The notes under the pieces: generated by a model | Seen by the model: only the letters and a program-made list of their open reading frames with translations | Database searches by the model: none | What the model was told of the DNA's origin: nothing | Assembly: GCF_050481745.1 (NCBI RefSeq) | Contig: NZ_JBCNGR010000013.1 | Span: 81,214-121,213, forward strand | DNA from: Paenibacillus algorifonticola | GTDB lineage: Bacteria; Bacillota; Bacilli; Paenibacillales; Paenibacillaceae | DNA: 40,000 nucleotides | Reading direction: 5' to 3' | Translations under genes and position numbers: made by a program | Shown: one piece after another, positions 1 to 40,000 of the stretch | Layout of the letters: each line of letters opens with the position of its first letter | Numbering within the stretch: the first letter of the stretch is position 1

Positions 1-487
1 GATGCGGCCCATCCGGACCAATTAATTGACCAATCGTATCTGCAAGTCGCCGACGCGCTAGGTCAGGAGAAAGATTAGTAACGGCCTCGTTTAAGTTCTG
101 TCTATATTTGTCGAAGACCTCTCCTTCCATCCCGTCCAATATACGTGCAATAATCTCCTTAAGACTTGTAAATTTAGGGATAAGCAAAACACGTCTGTCC
201 GAGGTTTTCGGTATCTGCGCAGACAACCACCGGATCAGATGAGATTTCCCAGCCCCCGAATCCCCCAACACGGCAACGAAGATATAATCTTCCGGTTTTA
301 AAAATTCCCTAAGAAACTCCTGTTCAGTAAACTTGACACCAGAATTGTTTACCATAGAAGTCGCAATCTCACGATACATCGTCATCGGGTGATGGGTTGC
401 CAAAAAATGATGATGCTCTACCTGCAATGCATCGGGATTCATTACCTGGTCGATTAAGTCCGTTTCCCAACATATATATGGTCTCAA
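1..487 (-). CDS. P-loop NTPase, N-terminal fragment (continues past the left edge); paralogue of the 1063-aa ATPase at 10668..13859
   Basis: Absent from the ORF track because it runs off the window. Minus-strand translation reads ...MNPDALQVEHHHFLATHHPMTMYREIATSMVNNSGVKFTEQEFLREFLKPEDYIFVAVLGDSGAGKSHLIRWLSAQIPKTSDRRVLLIPK... Walker A is GDSGAGKS. Candidate starts are TTG 487 (SD GGAAGAGGA 9 nt upstream) or ATG 442. The spacing and the GxGKSxLxRW context mirror VFGSTGSGKSELLRWIKDKW of the 1063-aa ORF. Confidence 0.7.
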   Translation of the reverse strand, partial: MRPYICWETDLIDQVMNPDALQVEHHHFLATHHPMTMYREIATSMVNNSGVKFTEQEFLREFLKPEDYIFVAVLGDSGAGKSHLIRWLSAQIPKTSDRRVLLIPKFTSLKEIIARILDGMEGEVFDKYRQNLNEAVTNLSPDLARRRLADTIGQLIGPDGPH

Positions 488-491
488 TCTA

Positions 492-1382
492 TCACATCCT
501 CTTCCATGTAATTTCTGAAAATCCACTGAGAACCCCTGAAGCTTCAGGGAAAAGGAACATATCTGCATCTGATTTTCTTAGCAATTCTATTACTCCTCCT
601 TCCTGCAAACGATACCATGCAAAAGCAGTTGATGATGAGAGCAAAAGTGGCTCTGGATTGTCTATCGAGTACTTCTCACTTAACGCTTTGCGAGCCCATC
701 CATTCTCAAATAATGGACTGAGCGAGGCAAGTTCTGATTGAATATCTGAATATCTTAACGTGTCCTTACCTACGAACAGACCTGGCAACAACTTACTTAA
801 ATGGTTGGTCGGATCCACAACCAGTCTCTTTTGCCTATTAATCGTTAACGTCCAAGTAAATCCAAGATAATTCGCCCAATACTCAAACTGTTCAAAACGT
901 GTCTTGTTTTTGCAACCTAATCGGTTGGAATCCGTTTGCTCGTCGAGAGCCAATGCTATTTGTTCCCAGGTCATTGGTGCATATGCATCTTGACTATAGA
1001 ACCACGATATAAGCAAGACCAGATCATGATTCTCATCGTTATGAAGGTCGAAAATACGACGAGTAATTGCATTCACAAGAAAATCATCCCACTCTGCTCC
1101 ATCCAACGGTACAACATCCTCTGCCAAATACAGCATGCTGCCCTCTTCCACAACAACACCCATTTTCACCATTTCATTAATCACTTTCCGAATTCGGTTT
1201 CGATGAGATACCTCCGATGAAACTTCGTTGTCCTCTTCATCCCTCACATCCCCCGCAACAGATAATGGGGATAACATTTCTTCCAATTCGCTTCGCTCAA
1301 TCGGTGAACCAAGGTGTGCGAGTAATCGCCATGTTCCACGAACTCGACTCGGATTTGCTAACGGTTCGTTTAGTACACTCAC
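492..1382 (-). CDS. Hypothetical 296-aa protein, possible winged-helix N-terminus; partner of the downstream P-loop ATPase (DpdG-like position, unverified)
   Basis: GTG start at 1382 overlaps the upstream stop (GTGA) and has SD GGAGG 7 nt upstream. I can name no catalytic motif. There is distant by-eye similarity to the 258-aa ORF at 13828..14604 (FEYWANYLGF vs MECWGLG; RLQEGGVIELLRKSDAD vs ALHQEGELKLSYMQD). Confidence 0.6.
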   Translation of the reverse strand: MSVLNEPLANPSRVRGTWRLLAHLGSPIERSELEEMLSPLSVAGDVRDEEDNEVSSEVSHRNRIRKVINEMVKMGVVVEEGSMLYLAEDVVPLDGAEWDDFLVNAITRRIFDLHNDENHDLVLLISWFYSQDAYAPMTWEQIALALDEQTDSNRLGCKNKTRFEQFEYWANYLGFTWTLTINRQKRLVVDPTNHLSKLLPGLFVGKDTLRYSDIQSELASLSPLFENGWARKALSEKYSIDNPEPLLLSSSTAFAWYRLQEGGVIELLRKSDADMFLFPEASGVLSGFSEITWKRM

Positions 1383-3904
1383 AATCCAACCTCCAATAGA
1401 AATTCAGTTAGTCTATATTTTTTAGATTGCAGCACATCAATCAGTAAACGGTTAGGTGCTTTGGATTCCTCCAAATATTCTGGGAGCAATGTAATGATAG
1501 GAAATGGATGCAAGTTTTGCTGAAGCATTCGTTCGATCGCATGCAATGTCGAATCCGTACACGGATGAATAACTACAGTTGGAACATGGAGCCATCGATA
1601 AAATGGAGTGTCTATATTGTTCGTAAATAGAGGCTCTGATTCCAGATGAAACTGTGATAAGTTAATTTCGTTCAAAAAAGCTTCTTCTGCGCATAGTTGT
1701 CGAACACCATGATCAATTAAATAACGCAAAAGCATACTCCATCTTTCCCTTTCTCGTCCGGACAGTCGACTAAATCTTCTTTCCGGCCATTGATCGAAGA
1801 ACAATACCGCATTTTCTTTGTTGTCCAATCGCCTGGATAACTGTTCGGTCAGTCCTGGTCGCTTCTGCCACTGGATCAATCGCGATACTGCCATATTTGC
1901 ATACGGATCTTGGGCCTCTCGTCTGCAATTTGGACAACCGCCGCAAGAGGTTTGAACGCCGATCGCTTTGCGCCTGTCCACACCCAAGCGTTCTGGAATA
2001 TGGTACATGATCTTAAAGATTTCTGCCGCGCAACGCTTCCCTTGCAATAGTTCCTTCATCAGCACAAGTGATGTCTCACTAGCCATAGAACTGACTAGCC
2101 TGAAAGGTTCCACTAAAGTCTTCCAAGCGACCTCCTGAAGATGATCGTTGTGCAGAATTCGCACAAGACGATGAGTGTTGCCGTTATATTCTGCTTTTGA
2201 ATAAGATTCATCCCATTTTTGCCAGTCCATCTCGATTAATTTGGAACGGGACATCAAGTTCAATGTTCTGATATTCCAGGCGGCATTGCGAGCGGATCCC
2301 CCCATATCAATATCTCTCGAATCAAGGGAAGGTGAGACATCAATTGGAACGAGGTAACAGTCTGGATATCGAATATCAATTTGTTTTTGCTGGAACATTG
2401 CTCTCCACCGCTGACGTCCGCGTTCAATGGTAATAAGCATTTTGCCACTCATCTCTTTGGCGATTCGAATATCTTCGTCCGTGTATACCACAAGCGACAT
2501 AGCAGCGCTGCCGTCGCGTCCACCGCGGCCAACTTCCTGATAGTAGCGATCCAAACTTTCGGGTACACAGGCATGGATAACTGCTCGTACATCTGGTTGG
2601 TCGACACCAAGGCCAAAGGCTGAAGTAGCGACAACAATGTCGATATCACGATTCCGCCAAGCGGAAACAATCGCCTCGCGCTTGCGGTTCGGGGTCTTAC
2701 CTGTAACTACTTCTAAACGACCATAACCCTCCGCCCTTAAAGTCGCCCCCCACTCCTCCGCATCCTTAACCTCCGATGTATAAAGAATAAGCGGGCGCGG
2801 CAAGTGGAAAACTGCATCAAGAATAAATCGTCTTTTATCTTGCATGTTGTTGGCCCGCTTGAACCAGTAGGCCGGTTCAGGTCGCAATTGTACGGCTGAG
2901 CAATGTTCGAACGGTCCAGGAGTCCCGAACAAATCTTCCATTGCATCCAAGGATACCTCCGTTATGGTCGCTGACAATAGTACCGTCCGAAGAGCAGGAG
3001 CCTCACGCATTAAATGTTTGCGCCAGCCAGCCAACTCTTGAAAAGCCGGCCTAAATTCATCGCCCCATAAATCGATCATATGTGCTTCGTCAATAAAGAG
3101 ATACCGAAAATATCCCCGGCCAGCTGCGAGTTGCAACGGCATAAACAGCGATTGCATGATTGCTTCTGGAGAAGTAAAGACAATTCGCTGCGTGCCGTCG
3201 CATATCCGACTGCGGATTCTCTCATTTTCCGCTTCCCGTCCACTAAAATATGCAGTTGAATGTGAAATAAAGGGGGCCATCGCTCGTTCCTGATCAATAG
3301 CCAGAGCCACTGTAGGGACAACAACGATTGACACCCCTTCAATTTCCGACGCCATAATCGAGGGTAGATGGGCACATAAACTTTTCCCTGTTCCAGTAGG
3401 AAGGTTAACCACCAACGTTGACCCTTCCGGTGCAGTCATTATGCTTCGTATCGCATCTGCTTGTCCCTGACTCCTGTATGTAGAAAGCTTCATCTTTAAT
3501 AAAAACGGATCCCCCTTGACAATTTGATTTGTCTGTCGAGGGATTTCTGCATATAAAGGCTTCTCAATATCAGTAATAGACGAATCAGGTAACCACTTAG
3601 GAATCCACGGTTGTGCCTTAATCAATAACCGATCACTTTTTTGAACGATGACTGCAATTCCTGATTCTTCCCACATGTGTGGATCGGGCCATTCTGAATT
3701 GCGCGGAACCCACAAGATGGACGATATGCCACCTTGTTTCTCCGCATTATGTCTCAAAATGCTGCGAATTAAAGACACCTTGTCGCGGGGCGAAGTTCTT
3801 CGCGAGTGCATACTATTTTTAAACCGCACATAAAAAGAAGTAATGAAATCTTCTGTCGAATGAGACGTTTCAATCAACTGCACAAATTCGTCATACTCAT
3901 TCAT
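1379..3904 (-). CDS. RecQ-family SF2 helicase with long uncharacterised N- and C-terminal extensions
   Basis: Helicase motifs: NLPTGTGKSL (I), VVVPTVALAIDQ (Ia), FIDEAHMIDLWGDEFRPAF (II, RecQ-type), LLSATIT (III), ATSAFGLGVDQPDVRAVIH (V), YYQEVGRGGRDG (VI). A CGGCPNC Cys cluster follows the core. I prefer ATG 3904 (SD GTGGAGA 6 nt upstream, ATGAATGA overlap with the SNF2 stop) over the ORF-track GTG 3925. Confidence 0.85.
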   Translation of the reverse strand: MNEYDEFVQLIETSHSTEDFITSFYVRFKNSMHSRRTSPRDKVSLIRSILRHNAEKQGGISSILWVPRNSEWPDPHMWEESGIAVIVQKSDRLLIKAQPWIPKWLPDSSITDIEKPLYAEIPRQTNQIVKGDPFLLKMKLSTYRSQGQADAIRSIMTAPEGSTLVVNLPTGTGKSLCAHLPSIMASEIEGVSIVVVPTVALAIDQERAMAPFISHSTAYFSGREAENERIRSRICDGTQRIVFTSPEAIMQSLFMPLQLAAGRGYFRYLFIDEAHMIDLWGDEFRPAFQELAGWRKHLMREAPALRTVLLSATITEVSLDAMEDLFGTPGPFEHCSAVQLRPEPAYWFKRANNMQDKRRFILDAVFHLPRPLILYTSEVKDAEEWGATLRAEGYGRLEVVTGKTPNRKREAIVSAWRNRDIDIVVATSAFGLGVDQPDVRAVIHACVPESLDRYYQEVGRGGRDGSAAMSLVVYTDEDIRIAKEMSGKMLITIERGRQRWRAMFQQKQIDIRYPDCYLVPIDVSPSLDSRDIDMGGSARNAAWNIRTLNLMSRSKLIEMDWQKWDESYSKAEYNGNTHRLVRILHNDHLQEVAWKTLVEPFRLVSSMASETSLVLMKELLQGKRCAAEIFKIMYHIPERLGVDRRKAIGVQTSCGGCPNCRREAQDPYANMAVSRLIQWQKRPGLTEQLSRRLDNKENAVLFFDQWPERRFSRLSGRERERWSMLLRYLIDHGVRQLCAEEAFLNEINLSQFHLESEPLFTNNIDTPFYRWLHVPTVVIHPCTDSTLHAIERMLQQNLHPFPIITLLPEYLEESKAPNRLLIDVLQSKKYRLTEFLLEVGL

Positions 3905-6900
3905 CGTAGTCTCCACGAAGCTCACTTCCCGATAATATTATAAAACCAACTGAATCCAAACGAACATGCGGCTTCTTAATGCCAGCCTGCATTGCTTGAT
4001 GTAAATCAGATTCGAAAGCCAAATCAATACGGTCGAATTGTCCATGAATTTGCTGCGTTTTGGCTCTTAACGCCAATTGCTGAAATTGTCGGTTTAATTC
4101 TTGGCGCATCGACTGCAGTGCTTCCTCACATGCCGTGACTACAGATGCATCTTGCATCAAAAGTCGTTCCGAACTTTCACGGGCACAGGCGCACGAGGTA
4201 TGCCACTGGTCAGGCGAGATAAATTCATCTATTACATTTAATCGTTCTTTGGTTAAATTCGTATCGTTACCAAAATCGCTTAATTTCTCAAACGGTGTTT
4301 TCAAGGCTTCTATAACATTGGAGTCATTCACCAGACTACCGCTTGGTGTTACGTTAACTGTGTATATAAAGGGCGGAAAAAACCTATCCAGTTTTCTTTG
4401 CAAAGCTTTTCTATTATATGCTTTACCGTCTATGGAAGAATAGATTGTTTCTGCTGCGGAGACGTTACCTTCGATGATATAATTGAAGCTAAACCCGAAC
4501 CACTCGAAACCTTTCTTGGGATTCCATCCCTTTACTTTGCGCCAAAATGCAAAGGTTCGCCCACGATCATCCCACTTTATGTCATCATCCAGCATTTGAA
4601 TAAAAGGATCTCCAATACGATATATTCGACAATTTTCTTGGGAGGCTGCCGTCATCCGATCATAACTGCCATACCTACTATTAATTTTCGCCATTGCAAT
4701 TGAAGTAGAGATAGGCAATAATGTTTGGCGAGTTGGGGAGTAAGTTAATTCCCCTGATTGTGCATTGGATGATTTACAAGCAAACTTCAGTGCATTAAGA
4801 ACCCACGCCTCCGTGTTCTTTTGAATACGTGCATGATCAGATTCATATGCCACCAAATTTCGAACATATCCATGCACATCGTCATAGCTCGAATCCATTT
4901 CGTCCAGTGCATTTTGTTCCTCTACTTGAATCCTTTCCTCCTCTAGGCGATCTGCGAAAGACTCCCTTACATAATGAATAAAACTTTGAGCACCCTCAGC
5001 ATAAAAGCGACCATAAATTTCTGGAAGGATTCGGTCGATCAGAAATTGCAATGACGAAATGGAGTTTTGAAACACCTTAAGTCCTTCATTCAAGAATATA
5101 TACCAAGCCTCAATCAATGATGGATGATCTGGTCCGGTGAATACATGGGTAGAAAACATTCGAGTACGTCCTAAACGATCTACACGACCTATTCTTTGCT
5201 CCATGCGGCCGGGTTGTGTAAGCAAATCAAAATGTACAATCATATCCGCAAATTGCAAATTGCGTCCTAACTCTCCTGAAGGATCGCAAACCAGTACCCA
5301 ACACTGCTCATTGTATCTAAAACGCTCAATTTCTTGTTCCACTTGGACATCGCTCAATGTTTTGAGATATGGGGCGATTGCCTCAGCTTTGTATACAGAT
5401 CTTAGATGATTAACGATGAAATTTGCCGTAGCATAGTGTCCCGCAAAAACAACAATTTTAGGTGACGTCTTTTTCTTTTTACGTGTCTGTTCCGTAACCG
5501 TATCAATGACCATGACAAGGTGATCCAACCTGTCCTCTTCTTCGGAAGAACAATCAACTGTGTGGAGCAATGACTCAAGTAACTCTCGTTCACCTGAAAA
5601 TAATGGTGTCTCGCGCAATAGTTCGGCCAATTCCGTATTGTAAAGTTCCTTGAATGAGTTGCTTATCTCTCCAGACAATCGCGCCTCTAGTACGTGCCGG
5701 AATACAGGAAGTGCAGAATTCGATAACTCCAATAAATAAAAAAATAACCTTTGATACTTAGTTGAGTGGGAAAATCCATATTCCTGCCATTCTTCCCTTT
5801 CTAAGGCCCACGACGTTTCACGCCATTCATCCATTAAATCCTGAACGGAGGCAGTTCGATTGTCAAAATCGTATTCCTCAGATACTGAGAGTTCACCGCG
5901 TTCAAGATCACGTCCGTACCTAAAAAGTTGTTTTACCGTATCACGACGATTTCGCAACATTCTCCGGTGCAGTCGGTACGTTTCCGTCAAATGATTCCTA
6001 ATAGTCCGTACGGCTGTTATACGTTTTTCTTCATCATTTTTATCCAGAGCATCTAGTAAATACTCCACATTACTGGTCATCAAAACGTCATCTGACACAA
6101 GTTCCAGCAATTTTTCAGCAGATCTACGTAAAAGAAGTGGCTTCGCATTCTCTCGTAAGGTGAACAATATTCTCCCCACATGTTGGCGAATAGAAATAAG
6201 TTTTTGAAATCTTTCAATCTCATCAAGATGGTAATGATCTGGATCTAATAAGTGAAGCATAGCTAGGAAATCTTGTTCATTATGAAGTACCGGTGTTGCA
6301 GATAACAACAACAACCCACGAGCTTGATTTGTTAACTTTTCGACCAAGTGATACAGTTCGCGCTCCTCTTCTATAAGACTCGATGCCTTCGCAGCAATGA
6401 TATGTGCTTCATCAATGATAATTAAATCCCAATCTTTCTCTTGCAGCAAGTTACTACTTGAAGACAACCTTTCAGTTGCACACCATGTAATCTGATCGGT
6501 GAATTCGTACAAATTACATTTGCTATGTAATTCTGATTGCCACTGAATCTGTAAAAATAAAGGAACCACAATGAGAACCGATGAGTTTGGATAATCCAAT
6601 AAAAACTGACGAATTATTACTCCTGCTTCAATCGTCTTTCCGAGACCCACCTCGTCTGCAAGCAAATATCGGGGGACTGGGTCTTCTGATACTCTCCGAA
6701 TAACTTCCACTTGATGGGGATACAGCGAAACAGAAGATGAAAGAAGACCTTCCATCCCACGTCCTACTTTTCGCTGATTCATCATTTCTTTTACAAAAAG
6801 GGTACGTTTACGATTAAAAAAAGCTGTCTCATGTCCCTTGTTGATGATAATATCCATGGGATCTTCAATAGGAAGTGAGCAACGGACAAACAAATTTTCT

Positions 6901-7319
6901 GAGTCAATGTAATTTGAATAGGAGTCAGGAAAGTCAACTTGATAATCTGTTCCATCAAATCCTGTGATACGGCCTATCATCCAGTGCTTTTTATTCGATT
7001 CCCAATAATAGCAACGTGTTTGAATGTCCGGCTTAACAAGTTGTATCTGGCTCAGTCCGATATTTAACCTTTTCCTATTTTCAATGGAAATGAAATACTC
7101 TACAGTTACCATTTCTTCAAACTGATCAATCACTTTTCCTATACCCATATTGTTTAGAGCGATAATGAATCTTCCAATTACATTTTCCATTAGAATAGTC
7201 CTATCCATTCCGAATTTATTGAATGCTATAATAAAAAAATTATCTCCAGAACATTTCAAGTGGTAATCCTTTCTATAAATGTTACCATAAAACCTAAGTA
7301 TAATCTTGCCAATATTCAA
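3897..7319 (-). CDS. SNF2/RapA-like helicase-ATPase with an extra ~450-aa C-terminal region
   Basis: Motifs: LLADEVGLGKTIEAG (I), IIIDEAHIIAA (II, DEAH), LLLSATPVLHNEQDF (III), GELGRNLQFADMIVHFDL and QRIGRVDRLGR (V/VI). The true start is probably an internal Met (ATG 7208 or 7190, MENVIGRF...). That would leave room for a divergent promoter region shared with the plus-strand MBL gene. Confidence 0.85.
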   Translation of the reverse strand: MNIGKIILRFYGNIYRKDYHLKCSGDNFFIIAFNKFGMDRTILMENVIGRFIIALNNMGIGKVIDQFEEMVTVEYFISIENRKRLNIGLSQIQLVKPDIQTRCYYWESNKKHWMIGRITGFDGTDYQVDFPDSYSNYIDSENLFVRCSLPIEDPMDIIINKGHETAFFNRKRTLFVKEMMNQRKVGRGMEGLLSSSVSLYPHQVEVIRRVSEDPVPRYLLADEVGLGKTIEAGVIIRQFLLDYPNSSVLIVVPLFLQIQWQSELHSKCNLYEFTDQITWCATERLSSSSNLLQEKDWDLIIIDEAHIIAAKASSLIEEERELYHLVEKLTNQARGLLLLSATPVLHNEQDFLAMLHLLDPDHYHLDEIERFQKLISIRQHVGRILFTLRENAKPLLLRRSAEKLLELVSDDVLMTSNVEYLLDALDKNDEEKRITAVRTIRNHLTETYRLHRRMLRNRRDTVKQLFRYGRDLERGELSVSEEYDFDNRTASVQDLMDEWRETSWALEREEWQEYGFSHSTKYQRLFFYLLELSNSALPVFRHVLEARLSGEISNSFKELYNTELAELLRETPLFSGERELLESLLHTVDCSSEEEDRLDHLVMVIDTVTEQTRKKKKTSPKIVVFAGHYATANFIVNHLRSVYKAEAIAPYLKTLSDVQVEQEIERFRYNEQCWVLVCDPSGELGRNLQFADMIVHFDLLTQPGRMEQRIGRVDRLGRTRMFSTHVFTGPDHPSLIEAWYIFLNEGLKVFQNSISSLQFLIDRILPEIYGRFYAEGAQSFIHYVRESFADRLEEERIQVEEQNALDEMDSSYDDVHGYVRNLVAYESDHARIQKNTEAWVLNALKFACKSSNAQSGELTYSPTRQTLLPISTSIAMAKINSRYGSYDRMTAASQENCRIYRIGDPFIQMLDDDIKWDDRGRTFAFWRKVKGWNPKKGFEWFGFSFNYIIEGNVSAAETIYSSIDGKAYNRKALQRKLDRFFPPFIYTVNVTPSGSLVNDSNVIEALKTPFEKLSDFGNDTNLTKERLNVIDEFISPDQWHTSCACARESSERLLMQDASVVTACEEALQSMRQELNRQFQQLALRAKTQQIHGQFDRIDLAFESDLHQAMQAGIKKPHVRLDSVGFIILSGSELRGDYDE

Positions 7320-7362
7320 ACTTTGTATATGAGCACTATATCGGGGAAATGGGGAATGGAAA

Positions 7363-8504
7363 ATGGATAGGTTTGTGTCTTTGAAGGTTGGACAAGGAGA
7401 TTCTTTTTATCTACAACGTGATAAATATTCAATACTTGTTGATGGTGGACTGGCGGAGAATGGTTTGGCTAAATTCTTCATGGGGGAGCGAGAAAAAATA
7501 ATCGGTAAAAAAAGATTGATGTATTAGTGTGTACTCACAATGATGCGGATCATGCCAATGGTATTCTCGGATTCTTAAAAAATGAAGAACTGTTATGTGA
7601 TGAAGTTTGGTTGCCTGGAATTTGGACAAGTAGATTAAAAGATATACTTGTTAAGCCTTCCATTTTTATTCATGAGCTAGTTCTTGATATTGATAGTAAT
7701 CATTTGGCATATGATCTGGCTACTCTCGGTGATTCTTACTCGGATAACGAGCTGCCGCTAGACAACAGAAATGAATCTGAGGAATATGTACAATTAGAAG
7801 AATTATATAGTGATCTAGAAGCATCTTTAGAAAAGAATTATGATATTCATGATGTAGCGCAATTTCATAGAGGTCCTTATCTATGGGGACTCTCCCCATC
7901 CCATATTGAATTATTTGTGGAAGCAATTAATGCCGCCAAACTTATTAAGGATATAGCAATTGCGGCTTTTCAGAAAGGTGCAAATATTAAATGGTTTGAG
8001 TATGATGAGTATCAATGCTCAGGCGGTATAGACGGTATATTAGAGCCGTTAAATTCAAAAGAAATTAGTACAGTGAAAAAACGAGGTGCTTTAGAATATC
8101 TAGCTCTTGCTATGGCAAATAGACAAAGCTTAGTATTCCATTCTCCTAGTTCTTCAAATGCACCTGCTATACTATTCTCTGCAGACTCTAATTTTGAATT
8201 TAAACAAACCATTCCTTGGTCAAACGGAATGATAATAACCGCATCACATCATGGTTCCAAAAGCAATAGTAATTGCTATCTTCGCTACGAAAATGAAAGA
8301 TCGGAGCATCTAAATTCTATTTGGATCCGTAGTGATGGTCGCTTTAGATCAAGACCTGGTCCTTGGTACTTAAAGATTCAATCTACGCAACGTTACTGCA
8401 CACGATGCAGCCCAGATTTTAAATCCTCACAAAATGTTGAGTTTACTGCTAATAAATCCGAATGGCAATCATCATCAATTGCATGTACATGTGGCCAAAA
8501 GTAA
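7363..8504 (+). pseudogene. MBL-fold (ComEC-like metallo-beta-lactamase) hydrolase gene split by a frameshift in an A7 run
   Basis: Frame A (7363..7527) reads MDRFVSLKVGQGDSFYLQRDKYSILVDGGLAENGLAKFFMGEREKIIGKKRLMY*. This is the usual MBL N-terminus (VGQGD...ILVDGG). Frame B (the ORF-track 7527..8504) continues with (I)DVLVCTHNDADHANG... and a later SHHGS motif. The two frames join at the A7 tract 7507..7513, and one extra A would give ...IGKKKIDVLVCTHNDADH. Confidence 0.7.
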
Positions 8505-8662
8505 AATTCACTTGATATCTCTAATCTTTAATCACGTTAATATTACCAACAAAAAAATATTTTTAGCAAACTCCTACAAAGAGAGACAGTCTGGGCCTTT
8601 TAATTTCTCGTCCTTTACTATCTCTCTTTTAGTTCTTAGTTAATATTTTGTCCTATATAAAG

Positions 8663-8698
8663 AAAAAAACGAACACTCCCTAGGAACGGAATGTTCGT
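8663..8698 (-). terminator. Rho-independent terminator after queE
   Basis: On the minus strand: ACGAACA ... TGTTCGT, a 7-bp stem plus 3 further pairs after one mismatch, followed by a T6 run. It starts 10 nt after the queE stop. Confidence 0.6.
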
Positions 8699-8708
8699 AA
8701 TCTTCACT

Positions 8709-9443
8709 TCAAACCCCTCGCTTGTTCCCCCACAACAAAGTGTGTAACTGCGGGAGAACTTTAACCTGTTTCAACTCCGATGATACCATGACTTGATTAA
8801 TCAACCACTCATACCTCTCTAGTAAAGCAAATACCAAACTTTCTCTATCAACTGTCGTTACATCGCTATTTCCGACCTGCAAAACCAGTCTCATGTGAGG
8901 ATAGCGCTTATGAACTTTTATAGCATACTGAAGATCATCTTCGTCAAAAATGACTACTTTAATACATATTTCATTCGGACTATTATTCAAGTTCGTGATA
9001 ACCCCATCTAATCTATCCCAATCGGTTATCATTCCTGAACTTGGTGGTTTTGGGGAAACCGTCAAGTCGTCAATATCCGCCATCCAATCTTGCCATCTGC
9101 TTCCTTGTGTTTCTAACCCAACTCGAATCCCCTTATCATGAAGCAAATCGACCAAATATCCAATATTCTTTATAATTGCTGGATTACCGCCAGAAATTGT
9201 TACATGCTCGAACGTGGTTCCACCAAGAGAATTCAATTCATCGTAAATCGCTTGAGGAGACAATTGTTTAATTTCATTCTTTGCAGAACCATCCCATGTA
9301 AAGGATGAGTCACACCATGAACAGGAATAGTCACAACCAGCTGTCCGAACAAACATCGTTTTTTGCCCGATTACCAGGCCTTCCCCCTGAACAGTTGGCC
9401 CGAATATTTCTAAAACCGGGATAGGATTTTCTTTGTGAGTCAA
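8709..9443 (-). CDS. queE: 7-carboxy-7-deazaguanine synthase QueE (Bacillus-type radical SAM)
   Basis: Near-colinear with B. subtilis QueE as I recall it: PVLEIFGPTVQGEGLVIGQKTMFVRTAGCDYSCSWCDSSFTWDG ... VLPQLHTLLWGNKRGV. I prefer TTG 9443 (SD GGGAGTGGA 7 nt upstream, TTGA overlap with the queD stop). The ORF-track alternative is GTG 9455. Confidence 0.93.
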   Translation of the reverse strand: MTHKENPIPVLEIFGPTVQGEGLVIGQKTMFVRTAGCDYSCSWCDSSFTWDGSAKNEIKQLSPQAIYDELNSLGGTTFEHVTISGGNPAIIKNIGYLVDLLHDKGIRVGLETQGSRWQDWMADIDDLTVSPKPPSSGMITDWDRLDGVITNLNNSPNEICIKVVIFDEDDLQYAIKVHKRYPHMRLVLQVGNSDVTTVDRESLVFALLERYEWLINQVMVSSELKQVKVLPQLHTLLWGNKRGV

Positions 9444-9931
9444 TCTGCCATCCACTCCCGTCTTGCTTCAGCATAGCTGGTTGGCGTTTCGAATAACCGG
9501 ACAAACTCAGTTTTTGCGTCCACTTCTTTTGATGAGTATTTGTCCGTACTTAGCGCCGCTTCCATCTGCTCATACAGCCAAACAACTATGTTTTCCGCAG
9601 TCGTGTTCATTAATGGCAATGTTTCATTTAGATATCTGTGGTCTAAGAATGGTTCAATTTGCTCACGCCAAATTGTTTTCAGCATGCTAAAGTCTATCGT
9701 CAGGCCAATCTCATTTGTATAGCCACTTATTCCAAAAACCACCTTATAGGTATGGCCATGTAGATTTTTGCATTTGCCTTCATAAGCATGTAAATGATGC
9801 GCGGCGTCAAAAGTGAATTCCTTACTGACCAATACTCTGCGTTGATGATATTTTAACTGATCTTCAGTAATATCCTTTCCATACTTTTGCAATGCATCTA
9901 CAATGACAAATTGCCCTGGTACTTTATTCAT
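9440..9931 (-). CDS. queD: 6-carboxy-5,6,7,8-tetrahydropterin synthase QueD
   Basis: [28 protein letters not shown] matches the QueD/PTPS signature. ATG 9931 overlaps the queC stop (ATGA). The ORF-track start at 10003 lies inside queC and is an artefactual extension. Confidence 0.9.
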
Positions 9932-10599
9932 GACATTTGCTCCGAATTTCTTGTCTGTAAAAAAGTATCCAGACCAGCTTTTCTCAACTGACAAGCTGGA
10001 CAATTACCACAACCGTCACCGATAACCCCGTTATAGCAGGTTAATGTCTTCTTACGTACAAATTCAAAAGCACCTAACTGATCAGCCATCTCCCACGTCT
10101 CTGCTTTATTAATCCACATCAACGGAGTATGAATGATAAAGTTATGATCCATCGCTAAATTTAACGTTACATTTAGAGATTTAACGAAATCATCCCTACA
10201 GTCGGGATAGCCACTGAAATCTGTTTCGCATACACCTGTTACAATATGTCGAGCTCCTACTCCTTTAGCAAAGACCGCCGCGAAACTTAAAAATAAGTGG
10301 TTTCGTCCTTCTACAAATGTACTTGGAAGTTCGCCATCATTATGAACAATTTCTACGTCATCACGCGTCAACGCATTTTGAGTTAATTGGCCGAGTAGGC
10401 TCATATCAAGTAAAGTCCATTTTACTCCTAATTCATAAGCAATTTGCTTAGCACATTCAATTTCTAATGCATGCCTTTGACCATAATTGAAGGTGACAGC
10501 CTCCACCTCATCAAATTGCTTCATTGCCCAAAACAAACAAGTTGTACTATCTTGACCGCCACTAAATACAACAACGGCTTTTTTGTTTTTTTTATCCAT
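9928..10599 (-). CDS. queC: 7-cyano-7-deazaguanine (preQ0) synthase QueC
   Basis: [19 protein letters not shown] (PP-loop), [15 protein letters not shown], and the C-terminal zinc motif [16 protein letters not shown]. Colinear with B. subtilis QueC. Confidence 0.95.
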
Positions 10600-10633
10600 T
10601 TGCTTAACCTACTTTCTTACCAGTCTCATTTTA

Positions 10634-10642
10634 ATGATAACA
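10634..10642 (-). promoter_or_regulatory. Candidate extended -10 (TGTTATCAT) upstream of queC
   Basis: The minus strand reads TGTTATCAT 35 nt upstream of the queC ATG. The -35 is weak (TTTCGA at 17 nt). No riboswitch-like structure is visible in this 68-nt gap. Confidence 0.35.
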
Positions 10643-10667
10643 GATGTGCTACCATATCGAAAGTTGA

Positions 10668-13600
10668 CTATTTATCGTCTCCAACAACTAATCTAATCTC
10701 TACAACATCAAACAAGTTGGGGAATTTTTCTTTAATCTCATCCAGCAGACGCTTCCATTGTATTGGAGGAAGTGTACTATATCCATTTTCGATAAGTAAT
10801 CGGATATGCCGTTTTATGGAGGGTCTAATTTGTGGGCTTTCGTTGATTTTTTCTAGTAGGTGATAGATACTTTCAACATCTTCACAATCAAAATCATTTC
10901 TGATTACTTGAAGAAGGTGCAATTTGGTCTGCTCATGTTGAAGTTTTCTTTCGATCCGATCTCTTAGTTCATAGAAATCTATAGATTGCCATTCAGCAAT
11001 TAAGGAACTTAATTCAGCACCAATGTGTTTCTTTTTTTTCAGACGATTTACACCATTCTCCAATCTAATCAGGAGTTTCTTTATATGCTCTAAATCCCCT
11101 AGCTTAATTTGAAGATCCAGCAGATACTTCACTAAATTTCGTGGAGTAAGAGCAAGGCAGTTTTTCAAACTTTCCAATTCCTGAATAATAATTATGAAGT
11201 TAGCTTTACCCGCCTCTAATTCAGACCAGTTTACTTCGTCCTTTTTATTGATTTTCGCTTCTTCTTGTTCATAATTTGTTTGCGCGCAACTCTCAGTGAG
11301 AAGACTTTCAACTTCAAGCATCATCTCGTCAAATTGTTTACTCAACTGTCTCATCTCACTAAATAAAATAGTAGCACTTTTATATTGAGCGGCGAGTGCT
11401 TGATCATCCAATTCTTGTTCCAGCAAAGTGTAAGCAACAAAGTCTTGTTGTGTAATACTCTTCTTCTCGCTAAAAGCTTTAATTTGTTCAGCAAGTTCTA
11501 TCAATTTCAAATTATTGGAGCCAAGTAAAAAAGGAATCATGTTCATCCTTTTTTCGAGTGACTGCTTAAAGCTATCTTGAAGTAGTTTAAAGTATTTATG
11601 GTAACTTTCTTTCAATTGGGATAGAAATACCCGTAGAGTAGTATCTCCAATTTGATAGTGTTCTAAGATTTTCGATGGCACAAGATTCATAAACCAATAA
11701 TCAAATTCTTCATTCGTCAAAACCGCTTTACTAGGCGGCTGAAAAAAGTTATCACGTAACAAGTACCAATCTGAATAACAATCCTCAAGAAGAGCTAATA
11801 ATTCTGTTCGGAATGGAGAATATTCAATTACATTTGAGGCCCAAGATGATTTGCTGTATATTTGAGCATTTTGAACCCAGTATTTCATCCCGTACACAAA
11901 TACAGGAAGATTCAACCCAAGAGCCTGTTCAAGAGAATTAAGCCATTCATCATGGATTGACTCTGCTTGATGTATCCATTTAGCAATTTCATATTCATTG
12001 GAATTTTTCTGAAACATCCTTACCTTTTCTGAATACTTCATGGTTTGAAAGTTGGCAATTTGAATAGCAATAAATCCTCTGCTGACGCTTATTGTAGACT
12101 CATCCTTGTTATTCTGGAGTGTAATCGGATACCTTGTTCGATTCACAACTTCATTTCGCTGAATGGATGATGAAGTTTTGGATGTGAATGAGCGGGACAT
12201 ATGAATTCCCTTTACAGCATCATGCACCAATGCAGCCACCCCCGATCTAACCGGCAATAATAATTCTTCATTTACATCTCTTCCTTCTACCCAATCTCTA
12301 ACCACTGCCTTTTCATTGAAGCCATTATTACTATCTTTTTTCGGCTCATCAAGTAATTGCTGCTCATCTCTTAAGCTACTTCCAACACTATTTAGTTTCA
12401 CAGTGATTTGATTATCCTTATATCCAAAGTACCTTAATACAGGTTCTGAAATTGTAATCTTCTCCGCTTCTTCAGAGGCATACCATTCTGCGAGAGTTTT
12501 GATAAAAACATCCGAATGCTCAGCGAACATCTCCCTCCTTATTATAGGAAGTATTCTACTAATATCTTTCTTACCTCTTAGAAAAAAGCGAATAACTTCT
12601 TTACTATTCAAAATCATGTAACGTAATTTCCCTTTTCCCATTGGAATTGCATCATACGTTCTCCTTAACATATGGCTATTAAATGGAAGCAACTGAACTT
12701 CAATATCATTTAATTTAGATTCAATCTCACTTGATTCCGTGGTAATACTTGAACATTGGTCGTAGTACGGACACTCAGGAGAGCATTTAAAGCCTTGTGT
12801 TGCTTTCAACTGTGTAAGGTACTTAGCCATATAAGGAATTACTTGTCCACGATCTAGGTTGAAAAAGTCTTTCCCTGATTCGTCAGATAGCCATAACTTT
12901 TTTACCCGGTCATTTATGGTGTCAAGATTTTGGATTCTTTGTGTAAGACTGAATCCTTTTTCTGTATCCTGAACCGCGCCAGGCGTTAGACCAATTACTA
13001 CATCCCAATTCCCCTCTTCTAATGTAATAAGTTGATCCAATATATTGGTTGCGTAAATATTAACCGATTGAACAAGATCGTCAATGAGAAGCAATGGACG
13101 GATACCCTTGCTTTTTATCTGCTGGGATAATTGTTTAAACAGGGTTCCAATGTCCCGTCCTTCAAACAGAAAATGGTCCAGTTTCCGAGAAAGTGTTTGT
13201 CGAAATGTTGCATACTCCAGGGGGATATTAACAGTCGTGTTAACAAGTAACGATTCGAATTGCTCACGATGTAGAACTTCTAGTGGTTTTTTGATTCTTC
13301 CTCGTTTAACTTGAGAAGTAAATTCTACAATATTCTTCTCAATTATTGATCTCAACAATAGTGCTGCTGGAACAATTTCCTCATCGGATTCTAGCGATTC
13401 GGCAAGTGCCGTCCAGACCATTTGGTTAACAAGCGTAATAGGCTTTTTGAGTAATAGCCCCCACTTATCTTCGTCAATACAAACATCTAAAGACAAATTT
13501 AATGCGTCTAAACATTTTTTGATTAGTGTCTGGGGGTTTAACTCTGTCCGTGAAATTCGTATCACCGGTCGTTCAGATACTTCCACTAACCATTTATCTT

Positions 13601-13859
13601 TTATCCAACGAAGCAGTTCAGATTTCCCTGATCCCGTCGAGCCAAATACTAAATAAACCCTGTTGCCATCGGAATCAACTTCTTTGAGTTCTTCCAGCAA
13701 TTCGCCTTCCGTAACCTCAGCGATCAGATGACTGTCATTAAATCTATGCATTACTTGAGGGAAATGGGTTTTTCTAAAATACTCAGGTGATTGGTCGTAA
13801 CGCTCGTCTGCAGTTCCTACTAAAAGTTTAAGCGAATTTTTGTTGAGACAAGGCATCAT
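10668..13859 (-). CDS. Large (1063 aa) P-loop NTPase with a long helical, coiled-coil-like C-terminal half
   Basis: Walker A is VFGSTGSGKSE (residues ~72-80) and Walker B-like is RPLLLIDDLVQ (~255-263). The start ATGATG at 13859 has SD GAGAGGGGA 10 nt upstream. It overlaps the upstream ORF by 32 nt. It is paralogous to the partial ORF at 1..487. Confidence 0.8.
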   Translation of the reverse strand: MMPCLNKNSLKLLVGTADERYDQSPEYFRKTHFPQVMHRFNDSHLIAEVTEGELLEELKEVDSDGNRVYLVFGSTGSGKSELLRWIKDKWLVEVSERPVIRISRTELNPQTLIKKCLDALNLSLDVCIDEDKWGLLLKKPITLVNQMVWTALAESLESDEEIVPAALLLRSIIEKNIVEFTSQVKRGRIKKPLEVLHREQFESLLVNTTVNIPLEYATFRQTLSRKLDHFLFEGRDIGTLFKQLSQQIKSKGIRPLLLIDDLVQSVNIYATNILDQLITLEEGNWDVVIGLTPGAVQDTEKGFSLTQRIQNLDTINDRVKKLWLSDESGKDFFNLDRGQVIPYMAKYLTQLKATQGFKCSPECPYYDQCSSITTESSEIESKLNDIEVQLLPFNSHMLRRTYDAIPMGKGKLRYMILNSKEVIRFFLRGKKDISRILPIIRREMFAEHSDVFIKTLAEWYASEEAEKITISEPVLRYFGYKDNQITVKLNSVGSSLRDEQQLLDEPKKDSNNGFNEKAVVRDWVEGRDVNEELLLPVRSGVAALVHDAVKGIHMSRSFTSKTSSSIQRNEVVNRTRYPITLQNNKDESTISVSRGFIAIQIANFQTMKYSEKVRMFQKNSNEYEIAKWIHQAESIHDEWLNSLEQALGLNLPVFVYGMKYWVQNAQIYSKSSWASNVIEYSPFRTELLALLEDCYSDWYLLRDNFFQPPSKAVLTNEEFDYWFMNLVPSKILEHYQIGDTTLRVFLSQLKESYHKYFKLLQDSFKQSLEKRMNMIPFLLGSNNLKLIELAEQIKAFSEKKSITQQDFVAYTLLEQELDDQALAAQYKSATILFSEMRQLSKQFDEMMLEVESLLTESCAQTNYEQEEAKINKKDEVNWSELEAGKANFIIIIQELESLKNCLALTPRNLVKYLLDLQIKLGDLEHIKKLLIRLENGVNRLKKKKHIGAELSSLIAEWQSIDFYELRDRIERKLQHEQTKLHLLQVIRNDFDCEDVESIYHLLEKINESPQIRPSIKRHIRLLIENGYSTLPPIQWKRLLDEIKEKFPNLFDVVEIRLVVGDDK

Positions 13860-14604
13860 TTAAATCACATCCCCTCTCTACCTTTATCCAATTAAATTCG
13901 TTTTTAGGTCCATATGATTTATAAGGTAAATCTTGCATGTAACTTAGTTTCAACTCTCCTTCTTGATGTAATGCCATTAAAGAAAAGATAACCCCTCTGT
14001 AGATGTTCCCTTCAGTTGTTAGGCATGGTATAACCGGATCAATTATCTTTTCACAAAATGGATGCAATCCTCCCTCCCATGTCTCATTCCTCTTAATGAT
14101 ACTTTTCATTAACGAAAGCTGTGGAAGTGCATAGAAGCCTGAGTAAATACGTCTACCCAATCCCCAGCATTCCATCATTCGCTTCCACGCATTCACTTTC
14201 TCTTGCCCAACTAGTGTTTTCTTTAATTGGCTATTGATTTGGTAGTGAATATTACTCAAAAACAATTTATCCGGCTTTACAAATAACTGTTCAAATAGGG
14301 AAGCAAATACTTTATCAAGTGAATCGCTAGGTATATTTTCAGAATTTGAAAGTTCCCTCAATTTTAAAAAAACCTCTTTGTTGCACCATGGCTTGTCCTG
14401 TAGTACAAAATATTGTGATTTGTCTTTATATATAAACTGTAAATCCTCTAATACGATCAAACTACATTCAATTAACGATGTGATGTCCCCGCTATCAACA
14501 TGCTGAAATCTTGTTTTTAACTTCTCTACATCCAGTCCAGGATTAATTCTTAAATTTTCATAAATCACTTCAATTTCCGGTCCGTAGCACATTTGAAACA
14601 ACAT
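13828..14604 (-). CDS. Hypothetical 258-aa protein; partner of the 1063-aa ATPase and distant paralogue of the ORF at 492..1382
   Basis: Strong SD AAGAGGAGGAG lies 5 nt before ATG 14604. It overlaps both neighbours, by 35 nt upstream and 32 nt downstream. No recognisable catalytic motif. Confidence 0.65.
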   Translation of the reverse strand: MLFQMCYGPEIEVIYENLRINPGLDVEKLKTRFQHVDSGDITSLIECSLIVLEDLQFIYKDKSQYFVLQDKPWCNKEVFLKLRELSNSENIPSDSLDKVFASLFEQLFVKPDKLFLSNIHYQINSQLKKTLVGQEKVNAWKRMMECWGLGRRIYSGFYALPQLSLMKSIIKRNETWEGGLHPFCEKIIDPVIPCLTTEGNIYRGVIFSLMALHQEGELKLSYMQDLPYKSYGPKNEFNWIKVERGCDLNDALSQQKFA

Positions 14605-15502
14605 GCTCGCTCCTCCTCTTATTATTTTCTAAAATATCGTTAAATGTTCTAAGTAAGTGGTAATAGTTATGGATTGATCTTAACTTCATATATTCTCTTG
14701 GAGATGGGACTAAGATCTGCTTTGCGTCATTTTCACATACAGGGCATTCACAATTAAGTGGATTTTCCAATCGTGGACTTGTGGGTTTAGCTCGCGATTC
14801 TGAGAGAAAAAAGGTTCTAAATGGTCTGCTATAGAACACTTGAAAGAACGCTGCCGCCATTGTTGGTCGTGTTGAATCAAATGAACTTACGCCAATATCA
14901 ACCATTGCACTAAGTTGGGGAATTCCTGTTACTCCAAATACATGCAGGTTTGAAGGCCCTACAACATCTGCTGCCCTTCTGATCATTTCAATTTGCTGCG
15001 TCTGATGTCTAAAAAGTAACGATCCAATTCCAAATTTCTTATACCCCATCTTGATCAACTCATAAGCTGAAAACTCAATACTAGCTTGGTCATAACCTTG
15101 AATGACTCCCATTGCTTGAACAGATTTCGGAAGATTATATTTATGAAAAATATTGAAATACTCATAAGCATTGAATAGCGTTCTTTCTATAGCCATGAAA
15201 CGTTCAGATAAAGAGGACTTATTTAACAGTGGTTCATCAAAATGAACCATTTGAACATTTGTTTTTTTTTCGCAATCTTCTAAGATTGAGAGCTGAATAT
15301 CAAAAACTTCTTTTAGTGGAGGCCTAATTTTTTGTTTAACATAAAACACTGATCCACAGTCTAGTATTAGCTTGCTAGGTTTATTTTTATACCTTTTTAC
15401 TCCTCCTCTATTGTCCGGTATAGCACTAATTAAAACCGGACATTGAGGAAAGTAATCACAAAATACTGCATCACTGTGTGACCAACCAATATAAAATTCC
15501 AT
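14570..15502 (-). CDS. Second, compact TGT-superfamily (DpdA-like) protein
   Basis: Matches to the 684-aa ORF: ILDCGSVFY (cf. MGDCGAFSY), GVIQGYD...MGYKKFGIGSL (cf. GIVQGWD...LGYDYIALGGL), GVSSFDSTRPT (cf. E. coli Tgt GVDMFDCVMPTR). The zinc motif is CECPVCEN...HNYYH. I prefer ATG 15502 (MEFYIGW..., SD GAAGGAG 8 nt upstream). The ORF-track start at 15580 has no usable SD and sits upstream of a candidate promoter. Confidence 0.75.
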   Translation of the reverse strand: MEFYIGWSHSDAVFCDYFPQCPVLISAIPDNRGGVKRYKNKPSKLILDCGSVFYVKQKIRPPLKEVFDIQLSILEDCEKKTNVQMVHFDEPLLNKSSLSERFMAIERTLFNAYEYFNIFHKYNLPKSVQAMGVIQGYDQASIEFSAYELIKMGYKKFGIGSLLFRHQTQQIEMIRRAADVVGPSNLHVFGVTGIPQLSAMVDIGVSSFDSTRPTMAAAFFQVFYSRPFRTFFLSESRAKPTSPRLENPLNCECPVCENDAKQILVPSPREYMKLRSIHNYYHLLRTFNDILENNKRRSEHVVSNVLRTGN

Positions 15503-15553
15503 ATCCTCATCTCCTTCTACAATAAAAATTACGTGATCATACGTGATATTTTT

Positions 15554-15562
15554 ATTGTAGCA
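15554..15562 (-). promoter_or_regulatory. Candidate internal promoter (extended -10 TGCTACAAT) for the TGT2 / ATPase / queCDE genes
   Basis: The minus strand reads TGCTACAAT just downstream of the terminator at 15593..15620. It is followed by a tandem ATCACGTA repeat on the minus strand (plus-strand TACGTGAT at 15530..15537 and 15540..15547), then the SD of TGT2. Confidence 0.4.
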
Positions 15563-15592
15563 CATCTCACCAGCACTCATCTACTCTTTGAA

Positions 15593-15620
15593 TAAAAAAA
15601 AGAAGCCATCAGGCTTCTTT
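15593..15620 (-). terminator. Rho-independent terminator at the end of the 264-aa ORF, inside the gene array
   Basis: On the minus strand: AAAGAAGCC-TGAT-GGCTTCTTT, a 9-bp stem and 4-nt loop that contains the TGA stop, followed by TTTTTTATT. Confidence 0.65.
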
Positions 15621-16403
15621 TATCCATTGTCTCCATATTTCATATATTAAACCGCGTTGTGCATCATTAAATTTAAAATTTCCTTTATTAACAAGTAGAA
15701 CTGGATTGTCTCTGTCAAAAAACTGACCTTTCCAATTCTCATAATTGAATTCCTCTGAGAGTAGTGGCCGCGGCAGATTGGTTAACTGAGAATCCTCAGT
15801 CCATTGCTCCATGAAATATCTAATATAGCAATACCAAGCAATGGCTGAGTCGGCAATGGATTTTTTTCGAAACTGTTTTCTCTGTGCTACAGGAAGATAC
15901 CCTAGTTCAGGATAATCACTCATTATAGAGTCAACATATTTAATCAAATCTTTAGCTAATCGAGGGCATAAACTACGTTCAACTCGATACCTTTGAAAAT
16001 CCTTAAAAATATCATACAGCGATCTAAAAGTCATTAATTTAGTGGAGTTGCTACTTATTTTCTCCCCCTTTTCAATCAACCGTTCGAAACGCTTATAAGA
16101 CATTAACTGATGCATACAGTAACTCGGAAAGTGTTGGGTTTCAGATACAATTAGAACGACGTATTCATCGCTCATACTGCCGCTGGGCAGTTTATAAGTA
16201 AACCGGGGATTCGTCACTTGTAACTCATTGTTTATTAAACTTAACACAGTATCATAATTTACTAAAATGACCTCTTCGCCAATTACATCAGACTGAATTA
16301 CAGGAAAACCCCAGTCTTTAATAACCCCTAATGGCAGTACTGTAAAATAAACGTCATCATTCTTTCTAGTTAAATTGCTTACGTTTTCAAAAGTAAAAAC
16401 CAT
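15609..16403 (-). CDS. Hypothetical 264-aa protein located between the two TGT-like genes
   Basis: SD GGGGGA lies 6 nt before ATG 16403. Codon usage is coherent and AT-rich, like the neighbours. I recognise no motif (no P-loop, no DGQHR). Confidence 0.6.
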   Translation of the reverse strand: MVFTFENVSNLTRKNDDVYFTVLPLGVIKDWGFPVIQSDVIGEEVILVNYDTVLSLINNELQVTNPRFTYKLPSGSMSDEYVVLIVSETQHFPSYCMHQLMSYKRFERLIEKGEKISSNSTKLMTFRSLYDIFKDFQRYRVERSLCPRLAKDLIKYVDSIMSDYPELGYLPVAQRKQFRKKSIADSAIAWYCYIRYFMEQWTEDSQLTNLPRPLLSEEFNYENWKGQFFDRDNPVLLVNKGNFKFNDAQRGLIYEIWRQWIKEA

Positions 16404-16418
16404 GAAATTTCCCCCAAC

Positions 16419-16457
16419 GCAAATATGCCTTAGTGTACCACACTAAGGCATGTTTGC
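16419..16457 (-). other. Strong intercistronic stem-loop (18-bp stem, one mismatch, 3-nt loop) with no U-tract
   Basis: On the minus strand: GCAAACATGCCTTAGTGT-GGT-ACACTAAGGCATATTTGC. It sits between the stop of the 684-aa ORF (16461) and the SD of the next ORF. Confidence 0.6.
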
Positions 16458-16460
16458 GCA

Positions 16461-18497
16461 CTATTTATCCCATCGTTTTTTTAATTCCTGGATCTGAGTG
16501 TAGTAGACATGGGTATTGTGAAACCCTCTCCGTCTGTTTCTATTATTACCCCTAAATACAATCACATCAATTCCAATTTCCCTGCATATATTACAACCAC
16601 ATTGTTCCCATGGACGTTCAGACAAAACCTCTCTATAAAGATCCTCATGAACTTCGCGCTTTTCCCCAAGTATTTTATCATACTCCAGTATAGCTTCAAG
16701 TGTGGGTTCTAGTTCTCTTGTTCCCGCACTGAAATTCCTAAGAGCACTTAATGCCTCCTGTTCAAGCCTTCTATACTCCGCAAACTCAATTTCATCACTA
16801 TTCTGCAACATTTTTTTCACTCTTCCAGATGTTTCTTTCGCTTCTGGGATTCTAATCGCTGTGTAATGTTTACCACTCAAGGAGTGATAATTATGCCCTG
16901 TTCCTAACCACGCTCTTCTCAACGGAGAAGAAGAGTCAAATGATGTTACACCTAATTTATGAAAAGACTCCATTGTTCTCACATCTCGCGCAACACCGAA
17001 CAAGTGCATCCGAAACGTAGGGCTTGGAATAATAGGAGATATTTCTTTTAGAATCTCATATATTTTCTCAGATTGTTCTCTAGCTAAACCACCTAGGGCA
17101 ATATAGTCATAACCTAATTCAATAAGATGCTCTACTGCTCTTCGGAAAGAAGGCGGGTCCCATCCTTGGACTATACCTATAGGATGGAACTGATAATTCC
17201 TGGTTTCTCTGTCCTCCCTATACATGCGTATAAATTCTTCCGCCATAGTAAGGGTTAGTTCATAACGCTGATTTCTAATATTTTCGTCTCTCTGGAAGGG
17301 ACCCACTATTAGATGGTCAATTGATACCCCATAATCAAAACCCAAGTTGTGGTAGTAATCCATAATCTCTTGGGTCGTATACGGCGGTACTTCTTTATCA
17401 ATATAACTAAAGGCACCACAATCCCCCATAATCGGGTATTCCCTAGGTAGTCGATAAAAATCATGTAACCCCATATCTTTTATCATCTGATTTTTTTGCT
17501 TAGTAGCATTATCAATATTAACTTTAGAAACAAGCAGTCCATCAAACTGAGGTCTTTCAAAAATCTGATGAGCGTACACATCATTTTCTAATGGATTTCT
17601 GTTTTTTTCTGAAAAATCAGCCATAAAATCATAGTGTGGATCGACTCTATCATCATTCTCTGGAAGATAAAATCTGGGTTCCTCAATGCAATTTATAGCT
17701 ACTAACTCATCTGGTACAGGAAACATTTCATTATAGAACTGTAATAAATCTTCTTTTTCAGATGCGTCACTAAATAACTCAGGTTGTTTTGTTGAAGCAA
17801 TTGAATCCAAAATAAACTCTCTAATCTGATCAGGATGATATTTTATTGTTCTCCACTTCTGTTCAATGTTATCTGTAATAATATTCCTCAGTAAGTGTGC
17901 AAAAAGATAACCTTTGATTCCTATCAAACCATATTTAAATGTTTTAGCTTCTTTTTCTCCAATAGTTAATACATGATAATCGTCCCAGTTTAGAATTCGA
18001 GAACGACTAGATGCTCCTGCGAAAAAGATCGCTTTTTGATTACTTTGCAACTTTAATGGCCACTCCACCGCTTGCAAATATTTGTCTCCAAGTAAGAAGA
18101 ATACAAGATCATAATCAGCAATTTTTTTTTGTAGATTTTGTGTGACTTCAAGTTGACGCGCCCACTTTTTTATAGTCTGCGAGTCCATTGTATTAAAAGT
18201 CACTTCATACGGTACAATTTGCGCATCTTCATTCAAAAGACCATAACCCGCTGAAATAATGCAAAGATCAATTTTCCCACCTTGTTTCCGGTATTCTTTA
18301 ATACCACTCATTAGCGCAAGGTGTTGACTCCCTGTATACATTTCATCAGCACGTTCTCTGAATTCCAACAATTCTGCTTCTCTTTGTTTTAATATTTTTT
18401 TATTCTTGAAATCATCAAATACAAGTTGATTTATTGGTTTATGTAACTTCTCTCCAGTACAAGAAGTGACAACAAGAATACGTTTTGACACAAACAT
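16461..18497 (-). CDS. DpdA-like TGT-superfamily transglycosylase fused to an N-terminal ~280-aa domain
   Basis: The C-terminal ~400 aa read RFYLPENDDRVDPHYDF..., MGDCGAFSY, GIVQGWD, GVTSFDSSSPLRRA, with zinc motif CGCNIC...GFHNTH. The N-terminal part reads ILVVTSCTGEK...CIISAGYGLLNEDAQIVPYEVTF. That pattern reminds me of YaaA/DUF328-type proteins ([21 protein letters not shown]), but this is weak recall. The start is probably ATG 18497 or GTG 18491, not the ORF-track GTG 18515. Confidence 0.8.
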   Translation of the reverse strand: MFVSKRILVVTSCTGEKLHKPINQLVFDDFKNKKILKQREAELLEFRERADEMYTGSQHLALMSGIKEYRKQGGKIDLCIISAGYGLLNEDAQIVPYEVTFNTMDSQTIKKWARQLEVTQNLQKKIADYDLVFFLLGDKYLQAVEWPLKLQSNQKAIFFAGASSRSRILNWDDYHVLTIGEKEAKTFKYGLIGIKGYLFAHLLRNIITDNIEQKWRTIKYHPDQIREFILDSIASTKQPELFSDASEKEDLLQFYNEMFPVPDELVAINCIEEPRFYLPENDDRVDPHYDFMADFSEKNRNPLENDVYAHQIFERPQFDGLLVSKVNIDNATKQKNQMIKDMGLHDFYRLPREYPIMGDCGAFSYIDKEVPPYTTQEIMDYYHNLGFDYGVSIDHLIVGPFQRDENIRNQRYELTLTMAEEFIRMYREDRETRNYQFHPIGIVQGWDPPSFRRAVEHLIELGYDYIALGGLAREQSEKIYEILKEISPIIPSPTFRMHLFGVARDVRTMESFHKLGVTSFDSSSPLRRAWLGTGHNYHSLSGKHYTAIRIPEAKETSGRVKKMLQNSDEIEFAEYRRLEQEALSALRNFSAGTRELEPTLEAILEYDKILGEKREVHEDLYREVLSERPWEQCGCNICREIGIDVIVFRGNNRNRRRGFHNTHVYYTQIQELKKRWDK

Positions 18498-18512
18498 CCC
18501 ATCCCTTATTAA

Positions 18513-18545
18513 CACAATATAAAATAGGGCGTTCCCGCCCTATTT
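18513..18545 (-). terminator. Terminator/attenuator-like hairpin between the transporter gene and the DpdA-like gene
   Basis: On the minus strand: AAATAGGGCG-GGAA-CGCCCTATTT, a 10-bp stem with a GNRA-type loop. It lies directly after the TAG stop at 18546 and is followed by TATATTGTG, so the U-tract is only moderate. Confidence 0.5.
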
Positions 18546-19019
18546 CTAAACAGCTTTTGCATGTTTGAAAAAAACTTTTTTAACAATGATTGCAGCAAAT
18601 ATTTGAACCAATGTCTTAACAATGATTTGGCCAACAATCGCCAGAAATACAGCATTCCATGGAAGAATATTCGCTCCCAATGGGGATAGACCCACAACAA
18701 CAAAGATAATACTGTCTAGTATTCCTCCAACAATCCCACTGTATGCTACCCTCATATGAAAAGGTAATTTAAGGCGCGAATAGATTTCGGTATCAGTGGT
18801 CTCAGATACTGCAAACGTAATAATTGAGGCAAACACAATCCAAAGTGTGTCCCCTAGTAAATATGATGTTAATGCTGATAAAACCATGGCTAATAGAATA
18901 AGTAAATAGGTATTCCGCCGACCAACAAAATTTTGCACAAAATCACGGAATATAAATGTTGCCCCTATTATAAAAGTCCCTGCCGGGATAATAAAGGGTC
19001 CAATAAAAAACGGCGCCAC
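18546..19019 (-). CDS. VUT/YhhQ-family (queuosine-precursor) transporter; the 5' end lacks a canonical start and is possibly degraded
   Basis: Multi-TM protein with FRDF..., ...DSIIF... segments typical of DUF165/VUT. The frame stays open and hydrophobic for 20 more codons upstream (YLTIVAYLLAIVSSNVVTAG, cf. the E. coli YhhQ ITSSN segment as I recall it). That stretch has no ATG, GTG or TTG. See the finding for this region. Confidence 0.6.
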   Translation of the reverse strand: MAPFFIGPFIIPAGTFIIGATFIFRDFVQNFVGRRNTYLLILLAMVLSALTSYLLGDTLWIVFASIITFAVSETTDTEIYSRLKLPFHMRVAYSGIVGGILDSIIFVVVGLSPLGANILPWNAVFLAIVGQIIVKTLVQIFAAIIVKKVFFKHAKAV

Positions 19020-19117
19020 TCCTGCTGTTACAACATTTGATGAAACGATAGCCAGTAAATAAGCTACGATGGTTAAATATTTAATTTTACATCACCTCTT
19101 CAATTTGATCCATCACC

Positions 19118-19126
19118 AATTATAAC
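19118..19126 (-). promoter_or_regulatory. Candidate promoter (perfect extended -10 TGTTATAAT) for the minus-strand transporter/DpdA-like genes
   Basis: The minus strand reads TGTTATAAT. The -35 region is occupied by an imperfect palindrome at 19132..19157 (TTTGG-TTC-CGAG-CTACC-CTCG-CCAAA on the plus strand) that could act as an operator. Confidence 0.4.
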
Positions 19127-19289
19127 ACCACTTTTGGTTCCGAGCTACCCTCGCCAAACTAAATCATACTACAAATTTCGACTCAGTTTGCTAAGAAATA
19201 TTTATTAAGGGAGGTACTTTTTACTTTAAGTCGAATAATTAAATGAGAGATTAAACTTTTATAGATTAGTTGAAGATGGAGGTTATTTT

Positions 19290-19697
19290 TTGAATAATTA
19301 TGGAAAATCTGCTATTCGAGCAGTAGAACTCATTCAATCCGGTGAAGTTCCTTATACGGAAGATGCCTGGAAAAAAGCGACCACAGAATTTTTCACAATT
19401 AAAACCAAGGCATGTCCCAGAAGTGCTTTTTTGGGGATTTGCGAAGCAGGCTTAATAAAAGGTGTTCATCAGATACATATCAAACAGCCTCTCAAAAATA
19501 CAATTAACAAAGATCATGCGATTGAAGCTGTTCAACTGCTCACAGAAAATGAAGATTACGCTTCATACAAATCGCTTCAGTTGTGGAGGATTATTATGCT
19601 AGGAAATCAAAAGTCACATAATTTCCAAATGGACGTTGTACTGGCACTATGGAACAATGGCATGATTTCCCCCGCTAAAACTTATATTATGGCTTAA
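19290..19697 (+). CDS. Hypothetical 135-aa protein, the last gene of the island
   Basis: TTG start with SD GGAGG 8 nt upstream. The segment ...KACPRSAFLGICEAGLIKG... resembles a small conserved family of unknown function. A bidirectional terminator follows. Confidence 0.55.
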   Translation: MNNYGKSAIRAVELIQSGEVPYTEDAWKKATTEFFTIKTKACPRSAFLGICEAGLIKGVHQIHIKQPLKNTINKDHAIEAVQLLTENEDYASYKSLQLWRIIMLGNQKSHNFQMDVVLALWNNGMISPAKTYIMA

Positions 19698-19712
19698 TCT
19701 TCATAAAAAAAT

Positions 19713-19750
19713 AAAAGCACAATTCATTTAGATTTGTGCTTTTATTTTCA
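19713..19750. terminator. Bidirectional rho-independent terminator, serving the 135-aa gene on plus and rlmCD on minus
   Basis: AAAAGCACAA (19713..19722) pairs with TTGTGCTTTT (19734..19743). T-runs follow the hairpin on both strands (plus: TATTTT; minus: ATTTTTTTATG). Confidence 0.7.
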
Positions 19751-19897
19751 CTTAACATTTAAAATGCAGTTCATAACATTCTATTAAATCAAATAGCAAA
19801 CACAAGATCTTATAACATTCGTGTTTTATCTTCTAAACAAATCACTATTAAAAATCTGTCTTTTTCGACATTATTCTTATCCACTGTAATACGAGTC

Positions 19898-21448
19898 TTA
19901 TCCTATTTCCACGACCTCTTGCACCAACAAAGCCACCGACTCCACATGCGTAGTCCACGGAAACATATCCACCGGCTGCACTTCCACCGTCCGATACCCG
20001 CCATCCTCCAACACCCGCAAATCCCGCGCCAATGTCGACGGATTACAGCTCACATACACGACTCTCTCTGGCTGCATCGCCATAATCGTCTCCAGCAGCT
20101 CAGGATCGCAGCCTTTGCGCGGCGGATCGACGACGATGACGTCGGGCACAATGCCGCCCTCCTCGCGCCAGCGCGGAATGACAACCTCGGCAGGGCCTGC
20201 CTCGAACGTCGCATTCCCAATACCATTCAGCTTCGCATTACGCTTCGCATCCTCAATCGCCTCCGGCACGATCTCGACGCCGTAAACGCGCCCAGCCTGC
20301 CGTGCTAGAAACAGCGATATCGTTCCGATCCCGCAATAAGCGTCAATGACCGACTCCGTCCCAGTCAGTGCCGCATACTCCACCGCTTTGCGGTACAAGG
20401 CCACCGTTTGCAGCGGGTTTACTTGATAAAACGATCTCGCCGATATCGCGAAGCGAATGCCGTCGAGCTCATCATAAATAACGTCGCTGCCCCAAAGCAC
20501 CTTCGTCTCATCGCCAAAAATCACATTCGTGTTCCGTTCATTCACATTTTGAACGATGCTCGTCACACCTGGCAGCTCCTCGCGGATGCGCTCCACCCAG
20601 CGCTCAGCCTGCGGCAGCTTGCGACCGTTCGTCACAAGCACAACCATCATTTCGCCCGTTACAAAGCCCGTACGCGCCATCACATGGCGAAGCACACCGC
20701 GTCCGCTCTCTTCATCGTAGCCAGTTACGCTGAGCTCACGGCCAATCGCCTTCACTGCACGCACGATCTCATCATTGTGGTCATGTTGAATCAGGCAATC
20801 ATCCATATCGATGATTCTGTGGCTACCACGCGCATAAAATCCAGCAATTAGCTTACTCTCCGCACCATCACCGACATTAGCATGACCACCCGTCATCATA
20901 CCAATCGGCACCTGCGCCTTATTCCGATAGCGCCAAGGCTCGTCCATCCCAATAGTCGGATGCACAATAACAGCAGCTTCCGCCGCTTTATTTTCTACAA
21001 TACCGCCTACCTGAACCTGTGACTTCTCCGCTTCCCCAGCTACACTCAGCTTCCCGATCCGCACCAGATTGTCCACCACATGCTGACGTTTCCAGCTCAG
21101 CTGGGCGTCGTACTCCATATGCTGGAGCTGACAGCCGCCGCATTGCTTATAAATATCGCATGGCGGCTCAACGCGGTCGTCGCTCGCAACAAGCAACTCC
21201 TGCAAGCGCGCATAGCCATACTGCTTCTTCGTCTTCATGACCTTCGCTCGCACGCGCTCACCAGGGAGCGCTCCCTGCACAAAAAGGGTATAGCCCTCAG
21301 CGCGGCCTACCCCTTCCCCGTCATGCGTCAGTCCGATAATATCGAGGACAACCTCTTCATTTTTGCTTACCGGCACATTTTCCGGCGGCTTCGATTGGGA
21401 ATTGCTGCGCCCACGACCACTGCCGCCTCTGTTATTCCTTCTGTTCAT
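19898..21448 (-). CDS. rlmCD: 23S rRNA (uracil-C5)-methyltransferase, RumA/RlmCD family
   Basis: Arg/Gly-rich N-terminal tail, then a TRAM-like domain. Fe-S Cys cluster CDIYKQCGGCQLQH, SAM motif DAYCGIGTISL, VDPPRKG, YVSCNPSTLARD. Confidence 0.9.
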   Translation of the reverse strand: MNRRNNRGGSGRGRSNSQSKPPENVPVSKNEEVVLDIIGLTHDGEGVGRAEGYTLFVQGALPGERVRAKVMKTKKQYGYARLQELLVASDDRVEPPCDIYKQCGGCQLQHMEYDAQLSWKRQHVVDNLVRIGKLSVAGEAEKSQVQVGGIVENKAAEAAVIVHPTIGMDEPWRYRNKAQVPIGMMTGGHANVGDGAESKLIAGFYARGSHRIIDMDDCLIQHDHNDEIVRAVKAIGRELSVTGYDEESGRGVLRHVMARTGFVTGEMMVVLVTNGRKLPQAERWVERIREELPGVTSIVQNVNERNTNVIFGDETKVLWGSDVIYDELDGIRFAISARSFYQVNPLQTVALYRKAVEYAALTGTESVIDAYCGIGTISLFLARQAGRVYGVEIVPEAIEDAKRNAKLNGIGNATFEAGPAEVVIPRWREEGGIVPDVIVVDPPRKGCDPELLETIMAMQPERVVYVSCNPSTLARDLRVLEDGGYRTVEVQPVDMFPWTTHVESVALLVQEVVEIG

Positions 21449-21695
21449 TACTCTACCCGCTCCGCTCTATATCGCCATTAACGCAAGGAGGCCGCTAGGC
21501 GGCCAACTTTTTGCTCTTATGCTTTTTCACAAAATGACCCGCCTACATGCTCGAATCATCCGCACTTCTTATTGTTCCCTACCTATTCCACCGCAACCAG
21601 CACATCGCCTGCATCACCAACAGCACCCGTCCTGCCCTGCGGAAAACAATCCTTCATTGCTCACTTTTCATTCCTAATCTTCACTCGCAGCCATA

Positions 21696-21749
21696 GCTGC
21701 GGCTCCTGGCTCTTAGCTCTTAGCTCTAGCTCCTAGCTCTCAGCCTTAA
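21696..21749. repeat. Imperfect tandem heptamer array (GCTCYTA-like, ~8 units)
   Basis: GCTGCGG GCTCCTG GCTCTTA GCTCTTA GCTCTA GCTCCTA GCTCTCA GCCTTAA, located about 30 nt downstream of the dagK stop. Confidence 0.6.
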
Positions 21750-21776
21750 CTCTTCCGCTCACATAAATCCATTATA

Positions 21777-22694
21777 CTACCGATAGGTCGACTCGCCCAT
21801 CTCATCGGCAAAAATTCGCAAATGCGAGGGCAGCACCGAGAACGTAAACGGCAGCTTGCCACCGTACTCGCCATCGAGATTGATCTGCACGTAGTCTGGC
21901 GTCGTGACCTTCATCTCATTCGTGCGGAAATGGATAATATGCGGATCATTCATATGCTCCCCGCGCAGCGCGAGCGACACGAGGCGGATAAACTCCGGCA
22001 AATTGCATTTTCGCAGCAAAATGACGTCAAACAATCCATCGTCGAGCTTCGAGTCCGGAGCCAGCTTCTCAAACCCGCCAACCGAATTGCTGTTGCAGAT
22101 GAGAAAAAGCATAAATTCCTCGTGAAAATCGCCAACGCCTGCGGCCTGGATTTTCAACTCCGTCGGACTGAGGCGCGTCATCTTCTCCATGCCCTTCATA
22201 TAATACGCCAGCTGCCCAATCATCGTCTTGAGCTTGCTCGGCACATCATACGTCAGCTCCGTCATCGAGCCGCCACCGGCAATGTTGATAAAATAACGCT
22301 CATTCGCCTTGCCGACATCAATCGGGCGCGTATACTGCTGAATGATCAGATCGACCGCATATTCCCAATGCTTCGGAATGCCTAGCGCCCTAGCGAAATC
22401 ATTCGTCGTCCCGAGCGGCAAAATGCCAAGCGGCGGCAAATTTGGCTTTTCCGCCAGCCCATTAATAACCTCATACAGCGTCCCGTCGCCGCCCGCCGCA
22501 ATAATCAGATCATAGCCGCGCTCCGCGGCCTCGGCAGCCGCAAGCGTCGCATCGCCTTCGCCTATCGTCGCGTGGCAGCTCGTCTCAATGCCGCCACGCT
22601 CCAGCCGCTGCAAAATATCTGGAAGCCTGCGCTTCATTTCTTCCCGGCCGGAAGAAGGATTATAGATCAATCTTGCTCTTTTATATGCTGACAT
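21777..22694 (-). CDS. dagK: Diacylglycerol kinase (DagK/YerQ family)
   Basis: RARLIYNPSSGRE ... IIAAGGDGTLYEVINGL ... GTTNDFARALG. Start set at ATG 22694 (SD GGAGG 8 nt upstream) rather than the ORF-track 22709. Confidence 0.9.
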   Translation of the reverse strand: MSAYKRARLIYNPSSGREEMKRRLPDILQRLERGGIETSCHATIGEGDATLAAAEAAERGYDLIIAAGGDGTLYEVINGLAEKPNLPPLGILPLGTTNDFARALGIPKHWEYAVDLIIQQYTRPIDVGKANERYFINIAGGGSMTELTYDVPSKLKTMIGQLAYYMKGMEKMTRLSPTELKIQAAGVGDFHEEFMLFLICNSNSVGGFEKLAPDSKLDDGLFDVILLRKCNLPEFIRLVSLALRGEHMNDPHIIHFRTNEMKVTTPDYVQINLDGEYGGKLPFTFSVLPSHLRIFADEMGESTYR

Positions 22695-22954
22695 CAGCGT
22701 GACCTCCAAGCCATTTGCAATTTCTCATGTGTCGGCAGGCCTACCTATCGCCTTCGCGCATGCTTCATTCGTGTCTTGCTTTCTACCTTCAACTATCCAC
22801 GTTACACTATTATACGATTACCCGCCTACCCGCGTGTTCGTTTCATTCATTTACATTTGATATTTCGTAAAACCTCATCACTCTGTCGTTCCATGCAAAT
22901 CCCTTCGACTCCGCTGACCGTACTCAAATTCACCGAACTTAAGAGCTCACTTCA

Positions 22955-23755
22955 TTATCCAGCGCTTCGTTCAAGCCCCGCCAGCCATTCTACCATATTC
23001 CGCACCAGCCAGCGCTCAATCGCCGGGTCAGGCAGCATCGGCCTGCCGTTATAGCGATAAGCGAGTCCTGACAAGCGCTCCGGAATGACCTCATTCGTGA
23101 AATAGCCATTGCTCAAAAATAGCGGCACGACGATAACCGCTTCCTCCGGCCGTTCCACCTGCATGCCTCTCAAGTGCTCCGCTGCCTGATCAGGCAGCAG
23201 CATAGCCGTTTCCGCGCGCGCGAAACCGCCCAGCTCCCGTATACGTCCAGCTAGCGCATCCAGCCCTTGCTTCCAGCGCTCATGGAACACGGGCTCCTTG
23301 CTGCCGTGGCCAATTAATAGCAGCGCTTCGCGGCTCGGGTCTGAGCTAAGCGGCTTCAAATTTTCCAGCAGCAGCTCGGCAATTTCTGGATCATCATTAA
23401 TCGGCAAGCCCATATGAACGTTCGCGTTCACCCGAAAAATGCCCAGATCGCCCTCAAAATCCGAGATCGGCGCAAAGCCAAAAGCCTGTCCAATCTCATC
23501 GATATGCGTACTGCCTGATGAAATAAACAACGGCAGCACATACAGCTCCGTTACGCCCTGCGCCTCCAGCTCATCAATGCCGTCCTGAATGAGCCGTCCT
23601 TCTATAATTTCAAGAAAAGACGAATACACGGGCACCTCGGCCCGCTGCATCGTCTCTGTTGCCCGCTTTACTGCTTCATCTACAAGCTGCACCCACTGCG
23701 CATCGCGCGAGCCGTGGCTTATAACGAGAATGCCGGGTTTTTTCATGGCTTTCAC
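22955..23755 (-). CDS. CbiX/SirB-type sirohydrochlorin chelatase (two tandem CbiX halves)
   Basis: LVISHGSRD... in the first half and LLLIGHGSKE... in the second. Size and layout are typical of double-domain CbiX. Confidence 0.75.
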   Translation of the reverse strand: MKAMKKPGILVISHGSRDAQWVQLVDEAVKRATETMQRAEVPVYSSFLEIIEGRLIQDGIDELEAQGVTELYVLPLFISSGSTHIDEIGQAFGFAPISDFEGDLGIFRVNANVHMGLPINDDPEIAELLLENLKPLSSDPSREALLLIGHGSKEPVFHERWKQGLDALAGRIRELGGFARAETAMLLPDQAAEHLRGMQVERPEEAVIVVPLFLSNGYFTNEVIPERLSGLAYRYNGRPMLPDPAIERWLVRNMVEWLAGLERSAG

Positions 23756-23759
23756 GCAC

Positions 23760-24050
23760 CTACCGTCCTAAACGTTCTAAAGCCATTTTATACCCGTCGT
23801 TGCCATAATTCAAACAGCGCTTCACCCGCGAGATCGTAGCCGTGCTCGCCCCTGTCTCCGCTTCAATCTGATTGTATGTGCTGCCCTTGCCGAGCATCCG
23901 CGCTACTTCCAAACGCTGCGACAGCGACTGAATTTCATTAACCGTACACAAATCATCAAAAAACACATAACATTCCTCAACGGATTTTAAAGTTAAAATG
24001 GCCTCAAACAATTGATCTACTGCTTTATCGTTCAGCTTTTTGAGCTGCAT
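23760..24050 (-). CDS. yerC: YerC/YecD-family TrpR-like protein
   Basis: CTVNEIQSLSQRLEVARML...TGASTATISRVKRCLNYGNDGY is colinear with B. subtilis YerC. Start at ATG 24050 (SD GAGGAGTG 6 nt upstream). Confidence 0.85.
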   Translation of the reverse strand: MQLKKLNDKAVDQLFEAILTLKSVEECYVFFDDLCTVNEIQSLSQRLEVARMLGKGSTYNQIEAETGASTATISRVKRCLNYGNDGYKMALERLGR

Positions 24051-24279
24051 ATTCTTCACTCCTCTAGTCTTCAAACCGGACTTCCAATGCTCACATTGTA
24101 GCTTTTTTACCCGTTTTTTTCAAGCATTACCGTATTCACGCTTTACAGAACAGAAGAGCAAACGTGGGGCATCTGCCGTTATTTTTCTGCAAGACCCGTG
24201 ACATTCGTCCAATCCTTACGTTTGCCTATGCCATAGACTAATACCAAGTGTACTCCGCTTCACTATAAAATTTAAAAGG

Positions 24280-24858
24280 GTGATCAGCGTGAACTATCGC
24301 AATAATCCCGGCGGCTACCCCCAATATCCCCGCTACCCGCATGCTCAGCAGCCGCAGCAGTTCCAGCATCGCAGCAGCCGCCAGGGGCAGAGCCAGCTCA
24401 GCCCCGCCGTTAACCATAAGGCCAACGTATCCGGCTTACTGAATGAAAATGCGATCCCAGAGTTCCAGCCTCCGTTTCAATCGGTTCAAGCCTTACAGCC
24501 GGAGTCCCAGACCGTCGTCCCAGCTACCGCAGCCGAGCTTGCCGAATCCGTAGCCCCTGCCAAAGGCGGCGGATTCTCGCTCGCTAATTTGGGAGAGATC
24601 AAAGGCTTCGTCGACCGTATAGGCGGCATTGATGGCATTTTGTCCACCGTGACGAAGGTTCAGAAGGTGATGAGCAGCGTATCCCAGATGGCTCCACTCG
24701 TGAAGGTCATCATGGGCTCCTTTGGGAAAAAAGGGGCCGCGGACGACGCCACCGATGAAATAGAAGAGTTCATCCCTAAACGCAGGCGCCGCAAGTCCGG
24801 CAGCGGCTCCGCCACAGGACCCGCTAACCGCAGACGCAGAAGAAAACGTCGGCGCTAA
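24280..24858 (+). CDS. YqfQ-like low-complexity protein with a poly-Arg/Lys C-terminus
   Basis: Q/P-rich N-terminus, central ...LGEIKGFVDRIGGIDGILSTVTKVQKVMSSVSQMAPLVKV..., and a RRRRKSGSG...RRRRRKRRR tail. An alternative GTG start at 24289 has the better SD (AAGGGTGA). Confidence 0.6.
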   Translation: MISVNYRNNPGGYPQYPRYPHAQQPQQFQHRSSRQGQSQLSPAVNHKANVSGLLNENAIPEFQPPFQSVQALQPESQTVVPATAAELAESVAPAKGGGFSLANLGEIKGFVDRIGGIDGILSTVTKVQKVMSSVSQMAPLVKVIMGSFGKKGAADDATDEIEEFIPKRRRRKSGSGSATGPANRRRRRKRRR

Positions 24859-25003
24859 GCCCGAGGCAGCGGAGAACAGCCACGCTAACCAGCCTGACTC
24901 CTCCGCCATGCGAAGCTAACAACCCCGCATGGCGCGCCCCTACTACCAGCAGCAAGCGCTGCTGGCAGTAGATCTCTTTTTCACCACCCGCCATTCCCCG
25001 CCC

Positions 25004-25038
25004 AATAAAAAAGCCCGCATCCACAACGGACCGGGCTT
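25004..25038 (-). terminator. Rho-independent terminator after pit
   Basis: On the minus strand: AAGCCCG ... CGGGCTT followed by TTTTATT, 18 nt after the pit stop. Confidence 0.65.
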
Positions 25039-25055
25039 CCAAACGATATGCAAGC

Positions 25056-26051
25056 TTAAATGAACAGCAAATCCATTGCCCAGTAGACAGCCATAGCCAT
25101 CAGGACCGTGATCGGAATCGTAATGACCCACGCGACCAAAATGCGGCCCGCCATCGACCAGCGTACGCTGGCAAAGCGCTTGGCGCTGCCTACGCCGAGA
25201 ATCGAAGATGTAATGACATGCGTCGTACTTACCGGCAAATGCAGCACCGTTGCTGTCAAAATAACGGCAGCTGAGCCAATATCTGCGGCAAAGCCATTGA
25301 TCGGTTCGATTTTGAAAATCTTCGTACCCATCGTCTTAATGATTTTGTAGCCGCCGACGGATGTACCAAGCGCCATCGCCAGAGCAGCAGACAATTTAAC
25401 CCACAGCGGAACATCCAAATTATCTTGAACACCCGCAGCAACGAGCGCGAACGTGATAATTCCCATCGCCTTCTGCGCATCATTCGTACCATGCGAGAAC
25501 GATTGGAAGGCCGCCGTTACGATTTGGCTGAAACGGAAGCCTTTGTTCACCTGATGCGGGCTCGATTTGGCGAAAATCCGCTTAAGCAGCCACATAATGA
25601 TGAAACCTAATGAAAAAGCAATGAGCGGCGAAAAAATAAGCGCCTTAACGATATCAATAAAGCCTGATGCATTCAGCTTCTCCATGCCGGAGCTGGCAAT
25701 AACCGCACCAGCAAGCGACCCGATAAGCGCATGGGATGAGGAGGACGGAATACCGAACCACCACGTAATCAGGTTCCAGATAATAGCCGATATGAGCGCA
25801 GCGATAACCACTTCGACACCATTCGGCAATTCAGCCGGATTTGCAACGCCGCTTCCGATTGTTTTGGCTACCCCGGTAAACATAATTGCGCCGAGGAAGT
25901 TCATAGCCGCAGCCATCATAATCGCTACACGCGGCTTAAGCGCACGGGTCGATACCGACGTCGCAATCGCATTCGCGGTATCATGGAAGCCGTTAATAAA
26001 ATCAAAACCGAGTGCCAGAATGACAACCGTCCATAAAATATATGAATCCAT
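25056..26051 (-). CDS. pit: Inorganic phosphate transporter, PiT family
   Basis: FINGFHDTANAIATSVSTRAL and a second GTNDAQKAMGII repeat motif. Polytopic membrane protein. Confidence 0.9.
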   Translation of the reverse strand: MDSYILWTVVILALGFDFINGFHDTANAIATSVSTRALKPRVAIMMAAAMNFLGAIMFTGVAKTIGSGVANPAELPNGVEVVIAALISAIIWNLITWWFGIPSSSSHALIGSLAGAVIASSGMEKLNASGFIDIVKALIFSPLIAFSLGFIIMWLLKRIFAKSSPHQVNKGFRFSQIVTAAFQSFSHGTNDAQKAMGIITFALVAAGVQDNLDVPLWVKLSAALAMALGTSVGGYKIIKTMGTKIFKIEPINGFAADIGSAAVILTATVLHLPVSTTHVITSSILGVGSAKRFASVRWSMAGRILVAWVITIPITVLMAMAVYWAMDLLFI

Positions 26052-26075
26052 TAGAGTTGACTCCCACTTTCCGCG

Positions 26076-26687
26076 TTAGCTATTGCGCATAATAATCGAT
26101 TCCAGCGTATTGGCAACATCCTCGCAATAGTCGGTCGTTTGCTCCAGCATTTCATAAATTTCCTTGCGTTTCATCAGCTCAATCGGATCGCTTACGTTCG
26201 CGAACAAGCTTGTAATACATACGCGAAGCAGATCATCGGCTTGATTTTCCAGCTCGTTGAGCGCAATGTTCGGCTCACGAATAGCCAGCAGCTTCTTCTG
26301 TGTCAGCAAATAAATGGCTTTCTTGATCTGATGCGCGCAGCGCAGCAAAATGTCGCCAAACAGCTGAATGTACTCATCCTTCTCCTTGATGTTGTACATT
26401 TCGAAACGCGAAGCGCAAGCCTCGATTCCATCCAGCACATCGTCAAGCGAAGTCGTCAGCGCCATAATATCTTCTCGTTCAATCGGAGTGATGAACGTTT
26501 TGTTCAATTCCTTCAAAATCGTGTGCACATACTTGTCGCACTGGCTTTCGTATTCCTTCATCGTCTTGGCGAAAGCAGAGACATCGGACAAATCCGACAA
26601 TCCGTTTGAGAAATATTCAACAGCGACAACGAGTGCATCGGCCATTTCTTCAAACGTTTTAAAGAAAATATCTTTTTTCTTGAACAT
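26076..26687 (-). CDS. ykaA: DUF47/PhoU-like Pit accessory protein (YkaA-like)
   Basis: MFKKKDIFFKTFEEMA... helical DUF47-type protein immediately upstream of pit, as in B. subtilis ykaA-pit. Start at ATG 26687 (SD AAAGGGGA); the ORF-track extension to 26777 is rejected. Confidence 0.85.
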   Translation of the reverse strand: MFKKKDIFFKTFEEMADALVVAVEYFSNGLSDLSDVSAFAKTMKEYESQCDKYVHTILKELNKTFITPIEREDIMALTTSLDDVLDGIEACASRFEMYNIKEKDEYIQLFGDILLRCAHQIKKAIYLLTQKKLLAIREPNIALNELENQADDLLRVCITSLFANVSDPIELMKRKEIYEMLEQTTDYCEDVANTLESIIMRNS

Positions 26688-26977
26688 CGTAATCCCCTTT
26701 ACCGGCTGGATGTTTTGTTTGGGCATTTTGTCGATCATTGGTGACCTTTGGTGGATAAGCCCAGAATATCTTAACACAGTTTACTTTAAAATTGTTAACG
26801 GAATATTAACGTTCATGAAAAAAATTTCTTTTTTTCAGTCTATGCAGTCATTACGTTCATTTCATCCGCTTCCAAAACAAAGGCGCCGCCTCGTAAAGAG
26901 ACAGCGCCTAAGCTTATATTGCCACGGGCACAGAAGCACTCTTCACCTGCTAGAAGTGTTTCCAAACCGTGCTTTTT

Positions 26978-28036
26978 TTACCCATACATCACATGATCAG
27001 CAATCGATTTCGTATTCGGGACAATGTGGAAAAAGGTTTTGCCCGGCACAAGAGCAAGCTCCTTGCCATCCTTCACGATCCGGATCATATTGTCCGGCGC
27101 CCGTACCCACGATGCCTCCGTCATCCGCCCCTGCTGGAACAGCATCGCATCTCCGCCCGCCTGCAGATCGACCGCGAGCCGTCCTTCATTGTCCAGCGTC
27201 TTATGGCTTGCAGCCAGTACGACCAGATTCGAAGCCGCAAGCTGCTCATTATTGTTGAGGTCAATATGCGCTTCATCGTTGATGGAACGCTTATATAGCT
27301 TGCTCGCCTCATCATAGGCATAAGAAACCTTATAATCCTTCAGCGTAAAATGAATCGTAACCGCCGTCGCAGGAGTCGTTGCCTCCGCTGCGCCGTTCTC
27401 CGCAAACACGTAGGCAGGCACTGCTGTATCCTGCTTGTAATTTTTCTTCTCCGCTCCGGAACGCAGCTTCTCTAAATCCGAATACAAATTATGCGGCGCC
27501 TTGCGCTCCTTGCTGCGCCAGAAATACGCTCCCGCGTTCGAAATTTCATCCAAATACGGCTTCTTCTGCTGCTGCAAAATCGCATAAGCGTCATTGCTGC
27601 CGCCTGCATGGGCAAGTACAGCTCCGTAGCTTTCGCCAATATTAATCAAATAAGGGCGGATGCTGCGAATCGGACCAATGGAATCGGTTATCGCATCCGT
27701 GCTTTGGAACAGCGCAACGAGCCTCGTAATGCCGCCTTCCGCCAGCACCTCCCACACCACATCGGCATTCGACAAGCCCGATTGCGGACGAGCTGGCTTC
27801 AAGTTGTTGATCATGACAGCAATTGGCCGCTCCAATGCTTCTGTCTGCCGACCAACTCCCGTTAATGGCGCTTGATACGGCAGTGATCCCGGTGAGACGC
27901 TAGGGCTTGGCAAAGCGCTTGGCTCGGGCGAAGTGGATGGAACCGCTTCCCCTTTACTGCCTCCCCCGCAAGCTGCAAGCAGTACAAGCAGCAGCAGAAT
28001 GCTGGACGTTAAACCGATTCTTTTTCCCAATTTCAT
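26978..28036 (-). CDS. yerB: DUF3048 lipoprotein (YerB-like)
   Basis: Lipobox LLLAACGG. APLTG...RPIAVMINNLKPARPQSGLSNADVVWEVLAEGGITRL is the DUF3048 signature. Confidence 0.8.
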   Translation of the reverse strand: MKLGKRIGLTSSILLLLVLLAACGGGSKGEAVPSTSPEPSALPSPSVSPGSLPYQAPLTGVGRQTEALERPIAVMINNLKPARPQSGLSNADVVWEVLAEGGITRLVALFQSTDAITDSIGPIRSIRPYLINIGESYGAVLAHAGGSNDAYAILQQQKKPYLDEISNAGAYFWRSKERKAPHNLYSDLEKLRSGAEKKNYKQDTAVPAYVFAENGAAEATTPATAVTIHFTLKDYKVSYAYDEASKLYKRSINDEAHIDLNNNEQLAASNLVVLAASHKTLDNEGRLAVDLQAGGDAMLFQQGRMTEASWVRAPDNMIRIVKDGKELALVPGKTFFHIVPNTKSIADHVMYG

Positions 28037-28119
28037 AAATGATACCCGCCTTTATCCGAATGATCCAAGGTGAAACGGCTGTGGCCATCCTTTTGAGGCG
28101 CAGCGCGTTTCAATCCGAG

Positions 28120-28163
28120 AAATATACGCATTTATAAGTTGAAACTTATAAATGCGTATATTT
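28120..28163. repeat. Perfect 21-bp inverted repeat with a 2-nt spacer
   Basis: AAATATACGCATTTATAAGTT-GA-AACTTATAAATGCGTATATTT, lying between the hydrolase terminator and the yerB-like start. Confidence 0.85.
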
Positions 28164-28300
28164 TTATAATTTCAAATCTATCCTCTAGCGTGATAGATAA
28201 CATGACAATTTACGCAGCAAAAAGCTCGCAAAAGCAGCTTAGCTGCCTTTTCTACCTTTCTACTATACCACAGGATGATAGAAGGAGTAACAAATTAAGC

Positions 28301-28345
28301 AAAAACAGGACCTGCTCACGCGTGAGTCCCACGTGACAGGTCCTG
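28301..28345 (-). terminator. Rho-independent terminator after the alpha/beta hydrolase gene
   Basis: On the minus strand: CAGGACCTG ... CAGGTCCTG (9-bp stem, structured loop) followed by TTTTTGCTTAATTTG, about 50 nt after the stop. Confidence 0.7.
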
Positions 28346-28392
28346 CCATAAAGCCGGATGCCGCCGTAAGCGGCACTACCTTTTTTCCCAAT

Positions 28393-29220
28393 TTAAATGC
28401 TCCAGTGATGCCATTCCTGCTGCTTCTTATCCAGCCCCTCCAGCCATTCCGAGCTGATGCGAATTGCTTCCTCCTGATGCTGGCGGTTGGAATACGTATG
28501 CGACGCTTGAAAAATAATTTCCTTGTCGCACAGCCCCTCGCTGCGGGTCCAGAACACCTTCTGATAGAGGAAGCTGTAATCGACGGGAATGAGTTCATCG
28601 CTCGTGCCATGGACGAGCAGAACGTCGCCGGAGAAGCGTGTTGCTGCCTGAAACGGCTGATGCTCAAGCAGAGAGTCGAAGAAGACGGGCTTCAGCGTAA
28701 AACCGGAATAATCAACGGAGCCGGATTGTACCGCTTCATCATAGCCCTTTCTGCCGACAATTCGGACAATATCATTGAAGGGATAAGCAACTGGCGACCA
28801 TAGAAGGAGGCGCTTGACCCGTTTATCCTTAACGGCTGTCATAATAGAGACGGCTCCGCCCAGGCTATGTCCAAGCAATACAATCCGGCGCGGGTCGACG
28901 CATTCCATGCTCGTGATGTAGTCAAGCGCTGTGCGCGTCTGATTGACCATGCTGTCGAAGCCAAGCGAGCCGTAATCGCCATTGCTCTCGCCGCAGCCGC
29001 CATAATCGAAGCGCAGCACATACGAGCCTTGGGCAGCAAGGGCTCGGGCTGCTTTTACGAATAAGCGGTCCACACCGATGCGGCTGCCAACAAAGCCATG
29101 GCAAATAATGATCGCCTGCCGTTTGCAGTCGTCGTTCTTCTTCTCATCCGTCGGATAATGCAGCGTAGCTGCCAGCTCCAAGCCTTCATGGCGCAATACC
29201 AGGTGCTTCTCCATGTCCAA
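28393..29220 (-). CDS. Alpha/beta-fold hydrolase
   Basis: ICHGFVGSR..., nucleophile elbow GHSLGG, and a late HG.SD..IP segment. Confidence 0.8.
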   Translation of the reverse strand: MDMEKHLVLRHEGLELAATLHYPTDEKKNDDCKRQAIIICHGFVGSRIGVDRLFVKAARALAAQGSYVLRFDYGGCGESNGDYGSLGFDSMVNQTRTALDYITSMECVDPRRIVLLGHSLGGAVSIMTAVKDKRVKRLLLWSPVAYPFNDIVRIVGRKGYDEAVQSGSVDYSGFTLKPVFFDSLLEHQPFQAATRFSGDVLLVHGTSDELIPVDYSFLYQKVFWTRSEGLCDKEIIFQASHTYSNRQHQEEAIRISSEWLEGLDKKQQEWHHWSI

Positions 29221-29331
29221 AACCTCCTGCCGTTTCCATACAGCGTCTTAATTATGTTAATTCCTACCTGAATACTTTGAATTTGTTAAAGTCATAATAG
29301 CACCCGCAGATGCTGCTGTCAATCCGTTATT

Positions 29332-29913
29332 TTATACTAGATCGCAAGCTTCAACCGGCATCCAGTGCTCATCCTGTCCATCCCATTTGACGTTGCAGCC
29401 AATCGGATTGGTGTACGGCACCGACACCTCCTTGCCCAGCGTATGCTCGGTAAGCGCACGCTCCAAATCATAAACCGTCACTTTGCTCGAATCCTTAGGC
29501 TGGTCAACTCCCCGGCCCGTATAAACCAGCTTGCGCTCTTTATCAAAAACATAAAAATGCGGCGTACGCAGCGCCCCATAAGCTTTGGCAACCTCTTGCG
29601 TATCATCGCGCAAATACGTCCAAGGAAACTCCAGCTCTTTCATTCGCTCCACCATATGCTCAAAGGAATCATGCGGCTTCGTAGCAATGCTGTTCGCATT
29701 AATGCCGACGAAAGCAACACCCTTTTCCTTGAACTTGATGGCCGTCTTGCGCGTAAGCTCGTCCGATCCAACGACATAAGGACAATGATTACAGGTAAAA
29801 AATATGACCAGCGTGTCCGCATCGGCAAAATTATGCAGCGAATAGCTTTTGCCATCCGTCGCCGGAAGCGTAAAATCTGGTGCTTGCTGACCAATCTGAA
29901 CAGTGAAAGACAT
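29332..29913 (-). CDS. Thioredoxin-fold redoxin (AhpC/TSA-like) protein
   Basis: [16 protein letters not shown]...[10 protein letters not shown] redox motif. Start at ATG 29913 (SD GGGAGGG 6 nt upstream). Confidence 0.8.
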
Positions 29914-30076
29914 TATAATCCCTCCCAGTATGAAATGACCATCCCCTATATTGTACCACAATTAGGCAAAGCTTTTTCTGATGGTCTAACAGCGCTTCGG
30001 ACATATTAATGAAAAGCAGCAAGTTATTAATCAATTAGGCAGCTTTCGAGGCCGCCAAAAAAGGAGTGAAGCTTAT

Positions 30077-30196
30077 ATGCCTGCATGGATTGTATGGCTT
30101 ACTGATCACTGGCTTTCCGTTATGCTAACGTTTGGTGTCGTCGTTGCTGTCGTCTGGGTATTGTTCAATCGCAATCTGCTGTTTAACAAAAATTAG
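30077..30196 (+). CDS. Possible 39-aa single-TM micro-protein
   Basis: SD AAAGGAGTGA 7 nt upstream of ATG. Sequence MPAWIVWLTDHWLSVMLTFGVVVAVVWVLFNRNLLFNKN. It ends at a GC hairpin. It is too short for the ORF track. Confidence 0.4.
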   Translation: MPAWIVWLTDHWLSVMLTFGVVVAVVWVLFNRNLLFNKN

Positions 30197-30213
30197 CCGC
30201 CCTCCCGGGCGGC
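30196..30213. terminator. GC hairpin GCCGCCC-TCCC-GGGCGGC; terminator for the kinase gene (minus), possibly bidirectional
   Basis: On the minus strand the hairpin is followed by TAATTTTTG. On the plus strand the T-run is weaker. Confidence 0.55.
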
Positions 30214-30268
30214 TGATTCCGTACCTTTGCGTATATGCCATATAGGCTTGCGCCAAAATACATTCTGG

Positions 30269-31678
30269 CTATGTTGCTGGTTTGTCCTGATGGCTGATTG
30301 GCAGCTTGATCGTAATTACTGTTCCAGCACCACGCTCGCTGTCTATTTTCATCTCGCCGGCATGCAGCTCGGTAATTTCCTTGCAGATCGCGAGCCCAAG
30401 CCCGCTTCCACCCTGCCCTGTATTTGCCTTATAAAACTTCTCCGTCACATGGGGAATGTCCTCGGCCTCGATTCCGCAGCCGGTATCGGCAACGGTCAGC
30501 AGCGCAAAGCTATCATCAGGCGTAATGGAGACCGACACGCGAATGGTGCCGCCTGCTGGCGTGAACTTGAATGCATTGTCAATTAAATTAATGATAACCT
30601 GCTTCAAGCGGTTCGCATCCGCATACACCATCACCGGCGATTTTCCTAGCGTGACGAGCAGCTTTACACCCGTCTGATCCTGCCGGACACCAAGCTGGGC
30701 GGCCGTCTCCTTCACCGGGCTGTTGAGATCCAGCAGCTCCGCATGAAGCTCCATGCTTCCTGCCGACAGCTTGGAGAAATCGAGCAAATCCTCCACAAGC
30801 CCCGATAAACGCAGCGTTTCATGGCTAATAATTTGCAGCCCCAGCTTCATTTCCTCATTGTCGGCCGGATCGCCTTCCTTCAGCGTCTCGCTCCAGCCTC
30901 TAATGGACGTAAGCGGCGTTCGCAGCTCGTGGGAAATGGAGGAGATAAAATCATTTTTGAGCTTCTCCCGGTGATTCAGCTCTACGACCATCGTATTGAA
31001 CGTTTCCGCCAGCTGTCCTATTTCATCATTGCTTCGCTTTGTCGCCCGCCTCGTCCAATCGCCATCAGCCATGTACCTCGCTGCACGCGTCAGCTCGCGA
31101 ATAGGGCGTACAATACGCTGCGCCAGCCATAGGCTTAAGCCAAGGAACAGCAAAATGACCGCCAGCCCGACAAATGCCGTCATGCGCAGCAGCTGGCTTA
31201 CCATATCGTCCACGGCGCTGATGGAGGCCGAATAACGCAGTAGGGATACAACATGTGTATCGTTCCAGACCGGTATCGTAATCGACGTGACCCGTTCCTT
31301 ATAATAAGGATCATTGCCCTGCCAAATATCCGTATTCCCGTTCATCGCTGCCTGGACGTCCAGCGTGTTGTAATGTACATCTTCCACCAGCCCGTCAGAG
31401 TCCATGCGTACGTTGCCATACACATCAAGCAGCTGAAGCCGTGTATCGCCCTCCACCATATATTGCAGCATGTAATCGGCTTGATCATGCATTTTCAGTG
31501 AAGCCATCGTCCGGTTATGTGTGGCAAGGGCAGATACGGCCCGCTGCTTAACCGAGCTTTGTGCGCTGCCATAATAATAGTTGGTAATCAATGTAGCAAA
31601 AAGTCCGCCGAGCACGACGACAACGAGCGCAATCAGCAGCAAATAGCTCCACACGATTCTCGTCTTGAGACTGTTCAT
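30269..31678 (-). CDS. Sensor histidine kinase (two TM segments, HAMP, HisKA, HATPase)
   Basis: H-box SHELRTPLTSI and N/G boxes DNAFKFT, DTGCGI, GGSGLGL. ATG 31678 forms an ATGA overlap with the regulator stop, so I prefer it over ORF-track 31717. Confidence 0.9.
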   Translation of the reverse strand: MNSLKTRIVWSYLLLIALVVVVLGGLFATLITNYYYGSAQSSVKQRAVSALATHNRTMASLKMHDQADYMLQYMVEGDTRLQLLDVYGNVRMDSDGLVEDVHYNTLDVQAAMNGNTDIWQGNDPYYKERVTSITIPVWNDTHVVSLLRYSASISAVDDMVSQLLRMTAFVGLAVILLFLGLSLWLAQRIVRPIRELTRAARYMADGDWTRRATKRSNDEIGQLAETFNTMVVELNHREKLKNDFISSISHELRTPLTSIRGWSETLKEGDPADNEEMKLGLQIISHETLRLSGLVEDLLDFSKLSAGSMELHAELLDLNSPVKETAAQLGVRQDQTGVKLLVTLGKSPVMVYADANRLKQVIINLIDNAFKFTPAGGTIRVSVSITPDDSFALLTVADTGCGIEAEDIPHVTEKFYKANTGQGGSGLGLAICKEITELHAGEMKIDSERGAGTVITIKLPISHQDKPAT

Positions 31679-32457
31679 CCGCTGCTGCCCCTTCTCCAGC
31701 GGTAGCCGAAGCCCCATACCGTTTCGATGAAAGCAGGCTCAGAGGAATTGTCTTCGATTTTTTGGCGCACCCGCCTAATGTTTACGTCAACGACCTTAAG
31801 GTCGCCCACATAATAACGGCCCCAAACCTCGCTTAAAATATCATCGCGGCTGACGCTTTTGCCTTCCCGCTCCATTAATAGCCGCACCAGCGTCCATTCG
31901 GTCGGGGTCAAAATAATTTCCTCATCGTTTTTCCATAGCTTGCGCGCAGATACCGACAGGCGGAACGGCCCTAGTTTCAGCTCGTCATCCGCTTGTGCTG
32001 CTTGTGCAGCTTGCGTCATAAGACCAGCCGTTGCCTCTTGGGCTGCCGCCGCCTGAAGCAGCGCAGCATTCGGCTGCATTCTGCGATAGAGCGACTTGAT
32101 GCGGGCAATCAGCTCGCCTGGGCTGAATGGCTTCTGCACATAATCGTCGGCGCCAAGCTCCAGTCCGTGAATTTTATCCTCTTCCTGCGACTTTGCGGTC
32201 AGCATAATGATGCCCATGCTCGGAAATTTGCTGCGCAGCTGCTCGCATACCTCAAAGCCGCTAATCGTCGGCAGCATCACATCAAGCAGCGCAATATCGA
32301 ACGGACCCTCGGCATCAGCCAAGGCGAGCGCCGTTTCTCCATCGCCTGCTTCCGTCACTTCCATCTCATTGCGTTTTAGATTAATGCGGACAAAGCCGCG
32401 AATCGCTTCTTCATCTTCCAGCAGCAAAATACGCATAGGTCCACCCACTTTTTCCAT
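31675..32457 (-). CDS. OmpR-family response regulator with an Ala/Gln-rich linker insertion
   Basis: Receiver domain MRILLLEDEEAIRG...LLDVMLP and C-terminal wHTH LTPTEWTLVRLL...GFGYRW. The linker AALLQAAAAQEATAGLMTQAAQAAQA is about 25 aa longer than usual. Confidence 0.9.
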   Translation of the reverse strand: MEKVGGPMRILLLEDEEAIRGFVRINLKRNEMEVTEAGDGETALALADAEGPFDIALLDVMLPTISGFEVCEQLRSKFPSMGIIMLTAKSQEEDKIHGLELGADDYVQKPFSPGELIARIKSLYRRMQPNAALLQAAAAQEATAGLMTQAAQAAQADDELKLGPFRLSVSARKLWKNDEEIILTPTEWTLVRLLMEREGKSVSRDDILSEVWGRYYVGDLKVVDVNIRRVRQKIEDNSSEPAFIETVWGFGYRWRRGSSG

Positions 32458-33923
32458 TAGTCCGGCCTCGGTACCAGCAATTCCGGCAGTTGATCCTTAT
32501 TCAGCTGCATCGCATAAAACAGCTGGCGATCACTGATATCCATCGTTCCTGGAGGAGCAAGCTGCTGTGCAAAAATGTACACCAAGCCCGCATAATTGAA
32601 CACGACATTGTAAGAGCGGTCTGACTCTTTCCACTCTTCCTGAACGCTGCCCCATTTCGTTAATGGAACCGCATATAATGTGCCAAGCTCGGACTTGTAG
32701 CCGGTTTTTTCATTCCAATATTCAAAGGTGACGATGCCATATTCCCGGTGGACTTCCGGGCTTCTCAGCGTATAGTGTCCCTTCCACTGATTCGGAATCG
32801 TAAAGCTGATTTGGTAGCTGTTGCTCGTAAACTCTTCCTTGATCGACTTGAAGCCCTTATCCCCATCCCATTGCAGCCACTCGTTCACCCACAGCATCCC
32901 GGCATATGGGAGATCTGGATAGCCTGCTGGCTCTTTGGGCCGGGACAGCTCAATAATGCCATCGCCATTAATATCTTCATTTTGCGTCGGCGTTCCCGAA
33001 ACGAGCGCATTTCCATATTCGCCCTGCTCGGATAACGCAACTGGCCGCAGCTTGCCTTTTTCCCACACATACATAAATGTATACATCGAATGGGCGCCTA
33101 CCGCAGCTTCCAAAACGATACCCGTATGCCGATCGGAAATTTTGCCAATCAACAGCCGGTCATAGTTAATGACATCATTGCTAAGATCGAGCTGCTGGAG
33201 CGCATGAAGCTTGCCCTTTGTCCATTCATATACCGTGAGCTTATAGTTCGGCAGCTGCACTTCCTGATTGGCCCAATCCCCCGTGACAACCGCCAGCTCC
33301 AGCTTTCCATCACCGTTCAGATCGCCTGCTTCCGCGTACAAATATGGCAGGGAATCCTCCGGCTCAAGCACAAGCTTGCCTTCCTCATTGCGCACTGGCG
33401 TTTGGCTAAGCGAATACAGCTCGACCATATTGGAGCCATCATAGGAGCCGATCCAGCCGACGGCCAAATCAAGCTTGCCATCTTTGTCATAATCGTTTAC
33501 TTTCATCCAGTCCATGCGCATCGATAAAGGCTGCTGAATCGTATAATAGGGCTTCCAGGTGTTGCCCCGGTAACGGAGCAGCATTAGCTCAGGAGAGCTG
33601 TATTCATTGTTGAAAGAAACGAGCGCCTCGTCTATGCCATCGCCATCTACATCGAGCAGTCGCACGGCACCAAGATTGTCATCCCGCATCGGAAGTGCAA
33701 GCTGCGCATGAGGCGGCAAAGCTTTCTGCACAGCCTGAACGAGCGCCTGCTTGTCCGAGGCGATAGTAGGCTTTTCAAGCAAATCCGCAGGAGCCGCCGT
33801 ATAGCGGCAGCCGGTTGCTAATAAACAAAGCAAGGCGGCTGCAAGCAGCGCCCCGCTTATTTTGGATATAAACAATCGCTTAAGCCCCCTTAAACATACG
33901 GCCCGAAGGCAGACCGGAATCAA
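32457..33923 (-). CDS. Lipoprotein with FG-GAP/VCBS-like Asp-rich repeats
   Basis: Lipobox LLATGC and repeats DVDGDGIDE, DYDKDGKLDLAV, GDLNGDGKLELAV, DINGDGIIE. The TTG start overlaps the upstream stop (TTGA), and its own stop overlaps the regulator ATG (TAATG). Confidence 0.7.
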   Translation of the reverse strand: MIPVCLRAVCLRGLKRLFISKISGALLAAALLCLLATGCRYTAAPADLLEKPTIASDKQALVQAVQKALPPHAQLALPMRDDNLGAVRLLDVDGDGIDEALVSFNNEYSSPELMLLRYRGNTWKPYYTIQQPLSMRMDWMKVNDYDKDGKLDLAVGWIGSYDGSNMVELYSLSQTPVRNEEGKLVLEPEDSLPYLYAEAGDLNGDGKLELAVVTGDWANQEVQLPNYKLTVYEWTKGKLHALQQLDLSNDVINYDRLLIGKISDRHTGIVLEAAVGAHSMYTFMYVWEKGKLRPVALSEQGEYGNALVSGTPTQNEDINGDGIIELSRPKEPAGYPDLPYAGMLWVNEWLQWDGDKGFKSIKEEFTSNSYQISFTIPNQWKGHYTLRSPEVHREYGIVTFEYWNEKTGYKSELGTLYAVPLTKWGSVQEEWKESDRSYNVVFNYAGLVYIFAQQLAPPGTMDISDRQLFYAMQLNKDQLPELLVPRPD

Positions 33924-35026
33924 GGCATTTCGTCAATCGTAACAAACGTATAGCCTTTCTTCTGCAAGCTATCAATGACGTCTGGCAGCATGTCTACCGT
34001 GTTTTTAATACCTTTGCCTCCAAAAGAATGCATCAATATTATACCACCCGGCTTCGTATGCTCGCTAATGTTCTGCTTCATCACTGCTACAGACGTTCCT
34101 GCCCAGTCACGGGTATCCACATTCCAGCTTACCAATTCTCTTCCTTTGTCCTTCATTAGCTGCTTAACGGTGTTATTCACAGCTCCGTACGGTGCGCGAA
34201 CCAGATTTGGAGTAAAGCCGACAACATCTTTGATCAGCTTATCCGTCGTGGTGATTTCGTCCCATATTTGTTCCTTTGTCAGCTTCGTCAAATCTTTATG
34301 ATGAGTTGTATGATTGCCGATCTCATGGCCTTCGTCCACGATGCGCTGAAGCACCTCGGGGTCCTTCTTCACTTGAACGCCGACTACGAAAAAGGTTGCT
34401 TTAATGCCCTTCTTTTTCAGGATATCCAAAATCTCTGGTGTATAACGGTTATCCGGTCCATCATCAAAGGTTAACGCGACAAGCTTCTGCTCCTTATCCG
34501 GCTTGCTCGTTTCCTTCTCTCCTTGCGGAGACGCCGAAGGCGTTGGCGTAGGAGCCGGCTTGCTCGTTGGTGTAGGCGAGCTTGAAGGCTTAGTTGTATA
34601 TGTACTGGACGTTACGCTCTTTCCCGGTTTCGAGCCTTCACCTTGCGTTTTTCCACCAGTTCCACTGGTTGTACCTGGTGTACCGGAACCAGTCGAAGCA
34701 CCGGACGCGGCGTCCGTTCCTTTGTGAGGGGAATGGGAATCATCGGTGCTCGCCGGATGGCTTGCCGTGTCCGTACCGCTGCTTGTCCCTTCCGACAACG
34801 TCGGATGGTTAATATGGATGGTATCCTCGGATGAAGTGCCCTGCTGGATGTTTGCGCTGCCCTCTTTGCCAGGCATAAGAACCTCCAGGCTCGATGAAGC
34901 CTTAGTTCCGCAGCCGCCAAGCCATAAGGCTAGTGCTACAAGCAGAAAGCTTGCAATTGCTAGTTTTCGTTTTGTTCTCTTGCGCGTCTTCATGCTGCTT
35001 ACTCTAGTTCGTGTGTTATACTTCAT
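33920..35026 (-). CDS. Secreted/lipoprotein polysaccharide deacetylase (NodB domain)
   Basis: LTFDDGP..., HTTHH, and lipobox LWLGGCG followed by an S/T/P/G-rich linker. Start at ATG 35026 (SD AGAAGGGTGA 5 nt upstream). Confidence 0.85.
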   Translation of the reverse strand: MKYNTRTRVSSMKTRKRTKRKLAIASFLLVALALWLGGCGTKASSSLEVLMPGKEGSANIQQGTSSEDTIHINHPTLSEGTSSGTDTASHPASTDDSHSPHKGTDAASGASTGSGTPGTTSGTGGKTQGEGSKPGKSVTSSTYTTKPSSSPTPTSKPAPTPTPSASPQGEKETSKPDKEQKLVALTFDDGPDNRYTPEILDILKKKGIKATFFVVGVQVKKDPEVLQRIVDEGHEIGNHTTHHKDLTKLTKEQIWDEITTTDKLIKDVVGFTPNLVRAPYGAVNNTVKQLMKDKGRELVSWNVDTRDWAGTSVAVMKQNISEHTKPGGIILMHSFGGKGIKNTVDMLPDVIDSLQKKGYTFVTIDEMP

Positions 35027-35185
35027 CCGATTCACCCTTCTATTCCCTGCTGATAGATTTATCTTATCGCATTCATAGACGCAGTGCGTTACAAATTAGT
35101 TACACCATTCGCCCGCATTTGACAGCAAAAGAACCTCCCTATTGCATGCTATAATGAACTGCTAGAATATGGAAAGGAAACGCCT

Positions 35186-35329
35186 GTGAAAAATAAGACT
35201 ATCAAACAAGCTTGTATTGGCTGTCCCCATTGCTATCGTAGCAAACAGCACTATACAAGAAAAAATGGAACGACTTCGGCTCTCGTGTTACTAGGGCGTG
35301 AATGCAAAAGTAAGCGGTTCAGTTCCTGA
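35186..35329 (+). CDS. Speculative 47-aa Cys-rich (CxxCxxC) micro-ORF
   Basis: GTG start with SD GGAAAGGAAA and a perfect extended -10 TGCTATAAT at 35147..35155. Sequence MKNKTIKQACIGCPHCYRSKQHYTRKNGTTSALVLLGRECKSKRFSS. It vaguely resembles degenerate transposase zinc-ribbon N-termini. Confidence 0.3.
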   Translation: MKNKTIKQACIGCPHCYRSKQHYTRKNGTTSALVLLGRECKSKRFSS

Positions 35330-35624
35330 TTATAGCCACCGTTATACTCTTGGCTTCAGGGGCTGGCCCCTTGAACAAAGTTAGACTTAGCGGACACAGC
35401 AGCCGCTATTTCAACCAAATCAAGGGTTATGGCATCGGCTGCGGACTCAGCCACAGCAGTCTCTGCAACAGTTCTTTTACCCACAATGGACTCAGCAATA
35501 CTCGCATAATGGGATTATATAAGCCATTAAATAGGCAGAGAAAATTGGCCTCGAATAAATGCTAAACAAAGAACAGAAAGCCGACTCCAGTTTGCATACA
35601 TACCCTAGTAAATCCATGATTGAA

Positions 35625-35651
35625 TAAAAAAAAGCCGCACATAGGCGGCTT
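35625..35651 (-). terminator. Rho-independent terminator of the pur operon (after purD)
   Basis: On the minus strand: AAGCCGC-CTATGT-GCGGCTT followed by a T8 run. Confidence 0.8.
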
Positions 35652-35703
35652 CAAGCTTTATAAATTTATTTCATATAGGTATGACTACGTTTGAGAAAAA
35701 ACC

Positions 35704-36969
35704 TTAAACTAGCGCTTTCGCCGCAATATCCGTACGGCTCTGCATGCCTTCAAAATGAATAACGCCCACCGCATCATAAGCACGCGCACGCGCTTCTGCA
35801 ATGTCACGGCCGCGGCCGACAACGCCTAGCACGCGTCCGCCACTTGTTACAATCTGGCCGTCCTTCTCAGCTGTTCCCGCATGGAACACAAGTGCGCCTT
35901 GCGCTTCGGCTTTCGCCAGCCCTTCAATGACGCGGCCTTTCGGATATGAAGCCGGATAACCCTCGGAAGCCATAATGACGCAGACCGCCGCTTCATCGCT
36001 CCAAGTAATATCAAGCTGCTCCAATCTGCCGTTCAGCGAAGCCAATACGATGTCGACAAGATCGGTTTCCAGACGCGGAAGCACAACCTGTGTTTCCGGA
36101 TCGCCCATGCGTGCATTAAACTCAATTGTTTTCGGGCCATCCTTCGTAATCATTAGACCGGCGAACAATACGCCGCGGAATGGGCGGCCTTCGCTGACCA
36201 TCGCTTTCGCCGTTGGAATAATAATGTTCTCGATCGACTCGTCAATAATCGCCTGATCAATATGCGGCAGCGGCGTATACGTGCCCATACCGCCCGTATT
36301 CGGGCCTTTATCGCCGTCGAAAATCGGCTTGTGATCCTGTGCCGGAACCATCGCTCGCACCGTCTCGCCATCTACGAAAGCAAGGATGGACATTTCCTGT
36401 CCTTCCAAAAACTCCTCAATGACAATTTGGTTGCCCGCATCGCCAAACACTTTATCCAGCATCGCTTCTTTCAGCGCCTGCTGTGCTTCTTCCATCGTGA
36501 AGGCTACGGTTACACCCTTGCCTGCTGCAAGTCCGTCTGCCTTAATGACGATAGGCGTCTGCTGTGCCTGCAAATAAGCGGAAGCCGCCTCATATTCCGT
36601 AAACGTCTCGTATTTAGCCGTCGGAATATTGTATTTCTTGAGCAAATTTTTCATAAAAATTTTGCTGCCTTCAATTTCCGCTGCCGCTTTATTCGGACCA
36701 TATACCGGAATTTGATGCGCTTCGAACGCATCAACGATGCCATCCGCCAGCGGATCATCCGGACCGATGAATACGAGATCGATAGCTGCATCTTTAGCGA
36801 ACTCGACCAGCTCGTCAAATTGATTGACAGCCAGCGGCACGCATTCTGCCAGCTGTGCGATGCCTGCATTGCCCGGCGCACAATAGATGTGACGAACCTT
36901 CTCGCTTTTTTTCAGCGCCCATACAATCGCATGCTCGCGGCCGCCGCCGCCTACTACTAAAATTCGCAT
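35704..36969 (-). CDS. purD: Phosphoribosylamine-glycine ligase
   Basis: MRILVVGGGGREHAI..., an ATP-grasp fold, and 421 aa that look colinear with PurD. Confidence 0.97.
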   Translation of the reverse strand: MRILVVGGGGREHAIVWALKKSEKVRHIYCAPGNAGIAQLAECVPLAVNQFDELVEFAKDAAIDLVFIGPDDPLADGIVDAFEAHQIPVYGPNKAAAEIEGSKIFMKNLLKKYNIPTAKYETFTEYEAASAYLQAQQTPIVIKADGLAAGKGVTVAFTMEEAQQALKEAMLDKVFGDAGNQIVIEEFLEGQEMSILAFVDGETVRAMVPAQDHKPIFDGDKGPNTGGMGTYTPLPHIDQAIIDESIENIIIPTAKAMVSEGRPFRGVLFAGLMITKDGPKTIEFNARMGDPETQVVLPRLETDLVDIVLASLNGRLEQLDITWSDEAAVCVIMASEGYPASYPKGRVIEGLAKAEAQGALVFHAGTAEKDGQIVTSGGRVLGVVGRGRDIAEARARAYDAVGVIHFEGMQSRTDIAAKALV

Positions 36970-36984
36970 CTTGTCAGCTCCCTC

Positions 36985-38535
36985 TTAATGCTTGAAATGA
37001 CGAACGCCAGTCAGTACCATGGCAATGTTGTTGGCATTTGCTGCGGCAATCGATTCGGCATCTTTAATGGAGCCACCCGTTTGGATAATCGCCGTAATGC
37101 CAGCTTTGGCTGCCAGCTCAACCGTATCGCCCATTGGGAAAAAGGCATCCGAAGCCAGTACAGCGCCAGCGGACTGCGCACCAGCCTGCTCGATTGCGAT
37201 GCGAGCAGCGCCTACGCGGTTCATTTGGCCTGCGCCTACGCCAATCGTCATATTATTTTTCGCCAGCAAAATCGCATTCGATTTCACATGCTTCACGACT
37301 TTCCACCCGAACAGCAATTGCTTCAGCTCTTCCTCGGTCGGCTTGCGGTCGGTTACAAATTGCAGGTCTGCTTCCGTCAGGCTGCGAACATCGCTTTCCT
37401 GTACGAGCATGCCGCCGTCAACCGTCGTCACGAGCAGCTCGGGCTTGCGGTCAGCCGCAGCAACGGTAAGCTCGCCGAGCTTCATGAGGCGAATGTTTTT
37501 CTTTTTCGTCAAAATATCAAGCGCTTCCGGCGTAAAGTCCGGCGCAATAATAATTTCAAGGAAAATTTGGCCCAGCAGCTCAGCTGTGTCTGCGCCGATT
37601 ACGCGGTTCGCAGCAACGATGCCGCCAAAGATCGAGGTCGGATCAGCCGCATACGCTTTTTGATACGCTTCATGAATGTCAGCGCCTGTGCCTACGCCGC
37701 AAGGATTCATATGCTTAACGGCAACAACGGCTGGCTCATCAAATTCCTTCACAATCGCAAGCGCTGCGTTTGCATCATTAATGTTATTGTAGGACAGCTC
37801 TTTGCCGTGCAATTGCTCAGCTGTCGTAATGTTGCCTGACGAAGCGAGCGGCTTGCTGTAGAAAGCAGCCTTCTGATGCGGGTTCTCGCCATAACGGAGA
37901 TCCTGTACTTTTTCATAAGTAACGGTGTAGCTTTCTGGAAGCTCTTCGCCTGTCTGCTTGGACAAATATTCAGCAATCAGCGTATCGTAAGCAGCCGTAT
38001 GGCGGAATACTTTCGCCGTCAAGCGCTTGCGCGTTTCAAGCGTCGTGTCGCCGCCTGCTTTGACTTCTTCCAGCACAGCCGCGTAATCCGCAGCGTCTAC
38101 GACAACGGTAACGAATGCATGGTTTTTCGCAGCAGAACGCAGCATCGTTGGACCGCCGATGTCGATGTTTTCAATCGCATCCGCATATTCAACATCCGGC
38201 TTCGCAATCGTCTGCTTGAACGGATACAGATTCACGACAACGAGGTCGATGTAGCTGAGGCCCAGCTCTTCCATCACCTTTTGGTGCTCTGCATCGTCGC
38301 GTACAGCGAGCAGGCCGCTATGAACAGCAGGGTGCAGCGTTTTGACGCGTCCATCCAAAATTTCCGGGAAACCCGTTACATCGGAAATGCCGATAACCGG
38401 AATGCCCTCTTTTTCCAATAAGCTGAATGTTCCGCCTGTCGAAATAATTTCCACGCCTTGGCTTGCCAGCTCACGCGAAAACTCCACAATACCCGTCTTA
38501 TCGGATACGCTGATTAATGCTCTACGAATAGCCAT
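36985..38535 (-). CDS. purH: Bifunctional AICAR transformylase / IMP cyclohydrolase
   Basis: [15 protein letters not shown]...GGTFSLL... and the C-terminal ...FFPMGD...[10 protein letters not shown] signature. 516 aa. Confidence 0.97.
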
Positions 38536-38602
38536 TCCACAAAGCCCTCCTTTTTGTCTTAACCCTGTTACGTCTAACCGCTTTATCGTTATGAACGCCC
38601 AA

Positions 38603-39229
38603 TCACTCAGCTTGCTTGCTCACATCAATCCGCACCAAGCGTCCGTCCAGCTGTACCCGTCCGCCAGCAATTTGCCGCACGACCTGCGGAAGCAGCTGCT
38701 GCTCGGCCGCATGGATGCGTACCGCAAGTTCATCCTCCGTCTCGCCGTCCGCAACCCCGACCGCCTGCTGGGCAATAATCGGGCCGCTGTCGAGGCCGCC
38801 GTCCACATAATGCACCGTGACGCCCGTCAGCTTCACGCCGTAATCTAGCGCCTGCCCAATAGCATTCATGCCTGGAAACGCTGGCAGCAGCGAAGGATGG
38901 ATATTGATCATCCGCCCATAGAAAGGCTCCACCAGCACAGGCGTAATGATGCGCATATAGCCTGCAAGTACAATCAGCTCAATGCCACGACGCTCAAGCT
39001 CCGCCAAAATCACGCGGTCATGCGCTTCGCGGGACGGATAGTCCTTCGGCTTAAAAACAAATGTTTCTACGCCAGCCTTGCGCGCCCGCTCGATAACCGG
39101 AGCAGACGGCTTATCACAAACAAGAAGCTCGATAGTTGCATCGAGCTCCCCCTGCCATGCCGCATCGGCCAAGGCTTGAAAATTGGTGCCTTGACCAGAT
39201 GCAAATACGGCTATACGCTTCGCTGCCAT
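38603..39229 (-). CDS. purN: Phosphoribosylglycinamide formyltransferase
   Basis: [15 protein letters not shown]..., [27 protein letters not shown]. The ATG overlaps the purM stop (TAATG). Confidence 0.95.
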
Positions 39230-40000
39230 TACACCGTCGCTCCTGTAAACGTGACGATGCGGCTGCCTTCCGTTACGGTTCCAATGCGGTAAGCTTTCTC
39301 GCCAAGCTCATTTGCTACGCGAAGCGCTTCTTCCGCTTCATCAGCCGGTACAACGACTACGAGGCCAATGCCCATATTAAACGTCGTGAACATGTCACGA
39401 TTCGTAATTGAACCTTTTTCCTGCATGAGGCCAAAAATGTTGTGGATCGGCCAAGAGCCGTATTCCACATTGACGTTCACGCCTTCCGGCAATACGCGCG
39501 GAATATTCTCGATGAAGCCGCCGCCTGTAATATGCGCCATGCCTTTCACCTTCACTTGCTCAATCAGCTTAAGCGCCGATTTCACATAAATGCGCGTTGG
39601 CTCGATCAATACATCGCCAAGCTTCGCGCCATCAAGCTCTGCCAGCTCCTGATCCAGCGCATAGCCGCTCTCTTCCAGAAGCAATCTGCGAACGAGCGAA
39701 TAGCCATTGCTGTGAATGCCGCTTGACGCAAGTCCAATTACTGCGTCTCCGGGCGCAATGGTCGTGCCGTCGATGATTTTTTTCTTATCGACAACGCCGA
39801 CCGTAAAGCCCGCGATATCGTATTCGTCGCCTTGGTACATGCCTGGCATTTCCGCTGTCTCGCCGCCAATTAGTGCGCAGCCTGCCTGTACGCAGCCGTC
39901 TGCGATGCCTTTAACGACCGCTTCGATTTTCTCAGGCACGACTTTGCCGCAAGCGAGGTAATCGAGGAAGAACAAAGGCTCAGCGCCTTGTACAATGATG
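39229..40000 (-). CDS. purM: Phosphoribosylformylglycinamidine cyclo-ligase, C-terminal part; the gene continues past the right edge
   Basis: LFFLDYLACGK...GGETAEMPGMY...AHITGGGF. The frame stays open to position 40000. The ORF-track Met at 39975 is internal. Confidence 0.95.
   Translation of the reverse strand, partial: IIVQGAEPLFFLDYLACGKVVPEKIEAVVKGIADGCVQAGCALIGGETAEMPGMYQGDEYDIAGFTVGVVDKKKIIDGTTIAPGDAVIGLASSGIHSNGYSLVRRLLLEESGYALDQELAELDGAKLGDVLIEPTRIYVKSALKLIEQVKVKGMAHITGGGFIENIPRVLPEGVNVNVEYGSWPIHNIFGLMQEKGSITNRDMFTTFNMGIGLVVVVPADEAEEALRVANELGEKAYRIGTVTEGSRIVTFTGATV

What the first reader, a model, noticed from the sequence alone, without database searches (positions are those of the whole stretch)
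7363..8504. MBL-fold hydrolase gene interrupted at an A7 homopolymer: phase variation, slippage or decay
The N-terminal 50 codons (VGQGDSFY...ILVDGG) and the rest of the protein (DVLVCTHNDADHANG... to GQK*) lie in different frames that meet at AAAAAAA (7507..7513). An eighth A, a -1 slip on GGT AAA AAA AGA, or transcriptional slippage would produce one ~380-aa protein. Several other A/T runs of 8-9 nt in island genes remain in frame. The break sits in the only plus-strand, nuclease-like gene, wedged between the helicase arm and the modification arm. A potentially toxic effector being switched on and off at a homopolymer would be notable for a Firmicute defence island.
Basis: seen in the sequence. 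Interest (0 to 1): 0.6.

Follow-up and report, generated by a model that had tools for sequence, protein, structure and literature searches.

The report
Accessory nuclease-like gene broken at poly-A
An accessory metallo-hydrolase gene lodged inside a Dpd anti-phage island is switched off by the loss of one A from a run of eight, an ordinary and probably recent slippage mutation, not a programmed recoding signal.

Summary
Frame 1 (7363-7527, 54 codons) and frame 3 (open 7509-8504) can only be joined within 7509-7524, which overlaps the A7 run at 7507-7513. One extra A gives a 380-aa protein, the length of the nearest intact orthologue (89% identity).

The gene belongs to an uncurated family of more than 200 proteins of about 380-400 aa. 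They have a ComEC-like MBL fold, a helical insert and a C-terminal Cys cluster. The family has no conserved partner gene and is not linked to Dpd outside this lineage.

The two nearest orthologues keep the dpdE / MBL / queE-D-C order, read in one frame and carry GAAAACAAG instead of a run. The tract is therefore lineage-specific, not a conserved recoding or contingency site.

- A7 is below the usual length for transcriptional slippage.
- The 0-frame heptamer T AAA AAA is not canonical.
- The downstream RNA fold is not significant.

All 72 conserved family positions survive and dN/dS is not raised, so the break is young. Frame junctions at A/T runs do not increase with run length genome-wide, which argues against systematic homopolymer errors.

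Other family members are broken at other places. The finding is ordinary and of low interest.

The parts
7363..7527 (+). 5' fragment of the MBL-fold gene. It has 54 codons in frame 1, of which the first 50 are orthologous (GQGD and LVDGG motifs). It ends at TAG 7525-7527 after four out-of-frame codons.
   Evidence: 65% identity to residues 1-52 of the intact orthologue P0002. PADLOC RTasMBL hit for residues 7-50.
7507..7513 (+). A7 homopolymer where the two frames meet. The inferred ancestral state is A8 (GGT AAA AAA AAG).
   Evidence: The frame-overlap window 7509-7524 follows. Alignment A1 shows the window one base short against three intact orthologues. This is the only indel in the gene against L003.
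7509..8504 (+). 3' part of the MBL-fold gene in frame 3 (331 open codons; the gene caller's ORF starts at GTG 7527). It carries the H-N-D-x-D-H motif, the helical insert, the SLVF, ADS, HHGS and RSDG motifs, and the C-terminal CTxC...CxC cluster.
   Evidence: 203 homologues; best intact hit 89% identity, 380 aa. All 44 invariant and all 28 columns conserved at 90% or more are kept.
7458..7517 (+). Short hypervariable patch encoding the loop between LVDGG and (I/V)D(I/V)LVCTH. It is 62% identical to L003 and L004, against 85-100% in the flanks. The A run arose inside it.
   Evidence: Sliding identity. N-part dS 0.66 against C-part dS 0.12. The loop is variable across the family.
3897..7319 (-). 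dpdE (SNF2 helicase), the divergently oriented left neighbour.
   Evidence: PADLOC DpdE, E = 1.4e-218. Synteny kept in L003.
8709..10599 (-). queE-queD-queC, the convergent right neighbours and start of the modification arm.
   Evidence: Pfam Radical_SAM, PTPS and QueC. Same order in L003 and L004.

Best explanation
The gene encodes a stand-alone ComEC-like metallo-beta-lactamase-fold phosphodiesterase, probably a nuclease. It has a helical insert and a C-terminal Cys cluster that may bind zinc. It travels as solitary accessory cargo and, in this lineage, has lodged between the restriction arm and the modification arm of a complete Dpd island.

In this genome, substitutions in a variable surface loop produced an A8 run (GGT AAA AAA AAG). 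Replication slippage then removed one A. Translation now stops after 54 codons, and the remaining 330 codons are out of frame. The gene is therefore off, a young frameshift pseudogene.

A7 and A8 tracts are slippage-prone, so reversion is physically possible at a low rate. Nothing indicates that the switch is selected for or programmed.

What is shown: the frame anatomy, the one-base deficit against intact orthologues, the lineage-specific tract, and the absence of further decay. What is inferred: the A8 ancestor, replication slippage as the cause, and the nuclease activity.
For: - Frames meet only at 7509-7524, which holds the run.
- The intact orthologues P0002 (89%, 380 aa), P0003 (82%) and P0004 (66%) read in one frame. 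The window is exactly one base short. An A8 allele would have the same loop length as all three.
- The relatives carry GAAAACAAG, so the run is new in this lineage.
- All 72 conserved family columns are retained.
- dN/dS between window and L003 is 0.41, against 0.375 (0.39 in the 3' part) for the two intact genes L003 and L004, so the break is recent.
- The rate of frame junctions at A/T runs is flat for run lengths 4 to 7 (9.3, 10.4, 11.4, 11.4 per 1000), no higher at length 8 (4.0, 2 of 496), and close to random sites (9.4). The assembly therefore has no systematic homopolymer indel errors.
- Other family members are broken elsewhere: L056 at T7/A7 runs, L040 by a one-base loss outside any run, and L046 many times.
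- Firmicute precedents exist for 5'-proximal poly(A) inactivation: swrA A9->A8 at 1e-4 and A8->A9 at 1e-5, and inlA A7->A6 (PMC2831843).
- Fold: the AF2 model has pLDDT 90 and pTM 0.91. The best PDB match is the ComEC MBL domain 9ic4, E = 1.7e-8.
Against:
- No second assembly or strain carrying this allele was found. A consensus error at this one site therefore cannot be excluded, and neither can A7/A8 heterogeneity.
- The gene shows no decay at all apart from the frameshift. That fits a very recent loss, but equally a switchable gene or an artefact.
- The position of the tract in the first 13% of the ORF is also what contingency loci show.
Confidence: 0.6

Rival explanations
1. Sequencing or assembly artefact. 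The organism really has A8 and an intact 380-aa gene, and the draft consensus dropped one A.
For: The draft assembly has 109 contigs. The break is a single base in a homopolymer, and the gene is otherwise perfect. No independent copy of the allele is available for checking.
Against: Genome-wide, the frequency of frame junctions at A/T runs does not rise with run length and equals that of random sites. The T8 and T9 runs in neighbouring island genes are in frame. From general knowledge, a 109-contig, 7.2-Mb draft looks like short-read data, where errors at 7-nt runs are rare.
Confidence: 0.15
2. Selected phase variation (a contingency locus). The tract is kept because reversible A7/A8 switching turns a costly nuclease off and on within the population.
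For: The poly(A) tract lies at codons 49-51 of 380. 5'-proximal tracts of similar length switch in the Firmicutes B. subtilis (swrA) and L. monocytogenes (inlA) (PMC2831843). The gene is otherwise undamaged. A second family member is also broken at T7/A7 runs near its 5' end (L056).
Against: The tract is not conserved. The two nearest orthologues have an interrupted AAAACAA and a fixed frame. Runs of 7 are commonplace, with 2,372 in this genome. Published insertion (reversion) rates for such lengths are only about 1e-5 to 7e-6. The other breaks in the family are at different sites, and one is not in a run. No population data exist.
Confidence: 0.15
3. Programmed recoding. A -1 ribosomal frameshift on the A run, or RNA polymerase slippage that adds an A, produces a controlled small amount of full-length enzyme.
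For: A -1 shift or one added A does yield the full protein. A hairpin can be drawn directly after the run at -18 kcal/mol. From general knowledge, lysine AAA codons are shift-prone.
Against: The site is not conserved in orthologues, which are single-frame. The 0-frame heptamer is T AAA AAA, not X XXY YYZ. The hairpin is not better than shuffles (z = -0.99) and leaves only about one base of spacer. The GGGGGAG word lies about 19-25 nt upstream, too far to act as a dnaX-type stimulator (general knowledge). Selection against transcriptional slippage starts at about 9 nt, or 8 in some genomes (PMC1088944). This genome's own census drops 16-fold from runs of 8 to runs of 9 (496 to 31).
Confidence: 0.05

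Closest known systems
5'-proximal poly(A)/poly(T) frameshift inactivation in bacteria: B. subtilis swrA (A8/A9), L. monocytogenes inlA (A7->A6), C. coli flhA (T8/T7). Source: Orsi et al. 2010, PMC2831843.
   Same: A one-base change in a 7-9-nt A/T run early in an ORF truncates an accessory protein. The mechanism is strand slippage and the change is in principle reversible.
   Different: In those cases, alleles of both lengths were seen in strains or cultures and switching rates were measured. Here only one allele is known, and the tract is absent from the nearest relatives.
Beta-lactamase-like nuclease domain of ComEC (PDB 9ic4; TIGR00361 ComEC_Rec2)
   Same: It is the best structural match to the intact orthologue (E = 1.7e-8, TM 0.69 on the target). 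The motifs GQGD, (L/I)VDGG and TH-x-D-x-DH are shared.
   Different: The protein has no membrane or OB-fold competence domains. TIGR00361 scores 14 bits against a cut-off of 190. It also has an extra helical insert of about 120 residues and a C-terminal Cys cluster.
Avs1a, the MBL-fold protein of AVAST type 1 (NCBIfam NF041809), and other defence-linked MBL proteins (PADLOC RTasMBL, LmuA variant, PDC-M48B)
   Same: Similar size (387 aa) and similar N-terminal MBL motifs. Often found among defence genes.
   Different: Only the first ~70 residues match, at 41 bits against a cut-off of 420. No STAND NTPase, reverse transcriptase or LmuB partner lies beside it.
Canonical Dpd 7-deazaguanine restriction-modification island (dpdA-K)
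   Same: The gene sits inside such an island, between dpdE and queE, and that position is kept in two related contigs.
   Different: No Dpd profile matches it. Two other islands with a DpdE of 38-39% identity lack it. None of 43 genomic loci of the wider family carries the que, TGT or DpdF-H genes; a few show only weak partial DpdE-like (SNF2) matches.

Membership tests
Metallo-beta-lactamase fold superfamily (Pfam PF00753) | Profile match above the gathering score | tested here: inconclusive
   The window pieces give no Pfam hit. The intact orthologue P0002 scores 21.9 bits against a cut-off of 22.7. Family members P0006, P0019 and P0044 score about 34 bits and pass.
Metallo-beta-lactamase fold superfamily (Pfam PF00753) | Alpha-beta/beta-alpha sandwich fold with metal-binding motifs (Asp of motif 1; H-x-H-x-D-H or a variant; later His and Asp) | tested here: met
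   The AF2 model of P0002 has pLDDT 90 and pTM 0.91. Foldseek hits are all MBL proteins, with ComEC 9ic4 on top. Invariant D13-equivalent, H59, D61, D63, H64, D275, H296 and H297 are all kept in the window. The motif 2 variant is H-N-D-x-D-H.
ComEC/Rec2 competence protein (TIGR00361) | Full-length profile match, with the membrane competence domain as well as the MBL domain | tested here: not met
   14.2 bits against a cut-off of 190, covering only profile positions 446-510. The protein has 380 aa, and no other domain was detected.
Avs1a (NF041809) | Equivalog-level profile match | tested here: not met
   41 bits against a cut-off of 420, over residues 10-76 only. No Avs or STAND model hit the neighbouring genes. 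The only P-loop protein nearby (10668-13859) matched DpdH.
Dpd system component | Matches a Dpd profile and co-occurs with dpd genes across genomes | tested here: not met
   No Dpd model hits it. It is absent beside dpdE in L053 and L054. The que, TGT and DpdF-H genes are absent from all 43 loci of the wider family, and a few loci show only weak partial DpdE-like (SNF2) matches. It lies between dpdE and the que genes only in the close relatives L003 and L004.
Programmed -1 ribosomal frameshift site | Slippery heptamer X XXY YYZ in the 0 frame | tested here: not met
   The 0-frame reading is GGT AAA AAA AGA, which gives the heptamer T AAA AAA.
Programmed -1 ribosomal frameshift site | Site and two-frame layout conserved among orthologues | tested here: not met
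   P0002, P0003 and P0004 are single-frame and lack the run. More than 100 listed homologues of about 380-400 aa appear as single full-length products.
Programmed -1 ribosomal frameshift site | Stimulatory downstream structure at 5-8 nt | tested here: inconclusive
   A hairpin starts immediately after the run, at -18 kcal/mol with z = -0.99.
Transcriptional-slippage gene | A or T run of about 9 or more (8 in some genomes), conserved among homologues | tested here: not met
   The run is 7 nt and is not conserved. The threshold comes from PMC1088944. The genome census falls from 496 runs of 8 to 31 runs of 9.
Phase-variable contingency locus | Hypermutable simple repeat within the 5' part of the ORF | tested here: met
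   A7 lies at codons 49-51 of 380. The length is at the low end of known switching tracts.
Phase-variable contingency locus | Tract length polymorphic between strains or within a culture | not testable with these tools
No other copy of the allele was found in genomes, metagenomes or plasmids. The nearest relatives have an interrupted tract.

The most novel reading that the evidence does not exclude
The A7/A8 tract is a working on/off switch for an auxiliary ComEC-like nuclease that this Dpd island lineage has recruited. Most cells would keep the costly enzyme off, while rare A8 revertants carry an extra effector layer. Alternatively, rare slippage supplies trace amounts of the enzyme.
Probability: 0.1. 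Interest if true: 0.5.

Novelty: new member of a known kind. Interest (0 to 1): 0.22.

Why it matters
For annotation, this locus should be called a frameshifted pseudogene of an uncharacterised MBL-fold family. It should not be called a recoded gene or a Dpd component. The Dpd island itself is complete without it.

The modest wider value lies in the family. It has more than 200 members across many phyla, a ComEC-like nuclease fold with a helical insert and a C-terminal Cys cluster, no curated model and no fixed partner gene. It is often found among defence or mobile genes and is repeatedly found broken. A nuclease that is expensive to keep would behave this way, and that idea could be tested with the intact orthologues.

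Tried and rejected
- **Other copies of the allele.** All of these found nothing:
  - DNA search in 60 relatives.
  - Protein search in 73 other species of the genus.
  - An exact-pattern scan of metagenome contigs allowing A6-A9.
  - A close-relative scan of metagenomes.
  - Plasmid and phage collections by DNA and protein. Only four distant plasmid homologues turned up.
  - Identity look-ups of both window ORFs.
- **Genome-wide junction scan.** The first version missed stops that overlap a run, and so missed this very site. It was replaced.
- **Shine-Dalgarno filter.** A start-codon/SD filter meant to separate gene junctions from frameshifts was uninformative, because 23 of 30 candidates lacked an SD word. 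It was dropped.
- **Short family members as further breaks at the same loop.** P0062 is merely a late start call and its upstream sequence is in frame. P0098 is truly broken, but about 25 codons earlier.
- **Conserved partner gene.** None was found in 33 loci, and the neighbours sampled are heterogeneous.
- **Literature link between Dpd and MBL proteins.** None was found.
- **Two-piece (split) enzyme.** Rejected on inference. The 3' ORF would start at GTG inside beta-strand 4, has no SD-like word upstream, and would lack three core strands.

Full report
**Observation.** The plus strand at 7500-7529 reads aatcggt-AAAAAAA-gattgatgtattagtg.
- Frame 1 starts at ATG 7363 and encodes MDRFVSLKVGQGDSFYLQRDKYSILVDGGLAENGLAKFFMGEREKIIGKK. 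It then runs four more codons to TAG 7525-7527.
- Frame 3 is closed by TAA 7506-7508. It is then open for 331 codons to TAA 8502-8504 and reads KKIDVLVCTHNDADHANG...CTCGQK.
- A single shift can join the two frames only within 7509-7524, which overlaps the A7 run at 7507-7513.
- An eighth A gives GGT AAA AAA AAG ATT and a 380-aa product.
- The genome has 2,906 A/T runs of 7 or more in 7.2 Mb. A 16-nt window would overlap one by chance about 1% of the time, so the indel almost certainly happened in the run.

**What the gene is.**
- The 3' piece finds 203 homologues, nearly all 370-430 aa. The best are P0002 (89% identity, 380 aa), P0003 (82%, 394 aa) and P0004 (66%, 379 aa, named from Paenibacillus).
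- A 28-sequence alignment (A2) shows 44 invariant columns. They include GQGD, (L/I)VDGG, C-T-H-x-D-x-D-H, SLVF, ADS, HHG, RSDG and a C-terminal CTxC...CxC cluster.
- Curated libraries see only the first ~70 residues. Lactamase_B sits at or just around its cut-off, Avs1a scores 41 bits against 420, and ComEC_Rec2 scores 14 against 190. PADLOC gives motif-level hits to RTasMBL, an LmuA variant, PDC-M48B and Avs1a.
- An AlphaFold2 model of P0002 with A2 is confident, with pLDDT 90.2 and pTM 0.91.
- Its best PDB match is the beta-lactamase-like domain of ComEC (9ic4, E = 1.7e-8, TM 0.69 on the target). Next come the Pce phosphorylcholine esterase and the beta-CASP and RNase J nucleases.
- I read the protein as a ComEC-like MBL phosphodiesterase, probably a nuclease, with a helical insert of about 120 residues and a possible zinc ribbon. 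The activity is inferred, not shown.
- The frameshift falls in the surface loop between strand 3 (LVDGG) and strand 4 (IDVLV). The 54-aa product therefore lacks every metal ligand after the first Asp.

**Context.**
- The window holds DpdG, DpdF and DpdE, then QueE, QueD and QueC, a second DpdH/DpdG-like pair, a second TGT and a DpdC-DpdA fusion.
- Left of the window, the same contig carries DpdH, a 236-aa ORF, DpdJ, DpdK (PLD type) and DpdD (L051). The Dpd restriction arm is therefore complete.
- The MBL gene is the only plus-strand gene of the island, but it is not the island's only nuclease-like gene.
- The two nearest contigs, L003 and L004, keep the order dpdE / MBL / queE-queD-queC.
- Elsewhere the gene is independent of Dpd.
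  - P0004 sits among unrelated genes.
  - None of 43 genomic loci from many phyla carries the que, TGT or DpdF-H genes; a few show only weak partial DpdE-like (SNF2) matches.
  - No neighbour is conserved across 33 loci.
  - The neighbours sampled are OLD/AAA_15 ATPases, a WYL regulator, an IS110 transposase, an AAA+ protein and metabolic genes.
- Two other Bacilli genomes with a DpdE of 38-39% identity have no MBL gene beside it.
- The gene was not found in 73 other species of the genus.
- It is best described as solitary accessory cargo that entered this island lineage.

**The tract compared with orthologues.**
- In alignment A1 the window is one base short between ATAAT and GATTGAT. L003 and L004 read ATATTAGAAAACAAGATT (I L E N K I) where the window reads AT-CGGTAAAAAAAGATT.
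- Over the whole gene this is the only indel between the window and L003.
- With A8 the loop has the same length in all four genes.
- The run lies in a 60-nt patch (7458-7517) that is only 62% identical to L003 and L004, while the flanks are 85-100% identical. dS is 0.66 in the 5' part against 0.12 in the 3' part.
- The A run is therefore a lineage-specific by-product of change in a variable loop, not a conserved signal.

**Is the gene decaying?**
- All 44 invariant columns and all 28 columns conserved at 90% or more are intact in the two window pieces.
- dN/dS between window and L003 is 0.41 overall and 0.45 in the 3' part. For the two intact genes L003 and L004 it is 0.375 overall and 0.39 in the 3' part.
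- No relaxation is detectable, so the break is young relative to about 12% synonymous divergence.

**Assembly error?**
- As an indirect test, I counted places in the whole genome where two long open frames meet within 10 codons of an A/T run.
- The rate is 9.3, 10.4, 11.4, 11.4 and 4.0 per 1000 for runs of 4, 5, 6, 7 and 8. It is 9.4 per 1000 at random sites.
- Length-dependent homopolymer errors would make this rate climb with run length, and it does not.
- The T8 and T9 runs in queC, the DpdH-like gene, TGT2 and the DpdC-DpdA fusion are in frame.
- An artefact is therefore unlikely but not excluded. I give it 0.15.

**Programmed recoding?**
- Orthologues are single-frame and lack the run.
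- The 0-frame heptamer is T AAA AAA.
- The only SD-like word, GGGGGAG, is about 19-25 nt upstream.
- The downstream hairpin is no better than shuffles (z = -0.99) and leaves almost no spacer.
- For RNA polymerase slippage, Baranov et al. found that selection against A/T runs starts at about 9 nt, or 8 in a few genomes (PMC1088944).
- This genome's own census falls 16-fold from 496 runs of 8 to 31 runs of 9, while runs of 7 number 2,372.
- I give programmed recoding 0.05.

**Phase variation?**
- Mechanistically, the event is the same as in known Firmicute cases. These are swrA (A9->A8 at about 1e-4, A8->A9 at about 1e-5), inlA (A7->A6) and, outside the Firmicutes, flhA (T8->T7 at 3e-4, T7->T8 at 7e-6) (PMC2831843).
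- Reversion from A7 to A8 is thus possible, but at a low rate.
- Against a selected switch, the tract is not conserved and no length polymorphism is known.
- Also against it, the family is broken in other ways elsewhere.
  - L056 (P0098) has a frame break at adjacent T7 and A7 runs about 25 codons earlier.
  - L040 has lost one base outside any run.
  - L046 is broken several times.
- This is the pattern of sporadic loss of a dispensable or costly gene.
- I give selected phase variation 0.15.

**Verdict.**
- The most likely account (0.6) is a real, recent A8->A7 slippage mutation. It has switched off an accessory ComEC-like MBL gene lodged in a complete Dpd island.
- This is a new instance of a well-known kind of event in an uncharacterised gene family.
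- Interest is low. It would rise only if reads or cultures showed A7/A8 heterogeneity.
- The earlier notes of this scan on the same window (Dpd island layout, homopolymer list) agree with what I re-tested. The scan has not reported this family on other DNA.

Noticed in passing
window 7458-7517 and 7637-7756: The MBL gene is mosaic among the three close relatives. A 60-nt patch just before the tract is 62% identical between the window and L003/L004, which are 98% alike there. At 7637-7756, L004 is only 65-68% identical to both the window and L003, while those two are 92-97% alike. Short recombination or gene-conversion patches are likely.
   Followed up: partly
L056:1465-1500: A second family member (P0098, seen on three contigs) has its first ~25 codons (MFEDSRFMALPVGQGDSFF) in a different frame from the rest. 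The break lies at adjacent T7 and A7 runs, and losing one base from either run would restore the family's spacing.
   Followed up: partly
L040:10735-10760; L046:322-1050: Two MAG copies of the family are pseudogenes. L040 (Terriglobales) has lost one base outside any homopolymer. L046 (Bathyarchaeota) is split over three frames and has internal deletions.
   Followed up: partly
L051 (contig C13 62000-81800, left of the window): The rest of the Dpd restriction arm lies here: DpdH (1042 aa), a 236-aa ORF in the DpdI position, DpdJ (1504 aa), DpdK (171 aa) and DpdD (932 aa). Next comes a 622-aa protein with AbiO, Nhi and PDC-S41 matches, so the defence island extends further left.
   Followed up: partly
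window 15262-15270 and 18122-18130: Two T9 runs lie in island genes (TGT2 and the DpdC-DpdA fusion). The whole 7.2-Mb genome has only 38 A/T runs of 9 or more, so about 0.2 would be expected in 40 kb. The island is enriched in the run lengths at which slippage becomes efficient.
   Followed up: no
L054 (G382:C5:56299-62580): In a same-family genome, dpdE (39% identity) is followed directly by a homologue of the second DpdH-like ATPase, with no MBL or que genes between them. The dpdE match there contains one in-frame TAA.
   Followed up: no
window 8669-8698 (minus strand): A terminator-like hairpin (11 pairs plus a T run) lies just after queE. It is the only terminator-like signal between the convergent MBL and que genes. 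No plus-strand sigma-70-like promoter was picked up ahead of the MBL gene by the simple scan.
   Followed up: no
plasmid records NZ_CP044118.1, NZ_CP025194.1, NZ_CP155766.1: Distant members of the family (23-26% identity) occur on small plasmids of Roseomonas and Sphingomonas, including one of 4.9 kb. This fits a mobile, stand-alone gene.
   Followed up: no

What the first reader, a model, noticed from the sequence alone, without database searches (positions are those of the whole stretch)
8709..19100. Dpd-like 7-deazaguanine DNA-modification gene set with a non-canonical Gram-positive layout
Seen directly: queC, queD and queE form an overlapping operon that ends in a terminator with no queF, so the encoded pathway stops at preQ0. 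Upstream, in the same orientation, lie two TGT-superfamily ORFs. Both carry a G[VI][ST]SFDS..P segment and a CxCxxC...H zinc motif. Two orphan ORFs, a 1063-aa P-loop ATPase and a VUT/YhhQ-type transporter sit alongside them. Established: Bacillales make tRNA queuosine with queCDEF plus tgt, queA and queG. PreQ0-synthesis genes clustered with a TGT paralogue (DpdA), helicases and ATPases are the hallmark of the Dpd DNA modification/restriction islands. These were first described in Salmonella enterica serovar Montevideo (dpdA-K; dPreQ0 and dADG in DNA; Thiaville et al. 2016). Inference: this is a Dpd-type system. However, I find no DGQHR-motif DpdB, nothing I can call DpdC, and no PLD-type DpdK in the window. 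The locus also has extra parts: a second TGT, a transporter and an MBL hydrolase. It may therefore be an undescribed architecture.
Basis: partly seen in the sequence, partly recalled or inferred. Interest (0 to 1): 0.85.

Follow-up and report, generated by a model that had tools for sequence, protein, structure and literature searches.

The report
Dpd DNA-modification island without DpdB
This is a bacterial defence island that marks its own DNA with 7-deazaguanine bases, but it lacks the usual helper enzyme DpdB and instead always carries a second base-swapping enzyme with two partner proteins, a layout found in about 27 genomes and not described in the papers I could read.

Summary
Three details need correcting. 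(1) The island extends left to the window edge and includes canonical DpdE, DpdF, DpdG and the start of DpdH. The source contig ends inside DpdH, so the missing DpdK may only reflect truncation. (2) DpdC is present: it forms the N-terminal 277 aa of the 684-aa ORF, which is a DpdC::DpdA fusion. (3) The 258-aa orphan and the 1063-aa ATPase are diverged paralogues of DpdG and DpdH. DpdB is absent from the window and from all sequence held for 27 related loci (about ±10 kb each). The fusion always sits with a triplet: a minimal TGT-like enzyme (TGT2, all catalytic Asp and Zn ligands invariant), DpdG′ and DpdH′ (Walker A/B intact). This four-gene core occurs in Bacillota, Chloroflexota and Deinococcota, even where gene order is rearranged. 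The neighbouring effector genes vary: DpdD–K, DpdD alone, or UvrD plus a nuclease. My best reading is that the core is the self-marking module and the triplet supplies the ATP-dependent step that DpdB normally provides. That step is inferred. Verdict: a new variant of a known system, of moderate to high interest.

The parts
1..487 (-). DpdH, N-terminal part only; the gene runs off the left end of the window and the source contig ends inside it
   Evidence: NF041065 DpdH scores 178 bits on the 147 aa available, matching profile positions 13-162. The gene call in L001 gives 735+ aa cut by the contig end.
492..1382 (-). DpdG (canonical)
   Evidence: NF041064 scores 114 bits against a cutoff of 80. 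Precomputed Pfam PF28110 DpdG.
1379..3925 (-). DpdF, RecQ-like DEAD/DEAH helicase (called start at 3904)
   Evidence: NF041063 scores 858 bits against a cutoff of 550. PADLOC DpdF E=2e-199.
3897..7319 (-). DpdE, SNF2-family helicase (called start at 7190)
   Evidence: NF041062 scores 931 bits against a cutoff of 500. PADLOC DpdE E=1e-218.
7363..8504 (+). MBL-like gene split by a frameshift at about 7525-7527. It is not part of the conserved island and lies at the junction between the two modules.
   Evidence: A 54-aa ORF is followed by a 325-aa ORF in a different frame, with the CTHNDADH motif at the join. There is no Pfam hit even after repair. No homologue was found in the seven closest related loci compared by BLASTP.
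8669..8698 (-). Terminator-like hairpin with a T-run after queE
8709..9455 (-). QueE (B. subtilis type), 7-carboxy-7-deazaguanine synthase
   Evidence: TIGR03365 scores 371 bits against a cutoff of 206.
9440..9931 (-). QueD, 6-carboxytetrahydropterin synthase
   Evidence: TIGR03367 scores 101 bits against a cutoff of 89; Pfam PTPS scores 115 bits. Called start.
9928..10599 (-). QueC, preQ0 synthase
   Evidence: TIGR00364 scores 277 bits against a cutoff of 150; Pfam QueC scores 280 bits.
10668..13859 (-). DpdH′: diverged DpdH/BrxC-like P-loop ATPase (1063 aa)
   Evidence: hhalign of the family against DpdH gives 99.6% probability, E=2e-23, over 492 columns. Walker A (GxxGSGKS, residues 73-80) and Walker B (LLxDD, 257-261) are at least 90% conserved. 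It scores only 28 bits against NF041065, whose cutoff is 450.
13828..14604 (-). DpdG′: diverged DpdG paralogue (258 aa). Its reading frame overlaps both neighbours.
   Evidence: hhalign of the family against DpdG gives 95.3% probability, E=2e-8, over 219 columns; controls are at or below 0.7%. No curated family hit.
14570..15502 (-). TGT2: minimal TGT-superfamily enzyme (310 aa), a family of its own
   Evidence: Pfam TGT scores 58 bits. It scores 74 bits against DpdA (cutoff 200) and 28 bits against tRNA Tgt (cutoff 307). The invariant motifs are DCG/DSG, xDxP, VIQG, S-DS-RP and CxCxxC..H. The AF2 model has pLDDT 91 and is equidistant from Tgt and DpdA.
15598..15621 (-). Terminator-like hairpin with a T-run after X264
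15609..16403 (-). X264: orphan ORF, an accessory detected only in Bacillales versions of the island
   Evidence: No hit in Pfam, NCBIfam or PADLOC. Homologues were found only in Paenibacillaceae and Bacillaceae islands. The AF2 model (pLDDT 76) has no structural match.
16464..17684 (-). DpdA domain of the 684-aa fusion protein (aa 278-684)
   Evidence: NF041059 scores 453 bits against a cutoff of 200. It scores 302 bits against PDB 7UI4 DpdA, with the Asp95, Asp130, Asp256 and Zn-site equivalents conserved.
17685..18515 (-). DpdC (DUF6884) domain of the same fusion protein (aa 1-277)
   Evidence: Pfam DUF6884 scores 51 bits against a cutoff of 30. PADLOC DpdC E=7e-11. hhalign against canonical DpdC gives 96.7% probability over 229 columns. 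The CxxxK and SAGxG motifs are at least 93% conserved in 27 fusions.
18546..19085 (-). Vut/YhhQ-like putative preQ0/queuosine-precursor transporter. It probably starts upstream of the GTG at 19019.
   Evidence: Pfam Vut_1 scores 58.5 bits. TIGR00697 scores 39 bits, below its cutoff of 51. The frame stays open upstream and is preceded by a GAGGTG Shine-Dalgarno sequence.
19290..19697 (+). DUF6979 gene, transcribed divergently from Vut; a recurrent neighbour at the island edge
   Evidence: Precomputed Pfam DUF6979. phrog_5039 E=1e-16. Present in L002, L006, L009 and L013.

Best explanation
The locus is a Dpd-type 7-deazaguanine DNA modification/restriction island of a distinct architecture that lacks DpdB.

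Steps shown by sequence evidence:
- QueC, QueD and QueE (with a host FolE) would make preQ0, and a YhhQ-like transporter could import it.
- A single 684-aa protein fuses a complete DpdC domain to a canonical-type DpdA with all catalytic residues.
- Downstream lies a triplet with overlapping reading frames: a second, minimal TGT-like enzyme (TGT2, catalytic Asp residues and Zn site invariant), a diverged DpdG (G′) and a diverged DpdH/BrxC-like ATPase (H′, Walker motifs intact).
- Canonical DpdE, F, G and H follow and run off the contig.

Inferred steps:
- The four-gene core (DpdC::DpdA, TGT2, G′, H′) is the self-marking module. DpdA and/or TGT2 exchange guanine for preQ0 in DNA, and the fused DpdC domain converts it to the amide (dADG).
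- The ATP-dependent step that DpdB provides in Salmonella is supplied here by the H′ ATPase working with G′ and TGT2.
- DpdE-H, and probably I/J/K/D beyond the contig end, then restrict unmarked DNA.
For: Identity as a Dpd island:
- DpdA scores 453 bits, DpdE 931, DpdF 858 and DpdG 114, all above the curated cutoffs. The DpdH N-terminus scores 178 bits on the 147 aa present. QueC, QueD and QueE also pass.

DpdC fusion:
-.

Catalytic competence of both TGT-like proteins:
- The Asp95, Asp130 and Asp256 equivalents (roles from PMC10164549) and the Zn ligands are conserved.
- The TGT2 model is a complete TIM barrel with pLDDT 91.

G′ and H′ homology:
- hhalign gives 95.3% and 99.6% with clean controls.
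- The ATPase motifs are conserved.

Absence of DpdB:
- No hit in the window with curated HMMs.
- No DpdB hit or DGQHR motif in the sequence held for any of the 27 variant loci, except one DUF262-like ORF.
- No DpdB match anywhere on the two complete replicons that carry variant islands, even at E<=10.
- Plasmids with an unfused dpdA mostly have dpdB directly beside it.

Co-conservation:
- The four genes stay together in all loci with enough flank, across Bacillota, Chloroflexota and Deinococcota, including loci where order and strand are rearranged.

Support for the core being the marking module:
- The neighbouring effector set is interchangeable. It is DpdE-K in most loci, DpdD alone in L028 (540 bits), UvrD plus a Cas4-like nuclease in L025, and an AddB-like ORF plus UvrD in Fontibacillus and L010.
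- Within Paenibacillus the core plus queCDE is 91-100% identical between genomes whose DpdE/F are only 38-41% identical.

Precedents for the ATPase requirement:
- DpdB's ATPase is needed for DpdA activity in vitro (PMC10164549).
- PMC12839542 proposed an NTPase standing in for DpdB in a different TGT-containing system.
Against: - Nothing here is experimental. No DNA modification has been measured in any host of this variant.
- In Salmonella, DpdG and DpdH belong to the restriction half and are dispensable for modification (PMC10164549). Their paralogues could equally be restriction or sensing parts.
- A DpdC::DpdA fusion does not by itself remove the need for a ParB-like partner. In Allocoleopsis PCC 7113 the fusion sits with a DndB-like DGQHR gene and has no TGT2.
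- DpdB could be encoded far away on the chromosome in the draft genomes. Only about ±10 kb per locus and two complete replicons were examined.
- My DpdB searches missed the divergent DndB-like gene of PCC 7113, so a very divergent ParB-fold protein could escape them. X264 remains unassigned.
- The reason for a second catalytically intact transglycosylase is unexplained.
Confidence: 0.55

Rival explanations
1. The TGT2-G′-H′ triplet belongs to the restriction or sensing side and not to modification. In this reading it is a duplicated DpdG/DpdH sensor that uses a TGT-fold protein either to read the 7-deazaguanine status of DNA or to excise guanine from unmarked DNA as an effector. The fusion protein would then modify DNA alone, or with a factor not yet identified.
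For: - G′ and H′ are paralogues of proteins assigned to the restriction phenotype in Salmonella (PMC10164549).
- In L027 and L028 the core lies next to DpdD and no other Dpd restriction gene was seen, so the triplet plus DpdD could form a minimal restriction unit.
- The TGT mechanism passes through a covalent enzyme-nucleic acid intermediate (PMC10164549). In principle this could yield an abasic site if no incoming base is available.
Against: - The window and pART37 already carry a canonical DpdG/DpdH pair as well as G′/H′, so a second sensor would be redundant.
- The triplet travels with the fusion and queCDE, not with DpdE-K, when modules are swapped.
- This reading leaves the ATP requirement of a canonical-type DpdA unexplained.
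- TGT2 keeps the full set of base-exchange residues, including those that recognise the base.
Confidence: 0.22
2. TGT2-G′-H′ is an independent second DNA-marking machine. TGT2 would insert preQ0, or a different 7-deazaguanine, at a second sequence motif, so the host DNA would carry two marks: dADG from the fusion and, for example, dPreQ0 from TGT2. The fusion would not depend on the triplet.
For: - Both transglycosylases look catalytically intact.
- TGT2 lacks most of the long Ins8 insertion of DpdA and is only 15% identical to it, which fits a different mode of DNA recognition.
- Viral DpdA subfamilies differ in base specificity (PMC10516641).
- Other two-TGT layouts exist, such as Nostoc NIES-3756 and Halobaculum.
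Against: - TGT2 was found apart from a DpdC::DpdA fusion in none of the 27 loci with enough flank, which argues for dependence more than for an add-on.
- This reading still needs an ATPase for the DpdA domain.
- No extra base-tailoring gene, such as queF or a Gat-QueC, is present to make a second base.
Confidence: 0.15
3. The island is an ordinary Dpd island, with DpdB encoded elsewhere in the genome or replaced by the orphan X264. TGT2 would then be a tRNA-directed or decaying paralogue of no special importance.
For: - Most loci come from draft genomes in which only about ±10 kb was examined.
- X264 has no assignable fold.
- PGAP names TGT2 'queuine tRNA-ribosyltransferase'.
Against: - There is no DpdB on the complete 543-kb pART37 or on the Deinococcus plasmid.
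- X264 was not detected in the Chloroflexota, Deinococcus, Laceyella or L016 islands, which still lack DpdB.
- X264 shows no similarity to DpdB.
- TGT2 scores 28 bits against the tRNA Tgt model, whose cutoff is 307. Its active site is under strong purifying selection down to 33-36% identity, and it is always embedded in the island.
- Only 816 of 1.84 billion representative proteins are reached by the TGT2 profile at E<=0.001, and the nearest non-family hits are bDpdA.
Confidence: 0.08

Closest known systems
Canonical Dpd system (dpdA-K) of Salmonella enterica serovar Montevideo (Thiaville 2016; Yuan 2018; Gedara 2023, PMC10164549)
   Same: It shares DpdA (the domain scores 302 bits against the 7UI4 chain with identical catalytic residues), a DpdC-type domain, DpdE, DpdF, DpdG and DpdH in the same order, clustered preQ0 synthesis genes and a YhhQ-type transporter. 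Relatives of this island also carry DpdD, I, J and K.
   Different: There is no DpdB. DpdC is fused to the N-terminus of DpdA. An extra conserved triplet (TGT2, diverged DpdG, diverged DpdH) lies between the fusion and queCDE. Bacillales versions carry an additional orphan (X264). His181 of DpdA is Gln here.
Cyanobacterial Dpd-like clusters with a DpdC::DpdA fusion (for example Allocoleopsis/Microcoleus PCC 7113, listed in Fig. 3 of PMC5699537)
   Same: They have the same DpdC::DpdA fusion architecture (about 42-44% identity over the full length), with preQ0 genes and a PLD nuclease nearby.
   Different: PCC 7113 keeps a DndB-like DGQHR protein and has no TGT2, G′ or H′. Nostoc NIES-3756 has a different short TGT placed between two DEAD/DEAH helicases.
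BRIGADE systems of haloarchaea (Bell et al. 2025 preprint, 10.1101/2025.09.15.676423)
   Same: They are Dpd-like, with a 7-deazaguanine biosynthesis cluster, DpdG, a DpdH/I-BrxC-like ATPase and PLD nucleases. The Halobaculum plasmid has a large DUF6884-TGT fusion plus a separate run of short TGT, 299-aa ORF and BREX-type ATPase.
   Different: They are defined by ARMADA-like YprA helicases and were reported only in haloarchaea. The haloarchaeal short TGT is only marginally closer to TGT2 than to DpdA. Its two neighbours are not detectably homologous to G′ and H′ beyond the P-loop.
BREX-Related Capture (BRC) systems with TGT and GNAT (PMC12839542)
   Same: They contain a TGT homologue with neither DpdB nor DpdC, combined with BrxC-like or STAND NTPases. 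The authors propose that an NTPase substitutes for DpdB.
   Different: BRC is built around HerA/FtsK, PglZ, DUF6079 and DUF4007, none of which is present here. The present island has DpdC, canonical DpdE-H and two TGT-like proteins.
Eukaryotic queuine tRNA-ribosyltransferase heterodimer QTRT1/QTRT2
   Same: It pairs two TGT-fold paralogues that work together. Gedara et al. raised it as an analogy for DpdA's need of a partner.
   Different: QTRT2 is non-catalytic (from my own knowledge) and the substrate is tRNA. Here both paralogues keep catalytic residues, and no interaction has been shown.

Membership tests
Dpd system (dpdA-K) | DpdA: a TGT-family DNA transglycosylase with catalytic Asp95 and Asp256, base-binding Asp130, and a Zn site | tested here: met
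   NF041059 scores 453 bits against a cutoff of 200. The alignment to 7UI4 shows GDCGAF, VSIDH, TSFDSSSP and CxCxxC..H conserved.
Dpd system (dpdA-K) | DpdB: a ParB/DndB-like DGQHR ATPase required for preQ0 insertion | tested here: not met
   No DGQHR, DndB or DpdB hit on any island ORF in Pfam, NCBIfam or PADLOC. Canonical DpdB phmmer and HMM searches find nothing. The motif is absent. There is no DpdB on the complete variant replicons. The rest of the host genome could not be searched.
Dpd system (dpdA-K) | DpdC: a DUF6884/DUF328-type protein that converts dPreQ0 to dADG | tested here: met
   It is present as the N-terminal domain of the DpdA protein. Pfam DUF6884 scores 51 bits against a cutoff of 30; PADLOC DpdC E=7e-11; hhalign against E. 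cloacae DpdC gives 96.7% probability over 229 columns; the CxxxK and SAGxG motifs are conserved. Activity was not tested.
Dpd system (dpdA-K) | Restriction genes DpdE, DpdF, DpdG and DpdH | tested here: met
   DpdE scores 931 bits (cutoff 500), DpdF 858 (cutoff 550) and DpdG 114 (cutoff 80). DpdH scores 178 bits on the 147 aa present.
Dpd system (dpdA-K) | DpdD, DpdI, DpdJ (YprA-like helicase) and DpdK (PLD nuclease) | not testable with these tools
   The window and its source contig end inside dpdH. Relatives with the same core carry DpdJ (1213-1805 bits), DpdK (114-189 bits) and DpdD (357-540 bits).
Dpd system (dpdA-K) | dPreQ0 and/or dADG present in host DNA, and restriction of unmodified DNA | not testable with these tools
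   This needs LC-MS/MS of digested DNA and transformation or phage assays.
Bacterial tRNA-guanine transglycosylase Tgt (for TGT2) | Passes the equivalog model TIGR00430 | tested here: not met
   It scores 28 bits against a cutoff of 307 and is 14-17% identical to solved Tgt structures. The TGT2 profile reaches only 816 of 1.84 billion representative proteins at E<=0.001.
Bacterial DpdA, bDpdA (for TGT2) | Passes NF041059; about 400 aa with the large Ins8 insertion | tested here: not met
   It scores 74 bits against a cutoff of 200, matching only profile positions 85-263. TGT2 is 310 aa with about 40 residues between the FDS motif and the Zn motif, where DpdA has about 128. It is nevertheless the nearest outgroup.
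Viral DpdA1-DpdA4 (for TGT2) | Sequence similarity to phage- or virus-encoded DpdA | tested here: not met
   No PHROG hit at E<=0.01. No tblastn match in 50,697 phage genomes at E<=1e-3. No formal phylogeny with named DpdA1-4 sequences was built.
DpdG / DpdH (for the 258-aa and 1063-aa ORFs) | Pass the curated NCBIfam models NF041064 and NF041065 | tested here: not met
   The 258-aa ORF has no hit. The 1063-aa ORF scores 28 bits against a cutoff of 450. Remote homology is nevertheless clear: hhalign gives 95.3% and 99.6%. They are diverged paralogues and not members by the curated cutoffs.

The most novel reading that the evidence does not exclude
TGT2-DpdG′-DpdH′ is an ATP-driven DNA base-exchange machine. 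In it a BrxC-like ATPase, not the ParB-like DpdB, opens or scans DNA for a minimal transglycosylase. It works together with, or loads, the DpdC::DpdA fusion. If so, this would give DpdG/DpdH-type proteins their first assigned function and would tie Dpd mechanistically to BREX, where BrxC is needed for modification (the BREX point is from my own knowledge). It might also mean that host DNA carries two distinct 7-deazaguanine marks.
Probability: 0.3. Interest if true: 0.8.

Novelty: new variant of a known kind. Interest (0 to 1): 0.62.

Why it matters
Two points about Dpd remain unclear: why a base-exchange enzyme needs an ATPase (DpdB), and what DpdG and DpdH do. This variant removes DpdB. In its place it conserves a second transglycosylase with its own DpdG/DpdH-like pair, and the module travels with the modification genes. 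That gives a direct genetic handle on both questions, through deletion or point mutants of TGT2, G′ and H′ read out by LC-MS/MS. The variant would also have been missed by the one survey I could read that anchored on dpdAB (PMC11888242). Its components are annotated in public genomes as 'queuine tRNA-ribosyltransferase', 'hypothetical protein' and 'P-loop NTPase', so Dpd-like defence is probably under-counted in Bacillota, Chloroflexota and Deinococcota.

Tried and rejected
- **preQ1 riboswitch upstream of Vut or queC:** none at Rfam gathering thresholds over the whole window. None at E<=1 over 18400-19900, where the only hits are terminator hairpins.
- **tRNA genes as an integration site:** none in the window.
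- **Phage origin of TGT2:** no PHROG hit and no phage tblastn hit.
- **Fusion as the cause of DpdB loss:** rejected, because PCC 7113 has the fusion together with a DndB-like gene.
- **Haloarchaeal TGT + 299-aa + BREX-ATPase run as the same triplet:** inconclusive. The TGT is only slightly nearer to TGT2 than to DpdA, and the neighbours match only at the P-loop.
- **Recovering the rest of the island:** the source contig ends in dpdH. Look-ups of the 100%-identical P. algorifonticola protein and of P0015 found nothing on record.
- **Original papers:** Thiaville 2016 and Yuan 2018 are not held in the library, so I could not check whether their supplements list this layout.
- **MBL assignment:** not supported by Pfam, even after the frameshift is repaired.

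Full report
**What is in the window.** Bases 1 to about 19,800 form a low-GC island (0.35-0.46). It abuts a housekeeping flank with GC of about 0.52-0.56, which includes rlmD, a lipid kinase, a PHO4 transporter, a histidine kinase, and purD, purH and purM. Almost all island genes are on the minus strand. Read in the direction of transcription they are:
- a Vut/YhhQ-like transporter (18546-19085)
- a 684-aa TGT-containing protein (16461-18515)
- a 264-aa orphan, X264 (15609-16403)
- a second TGT-like ORF, TGT2 (14570-15502)
- a 258-aa ORF (13828-14604)
- a 1063-aa P-loop protein (10668-13859)
- queC, queD and queE (8709-10599), followed by a terminator-like hairpin
- a split MBL-like gene on the plus strand (7363-8504)
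- DpdE (3897-7319), DpdF (1379-3925), DpdG (492-1382) and the first 147 aa of DpdH, which runs off the window

The source contig (Logan SRR28786757_716) ends inside dpdH. X264 is 100% identical to a protein of Paenibacillus algorifonticola, which is the likely host.

**Checking the observation.** Three statements need correcting.
- The island does not stop at 8709. DpdE (931 bits against a cutoff of 500), DpdF (858 against 550) and DpdG (114 against 80) pass the NCBIfam equivalog cutoffs. The truncated DpdH scores 178 bits on 147 aa.
- 'No DpdK' cannot be judged, because the contig ends. Relatives with the same core carry DpdJ (up to 1805 bits), DpdK (up to 189 bits) and DpdD (up to 540 bits).
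- DpdC is present, as described next.

**The 684-aa protein is a DpdC::DpdA fusion.** Residues 281-677 score 453 bits against NF041059 DpdA (cutoff 200) and 302 bits against the solved DpdA, 7UI4. I mapped the residues that Gedara et al. (PMC10164549) identified. Asp95 is the general acid/base, Asp256 is the nucleophile, and Asp130 and His181 contact the base. The fusion keeps GDCGAF, VSIDH, TSFDSSSP and the CxCxxC..H zinc site. His181 is Gln, as it also is in TGT2 (and, from memory, in tRNA Tgts).

Residues 1-277 match Pfam DUF6884 (51 bits against a cutoff of 30) and PADLOC DpdC (E=7e-11). The GATOR-GC preprint gives DUF6884 as the Pfam domain of DpdC (PMC11888242). A family profile of this region aligns with a canonical E. 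cloacae DpdC over 229 columns, spanning positions 4-297 of 318, at 96.7% probability. The two DUF6884 signature motifs described by Pfam (CxxxK and LSAxxG; PMC11701544) are at least 93% conserved in 27 fusion proteins.

**TGT2 is a distinct, probably active transglycosylase.** It fails every curated model: 74 bits against DpdA (cutoff 200), 28 against tRNA Tgt (cutoff 307) and 26 against archaeal TgtA (cutoff 350). It has about 82 relatives at the 90% clustering level, all around 300 aa, which sources name 'queuine tRNA-ribosyltransferase'.

Across 22 members, down to 36% identity, the equivalents of all three active-site aspartates are invariant, together with VIQG and the Zn ligands. An AlphaFold model built from that alignment is confident (pLDDT 91.3, pTM 0.88) and shows a complete (β/α)8 barrel. 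Foldseek places it about equally far from bacterial Tgt (TMq 0.68-0.75, 14-17% identity) and from DpdA 7UI4 (TMq 0.69, 15% identity).

An exhaustive profile search of 1.84 billion representative proteins finds only 36 at E<=1e-30 and 816 at E<=0.001. A sample of the next-best long hits proved to be true DpdA proteins (377-477 bits). No phage genome encodes a relative. TGT2 is therefore a small family of its own, nearest to bDpdA, and it lacks most of DpdA's long Ins8 insertion.

**The 258-aa ORF and the 1063-aa ATPase are diverged DpdG and DpdH.** I built family alignments from related loci and compared them with alignments of canonical DpdG, DpdH and DpdI. The canonical sequences came from annotated E. 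cloacae, Nostoc, Agrobacterium, Deinococcus and Paenibacillus islands.
- The 258-aa family against DpdG gives 95.3% probability, E=2e-8, over 219 columns.
- The 1063-aa family against DpdH gives 99.6% probability, E=2e-23, over 492 columns.
- All cross-controls are at or below 0.7%.

The ATPase keeps Walker A (GxxGSGKS) and Walker B (LLxDD), aligned with those of DpdH. A 2025 preprint describes DpdH/I as BrxC-like (10.1101/2025.09.15.676423). I call these two proteins G′ and H′. The reading frames of TGT2/G′ and G′/H′ overlap by 35 and 32 nt, and no terminator-like hairpin was found between TGT2 and queE.

**Conservation.** A survey of species-representative genomes with the TGT2 alignment returned 25 loci. 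They come from Paenibacillus, Brevibacillus, Fontibacillus, Gorillibacterium, Bacillus/Neobacillus, Laceyella, Thermoactinomyces, a Dethiobacter MAG, and four Chloroflexota including Dictyobacter kobayashii. In every locus with enough flank, TGT2 is accompanied by a DpdC::DpdA fusion, G′ and H′. In Dethiobacter and the Chloroflexota the order and strands are rearranged, yet the four genes stay together. A Deinococcus taeanensis plasmid has the same four genes beside DpdE-I.

Paenibacillus sp. 37 plasmid pART37 shows a complete island. PGAP annotates it as dpdA / hypothetical / queuine tRNA-ribosyltransferase / hypothetical / P-loop NTPase / dpdJ / dpdK / ... / dpdF / ... / dpdJ. X264 was detected only in Bacillales and is missing from several islands, so it is an accessory.

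**DpdB is absent.**
- No island ORF in the window hits any DGQHR, DndB or ParB model.
- Two canonical DpdB sequences, and an HMM built from them, find nothing in any variant locus.
- The DGQ[HQ]R motif is absent from all ORFs of at least 150 aa in those loci. The one exception is a 717-aa ORF in L028 whose DGQQRLTT context looks DUF262-like (an attribution from memory).
- DpdB finds no match on pART37 (543 kb) or on the Deinococcus plasmid, even at E<=10, whereas plasmids with an unfused dpdA mostly have dpdB adjacent.

One caveat applies. These searches missed the divergent DndB-like gene of Allocoleopsis PCC 7113, although the motif scan did find it.

**What the core probably does.** The genes next to the core vary. 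Most loci have DpdE-K. L028 has DpdD alone and L027 a split DpdD. L025 has UvrD plus a Cas4-like nuclease. Fontibacillus and L010 have an AddB-like ORF of about 950 aa plus UvrD, and pART37 carries that pair as well as the Dpd genes.

Within Paenibacillus, this window's core and queCDE are 91-100% identical to those of L005 and L006, but its DpdE/F are only 38-41% identical to theirs. Its DpdE/F are instead 88-90% identical to those of P. tyrfis. The breakpoint is at the queE/dpdE junction, where the split MBL-like gene sits and GC content changes.

A constant core with interchangeable effector sets is what one expects of the self-marking half of a modification/restriction system. In Salmonella, a canonical-type DpdA needs DpdB's ATPase (PMC10164549). 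Here the only conserved ATPase outside the canonical restriction set is H′. I therefore infer that TGT2-G′-H′ supplies the ATP-dependent function. This is an argument by elimination and by co-conservation, not a demonstration.

The main rival is that G′ and H′, like their canonical paralogues, act in restriction or sensing. A second rival is that TGT2 installs an independent second mark.

**Comparison with what is known.** This is a Dpd system by its DpdA, DpdC, DpdE, DpdF, DpdG and DpdH content, but it fails the DpdB criterion. A 2016 review reported DpdB in 92% of dpdA genomes (PMC5699537), and a 2026 paper remarks that DpdB may be dispensable in some clusters (PMC12839542). None of the papers I could read describes what accompanies DpdA in those cases. 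The one large survey I could read anchored on dpdAB and so would not have captured this type (PMC11888242).

DpdC::DpdA fusions also occur in cyanobacteria. There they come with a DndB-like partner (PCC 7113) or with a different short TGT between helicases (Nostoc NIES-3756). Haloarchaeal BRIGADE-type loci have a superficially similar run of TGT, small ORF and BREX-type ATPase, but homology to G′ and H′ was not detectable. Thiaville 2016 and Yuan 2018 were not available to me, so prior mention in their supplements cannot be excluded.

**Verdict.** The finding is real. It is a new variant of a known kind: a Dpd island that lacks DpdB, built from a DpdC::DpdA fusion and a conserved TGT2-DpdG′-DpdH′ triplet. 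It recurs in about 27 genomes from three bacterial phyla. The mechanism of the triplet is inferred and can be tested directly.

Noticed in passing
window 7363-8504 (+): An MBL-like gene is split by a frameshift into a 54-aa ORF and a 325-aa ORF, with the CTHNDADH motif at the join. It sits at the junction between the modification and restriction modules. It has no Pfam hit even after repair, and no homologue in the seven closest related loci compared by BLASTP. It could be a pseudogene or an assembly error.
   Followed up: partly
window 1-19800 compared with L005, L006 and L007: The island is a mosaic. Vut through queE is 91-100% identical to Paenibacillus sp. NPDC058174 and P. glucanolyticus, but DpdE/F are only 38-41% identical to theirs. 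DpdE/F are instead 88-90% identical to those of P. tyrfis, whose QueC and QueD are 67% and 32% identical. GC content steps from 0.35-0.37 to 0.40-0.46 across the queE/dpdE junction.
   Followed up: yes
window 18546-19085 (-): The Vut/YhhQ-like ORF called from the GTG at 19019 (157 aa) is probably too short. The frame stays open for about 22 more codons (KYLTIVAYLLAIVSSNVVTAG) with a GAGGTG Shine-Dalgarno sequence just upstream and no ATG, GTG or TTG, which suggests a non-standard start codon. Homologues are 170-186 aa.
   Followed up: partly
window 19290-19697 (+): A DUF6979 gene (phrog_5039, E=1e-16) is transcribed divergently from Vut. It recurs at the same edge of the island in Fontibacillus, P. 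glucanolyticus, P. amylolyticus and P. terricola. Its function and its relation to the island are unknown.
   Followed up: no
window 16418-16458: A 19-bp-stem, near-perfect palindrome lies between the fusion gene and X264. It reads as a terminator-like hairpin on both strands.
   Followed up: no
protein P0164 (776 aa): This is a natural DpdA-DpdB fusion protein (DpdA 454 bits at residues 1-408, DpdB 401 bits at residues 416-762). It suggests a physical partnership of DpdA and DpdB in canonical systems, even though no stable complex was seen in vitro.
   Followed up: no
L036 9933-18450 (Nostoc sp. NIES-3756 plasmid) and L037 12010-23135 (Halobaculum marinum plasmid): These are other two-TGT layouts. 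In Nostoc, a DpdC::DpdA fusion is joined by a 315-aa TGT between two DEAD/DEAH helicases. In the haloarchaeon, a 968-aa DUF6884-TGT fusion and queC/folE/queE/queD are joined by a separate run of a 344-aa TGT, a 299-aa ORF and a BREX-type ATPase. Both short TGTs are marginally closer to TGT2 than to DpdA.
   Followed up: partly
L002 16954-20933, L010 15012-20125, L030 34578-39652, L025 1-3452: A recurring pair, an ORF of about 950 aa with a weak AddB-like hit plus a UvrD-family helicase, follows the core block or the island in several genomes. In one Chloroflexota locus the equivalent pair is a UvrD-like helicase plus a Cas4-like nuclease. This may be an alternative effector module.
   Followed up: partly
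L028 (Dictyobacter kobayashii) 878-20936: The four-gene core with a full DpdD (540 bits) lies next to VirB4- and VirD4-like conjugation ATPases, which suggests carriage on an integrative conjugative element. A 717-aa ORF with a DGQQR motif (possibly DUF262/GmrSD-like) is adjacent.
   Followed up: no
L004, L020 and L029 (Bacillus/Neobacillus type): The fusion proteins in these loci are 849-881 aa, about 170-200 aa longer than the 670-715 aa of the others. The extra region was not characterised.
   Followed up: no

Follow-up and report, generated by a model that had tools for sequence, protein, structure and literature searches.

What does a Dpd island do with two versions of the same two-gene unit? 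The DNA analysed here, a window of 40,000 nt from Paenibacillus algorifonticola, holds a Dpd (7-deazaguanine) modification-restriction island. A preliminary description reported in it a duplicated unit, a small protein gene followed by the gene of a large P-loop ATPase, and suggested that one copy may serve modification and the other restriction. We found all four ORFs of the two pairs (here pair A and pair B) on the minus strand, as are all other genes given with coordinates below.

Pair B is evidently the ordinary, already named DpdG-DpdH of the restriction operon (dpdE-F-G-H...). Its small protein (296 aa, 492..1382) matches the NCBIfam DpdG model with 114.3 bits, above the 80-bit cut-off, and on the source contig it is annotated with Pfam PF28110. 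This ORF ends 4 nt before that of the ATPase, which runs off the window after its first 162 codons (1..487); the fragment matches the DpdH model with 197.6 bits and in register, at profile positions 1-162. Both families are known from the Dpd 7-deazaguanine restriction-modification system (NF041064, NF041065; Thiaville 2016, Gedara 2023). Directly upstream are the genes of two restriction-side helicases, the SNF2 helicase DpdE (3897-7319; 931.5 bits) and the RecQ-like DpdF (1379-3925; 857.6 bits), both above their NCBIfam cut-offs, so that pair B has the position expected in a Dpd restriction operon and the gene order given in the preliminary description is borne out. The left-hand gene could be extended to 735 aa on Logan contig L001, and full-length DpdH orthologues were recovered in loci L003 (1024 aa, followed by DpdI, J, K and D) and L040.

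Unlike pair B, pair A is not directly downstream of DpdE and DpdF. It lies among the modification genes, as had been stated, with a TGT-family gene (TGT2) on one side and queC on the other. At the head of these genes is an ORF (18546..19019) encoding a YhhQ/Vut_1-type membrane protein, a putative preQ0 transporter; PF02592 (Vut_1) occurs at the orthologous position in L053, L055, L056 and L057, and phmmer links the ORF to one in L046. The next protein (684 aa, 16461..18515) is a DpdC-DpdA fusion, in which a DUF6884/DpdC-like N-terminus (Pfam DUF6884, 2e-13; PADLOC DpdC, 7e-11) precedes a canonical DpdA domain (residues 281-677, 453 bits against an NCBIfam cut-off of 200). It matches PDB entry 7ui4 at 6.9e-89 and, with a nucleophile-to-zinc spacing of 112 aa, shows the insertion as well as the score of DpdA. 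Directly downstream of pair A are the preQ0 synthesis genes encoding QueC (9928-10599), QueD (9440-10003) and QueE (8709-9455), whose products carry the Pfam annotations QueC, PTPS and Radical_SAM there. From the start of TGT2 to the end of queE terminator-like hairpins are absent, apart from a weak one within queC; past the 3' end of queE there is a strong one (8698-8669). The earlier reading had missed both the linkage of pair A to TGT2 and the fusion nature of the 684-aa protein.

The ATPase of pair A, H2 (1063 aa, 10668..13859), is an AAA+/P-loop protein with a Walker A motif GSTGSGKSE (73-81), a Walker B motif LLLIDDLV (255-262) and a cysteine cluster (C359/C363/C369). In both ATPases Walker A lies about 72 residues from the start, which upholds the N-terminal layout described before, and BLASTP aligns H2 with the pair B fragment over 101 aa (29% identity, E 1e-7). 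Two full-length DpdH proteins also match along this stretch, one encoded on a Nostoc plasmid (E 6e-7) and the other in a related Paenibacillus-type island (E 8e-7). When profiles were compared with hhalign, residues 24-544 of H2 aligned with 32-619 of DpdH (Prob 98%, E 2.7e-13, score 122.8), and the segment before Walker A was significant alone (E 7.9e-6). The shared features include an N-terminal FxxTHxPxxMxR segment, Walker A and B, the cysteine cluster and an LxPF region. This homology covers the N-terminal ~520 residues and ends at about residue 545; between the C-terminal halves no similarity was detectable (score 21, P 0.078), so the likeness of the ATPases is confined to the N-terminal half. 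Nor does H2 contain a DpdI-like region or have a DpdI-like gene after it.

In NCBIfam the sole match of H2 is DpdH, with 28.3 bits against a cut-off of 450 bits (residues 24-118, profile positions 21-119), and PADLOC gives DpdH at 2e-7. No other family of large NTPases claims it: AAA_22, ATPase_2, NACHT and nSTAND5 of Pfam match at the P-loop but are all sub-threshold, DptH is not matched in PADLOC, and KAP (PF07693) is recorded for just 3 of the 120 listed homologues, so that H2 does not rise above the family-model thresholds of KAP NTPases, DptH or STAND proteins. More than 200 full-length homologues with invariant motifs were found, and the Walker residues do not vary across 36 diverse ones.

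The small protein of pair A, G2 (258 aa, 13828..14604), overlaps the ORFs of TGT2 by 35 nt and of H2 by 32 nt; like the 4-nt gap in pair B, this agrees with the earlier statement that the genes of each pair overlap or abut. G2 reaches no curated family, and together with 44 relatives it gives no match to the DpdG model at E up to 10; among more distant relatives 2 of 10 match faintly (E 0.023 and 0.13). A single-sequence BLASTP against the DpdG of pair B is not significant (E 8.7). Eighty close homologues of G2 often share contigs with H2, and a profile search gave 70 cluster representatives. The profiles of G2 and DpdG align end to end (226 columns, residues 11-244 with 14-295; Prob 93.1%, E 3.2e-7, score 53.2), with the sequence blocks that had been noticed by eye (ECWGLG/YWANYLGF and ALHQEGELKL/RLQEGGVIELL) in register, and the G2 family HMM matches one true DpdG (L035, 23 bits). 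The predicted structure (AF2; pLDDT 94, pTM 0.88) appears to consist of three tandem winged-helix-like units. Its best Foldseek matches are tandem winged-helix proteins (RPC3, SelB WH2-4, Stn1, VPS25), all at E 5e-3 or higher, and BrxA is not among the top ones.

As controls for hhalign, templates were reversed or column-shuffled, which gave scores of 10.8-18.2 with the small proteins and of 18-30 with the ATPases, and unrelated Dpd families were compared (14-23). The true pairs score 3 to 6 times as high as these controls; therefore the similarity of the two pairs is far above chance. That the likeness is accidental or a generic P-loop effect, or that pair A is a functionless decaying duplicate, is hardly credible. 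Such a reading could draw on the BLASTP result for the small proteins and on the curated DpdH and DpdG cut-offs, below which pair A falls, but it is refuted by the shuffled, reversed and unrelated-family controls. It also conflicts with the significance of the segment before Walker A, with an H2 profile that retrieves 27 DpdH proteins and nothing else from cyanobacterial loci, and with the many full-length homologues, whose motifs are invariant and whose linkage is kept across Bacillota classes. Thus the duplication claimed earlier holds, and it is an ancient paralogy rather than a recent event. The idea that both pairs might belong to named families proved half right: pair B does, and pair A is an unnamed, distant paralogue of DpdG and DpdH that stays under every curated cut-off. 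It shares with DpdG-DpdH the gene order, the overlapping or abutting ORFs and the sizes (~250-300 aa and ~1000 aa).

The third member of the unit to which pair A belongs is TGT2 (14570..15580), a compact DpdA-like transglycosylase of 336 aa as called, with relatives of 295-314 aa. NCBIfam DpdA matches it with 74 bits, above the tRNA TGT models but below the cut-off of 200, and DpdA (7ui4) is its sole match among PDB sequences. In an alignment of 16 sequences, two of which end early at contig ends, D74, D115, D235, C277/C279/C282 and an HNYYH motif are invariant wherever the sequences cover them. The three aspartates are equivalent to Asp95, Asp130 and Asp256 of DpdA, and the CxCx2C...H zinc site is also kept. 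In contrast, the spacing from nucleophile to zinc site (D235-C277) measures 42 aa, where DpdA (NF041059) has 112 aa. TGT2 therefore lacks the 70-residue four-helix bundle of Ins8, which contacts DNA in DpdA.

TGT2 adjoins G2 and H2 in all 16 loci with enough flanking sequence, from Paenibacillus, Priestia, Halobacillus, Laceyella, Desulfotomaculum, Desulfocucumis, a Dethiobacter-type contig and metagenomes, and the G2 and H2 ORFs overlap by 20-32 nt across loci. Thus TGT2-G2-H2 is a conserved three-gene module, found with modification and preQ0-synthesis genes in Dpd islands of Bacillota in which no canonical DpdB is seen; in the window it is placed between the DpdC-DpdA fusion and queC-queD-queE. 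Half of the 16 loci also encode a canonical DpdA domain in a DpdC-DpdA fusion. In L057 an uninterrupted run of genes, all in one direction, encodes G2, H2, an HTH protein, DpdC/A, YhhQ and QueC. The clostridial-type loci have TGT2 divergently transcribed and abutting dpdD.

The preliminary description had also proposed that pair A might supply the ATPase role of a missing DpdB. When the ten larger proteins of the island were scanned, DpdB models matched none; the canonical protein is indeed absent from the island, which does encode a short, divergent DndB/DpdB-like protein (264 aa, 15609..16403). It has no family match itself and is recognized by its homologues. With the L040 homologue, Pfam DndB aligns at 3.4e-5 through positions 166-307 of the 338 in the profile. 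TIGR03233 (DndB) is matched by 2 of 4 family members (best 4.4e-6), and one member matches DGQHR at 0.041. These homologues cover only the C-terminal part of DndB, no DGQQR NTPase motif is recognizable in the 264-aa protein, and it occurs in some Bacillales islands only, being absent from many related ones. H2 and DpdB, the ParB/DndB-like partner of DpdA, share a proposed role, that of a modification-operon ATPase which lets an enzyme of the DpdA family work on dsDNA. Their folds are wholly different (AAA+/P-loop in H2, ParB-like with a DGQQR motif in DpdB), so the likeness would be a functional analogy only. Pair A taking over the ATPase role of DpdB would fit its operon position and its anatomy.

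A second comparison is suggested by structure. The predicted fold of H2 (AF2, pLDDT 82.8) has as its top Foldseek match the N-terminal part of BrxC (9zll_B; E 4.4e-4, prob 1.00, 484 columns), the nearest solved fold for its N-terminal ~480 residues; ORC/Cdc6 matches come lower down the list. At sequence level, BrxC/PglY models of NCBIfam or PADLOC do not match H2 at E up to 0.01. BrxC of BREX is likewise a large ORC/Cdc6-type ATPase encoded beside a small multi-winged-helix protein: BrxA/DUF4007 proteins are tripartite HTH, DNA-binding partners of BrxC (PMC12839542), which G2 would parallel here. BrxC shows ATP-regulated DNA binding (PMC13326643), and its mutations affect both host methylation, the self-marking, and restriction (PMC13326643, PMC12839542). 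DpdH together with DpdI has already been equated with BrxC in a preprint (10.1101/2025.09.15.676423). Unlike BREX, in which the modifying enzyme is a methyltransferase, the island would use a base-exchanging transglycosylase; PglX and PglZ were not found among its ORFs and BrxB is not present. Also comparable are the BREX-related capture (BRC) systems, which combine a TGT, without DpdB or DpdC, with a STAND NTPase and with BrxC-like and BrxA-like proteins, and for which another NTPase in the place of DpdB has likewise been proposed (PMC12839542). However, the HerA/FtsK, PglZ, DUF6079 and GNAT components that define BRC are all missing here, and the module lies inside otherwise canonical Dpd islands with DpdD-K.

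The best explanation, to which we give about an even chance, is that in this module base exchange is supported, in the stead of DpdB, by an ATP-driven partner that engages DNA. G2, with its three winged helices, and H2, a BrxC-like AAA+ ATPase, would form a complex, bind DNA and scan or remodel it with ATP, presenting target guanines to TGT2, whose active site is intact and whose DNA-gripping bundle is missing, and possibly also to the DpdC-DpdA fusion. Loaded on DNA and linked to modification in this way, the module would fill the ATP-dependent role of the ParB-like DpdB in Salmonella, and the two G-H pairs would represent a subfunctionalised BrxC, one for self-marking and the other for restriction. 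This explanation builds on homology (G2 and H2 with DpdG and DpdH, controls being far lower), on conserved linkage (adjacency in 16 of 16 loci and the L057 gene string), on intact motifs (the catalytic and zinc residues of a TGT2 without the Ins8 bundle; the invariant Walker A and B of an ATPase with BrxC as nearest solved fold) and on operon position, with no terminator-like hairpin until after queE. The three-winged-helix build of G2, parallel to that of the BrxC partners, and the lack of a DpdB match among the ten larger island proteins scanned, with a DndB-like protein that is short, motif-less and optional, point the same way, as does the requirement of DpdA for an ATPase partner in vitro (PMC10164549). 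A bolder version, that the module is a self-contained and portable base-exchange machine in which H2 and G2 load a minimal TGT2 onto dsDNA and so replace DpdB, we hold only tentatively.

Alternatively, the module could belong to the restriction or sensing side, with TGT2 flipping out and probing, or excising, bases to read their modification state, which G2-H2, like DpdG-DpdH, would relay to the DpdE/F/J helicases and the DpdK nuclease. We consider this unlikely, though it has points in its favour. G2 and H2 are paralogous to proteins genetically assigned to the restriction half (dpdD-K) in Salmonella (PMC10164549), and a paralogue could equally restrict or sense. Four loci (L041, L042, L047 and L057) have dpdD-dpdK-dpdJ immediately next to the module; in L044 a SIR2-STAND gene and the gene of a DpdJ-like helicase lie near it, and neither DpdA nor preQ0 genes occur within 10 kb. 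As eight loci already have a canonical DpdA, TGT2 is not obviously needed for marking there; the divergent TGT2 next to dpdD in clostridial-type loci and the end of the H2-DpdH homology near residue 545 likewise speak against the explanation favoured above. However, TGT2 shows no variation in its nucleophile and acid/base aspartates or anywhere in its base pocket, which suggests catalysis over mere reading; in Bacillales, the module and queCDE apparently share a transcript and are set apart from dpdE-H by the terminator downstream of them; and in L057 it shares one gene string with DpdC/A, YhhQ and QueC.

Two apparently active transglycosylases occur together in at least eight loci, and the DpdC amidase-like domain is fused to just one of them. 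TGT2 with its own G-H pair could thus be a second, self-contained marking system that uses another 7-deazaguanine derivative or motif than the fusion, and the island would bear two marks. QueF beside the Laceyella island and the module without visible DpdA in L044 would fit. Yet no additional tailoring enzyme is conserved alongside the module, most loci have a single set of restriction genes, and we regard a second mark as distinctly improbable.

If the bolder version, a self-contained base-exchange machine, is correct, pairs of the DpdG-DpdH type would be general DNA-scanning or loading modules, coupled in one case to a modifying enzyme and in the other to restriction helicases and a nuclease, and the dual role of BrxC would be split between two dedicated paralogues in one island. 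Dpd would thereby be tied mechanistically to BREX, where the BrxC ATPase serves both marking and restriction. To our knowledge, the sole clue to the way in which enzymes of the DpdA type reach bases within duplex DNA is the required ATPase activity of DpdB. A natural variant in which canonical DpdB is missing and a divergent G-H pair is joined to a pared-down transglycosylase could provide an experimental handle on this access and on the roles of DpdG and DpdH. Surveys that demand dpdA together with dpdB would overlook these Bacillota islands, in which G2 and H2 are currently annotated as hypothetical proteins.

Pair A, comprising G2 (258 aa, 13828-14604, minus strand) and the 1063-aa ATPase H2 (10668-13859, minus strand), is part of a three-gene unit. 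The third gene, overlooked in the preliminary description, encodes TGT2, a compact DpdA-like protein of the TGT family (336 aa, 14570-15580, minus strand). A TGT2 orthologue adjoins G2-H2 in 16 of 16 distinct loci with enough flanking sequence (the window, Priestia, Halobacillus, P. lautus, Laceyella, Desulfocucumis, Desulfotomaculum, a Dethiobacter-type contig, GCA_040768765 and seven metagenome contigs). Scanned against metagenomes, the H2 alignment found 7 loci only. TGT2 runs in the same direction as G2-H2 in Bacillales and diverges from them in the clostridial type; in the metagenome contig L046 it is downstream. In the window, TGT2 and G2 overlap by 35 nt and G2 and H2 by 32 nt, and other loci too have a G2/H2 overlap of 20-32 nt.

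The module lies in a low-GC island (window 1 to ~19,700; GC 36-46%, versus ~52% in the flank) in which all genes but two are on the minus strand. Most of these genes could be named with curated models. In order of transcription, a YhhQ/Vut_1-type transporter (18546-19019, minus strand) is followed by a 684-aa fusion of a DUF6884/DpdC-like domain to a canonical DpdA (16461-18515, minus strand; DpdA 453 bits, cut-off 200; PDB 7ui4 at 7e-89) and by a 264-aa protein with no match of its own to any family (15609-16403, minus strand). TGT2 itself scores 74 bits against DpdA, under the cut-off and over the tRNA TGT models. Downstream of H2 are QueC, QueD and QueE (8709-10599, minus strand), and then, beyond a 325-aa ORF (7527-8504, plus strand), DpdE (931 bits), DpdF (858 bits), DpdG (114 bits, cut-off 80; 492-1382) and the first 162 codons of DpdH (198 bits; 1-487). 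The order dpdE-F-G-H, suggested for pair B in the preliminary description from its place after two helicases, is what the curated models name. Based on these matches and on the related island L003, which runs on with DpdH (1024 aa), DpdI, DpdJ, DpdK and DpdD, pair B is an ordinary DpdG-DpdH, a member of those families.

A consensus scan placed terminator-like minus-strand hairpins after YhhQ, the fusion gene and the 264-aa gene. A 19-bp near-perfect palindrome (16418-16458) lies in the 57 nt that separate the DpdC-DpdA gene from the 264-aa gene. Hairpins like it are at 18521-18546 and 15598-15621, and roles as terminators, attenuators or sites of protein binding are all conceivable. From the TGT2 start to the queE end the same scan found no terminator-like hairpin bar a weak one within queC, and a strong one stands 3' of queE (8698-8669). 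Thus, TGT2-G2-H2-queC-queD-queE look like a single transcript. G2, H2, an HTH regulator, DpdC/A, YhhQ and QueC are contiguous and co-directional in L057, a clostridial-type locus.

The proposal that pairs A and B are paralogous was borne out by BLASTP for the ATPases, by hhalign for both proteins and by controls. The two ATPases align by BLASTP (E 1e-7), and the same ~100 H2 residues align to full-length DpdH of a Paenibacillus-type island and of a Nostoc plasmid. A word-index search with DpdG returned 7 close relatives only; therefore, DpdG/DpdH diversity was drawn from 36 mostly cyanobacterial loci and the Nostoc plasmid. The H2 family (116 sequences) matches the DpdH family (35 sequences, drawn from those 36 loci) by hhalign with 98% probability (E 2.7e-13, residues 24-544 versus 32-619), and the alignment brings together an FxxTHxPxxMxR segment, Walker A, Walker B (LLIDDLV/LLIEDFA), a CxxxCxHxxxC cluster and an LxPF motif. 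The 70 residues ahead of the P-loop are significant alone (E 7.9e-6), and thus the likeness is not generic P-loop similarity. That of G2 to DpdG is revealed by profile-profile comparison only: BLASTP of G2 against the DpdG of pair B gave nothing, and NCBIfam yielded no DpdG match for 45 G2 relatives, even with E allowed up to 10. Profiles of the G2 family (138 sequences, distant representatives included) and the DpdG family (39) align end to end (93.1%, E 3.2e-7), with the two shared blocks of the preliminary description in register. Controls (reversed templates, column-shuffled templates and unrelated Dpd families) gave 11-30, versus 53 and 123 for the real comparisons. On the cyanobacterial loci the H2 profile retrieved 27 DpdH proteins and no others, and the G2 profile one true DpdG.

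Judged from sequence, the paralogy of the two pairs is real but ancient. Paenibacillus DpdH shares 35% identity over its full length with cyanobacterial DpdH; H2 can be recognised by profiles only. Homology between the C-terminal halves of H2 and DpdH was not significant when tested, and H2 as a DpdH-DpdI fusion was rejected, as comparison found no DpdI-like part in it. Differing from DpdG/DpdH in these respects, as well as in operon position and in falling below the curated cut-offs, pair A is a separate sister family without a name. Databases call its proteins 'hypothetical' or 'P-loop NTPase fold protein' and nothing else; for H2, a Paenibacillus algorifonticola protein annotated as hypothetical matches at 100% identity.

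TGT2 retains D74, D115 and D235, the equivalents of DpdA Asp95, Asp130 and Asp256, and the zinc site (C277, C279, C282, HNYYH). In an alignment of 16 sequences, two of them cut short at contig ends, these catalytic Asp and zinc residues are invariant wherever covered. The nucleophile of TGT2 is 42 residues from its zinc site; the distance is 112 in Salmonella DpdA, and the same in the DpdA domain of the fusion. The 70 absent residues match the Ins8 four-helix bundle, which touches duplex DNA in a DpdA-DNA model (PMC10164549). G2 is predicted to form three successive winged-helix-like units (pLDDT 94, pTM 0.88), and its best PDB matches by Foldseek are tandem winged-helix proteins, none with E < 5e-3; neither BrxB nor BrxA, considered as identities for G2, is among the best 50. 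With the profiles of H2 and G2 as queries, sequence searches of the PDB returned nothing beyond noise from helical bundles and a weak suggestion of an ArsR-type winged helix. In H2, the Walker A and B residues are invariant in 36 diverse homologues. The structure most like its model (pLDDT 82.8) is the N-terminal part of Acinetobacter BrxC (9zll_B, E 4.4e-4), with RdrA, TrwB and ORC/Cdc6 next, in line with a preprint in which DpdH and DpdI together are equated with BrxC (10.1101/2025.09.15.676423).

Unless the ATPase DpdB is present, Salmonella DpdA does not exchange guanine in DNA (PMC10164549). The ten larger island proteins were scanned, without a match to a DpdB model. Homologues of the 264-aa protein occur in Priestia, Halobacillus and P. 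lautus. Of the four members of this family, two hit DndB (best E 4.4e-6), one aligns with Pfam DndB (profile positions 166-307 of 338) and one shows a faint match to DGQHR. These sub-threshold matches suggest a short, truncated DndB/DpdB-like remnant, with no NTPase motif visible. Only some Bacillales islands have this protein, and it is absent from Laceyella and clostridial-type islands.

The modification operon of the islands, in which no canonical DpdB was found, combines a BrxC-like ATPase, a triple winged-helix protein and a transglycosylase without the DNA-contacting bundle. In BREX, mutations in the AAA+ ATPase BrxC alter methylation and restriction alike, and its DNA binding is regulated by ATP, with a multi-HTH DNA-binding protein as partner (PMC13326643, PMC12839542). 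Of the mechanisms considered, the likeliest is that G2-H2 serve as an ATP-driven DNA-handling partner of base exchange. They would bind DNA, remodel or scan it using ATP, and supply TGT2, and perhaps the DpdC-DpdA fusion as well, with guanines; on the restriction side, DpdG-DpdH would play the equivalent part for the helicases and nuclease. The module would then function as BrxC and BrxA do together, but it does not belong to BREX, because sequence matches, PglX and PglZ are all absent. Nor is it a BRC system (PMC12839542), since HerA/FtsK, PglZ and GNAT are absent.

Two other roles were weighed. Dpd restriction genes are on the same stretch in twelve loci (L003 counted). The module might serve on the restriction side as a sensor of modification state or as an effector, which we regard as less likely. 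Two apparently active transglycosylases, TGT2 and the fusion (visible in eight loci), coexist in islands; that the module lays down a second, distinct mark seems to us more doubtful still. A phage origin was abandoned, as neither a scan of viral contigs nor tblastn of TGT2 against phage genomes found module relatives.

Among searchable papers, a second DpdG/DpdH pair and TGT2 are described nowhere. The dpd survey in PMC12235509 demanded dpdA and dpdB, and such islands would therefore escape it. Interest in the module lies in the tractable access it gives to what DpdG and DpdH do.

Other features of these loci were also identified. DpdC (DUF6884)-DpdA fusions of 660-820 aa occur in Bacillota islands and several cyanobacterial Dpd loci, where the candidates are ORFs of 625-702 aa matching the TGT profile; besides the window, L007, L008, L015, L020, L026, L028 and L030 have the fusion. 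The 325-aa ORF carries an N-terminal HxDxDH-like metallo-beta-lactamase motif (THNDADHANG) and faintly matches the Avs1a MBL (E 0.009) and LmuA (E 0.002); in L003, small HTH genes take its place. At the island's right edge, just short of the GC rise, is a DUF6979 protein (19290-19697, plus strand; Pfam E 2e-41). A TRAM/tRNA-U5-methyltransferase (RumA-like) gene (19898-21448, minus strand) adjoins the island, and the P. lautus island has the same kind of gene alongside (L055 348-1940), which suggests a common insertion site. Rfam and tRNA scans of the window gave no matches.

In L044/L045, the module is beside an integrase, a SIR2-nSTAND1-FGE-sulfatase protein, an unannotated 1008-aa protein and a DpdJ-like helicase; in place of the Dpd restriction genes or the fusion seen elsewhere, L044 shows only this helicase (PADLOC 150 bits) and the SIR2-STAND gene. 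No DpdA, DpdG/H or preQ0 genes were found within 10 kb of the module there, and these loci may represent a different Dpd-like system employing the same module. H2 is split into two ORFs of 602 and 520 aa in L046 (5320-8787). All clostridial-type loci have an Xre-type HTH gene directly after H2 (L041 13663-14148; L042 13664-14095; L056 13492-14064; L057 13410-13823), which may act on the module as a controller-like regulator. The preQ0 reductase QueF (L053 4876-5361) flanks the Laceyella island, where a preQ1-type DNA mark is therefore conceivable.

What the first reader, a model, noticed from the sequence alone, without database searches (positions are those of the whole stretch)
14570..15502. 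Second, shortened TGT/DpdA paralogue in the same array
The 310-aa ORF (from ATG 15502) aligns by eye with the C-terminal part of the 684-aa protein. Matches include ILDCGSVFY vs MGDCGAFSY, GVIQGYD...MGYKKFGIGSL vs GIVQGWD...LGYDYIALGGL, FGVTG...GVSSFDSTRPT vs FGVARD...GVTSFDSSSP, and CECPVC...H vs CGCNIC...H. It has about 38 fewer residues between the N-terminal FY motif and the catalytic-type Asp. The canonical Dpd cluster has one DpdA. Two divergent copies separated by a terminator suggest a division of labour, such as two substrates, a heterodimer, or one copy acting as a modification sensor for the restriction arm. Which of these applies is speculation.
Basis: partly seen in the sequence, partly recalled or inferred. 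Interest (0 to 1): 0.7.

Follow-up and report, generated by a model that had tools for sequence, protein, structure and literature searches.

The report
Second DNA transglycosylase with own ATPase partners
The ORF is an intact second guanine-exchange (TGT/DpdA-like) enzyme from an old, previously undescribed clade that always travels with its own DNA-binding protein and ATPase inside Dpd anti-phage islands lacking the usual helper DpdB, so it probably marks host DNA by a variant route.

Summary
Window 14570-15502 (-) encodes a 310-aa TGT-superfamily protein ("TGT2"), 26% identical to the DpdA half of the neighbouring 684-aa DpdC-DpdA fusion. Both catalytic Asp, the base-pocket residues and the Zn site are intact.

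It is neither a recent nor a decaying duplicate. TGT2 belongs to a small, old clade of about 300-aa proteins in Bacillota and Chloroflexota. Its catalytic residues are invariant down to 30% identity.

In 31 of 39 genomic loci it is joined to two partner genes. One is a 258-aa tandem winged-helix protein (G', a weak DpdG relative). The other is a ~1000-aa P-loop ATPase (H', a clear paralogue of DpdH/BrxC).

The host islands carry every canonical dpd gene except dpdB. Only a 264-aa DndB-like remnant without the DGQHR motif is present. In Bacillales TGT2 has its own terminator, promoter and conserved operator.

Best reading (about 0.5): TGT2-G'-H' is an ATP-driven DNA guanine/preQ0 exchange module that replaces DpdA/DpdB function. 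A modification-sensor role is the main rival. I rate it a new variant of a known system. No experiments exist.

The parts
14570..15502 (-). TGT2: 310-aa minimal TGT/DpdA-like transglycosylase. Key residues (310-aa numbering): D48, D89, Q135-G136, G160-S161, H187, D209, C251/C253/C256/H278.
   Evidence: Family and similarity scores:
- Pfam TGT 58 bits.
- NCBIfam DpdA 74 bits, below the cutoff of 200.
- 26% identity, E 2e-12, to the DpdA domain of the 684-aa protein.
- PDB 7UI4, E 1e-6.

Structure and conservation:
- AF2 model pLDDT 91.9.
- Foldseek against TGT structures: E 1e-12, TM 0.75.
- Catalytic residues invariant across the family.
15503..15621 (-). Control region of the TGT2 operon. It holds a terminator hairpin plus T8 (15621-15598, straddling the orf264 stop), an extended -10 TGcTACAAT (15562-15554), a tandem repeat TCACGTA-N3-TCACGTA (15546-15530) and an RBS AAGGAG (15516-15511).
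   Evidence: - Sequence read directly and hairpin scan.
- The repeat occurs only once in the window.
- The -10 box and the repeat are conserved in all 15 loci that carry orf264. They are absent in the 3 Bacillales loci without it.
13828..14604 (-). G' (orf258): tandem winged-helix protein and probable distant DpdG relative. It overlaps the TGT2 3' end by 35 nt.
   Evidence: - Found adjacent to TGT2 in 31 of 39 loci.
- 80 homologues, all annotated 'hypothetical'.
- 5 of 18 members hit NCBIfam DpdG, colinearly, best E 2e-6.
- hhalign against the island's own DpdG gives only 9% probability.
- AF2 model pLDDT 88.4 with three HTH/wHTH-like units.
- Weak Foldseek hits to tandem winged-helix proteins SelB, RPC62 and Stn1.
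10668..13859 (-). H' (ATP1063): P-loop NTPase and divergent paralogue of DpdH (BrxC-like). It overlaps G' by 32 nt.
   Evidence: - hhalign of the family against the canonical DpdH of the same island: probability 98.5%, E 1.7e-15, 484 columns. The aligned region includes Walker A, Walker B and a Cys cluster.
- NCBIfam DpdH matches the N-terminus only, at 28 bits.
- Walker A GxxGSGKSE and Walker B LLxDDLVQ are conserved in 34 sequences.
15609..16403 (-). orf264: Bacillales-only protein with weak similarity to the post-motif part of DndB/DGQHR-domain (DpdB-type) proteins. It lacks the DGQ(H/Q)R motif and is a probable DNA-binding regulator.
   Evidence: - No hit for the window protein itself.
- 6 of 9 family members hit TIGR03187 (DGQHR domain) and 3 of 9 hit TIGR03233 (DndB). 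Residues ~88-170 align to model positions 160-245. Best E 3.8e-5.
- It co-occurs perfectly with the TCACGTA operator.
- DndB is a known promoter-binding regulator (PMC4507180).
16461..18515 (-). DpdC-DpdA fusion (684 aa). The N-terminal part is DUF6884/DpdC-like. Residues 281-677 are a full-length canonical DpdA.
   Evidence: - NCBIfam DpdA 453 bits, above the cutoff of 200.
- Pfam DUF6884 51 bits.
- PADLOC DpdA 423 bits plus DpdC hits.

18546..19019 (-). Short Vut_1/YhhQ-like queuosine-precursor transporter (157 aa).
   Evidence: - Pfam Vut_1 58 bits.
- TIGR00697 39 bits.

8709..10599 (-). queC (9928-10599), queD (9440-10003) and queE (8709-9455): preQ0 synthesis genes.
   Evidence: - ORF translations.
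- Pfam QueC, PTPS and Radical_SAM on the identical contig L040.
1..7319 (-). Canonical restriction-arm genes: dpdE (3897-7319), dpdF (1379-3925), dpdG (492-1382) and the start of dpdH (1-487, runs off the window).
   Evidence: - NCBIfam DpdE 931 bits, DpdF 858 bits, DpdG 114 bits.
- The DpdH continuation on L040 scores 716 bits.
- The related island L041 continues DpdH-I-J-K-D.

Best explanation
TGT2 is a catalytically intact DNA-type guanine transglycosylase of a distinct, minimal DpdA-like clade. It consists of a TIM barrel plus a Zn subdomain. It lacks the DpdA-specific DNA-contacting insertion Ins8 and about 37 N-terminal residues.

It is the enzymatic head of a three-gene module:
- TGT2, the enzyme.
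- G', a tandem winged-helix DNA binder and distant DpdG relative.
- H', a P-loop ATPase paralogous to DpdH/BrxC.

In this Dpd subtype the ParB-like ATPase DpdB, which Salmonella DpdA needs in order to insert preQ0 into DNA, is absent. I propose that G'/H' supply DNA targeting and ATP-driven DNA opening, and that TGT2 exchanges guanine for preQ0 to mark host DNA. The preQ0 would come from the adjacent QueCDE genes or be imported by the YhhQ-like transporter. The DpdC domain of the DpdC-DpdA fusion would then convert dPreQ0 to dADG. Its DpdA domain would either write further sites or present the base to DpdC. In Bacillales the module is a separate operon behind its own terminator, promoter and operator, probably repressed by the DndB-like orf264.

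Shown: family membership, an intact active site, the conserved gene triad, H' homology to DpdH, absence of the DpdB motif, and conserved regulatory DNA. Inferred: the DNA substrate, preQ0 as the incoming base, physical interaction with G'/H', and the writer role.
For: 1. Enzyme intact.
- D48, D89, Q135-G136, D209 and the CxCxxC...H motif correspond to Salmonella DpdA D95, D130, H181-G182, D256 and its Zn site.
- They are invariant in 36-38 of 38 members down to 30% identity. The two exceptions are broken genes.
- The AF2 model has pLDDT 91.9 and a TGT fold.

2. Nearest family is DpdA, not tRNA Tgt.
- NCBIfam DpdA scores 74 bits against 28 for bacterial Tgt and 26 for archaeal TgtA.
- The best PDB match is 7UI4.
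- In the 1.84-billion-protein library the next hits after the family are DpdA-sized proteins and DpdC-DpdA-sized fusions.

3. Fixed partnership.
- TGT2-G'-H' are adjacent in 31 of 39 loci across Bacillales, Clostridia and Chloroflexota, either co-directional or divergent.
- In the window the genes overlap by 35 and 32 nt.
- Identity to the window genes co-varies across loci, r = 0.96-0.99.

4. H' looks like an active ATPase homologous to DpdH.

5. No DpdB.
- The full island L041 has dpdA/C, D, E, F, G, H, I, J and K but no dpdB.
- No DGQ(Q/H)R-motif ORF occurs in the window or the 40 other loci, except one GmrSD-like protein.
- DpdA requires DpdB's ATPase (PMC10164549).

6. The block belongs with the modification side.
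- The Vut-DpdCA-264-TGT2-G'-H'-QueCDE block is 93-99% identical in L001 while DpdE/F there are only 38-41% identical.
- The same block is joined to three different restriction sets: DpdE-H, DpdJ-K-D or an AddAB-like pair.

7. TGT2 can occupy the dpdABC slot alone.
- In L020, L022, L029 and L036, TGT2 sits next to QueC or YhhQ and to DpdD/J/K with no DpdA within about 10 kb.

8. Precedent in the literature.
- Ssp and type-4 BREX combine a modifying enzyme, a tripartite wHTH protein and a BrxC-like ATPase. BRC systems pair a TGT with a BrxC-like ATPase (PMC12839542).
Against: - G' and H' are paralogues of DpdG/DpdH. These belong to the restriction operon dpdD-K, not to the modification genes, in Salmonella (PMC10164549 introduction). 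Descent therefore points equally to a sensing or restriction role.
- The co-resident DpdA domain also has a complete active site. Sequence alone cannot say which enzyme writes.
- The four 'DpdA-less' loci are seen only within +/-10 kb. A DpdA could lie beyond the restriction genes.
- G'-DpdG homology is weak: hhalign 9%, and only 5 of 18 members hit the HMM.
- G160-S161 replaces the Gly-Gly that contacts the 7-substituent in DpdA. The incoming base may therefore not be preQ0.
- No expression, interaction or chemistry data exist.
Confidence: 0.5

Rival explanations
1. Modification sensor or restriction-side component. TGT2-G'-H' would be a duplicated DpdG-DpdH-type surveillance complex. Its TGT head flips target guanines into its pocket to read whether they are G or 7-deazaguanine. 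It would then license the helicase/nuclease arm, or excise G from unmodified foreign DNA as a base-excision restriction step.
For: - H' is a paralogue of DpdH and G' is a weak relative of DpdG. Both canonical genes belong to the restriction operon.
- The triad directly abuts DpdD/K/J in L010, L011, L016, L021, L022, L029 and L034.
- The invariant G160-S161 in place of Gly-Gly at the 7-substituent loop could tune discrimination.
- Base-excision restriction enzymes exist (PMC10273834, listed).
Against: - The triad co-inherits with the modification block and is exchanged independently of the restriction genes.
- It keeps the whole chemistry set, including the nucleophile Asp, across phyla.
- It sits next to the preQ0 supply genes.
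- With preQ0 present, a TGT acting on foreign DNA would modify it rather than damage it.
Confidence: 0.25
2. Obligate partner of DpdA. TGT2 would form a heterodimer with the DpdA domain of the 684-aa fusion, as QTRT2 does with QTRT1 in eukaryotic TGT. It would extend DNA recognition or stabilise the enzyme.
For: - TGT2 and a DpdA co-occur within 10 kb in 28 of 39 loci. Their divergence is correlated, r = 0.96.
- In Chloroflexales they are divergent neighbours.
Against: - Salmonella DpdA is a monomer.
- TGT2 retains every catalytic residue. Whether the non-catalytic subunit QTRT2 has lost its catalytic residues is from my own knowledge and was not checked here.
- In the window the two genes are separated by a terminator and a separate promoter.
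- The invariant neighbours of TGT2 are G' and H', not DpdA. Four loci show no DpdA nearby.
Confidence: 0.1
3. Redundant or decaying duplicate, or a tRNA-guanine transglycosylase carried on the island, with no specific role in Dpd.
For: - Public records annotate it as 'queuine tRNA-ribosyltransferase'.
- Its D209-to-Cys spacing (42 residues) resembles that of bacterial Tgt (about 38, from my own knowledge of Z. mobilis numbering).
Against: - It is conserved from 97% down to 30% identity with an invariant active site.
- Synteny with G'/H' inside Dpd islands is strict.
- It scores far below the tRNA Tgt models: 28 bits against a 307 cutoff, and 26 against 350.
- It has no PUA or tRNA-binding extension.
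- No relatives were found in viral contigs.
Confidence: 0.05

Closest known systems
Bacterial DpdA (DNA-guanine transglycosylase of the Dpd system; Salmonella Montevideo, PDB 7UI4)
   Same: - TGT TIM-barrel fold.
- The same catalytic pair (acid/base Asp in DCG, nucleophile Asp in FDS), the same base-pocket Asp and the same Zn CxCxxC...H site.
- Located in a dpd island beside preQ0 genes.
- It is the best sequence match of all TGT families.
   Different: - TGT2 scores only 74 bits against the DpdA model's cutoff of 200.
- It is about 100 aa shorter. It lacks most of Ins8 (42 vs 111-128 residues) and about 37 N-terminal residues.
- It has Gly-Ser instead of Gly-Gly at the 7-substituent loop.
- It is partnered with a DpdH-like ATPase and a tandem winged-helix protein instead of ParB-like DpdB.
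DpdA-DpdB-DpdC modification module of canonical Dpd
   Same: A transglycosylase that depends on a separate ATPase. A DpdC activity is present, here fused to DpdA. The module sits next to dpdD-K.
   Different: - There is no DpdB. Only a DndB-like 264-aa remnant without the DGQ(H/Q)R motif is present, and only in Bacillales.
- There are two transglycosylases.
- The extra ATPase is of the DpdH/BrxC type.
Ssp (SspB/C/D), type-4 BREX and the BRC system (PMC12839542)
   Same: The architecture is a DNA-modifying enzyme, a multi-wHTH DNA-binding protein (DUF4007/BrxA-like) and a BrxC-like ATPase. BRC also contains a TGT and lacks DpdB and DpdC.
   Different: - No PglZ, HerA/FtsK, GNAT or STAND genes are present here.
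- H' groups with DpdH, and the module is embedded in a full Dpd island.
- Homology of TGT2 to the BRC TGT was not tested.
Eukaryotic QTRT1/QTRT2 (two TGT paralogues in one enzyme)
   Same: Two divergent TGT-family proteins are encoded for one pathway.
   Different: TGT2 keeps all catalytic residues. QTRT2 being the non-catalytic subunit is from my own knowledge. There is no evidence of dimerisation, and the substrate here is presumably DNA.
Phage DpdA subfamilies (DpdA1-4)
   Same: Short TGT-like DNA transglycosylases of 250-320 aa exist in phages. Structural similarity by Foldseek is E 1e-8 to 1e-11.
   Different: - No TGT2 relative was found in IMG/VR contigs.
- The phage enzymes work without G'/H'-type partners.
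- Sequence identity in the structural matches is only 13-17%.

Membership tests
TGT superfamily (Pfam PF01702) | Passes the curated family model. | tested here: met
   58.2 bits against a gathering score of 26.3. Residues 108-316 align to model positions 128-335.
TGT superfamily (Pfam PF01702) | (beta/alpha)8 barrel with a Zn subdomain. | tested here: met
   AF2 model pLDDT 91.9. Foldseek against Z. mobilis and T. maritima TGT gives E 1e-12 and TM 0.73-0.77.
TGT superfamily (Pfam PF01702) | Catalytic Asp pair, substrate Asp and the Zn ligands CxCxxC...H. | tested here: met
   D48, D89, D209, C251, C253, C256 and H278 are invariant in 36-38 of 38 family members. They were mapped to DpdA D95, D130 and D256 through.
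DpdA (NCBIfam NF041059 equivalog) | Scores above the curated cutoff over the full length. | tested here: not met
   74.4 bits against a cutoff of 200. Only residues 65-243 align. The neighbouring 684-aa protein scores 453 bits.
DpdA (NCBIfam NF041059 equivalog) | DpdA-specific large insertion Ins8 between the nucleophile Asp and the Zn motif. | tested here: not met
   42 residues in TGT2, against 111 in the co-resident DpdA and 128 in Salmonella DpdA.
DpdA (NCBIfam NF041059 equivalog) | Works with the ParB-like ATPase DpdB. | tested here: not met
   No DpdB is present in the window or in the full island L041. No DGQ(Q/H)R-motif ORF was found in 41 sequences. This is a motif-level and HMM-level negative only.
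DpdA (NCBIfam NF041059 equivalog) | Exchanges guanine in DNA for preQ0. | not testable with these tools
   Needs in vitro guanine exchange or LC-MS of DNA from mutants.
Bacterial tRNA Tgt (TIGR00430) and archaeal TgtA (TIGR00432) | Scores above the curated cutoff. | tested here: not met
   28.4 bits against 306.75 for Tgt, and 26.1 against 350 for TgtA.
Dpd system (island level) | dpdA with dpdC and the restriction genes dpdD-K, plus preQ0 genes. | tested here: met
   The window carries DpdC-DpdA, DpdE, DpdF, DpdG, the start of DpdH, QueCDE and a YhhQ-like gene. L041 adds DpdH-I-J-K-D.
DpdH/BrxC-like ATPase (partner H') | Homology to DpdH including the P-loop. | tested here: met
   hhalign probability 98.5%, E 1.7e-15, 484 columns. 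It is far below the DpdH equivalog cutoff (28 vs 450), so it is a paralogue and not DpdH itself.
DpdG (partner G') | Homology to DpdG. | tested here: inconclusive
   5 of 18 members hit NF041064 colinearly, best E 2e-6. Profile-profile comparison against the island's DpdG gives only 9% probability.

The most novel reading that the evidence does not exclude
TGT2-G'-H' is an autonomous ATP-driven DNA base-exchange machine. A BrxC/DpdH-type ATPase and a tandem winged-helix protein, rather than ParB-like DpdB, would load a minimal transglycosylase onto DNA. Where it coexists with the DpdC-DpdA fusion, the two transglycosylases would split the work. TGT2 could write dPreQ0 while the fusion converts or extends it, or one could write and the other read. 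This would make it a two-TGT epigenetic system and would link Dpd mechanistically to BREX and Ssp.
Probability: 0.35. Interest if true: 0.75.

Novelty: new variant of a known kind. Interest (0 to 1): 0.62.

Why it matters
Dpd is the only known bacterial restriction-modification system based on 7-deazaguanine. How its transglycosylase is targeted and powered is understood only for the DpdA/DpdB pair.

A conserved DpdB-less subtype with a second, minimal transglycosylase wired to a DpdH/BrxC-type ATPase would do three things:
- It gives a testable handle on what the enigmatic DpdG/DpdH proteins do.
- It connects Dpd to the BREX/Ssp logic of 'enzyme + wHTH + BrxC ATPase'.
- It corrects a systematic misannotation. 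Public records call TGT2 'queuine tRNA-ribosyltransferase' and its partners 'hypothetical'.

Surveys that require dpdA plus dpdB (GATOR-GC, PMC12235509) would also miss these islands.

Tried and rejected
Checks that gave nothing or little:
- Recent duplication or decay. Rejected on deep conservation and the invariant active site.
- tRNA Tgt identity. Rejected on HMM scores and synteny.
- G' = DpdG by profile-profile comparison. Only 9% probability, so it is kept as 'weak'. Pfam has no hit for G'. The PDB profile search and Foldseek give only generic tandem winged-helix similarity.
- orf264 and H' against PDB sequences. Nothing useful.
- The window's orf264 alone has no family hit. Only its relatives reveal the DndB/DGQHR similarity.
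- Phage origin. No relatives in IMG/VR by the pattern scan.

Tools and sources that were unavailable:
- The founding papers Thiaville 2016 and Yuan 2018 are not held. Statements about them come through PMC5699537 and PMC10164549.
- Literature searches for a second DpdA, DUF6884, DpdG/DpdH or Dpd in Bacillota found no description of this clade. This is absence in the held library only.
Full report
**Setting**

The window contains a low-GC island (about 35-45% G+C, from position 1 to about 19.8 kb) inside a genome of about 52% G+C. Nearly all island genes lie on the minus strand. HMM scans identify the following, in order of transcription:
- A short YhhQ/Vut_1-like transporter (18546-19019).
- A 684-aa protein (16461-18515). 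Its N-terminus is DUF6884/DpdC-like. Residues 281-677 are a full-length DpdA (NCBIfam NF041059, 453 bits against a cutoff of 200).
- A 264-aa ORF (15609-16403).
- The finding itself (14570-15502).
- A 258-aa ORF (13828-14604).
- A 1063-aa P-loop protein (10668-13859).
- queC, queD and queE.
- An MBL-like gene on the plus strand.
- DpdE, DpdF and DpdG.
- The start of canonical DpdH at position 487, which runs off the window. On an identical public contig it continues and scores 716 bits.

**Checking the observation**

The ORF is real and its start is well supported. All homologues begin at the Met encoded at 15502, with AAGGAG 8 nt upstream. It passes Pfam TGT (58 bits, gathering score 26). It is most similar to DpdA among the TGT families: 74 bits, against 28 for bacterial Tgt and 26 for archaeal TgtA.

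It aligns with the DpdA half of the 684-aa protein at 26% identity over 180 residues, E 2e-12. It also aligns with Salmonella DpdA (7UI4), including the CxCxxC region.

One statement is wrong. The distance from the first Asp (DCG) to the nucleophile Asp (FDS) is the same in both proteins, 161 against 162 residues. The protein is shorter in two other places. About 37 residues are missing N-terminal of the first Asp. The segment between the nucleophile Asp and the zinc motif is 42 residues instead of 111. That segment is the DpdA-specific insertion Ins8, which in Salmonella DpdA lies against the DNA.

The terminator-like hairpin between the 264-aa ORF and TGT2 is there: 15621-15598, a 10-bp stem followed by T8.

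**Is it a live enzyme?**

The experimentally defined DpdA residues are D95 (acid/base), D130 and H181-G182 (base recognition), G206-G207 (7-substituent loop) and D256 (nucleophile). They correspond in TGT2 to D48, D89, Q135-G136, G160-S161 and D209. The zinc ligands are C251, C253, C256 and H278.

In 38 full-length family members spanning 30-97% identity these residues are invariant. The only exception is D48, which is missing in two loci whose genes are visibly broken. The co-resident DpdA also has Gln-Gly where Salmonella has His-Gly. The only consistent difference of TGT2 in the pocket is therefore Gly-Ser in place of Gly-Gly.

An AlphaFold model built on 19 family sequences is confident (pLDDT 91.9). 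It superposes on bacterial TGT structures at E about 1e-12 and TM about 0.75.

**It is a separate, old clade with fixed partners**

A word-indexed search found about 89 close relatives of about 300 aa in Bacillales. A profile search of 1.84 billion representative proteins found 41 clusters at E < 1e-30, all about 300 aa and matched end to end. Canonical DpdA proteins (400-430 aa, or 650-800-aa fusions) appear only from about E 1e-24 and as split matches.

A scan of one genome per species returned 39 loci. They come from Paenibacillus, Bacillus, Neobacillus, Laceyella, Thermoactinomyces, Clostridia (Dethiobacter, Desulfocucumis, Desulfosporosinus) and several Chloroflexota lineages. No relative was found in viral contigs.

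I mapped the island's proteins onto these loci. TGT2 is directly joined to homologues of the 258-aa ORF (G') and the 1063-aa ATPase (H') in 31 of 39 loci. The arrangement is co-directional in Bacillales and divergent in Clostridia and Chloroflexota. Most of the remaining loci are short or broken contigs, or a Chloroflexales variant with an H'-like gene 1-3 kb away.

In the window the three genes overlap by 35 and 32 nt. Across loci, identity of TGT2 to the window copy tracks that of G' (r = 0.99), H' (0.97) and DpdA (0.96).

**What the partners are**

H' is a genuine paralogue of DpdH. A profile of 35 H' sequences aligns with the canonical DpdH of the same island over 484 columns at 98.5% probability, E 1.7e-15. 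The aligned region includes Walker A, Walker B and a Cys cluster. Walker A and B are conserved throughout the H' family. A recent preprint equates DpdH/I with BREX BrxC.

G' is a family of 'hypothetical' proteins with no Pfam domain. Its model (pLDDT 88.4) is a string of three helix-turn-helix or winged-helix-like units. It has only weak structural matches, all to tandem winged-helix proteins. Five of 18 members hit the DpdG model colinearly at both ends, best E 2e-6. A profile-profile comparison with the island's own DpdG is not significant. I treat G' as a probable but unproven DpdG relative. The island thus holds two G-H-type pairs. One is canonical and lies in the restriction arm. The other is divergent and attached to TGT2.

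**The island lacks DpdB**

A related island seen in full (L041) runs H'-QueCDE-HTH-DpdE-F-G-H-I-J-K-D. With DpdC-DpdA upstream, every canonical dpd gene is present except dpdB.

No ORF of 150 aa or more in the window or the 40 other loci carries the ParB-type DGQ(Q/H)R motif of DpdB/DndB. The one exception is a GmrSD-like protein in L034.

The 264-aa ORF occurs only in Bacillales. It shows weak but consistent similarity to the part of DndB/DGQHR-domain proteins that follows that motif. Six of 9 members hit TIGR03187 and 3 of 9 hit TIGR03233, best E 3.8e-5, and the motif itself is missing.

Salmonella DpdA cannot insert preQ0 without DpdB's ATPase. The absence of DpdB, together with a new ATPase tied to a second transglycosylase, is the most informative feature of this subtype.

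**Separate, regulated operon**

Downstream of the orf264 terminator, the upstream region of TGT2 carries two elements. One is an extended -10 box (TGcTACAAT, 15562-15554). The other is a tandem repeat TCACGTA-N3-TCACGTA (15546-15530), which occurs only once in the window.

Both elements are conserved in all 15 loci that have orf264, even where the rest of the spacer has diverged. This includes L018, where TGT2 lies 5 kb away from DpdC-DpdA. Both are absent from the three Bacillales loci that lack orf264.

DndB is a promoter-binding regulator that recognises TACG-N10-CGTA motifs. I infer that orf264 is a DndB-like repressor of the TGT2-G'-H' operon. In Clostridia and Chloroflexota an XRE-type HTH gene occupies the spacer between G' and TGT2 instead.

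**Which half of the system does the triad belong to?**

Three observations favour the modification side.
- The block Vut-DpdCA-264-TGT2-G'-H'-QueCDE is 93-99% identical in L001, while DpdE/F there are only 38-41% identical. The block therefore moves independently of the restriction genes.
- The same block is combined with three different restriction sets: DpdE-F-G-H..., DpdJ-K-D, or an AddAB-like pair (a 955-aa protein with a Cas4-like C-terminus plus a UvrD-like helicase).
- In four loci (L020, L022, L029, L036), TGT2 with G'/H' sits between DpdD/K/J and QueC or YhhQ. That is the slot normally occupied by dpdABC. No DpdA or DpdC lies within about 10 kb.

Published comparative work supplies an architectural precedent. 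SspB/C/D and type-4 BREX combine a modifying enzyme, a tripartite wHTH protein and a BrxC-like ATPase. 'BRC' systems pair a TGT with a BrxC-like ATPase without DpdB or DpdC.

**Mechanism proposed**

My confidence in this model is about 0.5.
- TGT2 lacks the DNA-contacting Ins8 of DpdA. It depends on G' for DNA binding and on H' for ATP-driven access to the target base.
- It exchanges guanine for preQ0, which is made by QueCDE or imported.
- The DpdC domain of the fusion hydrolyses dPreQ0 to dADG.
- The fused DpdA domain writes additional sites or presents the base to DpdC.

The steps shown and the steps inferred are separated in the Best explanation section.

The main rival (0.25) is that the triad is a duplicated DpdG/H-type surveillance unit with a TGT 'reading head'. 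By descent from restriction-arm genes this is equally natural. A QTRT1/QTRT2-like heterodimer is possible (0.1) but weakened for three reasons. DpdA is a monomer. TGT2 has an intact active site. Its constant neighbours are G' and H' rather than DpdA. Redundancy, decay or a tRNA role is very unlikely.

**Novelty**

I found no description of this clade or of a two-TGT Dpd subtype in the held literature. Public records call TGT2 'queuine tRNA-ribosyltransferase' and G' 'hypothetical'. A recent survey that required dpdA plus dpdB recovered only 11 Bacillota islands and by design would miss these.

I classify the finding as a new variant of a known kind of system. TGT2 is a member of the TGT superfamily. 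It is not a member of the DpdA equivalog family as currently defined, because the score cutoff, Ins8 and the DpdB partnership were each tested and not met.

Noticed in passing
window 16461-18515 (-): The canonical DpdA is fused to an N-terminal DUF6884/DpdC-like domain (684 aa). The fusion recurs in most related loci (38-93% identity). Chloroflexales loci instead have a plain DpdA of about 400 aa.
   Followed up: partly
window 15530-15562 (-); L001-L010, L013, L017-L019 around 9930-9990: An extended -10 box and a tandem TCACGTA-N3-TCACGTA repeat are conserved upstream of TGT2. They are present only in loci that also encode orf264. This is a likely operator of a DndB-like regulator.
   Followed up: partly
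window 15609-16403 (-): The orf264 family gives weak colinear hits to the DGQHR-domain and DndB models but lacks the DGQHR motif. It may be a degenerate DpdB/DndB retained as a regulator.
   Followed up: partly
window 1-1382 (-) and 10668-14604 (-): The island carries two G-H-type gene pairs. One is canonical DpdG-DpdH in the restriction arm. The other is the divergent pair next to TGT2.
   Followed up: yes
L001 vs L003 (DpdE/DpdF region 16.9-20.9 kb); L006 15012-20925; L019 16954-20929; L023 160-3452: The modification block is combined with different restriction modules. These are two DpdE/F variants only about 38-41% identical to each other, DpdJ-K-D, or an AddAB-like pair. That pair is a 955-aa protein with a Cas4-like Cys-rich C-terminus plus a UvrD-like helicase. 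In L006 an MBL-fold gene follows this pair.
   Followed up: partly
window 7527-8504 (+): A 325-aa ORF on the opposite strand between queE and dpdE has only faint MBL-fold hits (LmuA/Avs1a N-terminus). A similar MBL-like ORF follows the AddAB-like pair in L006.
   Followed up: no
L022 3881-4393 (-): In Desulfocucumis a 170-aa Nth/MutY-like HhH glycosylase fragment lies between QueC and the H' gene. This is roughly where other islands have DpdC-DpdA.
   Followed up: no
L021 5360-5776; L022 4561-5046; L023 9512-10045 and 10977-11372; L034 9505-9945; L031/L033 99-aa ORFs: XRE-family HTH genes flank TGT2 or G'/H' in Clostridia and Chloroflexota islands. This suggests these versions are also transcriptionally controlled.
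   Followed up: no
window 14570-14604: The conserved C-terminal tail of TGT2 (..VSNVLR..) is encoded by the 35-nt overlap with the start of G' (MLFQMCYGPE). Its conservation probably reflects the overlapping gene rather than TGT2 function.
   Followed up: no
window 18546-19019 (-): The YhhQ/Vut_1-like transporter is only 157 aa, against about 200-220 aa in L020/L021. This short form is conserved in the Paenibacillus loci.
   Followed up: no
L037 9605-10750; L038 9417-11074: In two Chloroflexales MAGs both the TGT2 and the adjacent DpdA genes appear fragmented or frameshifted. This could be decayed islands or assembly errors.
   Followed up: no

What the first reader, a model, noticed from the sequence alone, without database searches (positions are those of the whole stretch)
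16461..18497. DpdA-like transglycosylase fused to an unexplained ~280-aa N-terminal domain
The TGT-like barrel begins near residue 281 (RFYLPENDDRVDPHYDF, nt ~17675) and runs to the zinc motif CGCNIC...GFHNTH. Residues ~10-270 form a separate domain: ILVVTSCTGEK, CIISAGYGLLNEDAQIVPYEVTF, DLVFFLLGDKYL. The SAGYGLL...PYE segment reminds me of the YaaA/DUF328-like pattern SGLYGVLRP...PYRLE, but this is weak recall. In the characterised Salmonella system, DpdA needs a separate ATPase (DpdB), and a separate DpdC converts preQ0-DNA to ADG-DNA. A fused accessory domain might replace one of those partners, since no DndB/DGQHR-like ORF is visible.
Basis: partly seen in the sequence, partly recalled or inferred. 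Interest (0 to 1): 0.75.

Follow-up and report, generated by a model that had tools for sequence, protein, structure and literature searches.

The report
DpdC–DpdA fusion enzyme in Dpd island
The "unexplained" front half of this DNA-modifying enzyme is a fused copy of DpdC, the next enzyme in the same 7-deazaguanine DNA-marking pathway; the fusion occurs in many bacteria, so it is a variant of a known defence system rather than a new kind of protein.

Summary
Window 16461-18497 (minus strand) encodes one uninterrupted 678-aa protein. Residues 275-671 are a bona fide DpdA, with both catalytic Asp residues and the zinc site intact.

The N-terminal ~230 residues are not unexplained. They match Pfam DUF6884 above threshold and PADLOC DpdC models. 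They carry the CxxxK and (L/I)SAxxG signature motifs. Their model resembles E. coli YaaA most closely among solved structures. DUF6884 is the family of DpdC, which converts preQ0-DNA to ADG-DNA.

Gene order in the fusion (C then A) mirrors the canonical dpdC-dpdA-dpdB operon. No separate dpdC is present. The fusion recurs across at least eight phyla; 58 well-flanked fused loci were analysed.

It does not stand in for DpdB. Eight of 14 cyanobacterial fused loci keep a DGQHR protein. None of 25 Bacillota loci do.

In this island the next gene (orf264) is a cryptic homologue of the C-terminal half of DndB/DpdB and lacks the DGQHR domain. A second TGT paralogue and DpdG-like and DpdH-like genes follow.

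Verdict: a new variant of a known system, of moderate interest.

The parts
16461..18497 (-). dpdC::dpdA fusion gene (678 aa). The start is the ATG at 18497, or possibly the GTG at 18491.
   Evidence: The ORF and its translation are. There are 120 full-length homologues.
17802..18497 (-). DpdC-like domain (DUF6884, YaaA-like fold), residues 1 to about 232.
   Evidence: PF21818 scores 51.1 bits against a cutoff of 30. PADLOC DpdC models give E 6e-12. hhalign against standalone DpdC gives probability 100%, E 3e-46, over residues 3-222. The AF2 model has pLDDT 89. The top Foldseek hit is YaaA 5caj.
18447..18461 (-). CxxxK motif (C13-T-G-E-K17), the putative DpdC active-site Cys and Lys.
   Evidence: C13 and K17 are invariant in 69 of 70 fused sequences (the 70th has a gap) and in all 13 complete standalone DpdC sequences, including canonical Enterobacter and Sinorhizobium DpdC. 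The motif is described for DUF6884 in PMC11701544.
18240..18254 (-). (L/I)SAxxG motif (S82-A-G-Y-G86).
   Evidence: S82, A83 and G86 are conserved in fused and standalone DpdC. This is a signature motif of DUF6884.
17676..17801 (-). Variable interdomain linker, residues about 233-274.
   Evidence: Length and sequence vary in the alignment. pLDDT is 51-79 here.
16461..17675 (-). DpdA (DNA-guanine transglycosylase) domain, residues 275-678. Key residues: D359 and D521 (equivalent to Salmonella D95 and D256), D394 (D130), Q444 (H181), and zinc ligands C633, C635, C638 and H660.
   Evidence: NF041059 DpdA equivalog scores 453 bits against a cutoff of 200. The residues are invariant columns. They were mapped to the Salmonella residues named in PMC10164549 through the Enterobacter DpdA sequence.
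15609..16403 (-). orf264, a cryptic homologue of the C-terminal half of DndB/DpdB without the DGQHR domain. It occupies the position of dpdB in the canonical dpdC-A-B order.
   Evidence: Ten of 19 family members hit PF14072 below threshold (best 26.9 bits, E 3e-6; profile positions 158-316). hhalign against a DpdB alignment gives E 0.0024, probability 12%. It lies directly downstream of the fusion in all 20 loci that have it. A terminator-like hairpin sits at its end, 15598-15621.
14570..15580 (-). TGT2, a second and shorter TGT-family paralogue (about 310 aa; the likely start is M27 at 15502).
   Evidence: PF01702 scores 58 bits. The DpdA model scores 74 bits, below its cutoff of 200. Both catalytic Asp residues and the CxCxxC...H zinc site are conserved in 27 of 27 orthologues.
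13828..14604 (-). orf258, a DpdG-like protein.
   Evidence: hhalign against the DpdG family gives probability 92.6%, E 4.5e-7, over 209 columns.
10668..13859 (-). A 1063-aa P-loop NTPase, a distant DpdH-like paralogue.
   Evidence: NF041065 DpdH matches the N-terminal 100 residues only (28 bits). PADLOC DpdH gives E 2e-7. After iteration, the profile also finds the canonical DpdH proteins in other loci.
8709..10599 (-). queC, queD and queE, the genes for preQ0 synthesis.
   Evidence: Pfam QueC scores 280 bits and PTPS 115 bits. TIGR03365 QueE scores 371 bits.
18546..19085 (-). VUT/YhhQ-family gene for a putative preQ0/queuosine-precursor transporter. It is probably full length, with an ATT start.
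   Evidence: PF02592 scores 58 bits and TIGR00697 39 bits. The protein aligns from its first residue with the 180-aa P. polymyxa homologue. A Shine-Dalgarno-like AGAGGTGA lies upstream.
2..7319 (-). Restriction-side genes: dpdE (3897-7319), dpdF (1379-3925), dpdG (492-1382) and the N-terminus of dpdH (2-568, cut by the window edge).
   Evidence: NCBIfam scores: DpdE 931 bits, DpdF 858 bits, DpdG 114 bits.

Best explanation
The gene encodes a natural DpdC-DpdA fusion. It is the DNA-marking enzyme of a Dpd (7-deazaguanine) restriction-modification island in a Paenibacillus genome.

Proposed pathway:
1. QueC, QueD and QueE, encoded in the island, make preQ0. A VUT/YhhQ-type transporter may also salvage it.
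2. The C-terminal DpdA domain exchanges a guanine in DNA for preQ0. By homology to Salmonella DpdA, it uses D521 as nucleophile and D359 as general acid/base.
3. The N-terminal DpdC-like domain (YaaA-like fold) hydrates the nitrile of preQ0-DNA to the amide, giving dADG. This domain is tethered by a flexible linker of about 40 residues, so it would act close to the insertion site.

What is shown: domain identities, motif conservation, gene context and how often the fusion recurs. What is inferred: the chemistry. A plausible route is a C13 thioimidate intermediate assisted by K17 and the conserved Tyr residues.

The fusion replaces the standalone DpdC. It does not replace DpdB.
For: DpdA domain:
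- NF041059 equivalog scores 453 bits against a cutoff of 200.
- All residues shown to be essential or substrate-binding in Salmonella DpdA (PMC10164549) are invariant.

N-terminal domain:
- PF21818 DUF6884 scores above its gathering threshold.
- PADLOC DpdC models hit at E 6e-12 to 1e-4.
- BLASTP against Enterobacter DpdC gives E 1e-7. That protein scores 528 bits on PADLOC DpdC.
- Profile-profile comparison with standalone DpdC proteins gives probability 100% over residues 3-222.
- C13, K17, Y54, G56, S82, A83, G86, Y97 and Y140 are conserved in 69-70 of 70 fused sequences and in all 13 complete standalone sequences.
- The AF2 model has pLDDT 89, and its top PDB match is YaaA.

Context:
- The canonical order is dpdC-dpdA-dpdB (L007; 'dpdCAB' in PMC12707154). 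The fusion keeps that order.
- Some Chloroflexota loci have dpdC and dpdA overlapping by 4 nt (L074).
- Fused loci carry no additional dpdC.
- DpdC acts on preQ0-DNA independently of DpdA and DpdB (PMC10164549).
- The island encodes preQ0 synthesis and dpdE, dpdF, dpdG and dpdH.
Against: - No biochemical data exist for any fused protein.
- The N-domain matches DpdC profiles only over its first 110-155 residues. It lacks the roughly 100-residue C-terminal extension of canonical 315-aa DpdC.
- By sequence it is as close to generic DUF6884 (PADLOC PDC-M57A, 51 bits) as to DpdC (43 bits).
- The fold match to YaaA is modest (TM 0.42-0.44).
- In the characterised Salmonella system DpdA needs the DpdB ATPase. 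No ATPase-competent DpdB is present here, so how insertion is driven is unexplained.
- Q444 replaces the His181 of Salmonella DpdA.
Confidence: 0.75

Rival explanations
1. The N-terminal domain is a functional replacement for DpdB. On this view it is a DNA-binding and base-flipping helper that makes preQ0 insertion independent of ATP, and the final mark is dPreQ0.
For: - No DGQHR protein occurs in any of 25 Bacillota fused loci. Only 9 of 58 fused loci overall have one.
- YaaA and DUF6884 proteins are DNA binders. A DUF6884 member (YfjM) is modelled flipping a base (PMC11701544).
- Phage DpdAs have been assigned no DpdB partner; the phage papers read attribute DpdB only to the bacterial enzyme. 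DpdB is reported as dispensable in some clusters (PMC12839542).
Against: - The domain is homologous to DpdC, not to DpdB. It keeps every residue that is universal in standalone DpdC.
- Fused genes coexist with a DndB-family DGQHR protein inside Dpd-like clusters in 8 of 14 cyanobacterial loci and in Hymenobacter.
- Fused loci never carry a second dpdC.
- A DpdB-C-terminal-like gene follows the fusion in this island.
Confidence: 0.12
2. The N-domain is a generic DUF6884 or YfjM-like DNA-lesion or abasic-site binding module. On this view it protects or processes the covalent or abasic intermediate of transglycosylation, and it has no nitrile chemistry.
For: - The best PADLOC and Pfam scores go to generic DUF6884 models.
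- YfjM was recovered as an interactor of abasic and RNA-base lesions (PMC11701544).
- The canonical DpdC C-terminal extension is missing.
Against: - Close standalone relatives sit next to dpdA as the only DpdC candidate in split loci.
- The conserved residue set is identical to that of canonical DpdC.
- The absence of any other dpdC would leave the system without ADG.
Confidence: 0.1
3. The fusion is an artefact: two adjacent genes joined by a sequencing or assembly frameshift.
For: dpdC and dpdA are adjacent, or overlap by 4 nt, in some genomes.
Against: - The identical protein is called on an independent Logan contig.
- At least 120 homologues, and 58 well-flanked loci from more than 8 phyla, have the same continuous ORF.
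- There is no in-frame stop in the ORF.
Confidence: 0.01

Closest known systems
Salmonella enterica serovar Montevideo DpdA/DpdB/DpdC modification machinery (dpdCAB) of the Dpd restriction-modification system
   Same: - The same two enzymatic modules are present: a DpdA transglycosylase and a DpdC of DUF6884/YaaA-like type.
- The C-then-A order is the same.
- preQ0 supply genes are associated.
- dpdE, dpdF, dpdG and dpdH restriction-side genes are associated.
   Different: - DpdC and DpdA form one polypeptide.
- The DpdC part is shorter, about 230 aa instead of about 315.
- No DGQHR ATPase DpdB is present. Only a 264-aa protein resembling the C-terminal half of DndB/DpdB follows.
- H181 is replaced by Gln.
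- An extra module is present: TGT2, a DpdG-like protein and a DpdH-like protein.
DUF6884 (PF21818), e.g. Bacillus subtilis YfjM
   Same: - The Pfam match is above threshold.
- The CxxxK and (L/I)SAxxG motifs are present.
- The fold is related to YaaA.
   Different: YfjM is a standalone protein proposed to act in DNA repair. Here the domain is fused to DpdA inside a defence island.
E. coli YaaA (DUF328, PF03883; PDB 5caj)
   Same: It is the best structural match for the modelled N-domain (Foldseek E 1.4e-4, probability 1.0). YaaA has the DNA-binding 'cantaloupe' fold.
   Different: - The sequence match is below the Pfam threshold (20 bits against 29.6).
- TM-score is only 0.42-0.44.
- YaaA is a peroxide-stress protein, not a DNA-modification enzyme.
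Phage DpdA subfamilies (DpdA1 to DpdA4)
   Same: They are DNA transglycosylases that insert preQ0 and have no assigned DpdB partner.
   Different: The phage enzymes are single-domain and are not fused to DpdC. The window protein scores as the bacterial DpdA equivalog.

Membership tests
DpdA (bacterial DNA-guanine transglycosylase, NF041059) | Full-length match to the curated equivalog model above its cutoff. | tested here: met
   453 bits against a cutoff of 200; residues 275-671 cover model positions 2-405 of 406.
DpdA (bacterial DNA-guanine transglycosylase, NF041059) | Catalytic Asp nucleophile and Asp general acid/base, the base-binding Asp, the Gly-Gly loop, and the zinc site CxCxxC...H. 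| tested here: met
   D521, D359, D394, G469-G470, and C633/C635/C638/H660 are invariant in 34 homologues. They align to the Enterobacter DpdA residues. The equivalent of H181 is Gln.
DpdA (bacterial DNA-guanine transglycosylase, NF041059) | Guanine-to-preQ0 exchange in double-stranded DNA. | not testable with these tools
   This needs an enzyme assay or nucleoside LC-MS.
DpdC (DUF6884 / YaaA-like) | Pfam DUF6884 match above the gathering threshold. | tested here: met
   51.1 bits against a cutoff of 30, residues 46-161.
DpdC (DUF6884 / YaaA-like) | CxxxK and (L/I)SAxxG motifs, plus the residues universal in canonical DpdC. | tested here: met
   C13, K17, Y54, G56, S82, A83, G86, Y97 and Y140 are shared with Enterobacter and Sinorhizobium DpdC. 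The motifs are defined in PMC11701544.
DpdC (DUF6884 / YaaA-like) | Match to DpdC-specific profiles along the whole protein (canonical length about 300-320 aa). | tested here: not met
   PADLOC DpdC models align only with residues 3-155 (E 6e-12 to 1e-4). The canonical C-terminal extension of about 100 residues is absent. NCBIfam gave no DpdC hit.
DpdC (DUF6884 / YaaA-like) | YaaA-like fold. | tested here: met
   The AF2 model has pLDDT 89 and pTM 0.87. Its top PDB hit is 5caj_A, probability 1.0, with a modest TM of 0.42-0.44.
DpdC (DUF6884 / YaaA-like) | Genomic coupling to dpdA as the only DpdC candidate. | tested here: met
   The domain is fused to DpdA. No other DpdC-like ORF occurs in the window or in other fused loci.
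DpdC (DUF6884 / YaaA-like) | Conversion of preQ0-DNA to ADG-DNA. | not testable with these tools
   This needs biochemistry.
DpdB (DGQHR / DndB-family ParB-like ATPase) | A DGQHR-motif N-terminal domain and a Pfam DndB match above threshold, in an ORF of the island. | tested here: not met
   No window ORF matches. The DGQHR regular expression and a 16-sequence DpdB HMM found nothing in the window. The orf264 family reaches at most 26.9 bits against a cutoff of 29.1, and only over profile positions 158-316.
YaaA / DUF328 (PF03883) | Pfam match above the gathering threshold. | tested here: not met
   20 bits against a cutoff of 29.6. The domain is related at superfamily level only.

The most novel reading that the evidence does not exclude
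Fused DpdC-DpdA proteins may define a lineage of Dpd modification machinery that does not use the DGQHR ATPase DpdB.

In Bacillota the DpdB role would be split or replaced. One candidate is a DGQHR-less protein resembling the DpdB C-terminal half (orf264). The other is a conserved module of TGT2, a DpdG-like protein and a DpdH-like (BrxC-type) ATPase. That module is never found together with DpdB.

TGT2 keeps both catalytic Asp residues and the zinc site. It could be a second active DNA transglycosylase, a heterodimer partner of DpdA, or a reader of the mark.
Probability: 0.25. Interest if true: 0.7.

Novelty: new variant of a known kind. Interest (0 to 1): 0.4.

Why it matters
The finding identifies the domain and removes the mystery. 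It is DpdC, so the island is predicted to write dADG with a single bifunctional polypeptide.

Three things make this useful to people working on 7-deazaguanine DNA modification:
1. A natural single-chain DpdC-DpdA is a convenient object for structural and mechanistic work on DpdC, whose chemistry is unknown. The residues conserved across all DpdC forms (C13, K17, Y54, S82, Y97, Y140) are ready-made mutagenesis targets.
2. Most fused loci lack the DpdB ATPase, which is essential in Salmonella. These systems therefore test whether ATP hydrolysis is a general requirement for inserting preQ0 into DNA.
3. Surveys that require dpdA plus dpdB miss this whole class. GATOR-GC, for example, found only 11 Bacillota and 1 cyanobacterial island.

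Tried and rejected
- NCBIfam scan of residues 1-280 at E up to 10 gave no DpdC hit and nothing meaningful.
- A PDB sequence search with the N-domain gave only chance hits.
- Literature: no paper in the searchable library mentions a DpdC-DpdA fusion. The two most relevant papers, Thiaville 2016 (PNAS) and the 2024 MMBR review, are not held. Prior description therefore cannot be excluded.
- The BREX-related BRC system with TGT plus a STAND NTPase (PMC12839542) was considered and rejected as a match. It has different components (HerA, PglZ, GNAT).
- orf264 is not related to DpdG or to orf258.
- The unknown ORF of about 275 aa that follows the fused gene in cyanobacteria is not detectably related to orf264, DpdG or DpdB.
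- My first DpdB profile, built from one seed, was too insensitive. It was replaced by a 16-sequence DGQHR profile.
- Rfam and tRNA scans of the window found nothing, so there is no preQ1 riboswitch.
Full report
**1. The observation**

Window 16461-18497 (minus strand) is one uninterrupted ORF of 678 aa from the ATG. A GTG six codons upstream would give 684 aa.

The ORF sits in a low-GC stretch, 34-41% between about 6 and 20 kb. The flank to the right has about 43-56% GC, mostly around 52%. The identical protein is encoded on an independent public contig with the same neighbours. The neighbouring orf264 is 100% identical to a Paenibacillus algorifonticola protein. The host is therefore a Paenibacillus.

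**2. The C-terminal half is DpdA**

Residues 275-671 match the NCBIfam DpdA equivalog end to end, 453 bits against a cutoff of 200. They also match PADLOC DpdA at 423 bits.

Salmonella DpdA has functionally defined residues: D95, F99, D130, H181/G182, G206/G207 and D256 (PMC10164549). Their counterparts here are D359, F363, D394, Q444/G445, G469/G470 and D521. The zinc ligands are C633, C635, C638 and H660. All are invariant in 34 homologues, and they align with Enterobacter DpdA. The only change is His181 to Gln.

**3. The N-terminal domain is DpdC-like, not unexplained**

Sequence evidence:
- Pfam DUF6884 (PF21818) matches residues 46-161 at 51 bits against a cutoff of 30.
- PADLOC DpdC models match residues 3-155 at E 6e-12 to 1e-4.

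Literature:
- DpdC was assigned to DUF328 in 2016 (PMC5699537) and to DUF6884 in 2025 (bioRxiv 10.1101/2025.02.24.639861).
- Pfam describes DUF6884 as a distant relative of YaaA with CxxxK and LSAxxG motifs, found alone or combined with other domains (PMC11701544).

Comparison with a canonical cluster:
- A canonical dpd cluster on an Enterobacter cloacae plasmid has a 318-aa gene directly upstream of dpdA and dpdB. That gene scores 528 bits on PADLOC DpdC.
- It aligns with the window N-domain at BLASTP E 1e-7.
- It carries TTCTNGK, LSAGLGLL and VPYKATF.

Profile and structure evidence:
- A profile-profile comparison of fused N-domains with standalone DpdC proteins gives 100% probability over residues 3-222.
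- C13, K17, Y54, G56, S82, A83, G86, Y97 and Y140 are conserved in 69-70 of 70 fused sequences and in all 13 complete standalone sequences.
- An AF2 model of residues 1-272 is confident up to about residue 232 and poor across the linker (pLDDT 89, pTM 0.87).
- Its best PDB match is YaaA 5caj (probability 1.0, TM 0.42-0.44).

One defining feature is not met. The domain is about 230 aa and lacks the C-terminal extension of about 100 residues found in canonical DpdC.

**4. The fusion is real and common**

- All 120 best homologues are 618-923 aa, most of them 660-700. All but the top hit (P0001, which lists only PF21818) carry both Pfam domains. RefSeq simply names them DpdA.
- A scan of one genome per species returned 80 loci.
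- Among loci with at least 12 kb of flank, 58 are fused. The phyla represented are Bacillota, Cyanobacteriota, Chloroflexota, Planctomycetota, Verrucomicrobiota, Myxococcota, Bacteroidota, Pseudomonadota, Deinococcota and Acidobacteriota.
- An exhaustive search with the N-domain alone found 808 clusters at 50% identity. Of the best 150, about 20 are at least 600 aa (fused). Most of the rest are standalone proteins of about 225-255 aa.
- The order within the fusion matches the canonical dpdC-dpdA-dpdB order ('dpdCAB', PMC12707154).
- In some Chloroflexota loci dpdC and dpdA overlap by 4 nt. That is a plausible intermediate between split and fused forms.
- Fused loci contain no second dpdC.

**5. 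Does the fusion replace DpdB? No**

A 16-sequence DGQHR profile separates true DpdB-like proteins cleanly, at E below 1e-100, with nothing else above noise.

Results by group:

| Group | Fused loci | With DGQHR protein | With TGT2 module |
|---|---|---|---|
| Bacillota | 25 | 0 | 20 |
| Cyanobacteria | 14 | 8 | 0 |
| All other phyla, including Chloroflexota | 19 | 1 (Hymenobacter) | 1 |

In the cyanobacterial loci the DGQHR protein lies between the fused gene and dpdJ/dpdK-like genes. It scores 268-281 bits on Pfam DndB. The N-domain and DpdB therefore coexist, which argues against functional equivalence.

Even so, 84% of fused loci lack DpdB within 10 kb. An earlier statement put DpdB in 92% of dpdA genomes (PMC5699537). 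A survey that required dpdAB found only 11 Bacillota and 1 cyanobacterial island.

**6. What follows the fusion in this island**

*orf264 (15609-16403).* It has no Pfam hit on its own. When all 19 family members are scanned, 10 give sub-threshold matches to DndB. The best is 26.9 bits, E 3e-6. All fall on profile positions about 158-316, matching protein residues about 87-243. A profile comparison with DpdB points to the same region, though weakly (E 0.0024, probability 12%). The first 90 or so residues are beta-rich in the AF2 model and carry no DGQHR motif. I read orf264 as a DpdB-like protein that has lost the ParB-like NTPase domain. I give this about 0.7 confidence. It sits where dpdB sits in dpdCAB. 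A good terminator-like hairpin closes it at 15598-15621.

*A conserved trio downstream:*
- TGT2 keeps both catalytic Asp residues and the zinc site in 27 of 27 orthologues.
- orf258 is DpdG-like (hhalign probability 92.6%).
- A 1063-aa P-loop NTPase is distantly DpdH-like.

The trio occurs in 20 of 25 Bacillota fused loci, in several Chloroflexota loci and in Calidithermus. It never occurs together with DpdB. This pattern is confounded by phylogeny.

Further downstream come queC, queD and queE, and then dpdE, dpdF, dpdG and the start of dpdH.

**7. Mechanism**

Shown:
- Two intact catalytic modules in one chain.
- A flexible linker between them.
- A complete local supply of preQ0.
- Restriction-side dpd genes in the same island.

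Inferred:
- DpdA inserts preQ0 at target guanines, and the tethered DpdC domain hydrates the nitrile to give dADG. DpdC is known to act on preQ0-DNA independently of DpdA and DpdB (PMC10164549).
- The Cys-Lys pair suggests a thioimidate route. This is my inference and is untested.
- How insertion proceeds without a DGQHR ATPase is open. The candidates are no requirement at all (no DpdB partner has been assigned to phage DpdAs), orf264, or the DpdH-like ATPase working with TGT2.

**8. Verdict**

The domain is a known family (DpdC/DUF6884), and the fusion is widespread and already annotated in databases.

I found no description of the fusion in the literature I could search. Two key papers were not available, so prior description cannot be ruled out.

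The island is a new variant of the Dpd system: a fused DpdC-DpdA, a DGQHR-less DpdB-like gene, and an extra module of TGT2, a DpdG-like protein and a DpdH-like protein. Interest is moderate (0.4).

Noticed in passing
window 15609-16403 (-): orf264, directly downstream of the fusion, has no hit on its own. Ten of 19 family members match the C-terminal half of Pfam DndB below threshold (best 26.9 bits). It looks like a DpdB-like protein without the DGQHR domain. The family is narrow (Paenibacillus, Neobacillus, Peribacillus, Bacillus) and fast-evolving.
   Followed up: yes
window 14570-15580 (-): A second, shorter TGT-family gene (TGT2, about 310 aa). Both catalytic Asp residues and the zinc site are conserved in all 27 orthologues. 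The residue aligned to the base-binding Asp130 is Val or Cys, so substrate recognition may differ. Its role is unknown.
   Followed up: partly
window 10668-14604 (-): orf258 is a DpdG-like protein, and the 1063-aa NTPase is a distant DpdH-like paralogue. The island therefore has two DpdG/DpdH-type pairs; the canonical pair lies at 492-1382 and 2-568. The trio of TGT2, DpdG-like and DpdH-like genes is never found in a locus that has DpdB.
   Followed up: partly
window 18546-19085 (-): The VUT/YhhQ-family gene looks truncated when read from the listed GTG start (157 aa). It aligns from residue 1 with the 180-aa P. polymyxa homologue if translation starts at an ATT codon at 19085, which is preceded by AGAGGTGA. 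This is a probable non-canonical start.
   Followed up: yes
window 1-20000: GC content is mosaic. The block from dpdE to dpdH (1-6000) has 42-49% GC. The modification block (7000-20000) has 34-41%. The flanking chromosome has mostly about 52%. This suggests that modules of different origin were assembled into one island. The right boundary lies near 19.7-19.9 kb, and no tRNA is nearby.
   Followed up: no
L091 6851-8269 (Nostoc sp. PCC 7120 plasmid pCC7120beta): A 472-aa protein has the domains in reverse order: an N-terminal DpdA-like segment (PADLOC DpdA, 49 bits) and a C-terminal DUF6884 domain (143 bits). Similar genes occur on several Nostocales plasmids. This appears to be an independent TGT-DUF6884 fusion.
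   Followed up: partly
L036 12119-12943 and 13 other mostly cyanobacterial ORFs: An unknown ORF of about 275 aa follows the fused dpdC-dpdA gene directly in most of these loci. It is not detectably related to orf264, DpdG or DpdB. A lineage-specific small partner gene seems to be a recurring feature.
   Followed up: partly
window 17166-17168 (residue Q444): The fused clade has Gln where Salmonella DpdA has His181, which contacts the base edge. Gln is invariant in all 34 fused homologues aligned. TGT2 orthologues also have Gln here (26 of 27).
   Followed up: no
window 7527-8504 (+): A 325-aa ORF on the opposite strand between queE and dpdE has no family match. It was found only in the window and its own contig, so it is probably cargo of unknown function.
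   Followed up: no
window 16425-16451, 15598-15621, 8669-8698 (-): Terminator-like hairpins suggest three transcription units: fusion plus orf264; TGT2 through queE; and a hairpin without a strong T-run just after the fusion's stop codon. These are consensus matches only.
   Followed up: partly
L074 9962-11820 and L083 9980-11883 (Chloroflexota): Standalone dpdC and dpdA overlap by 4 nt, and a DGQHR gene lies about 2 kb upstream. This is a near-fused state, one indel away from the fusion architecture.
   Followed up: partly
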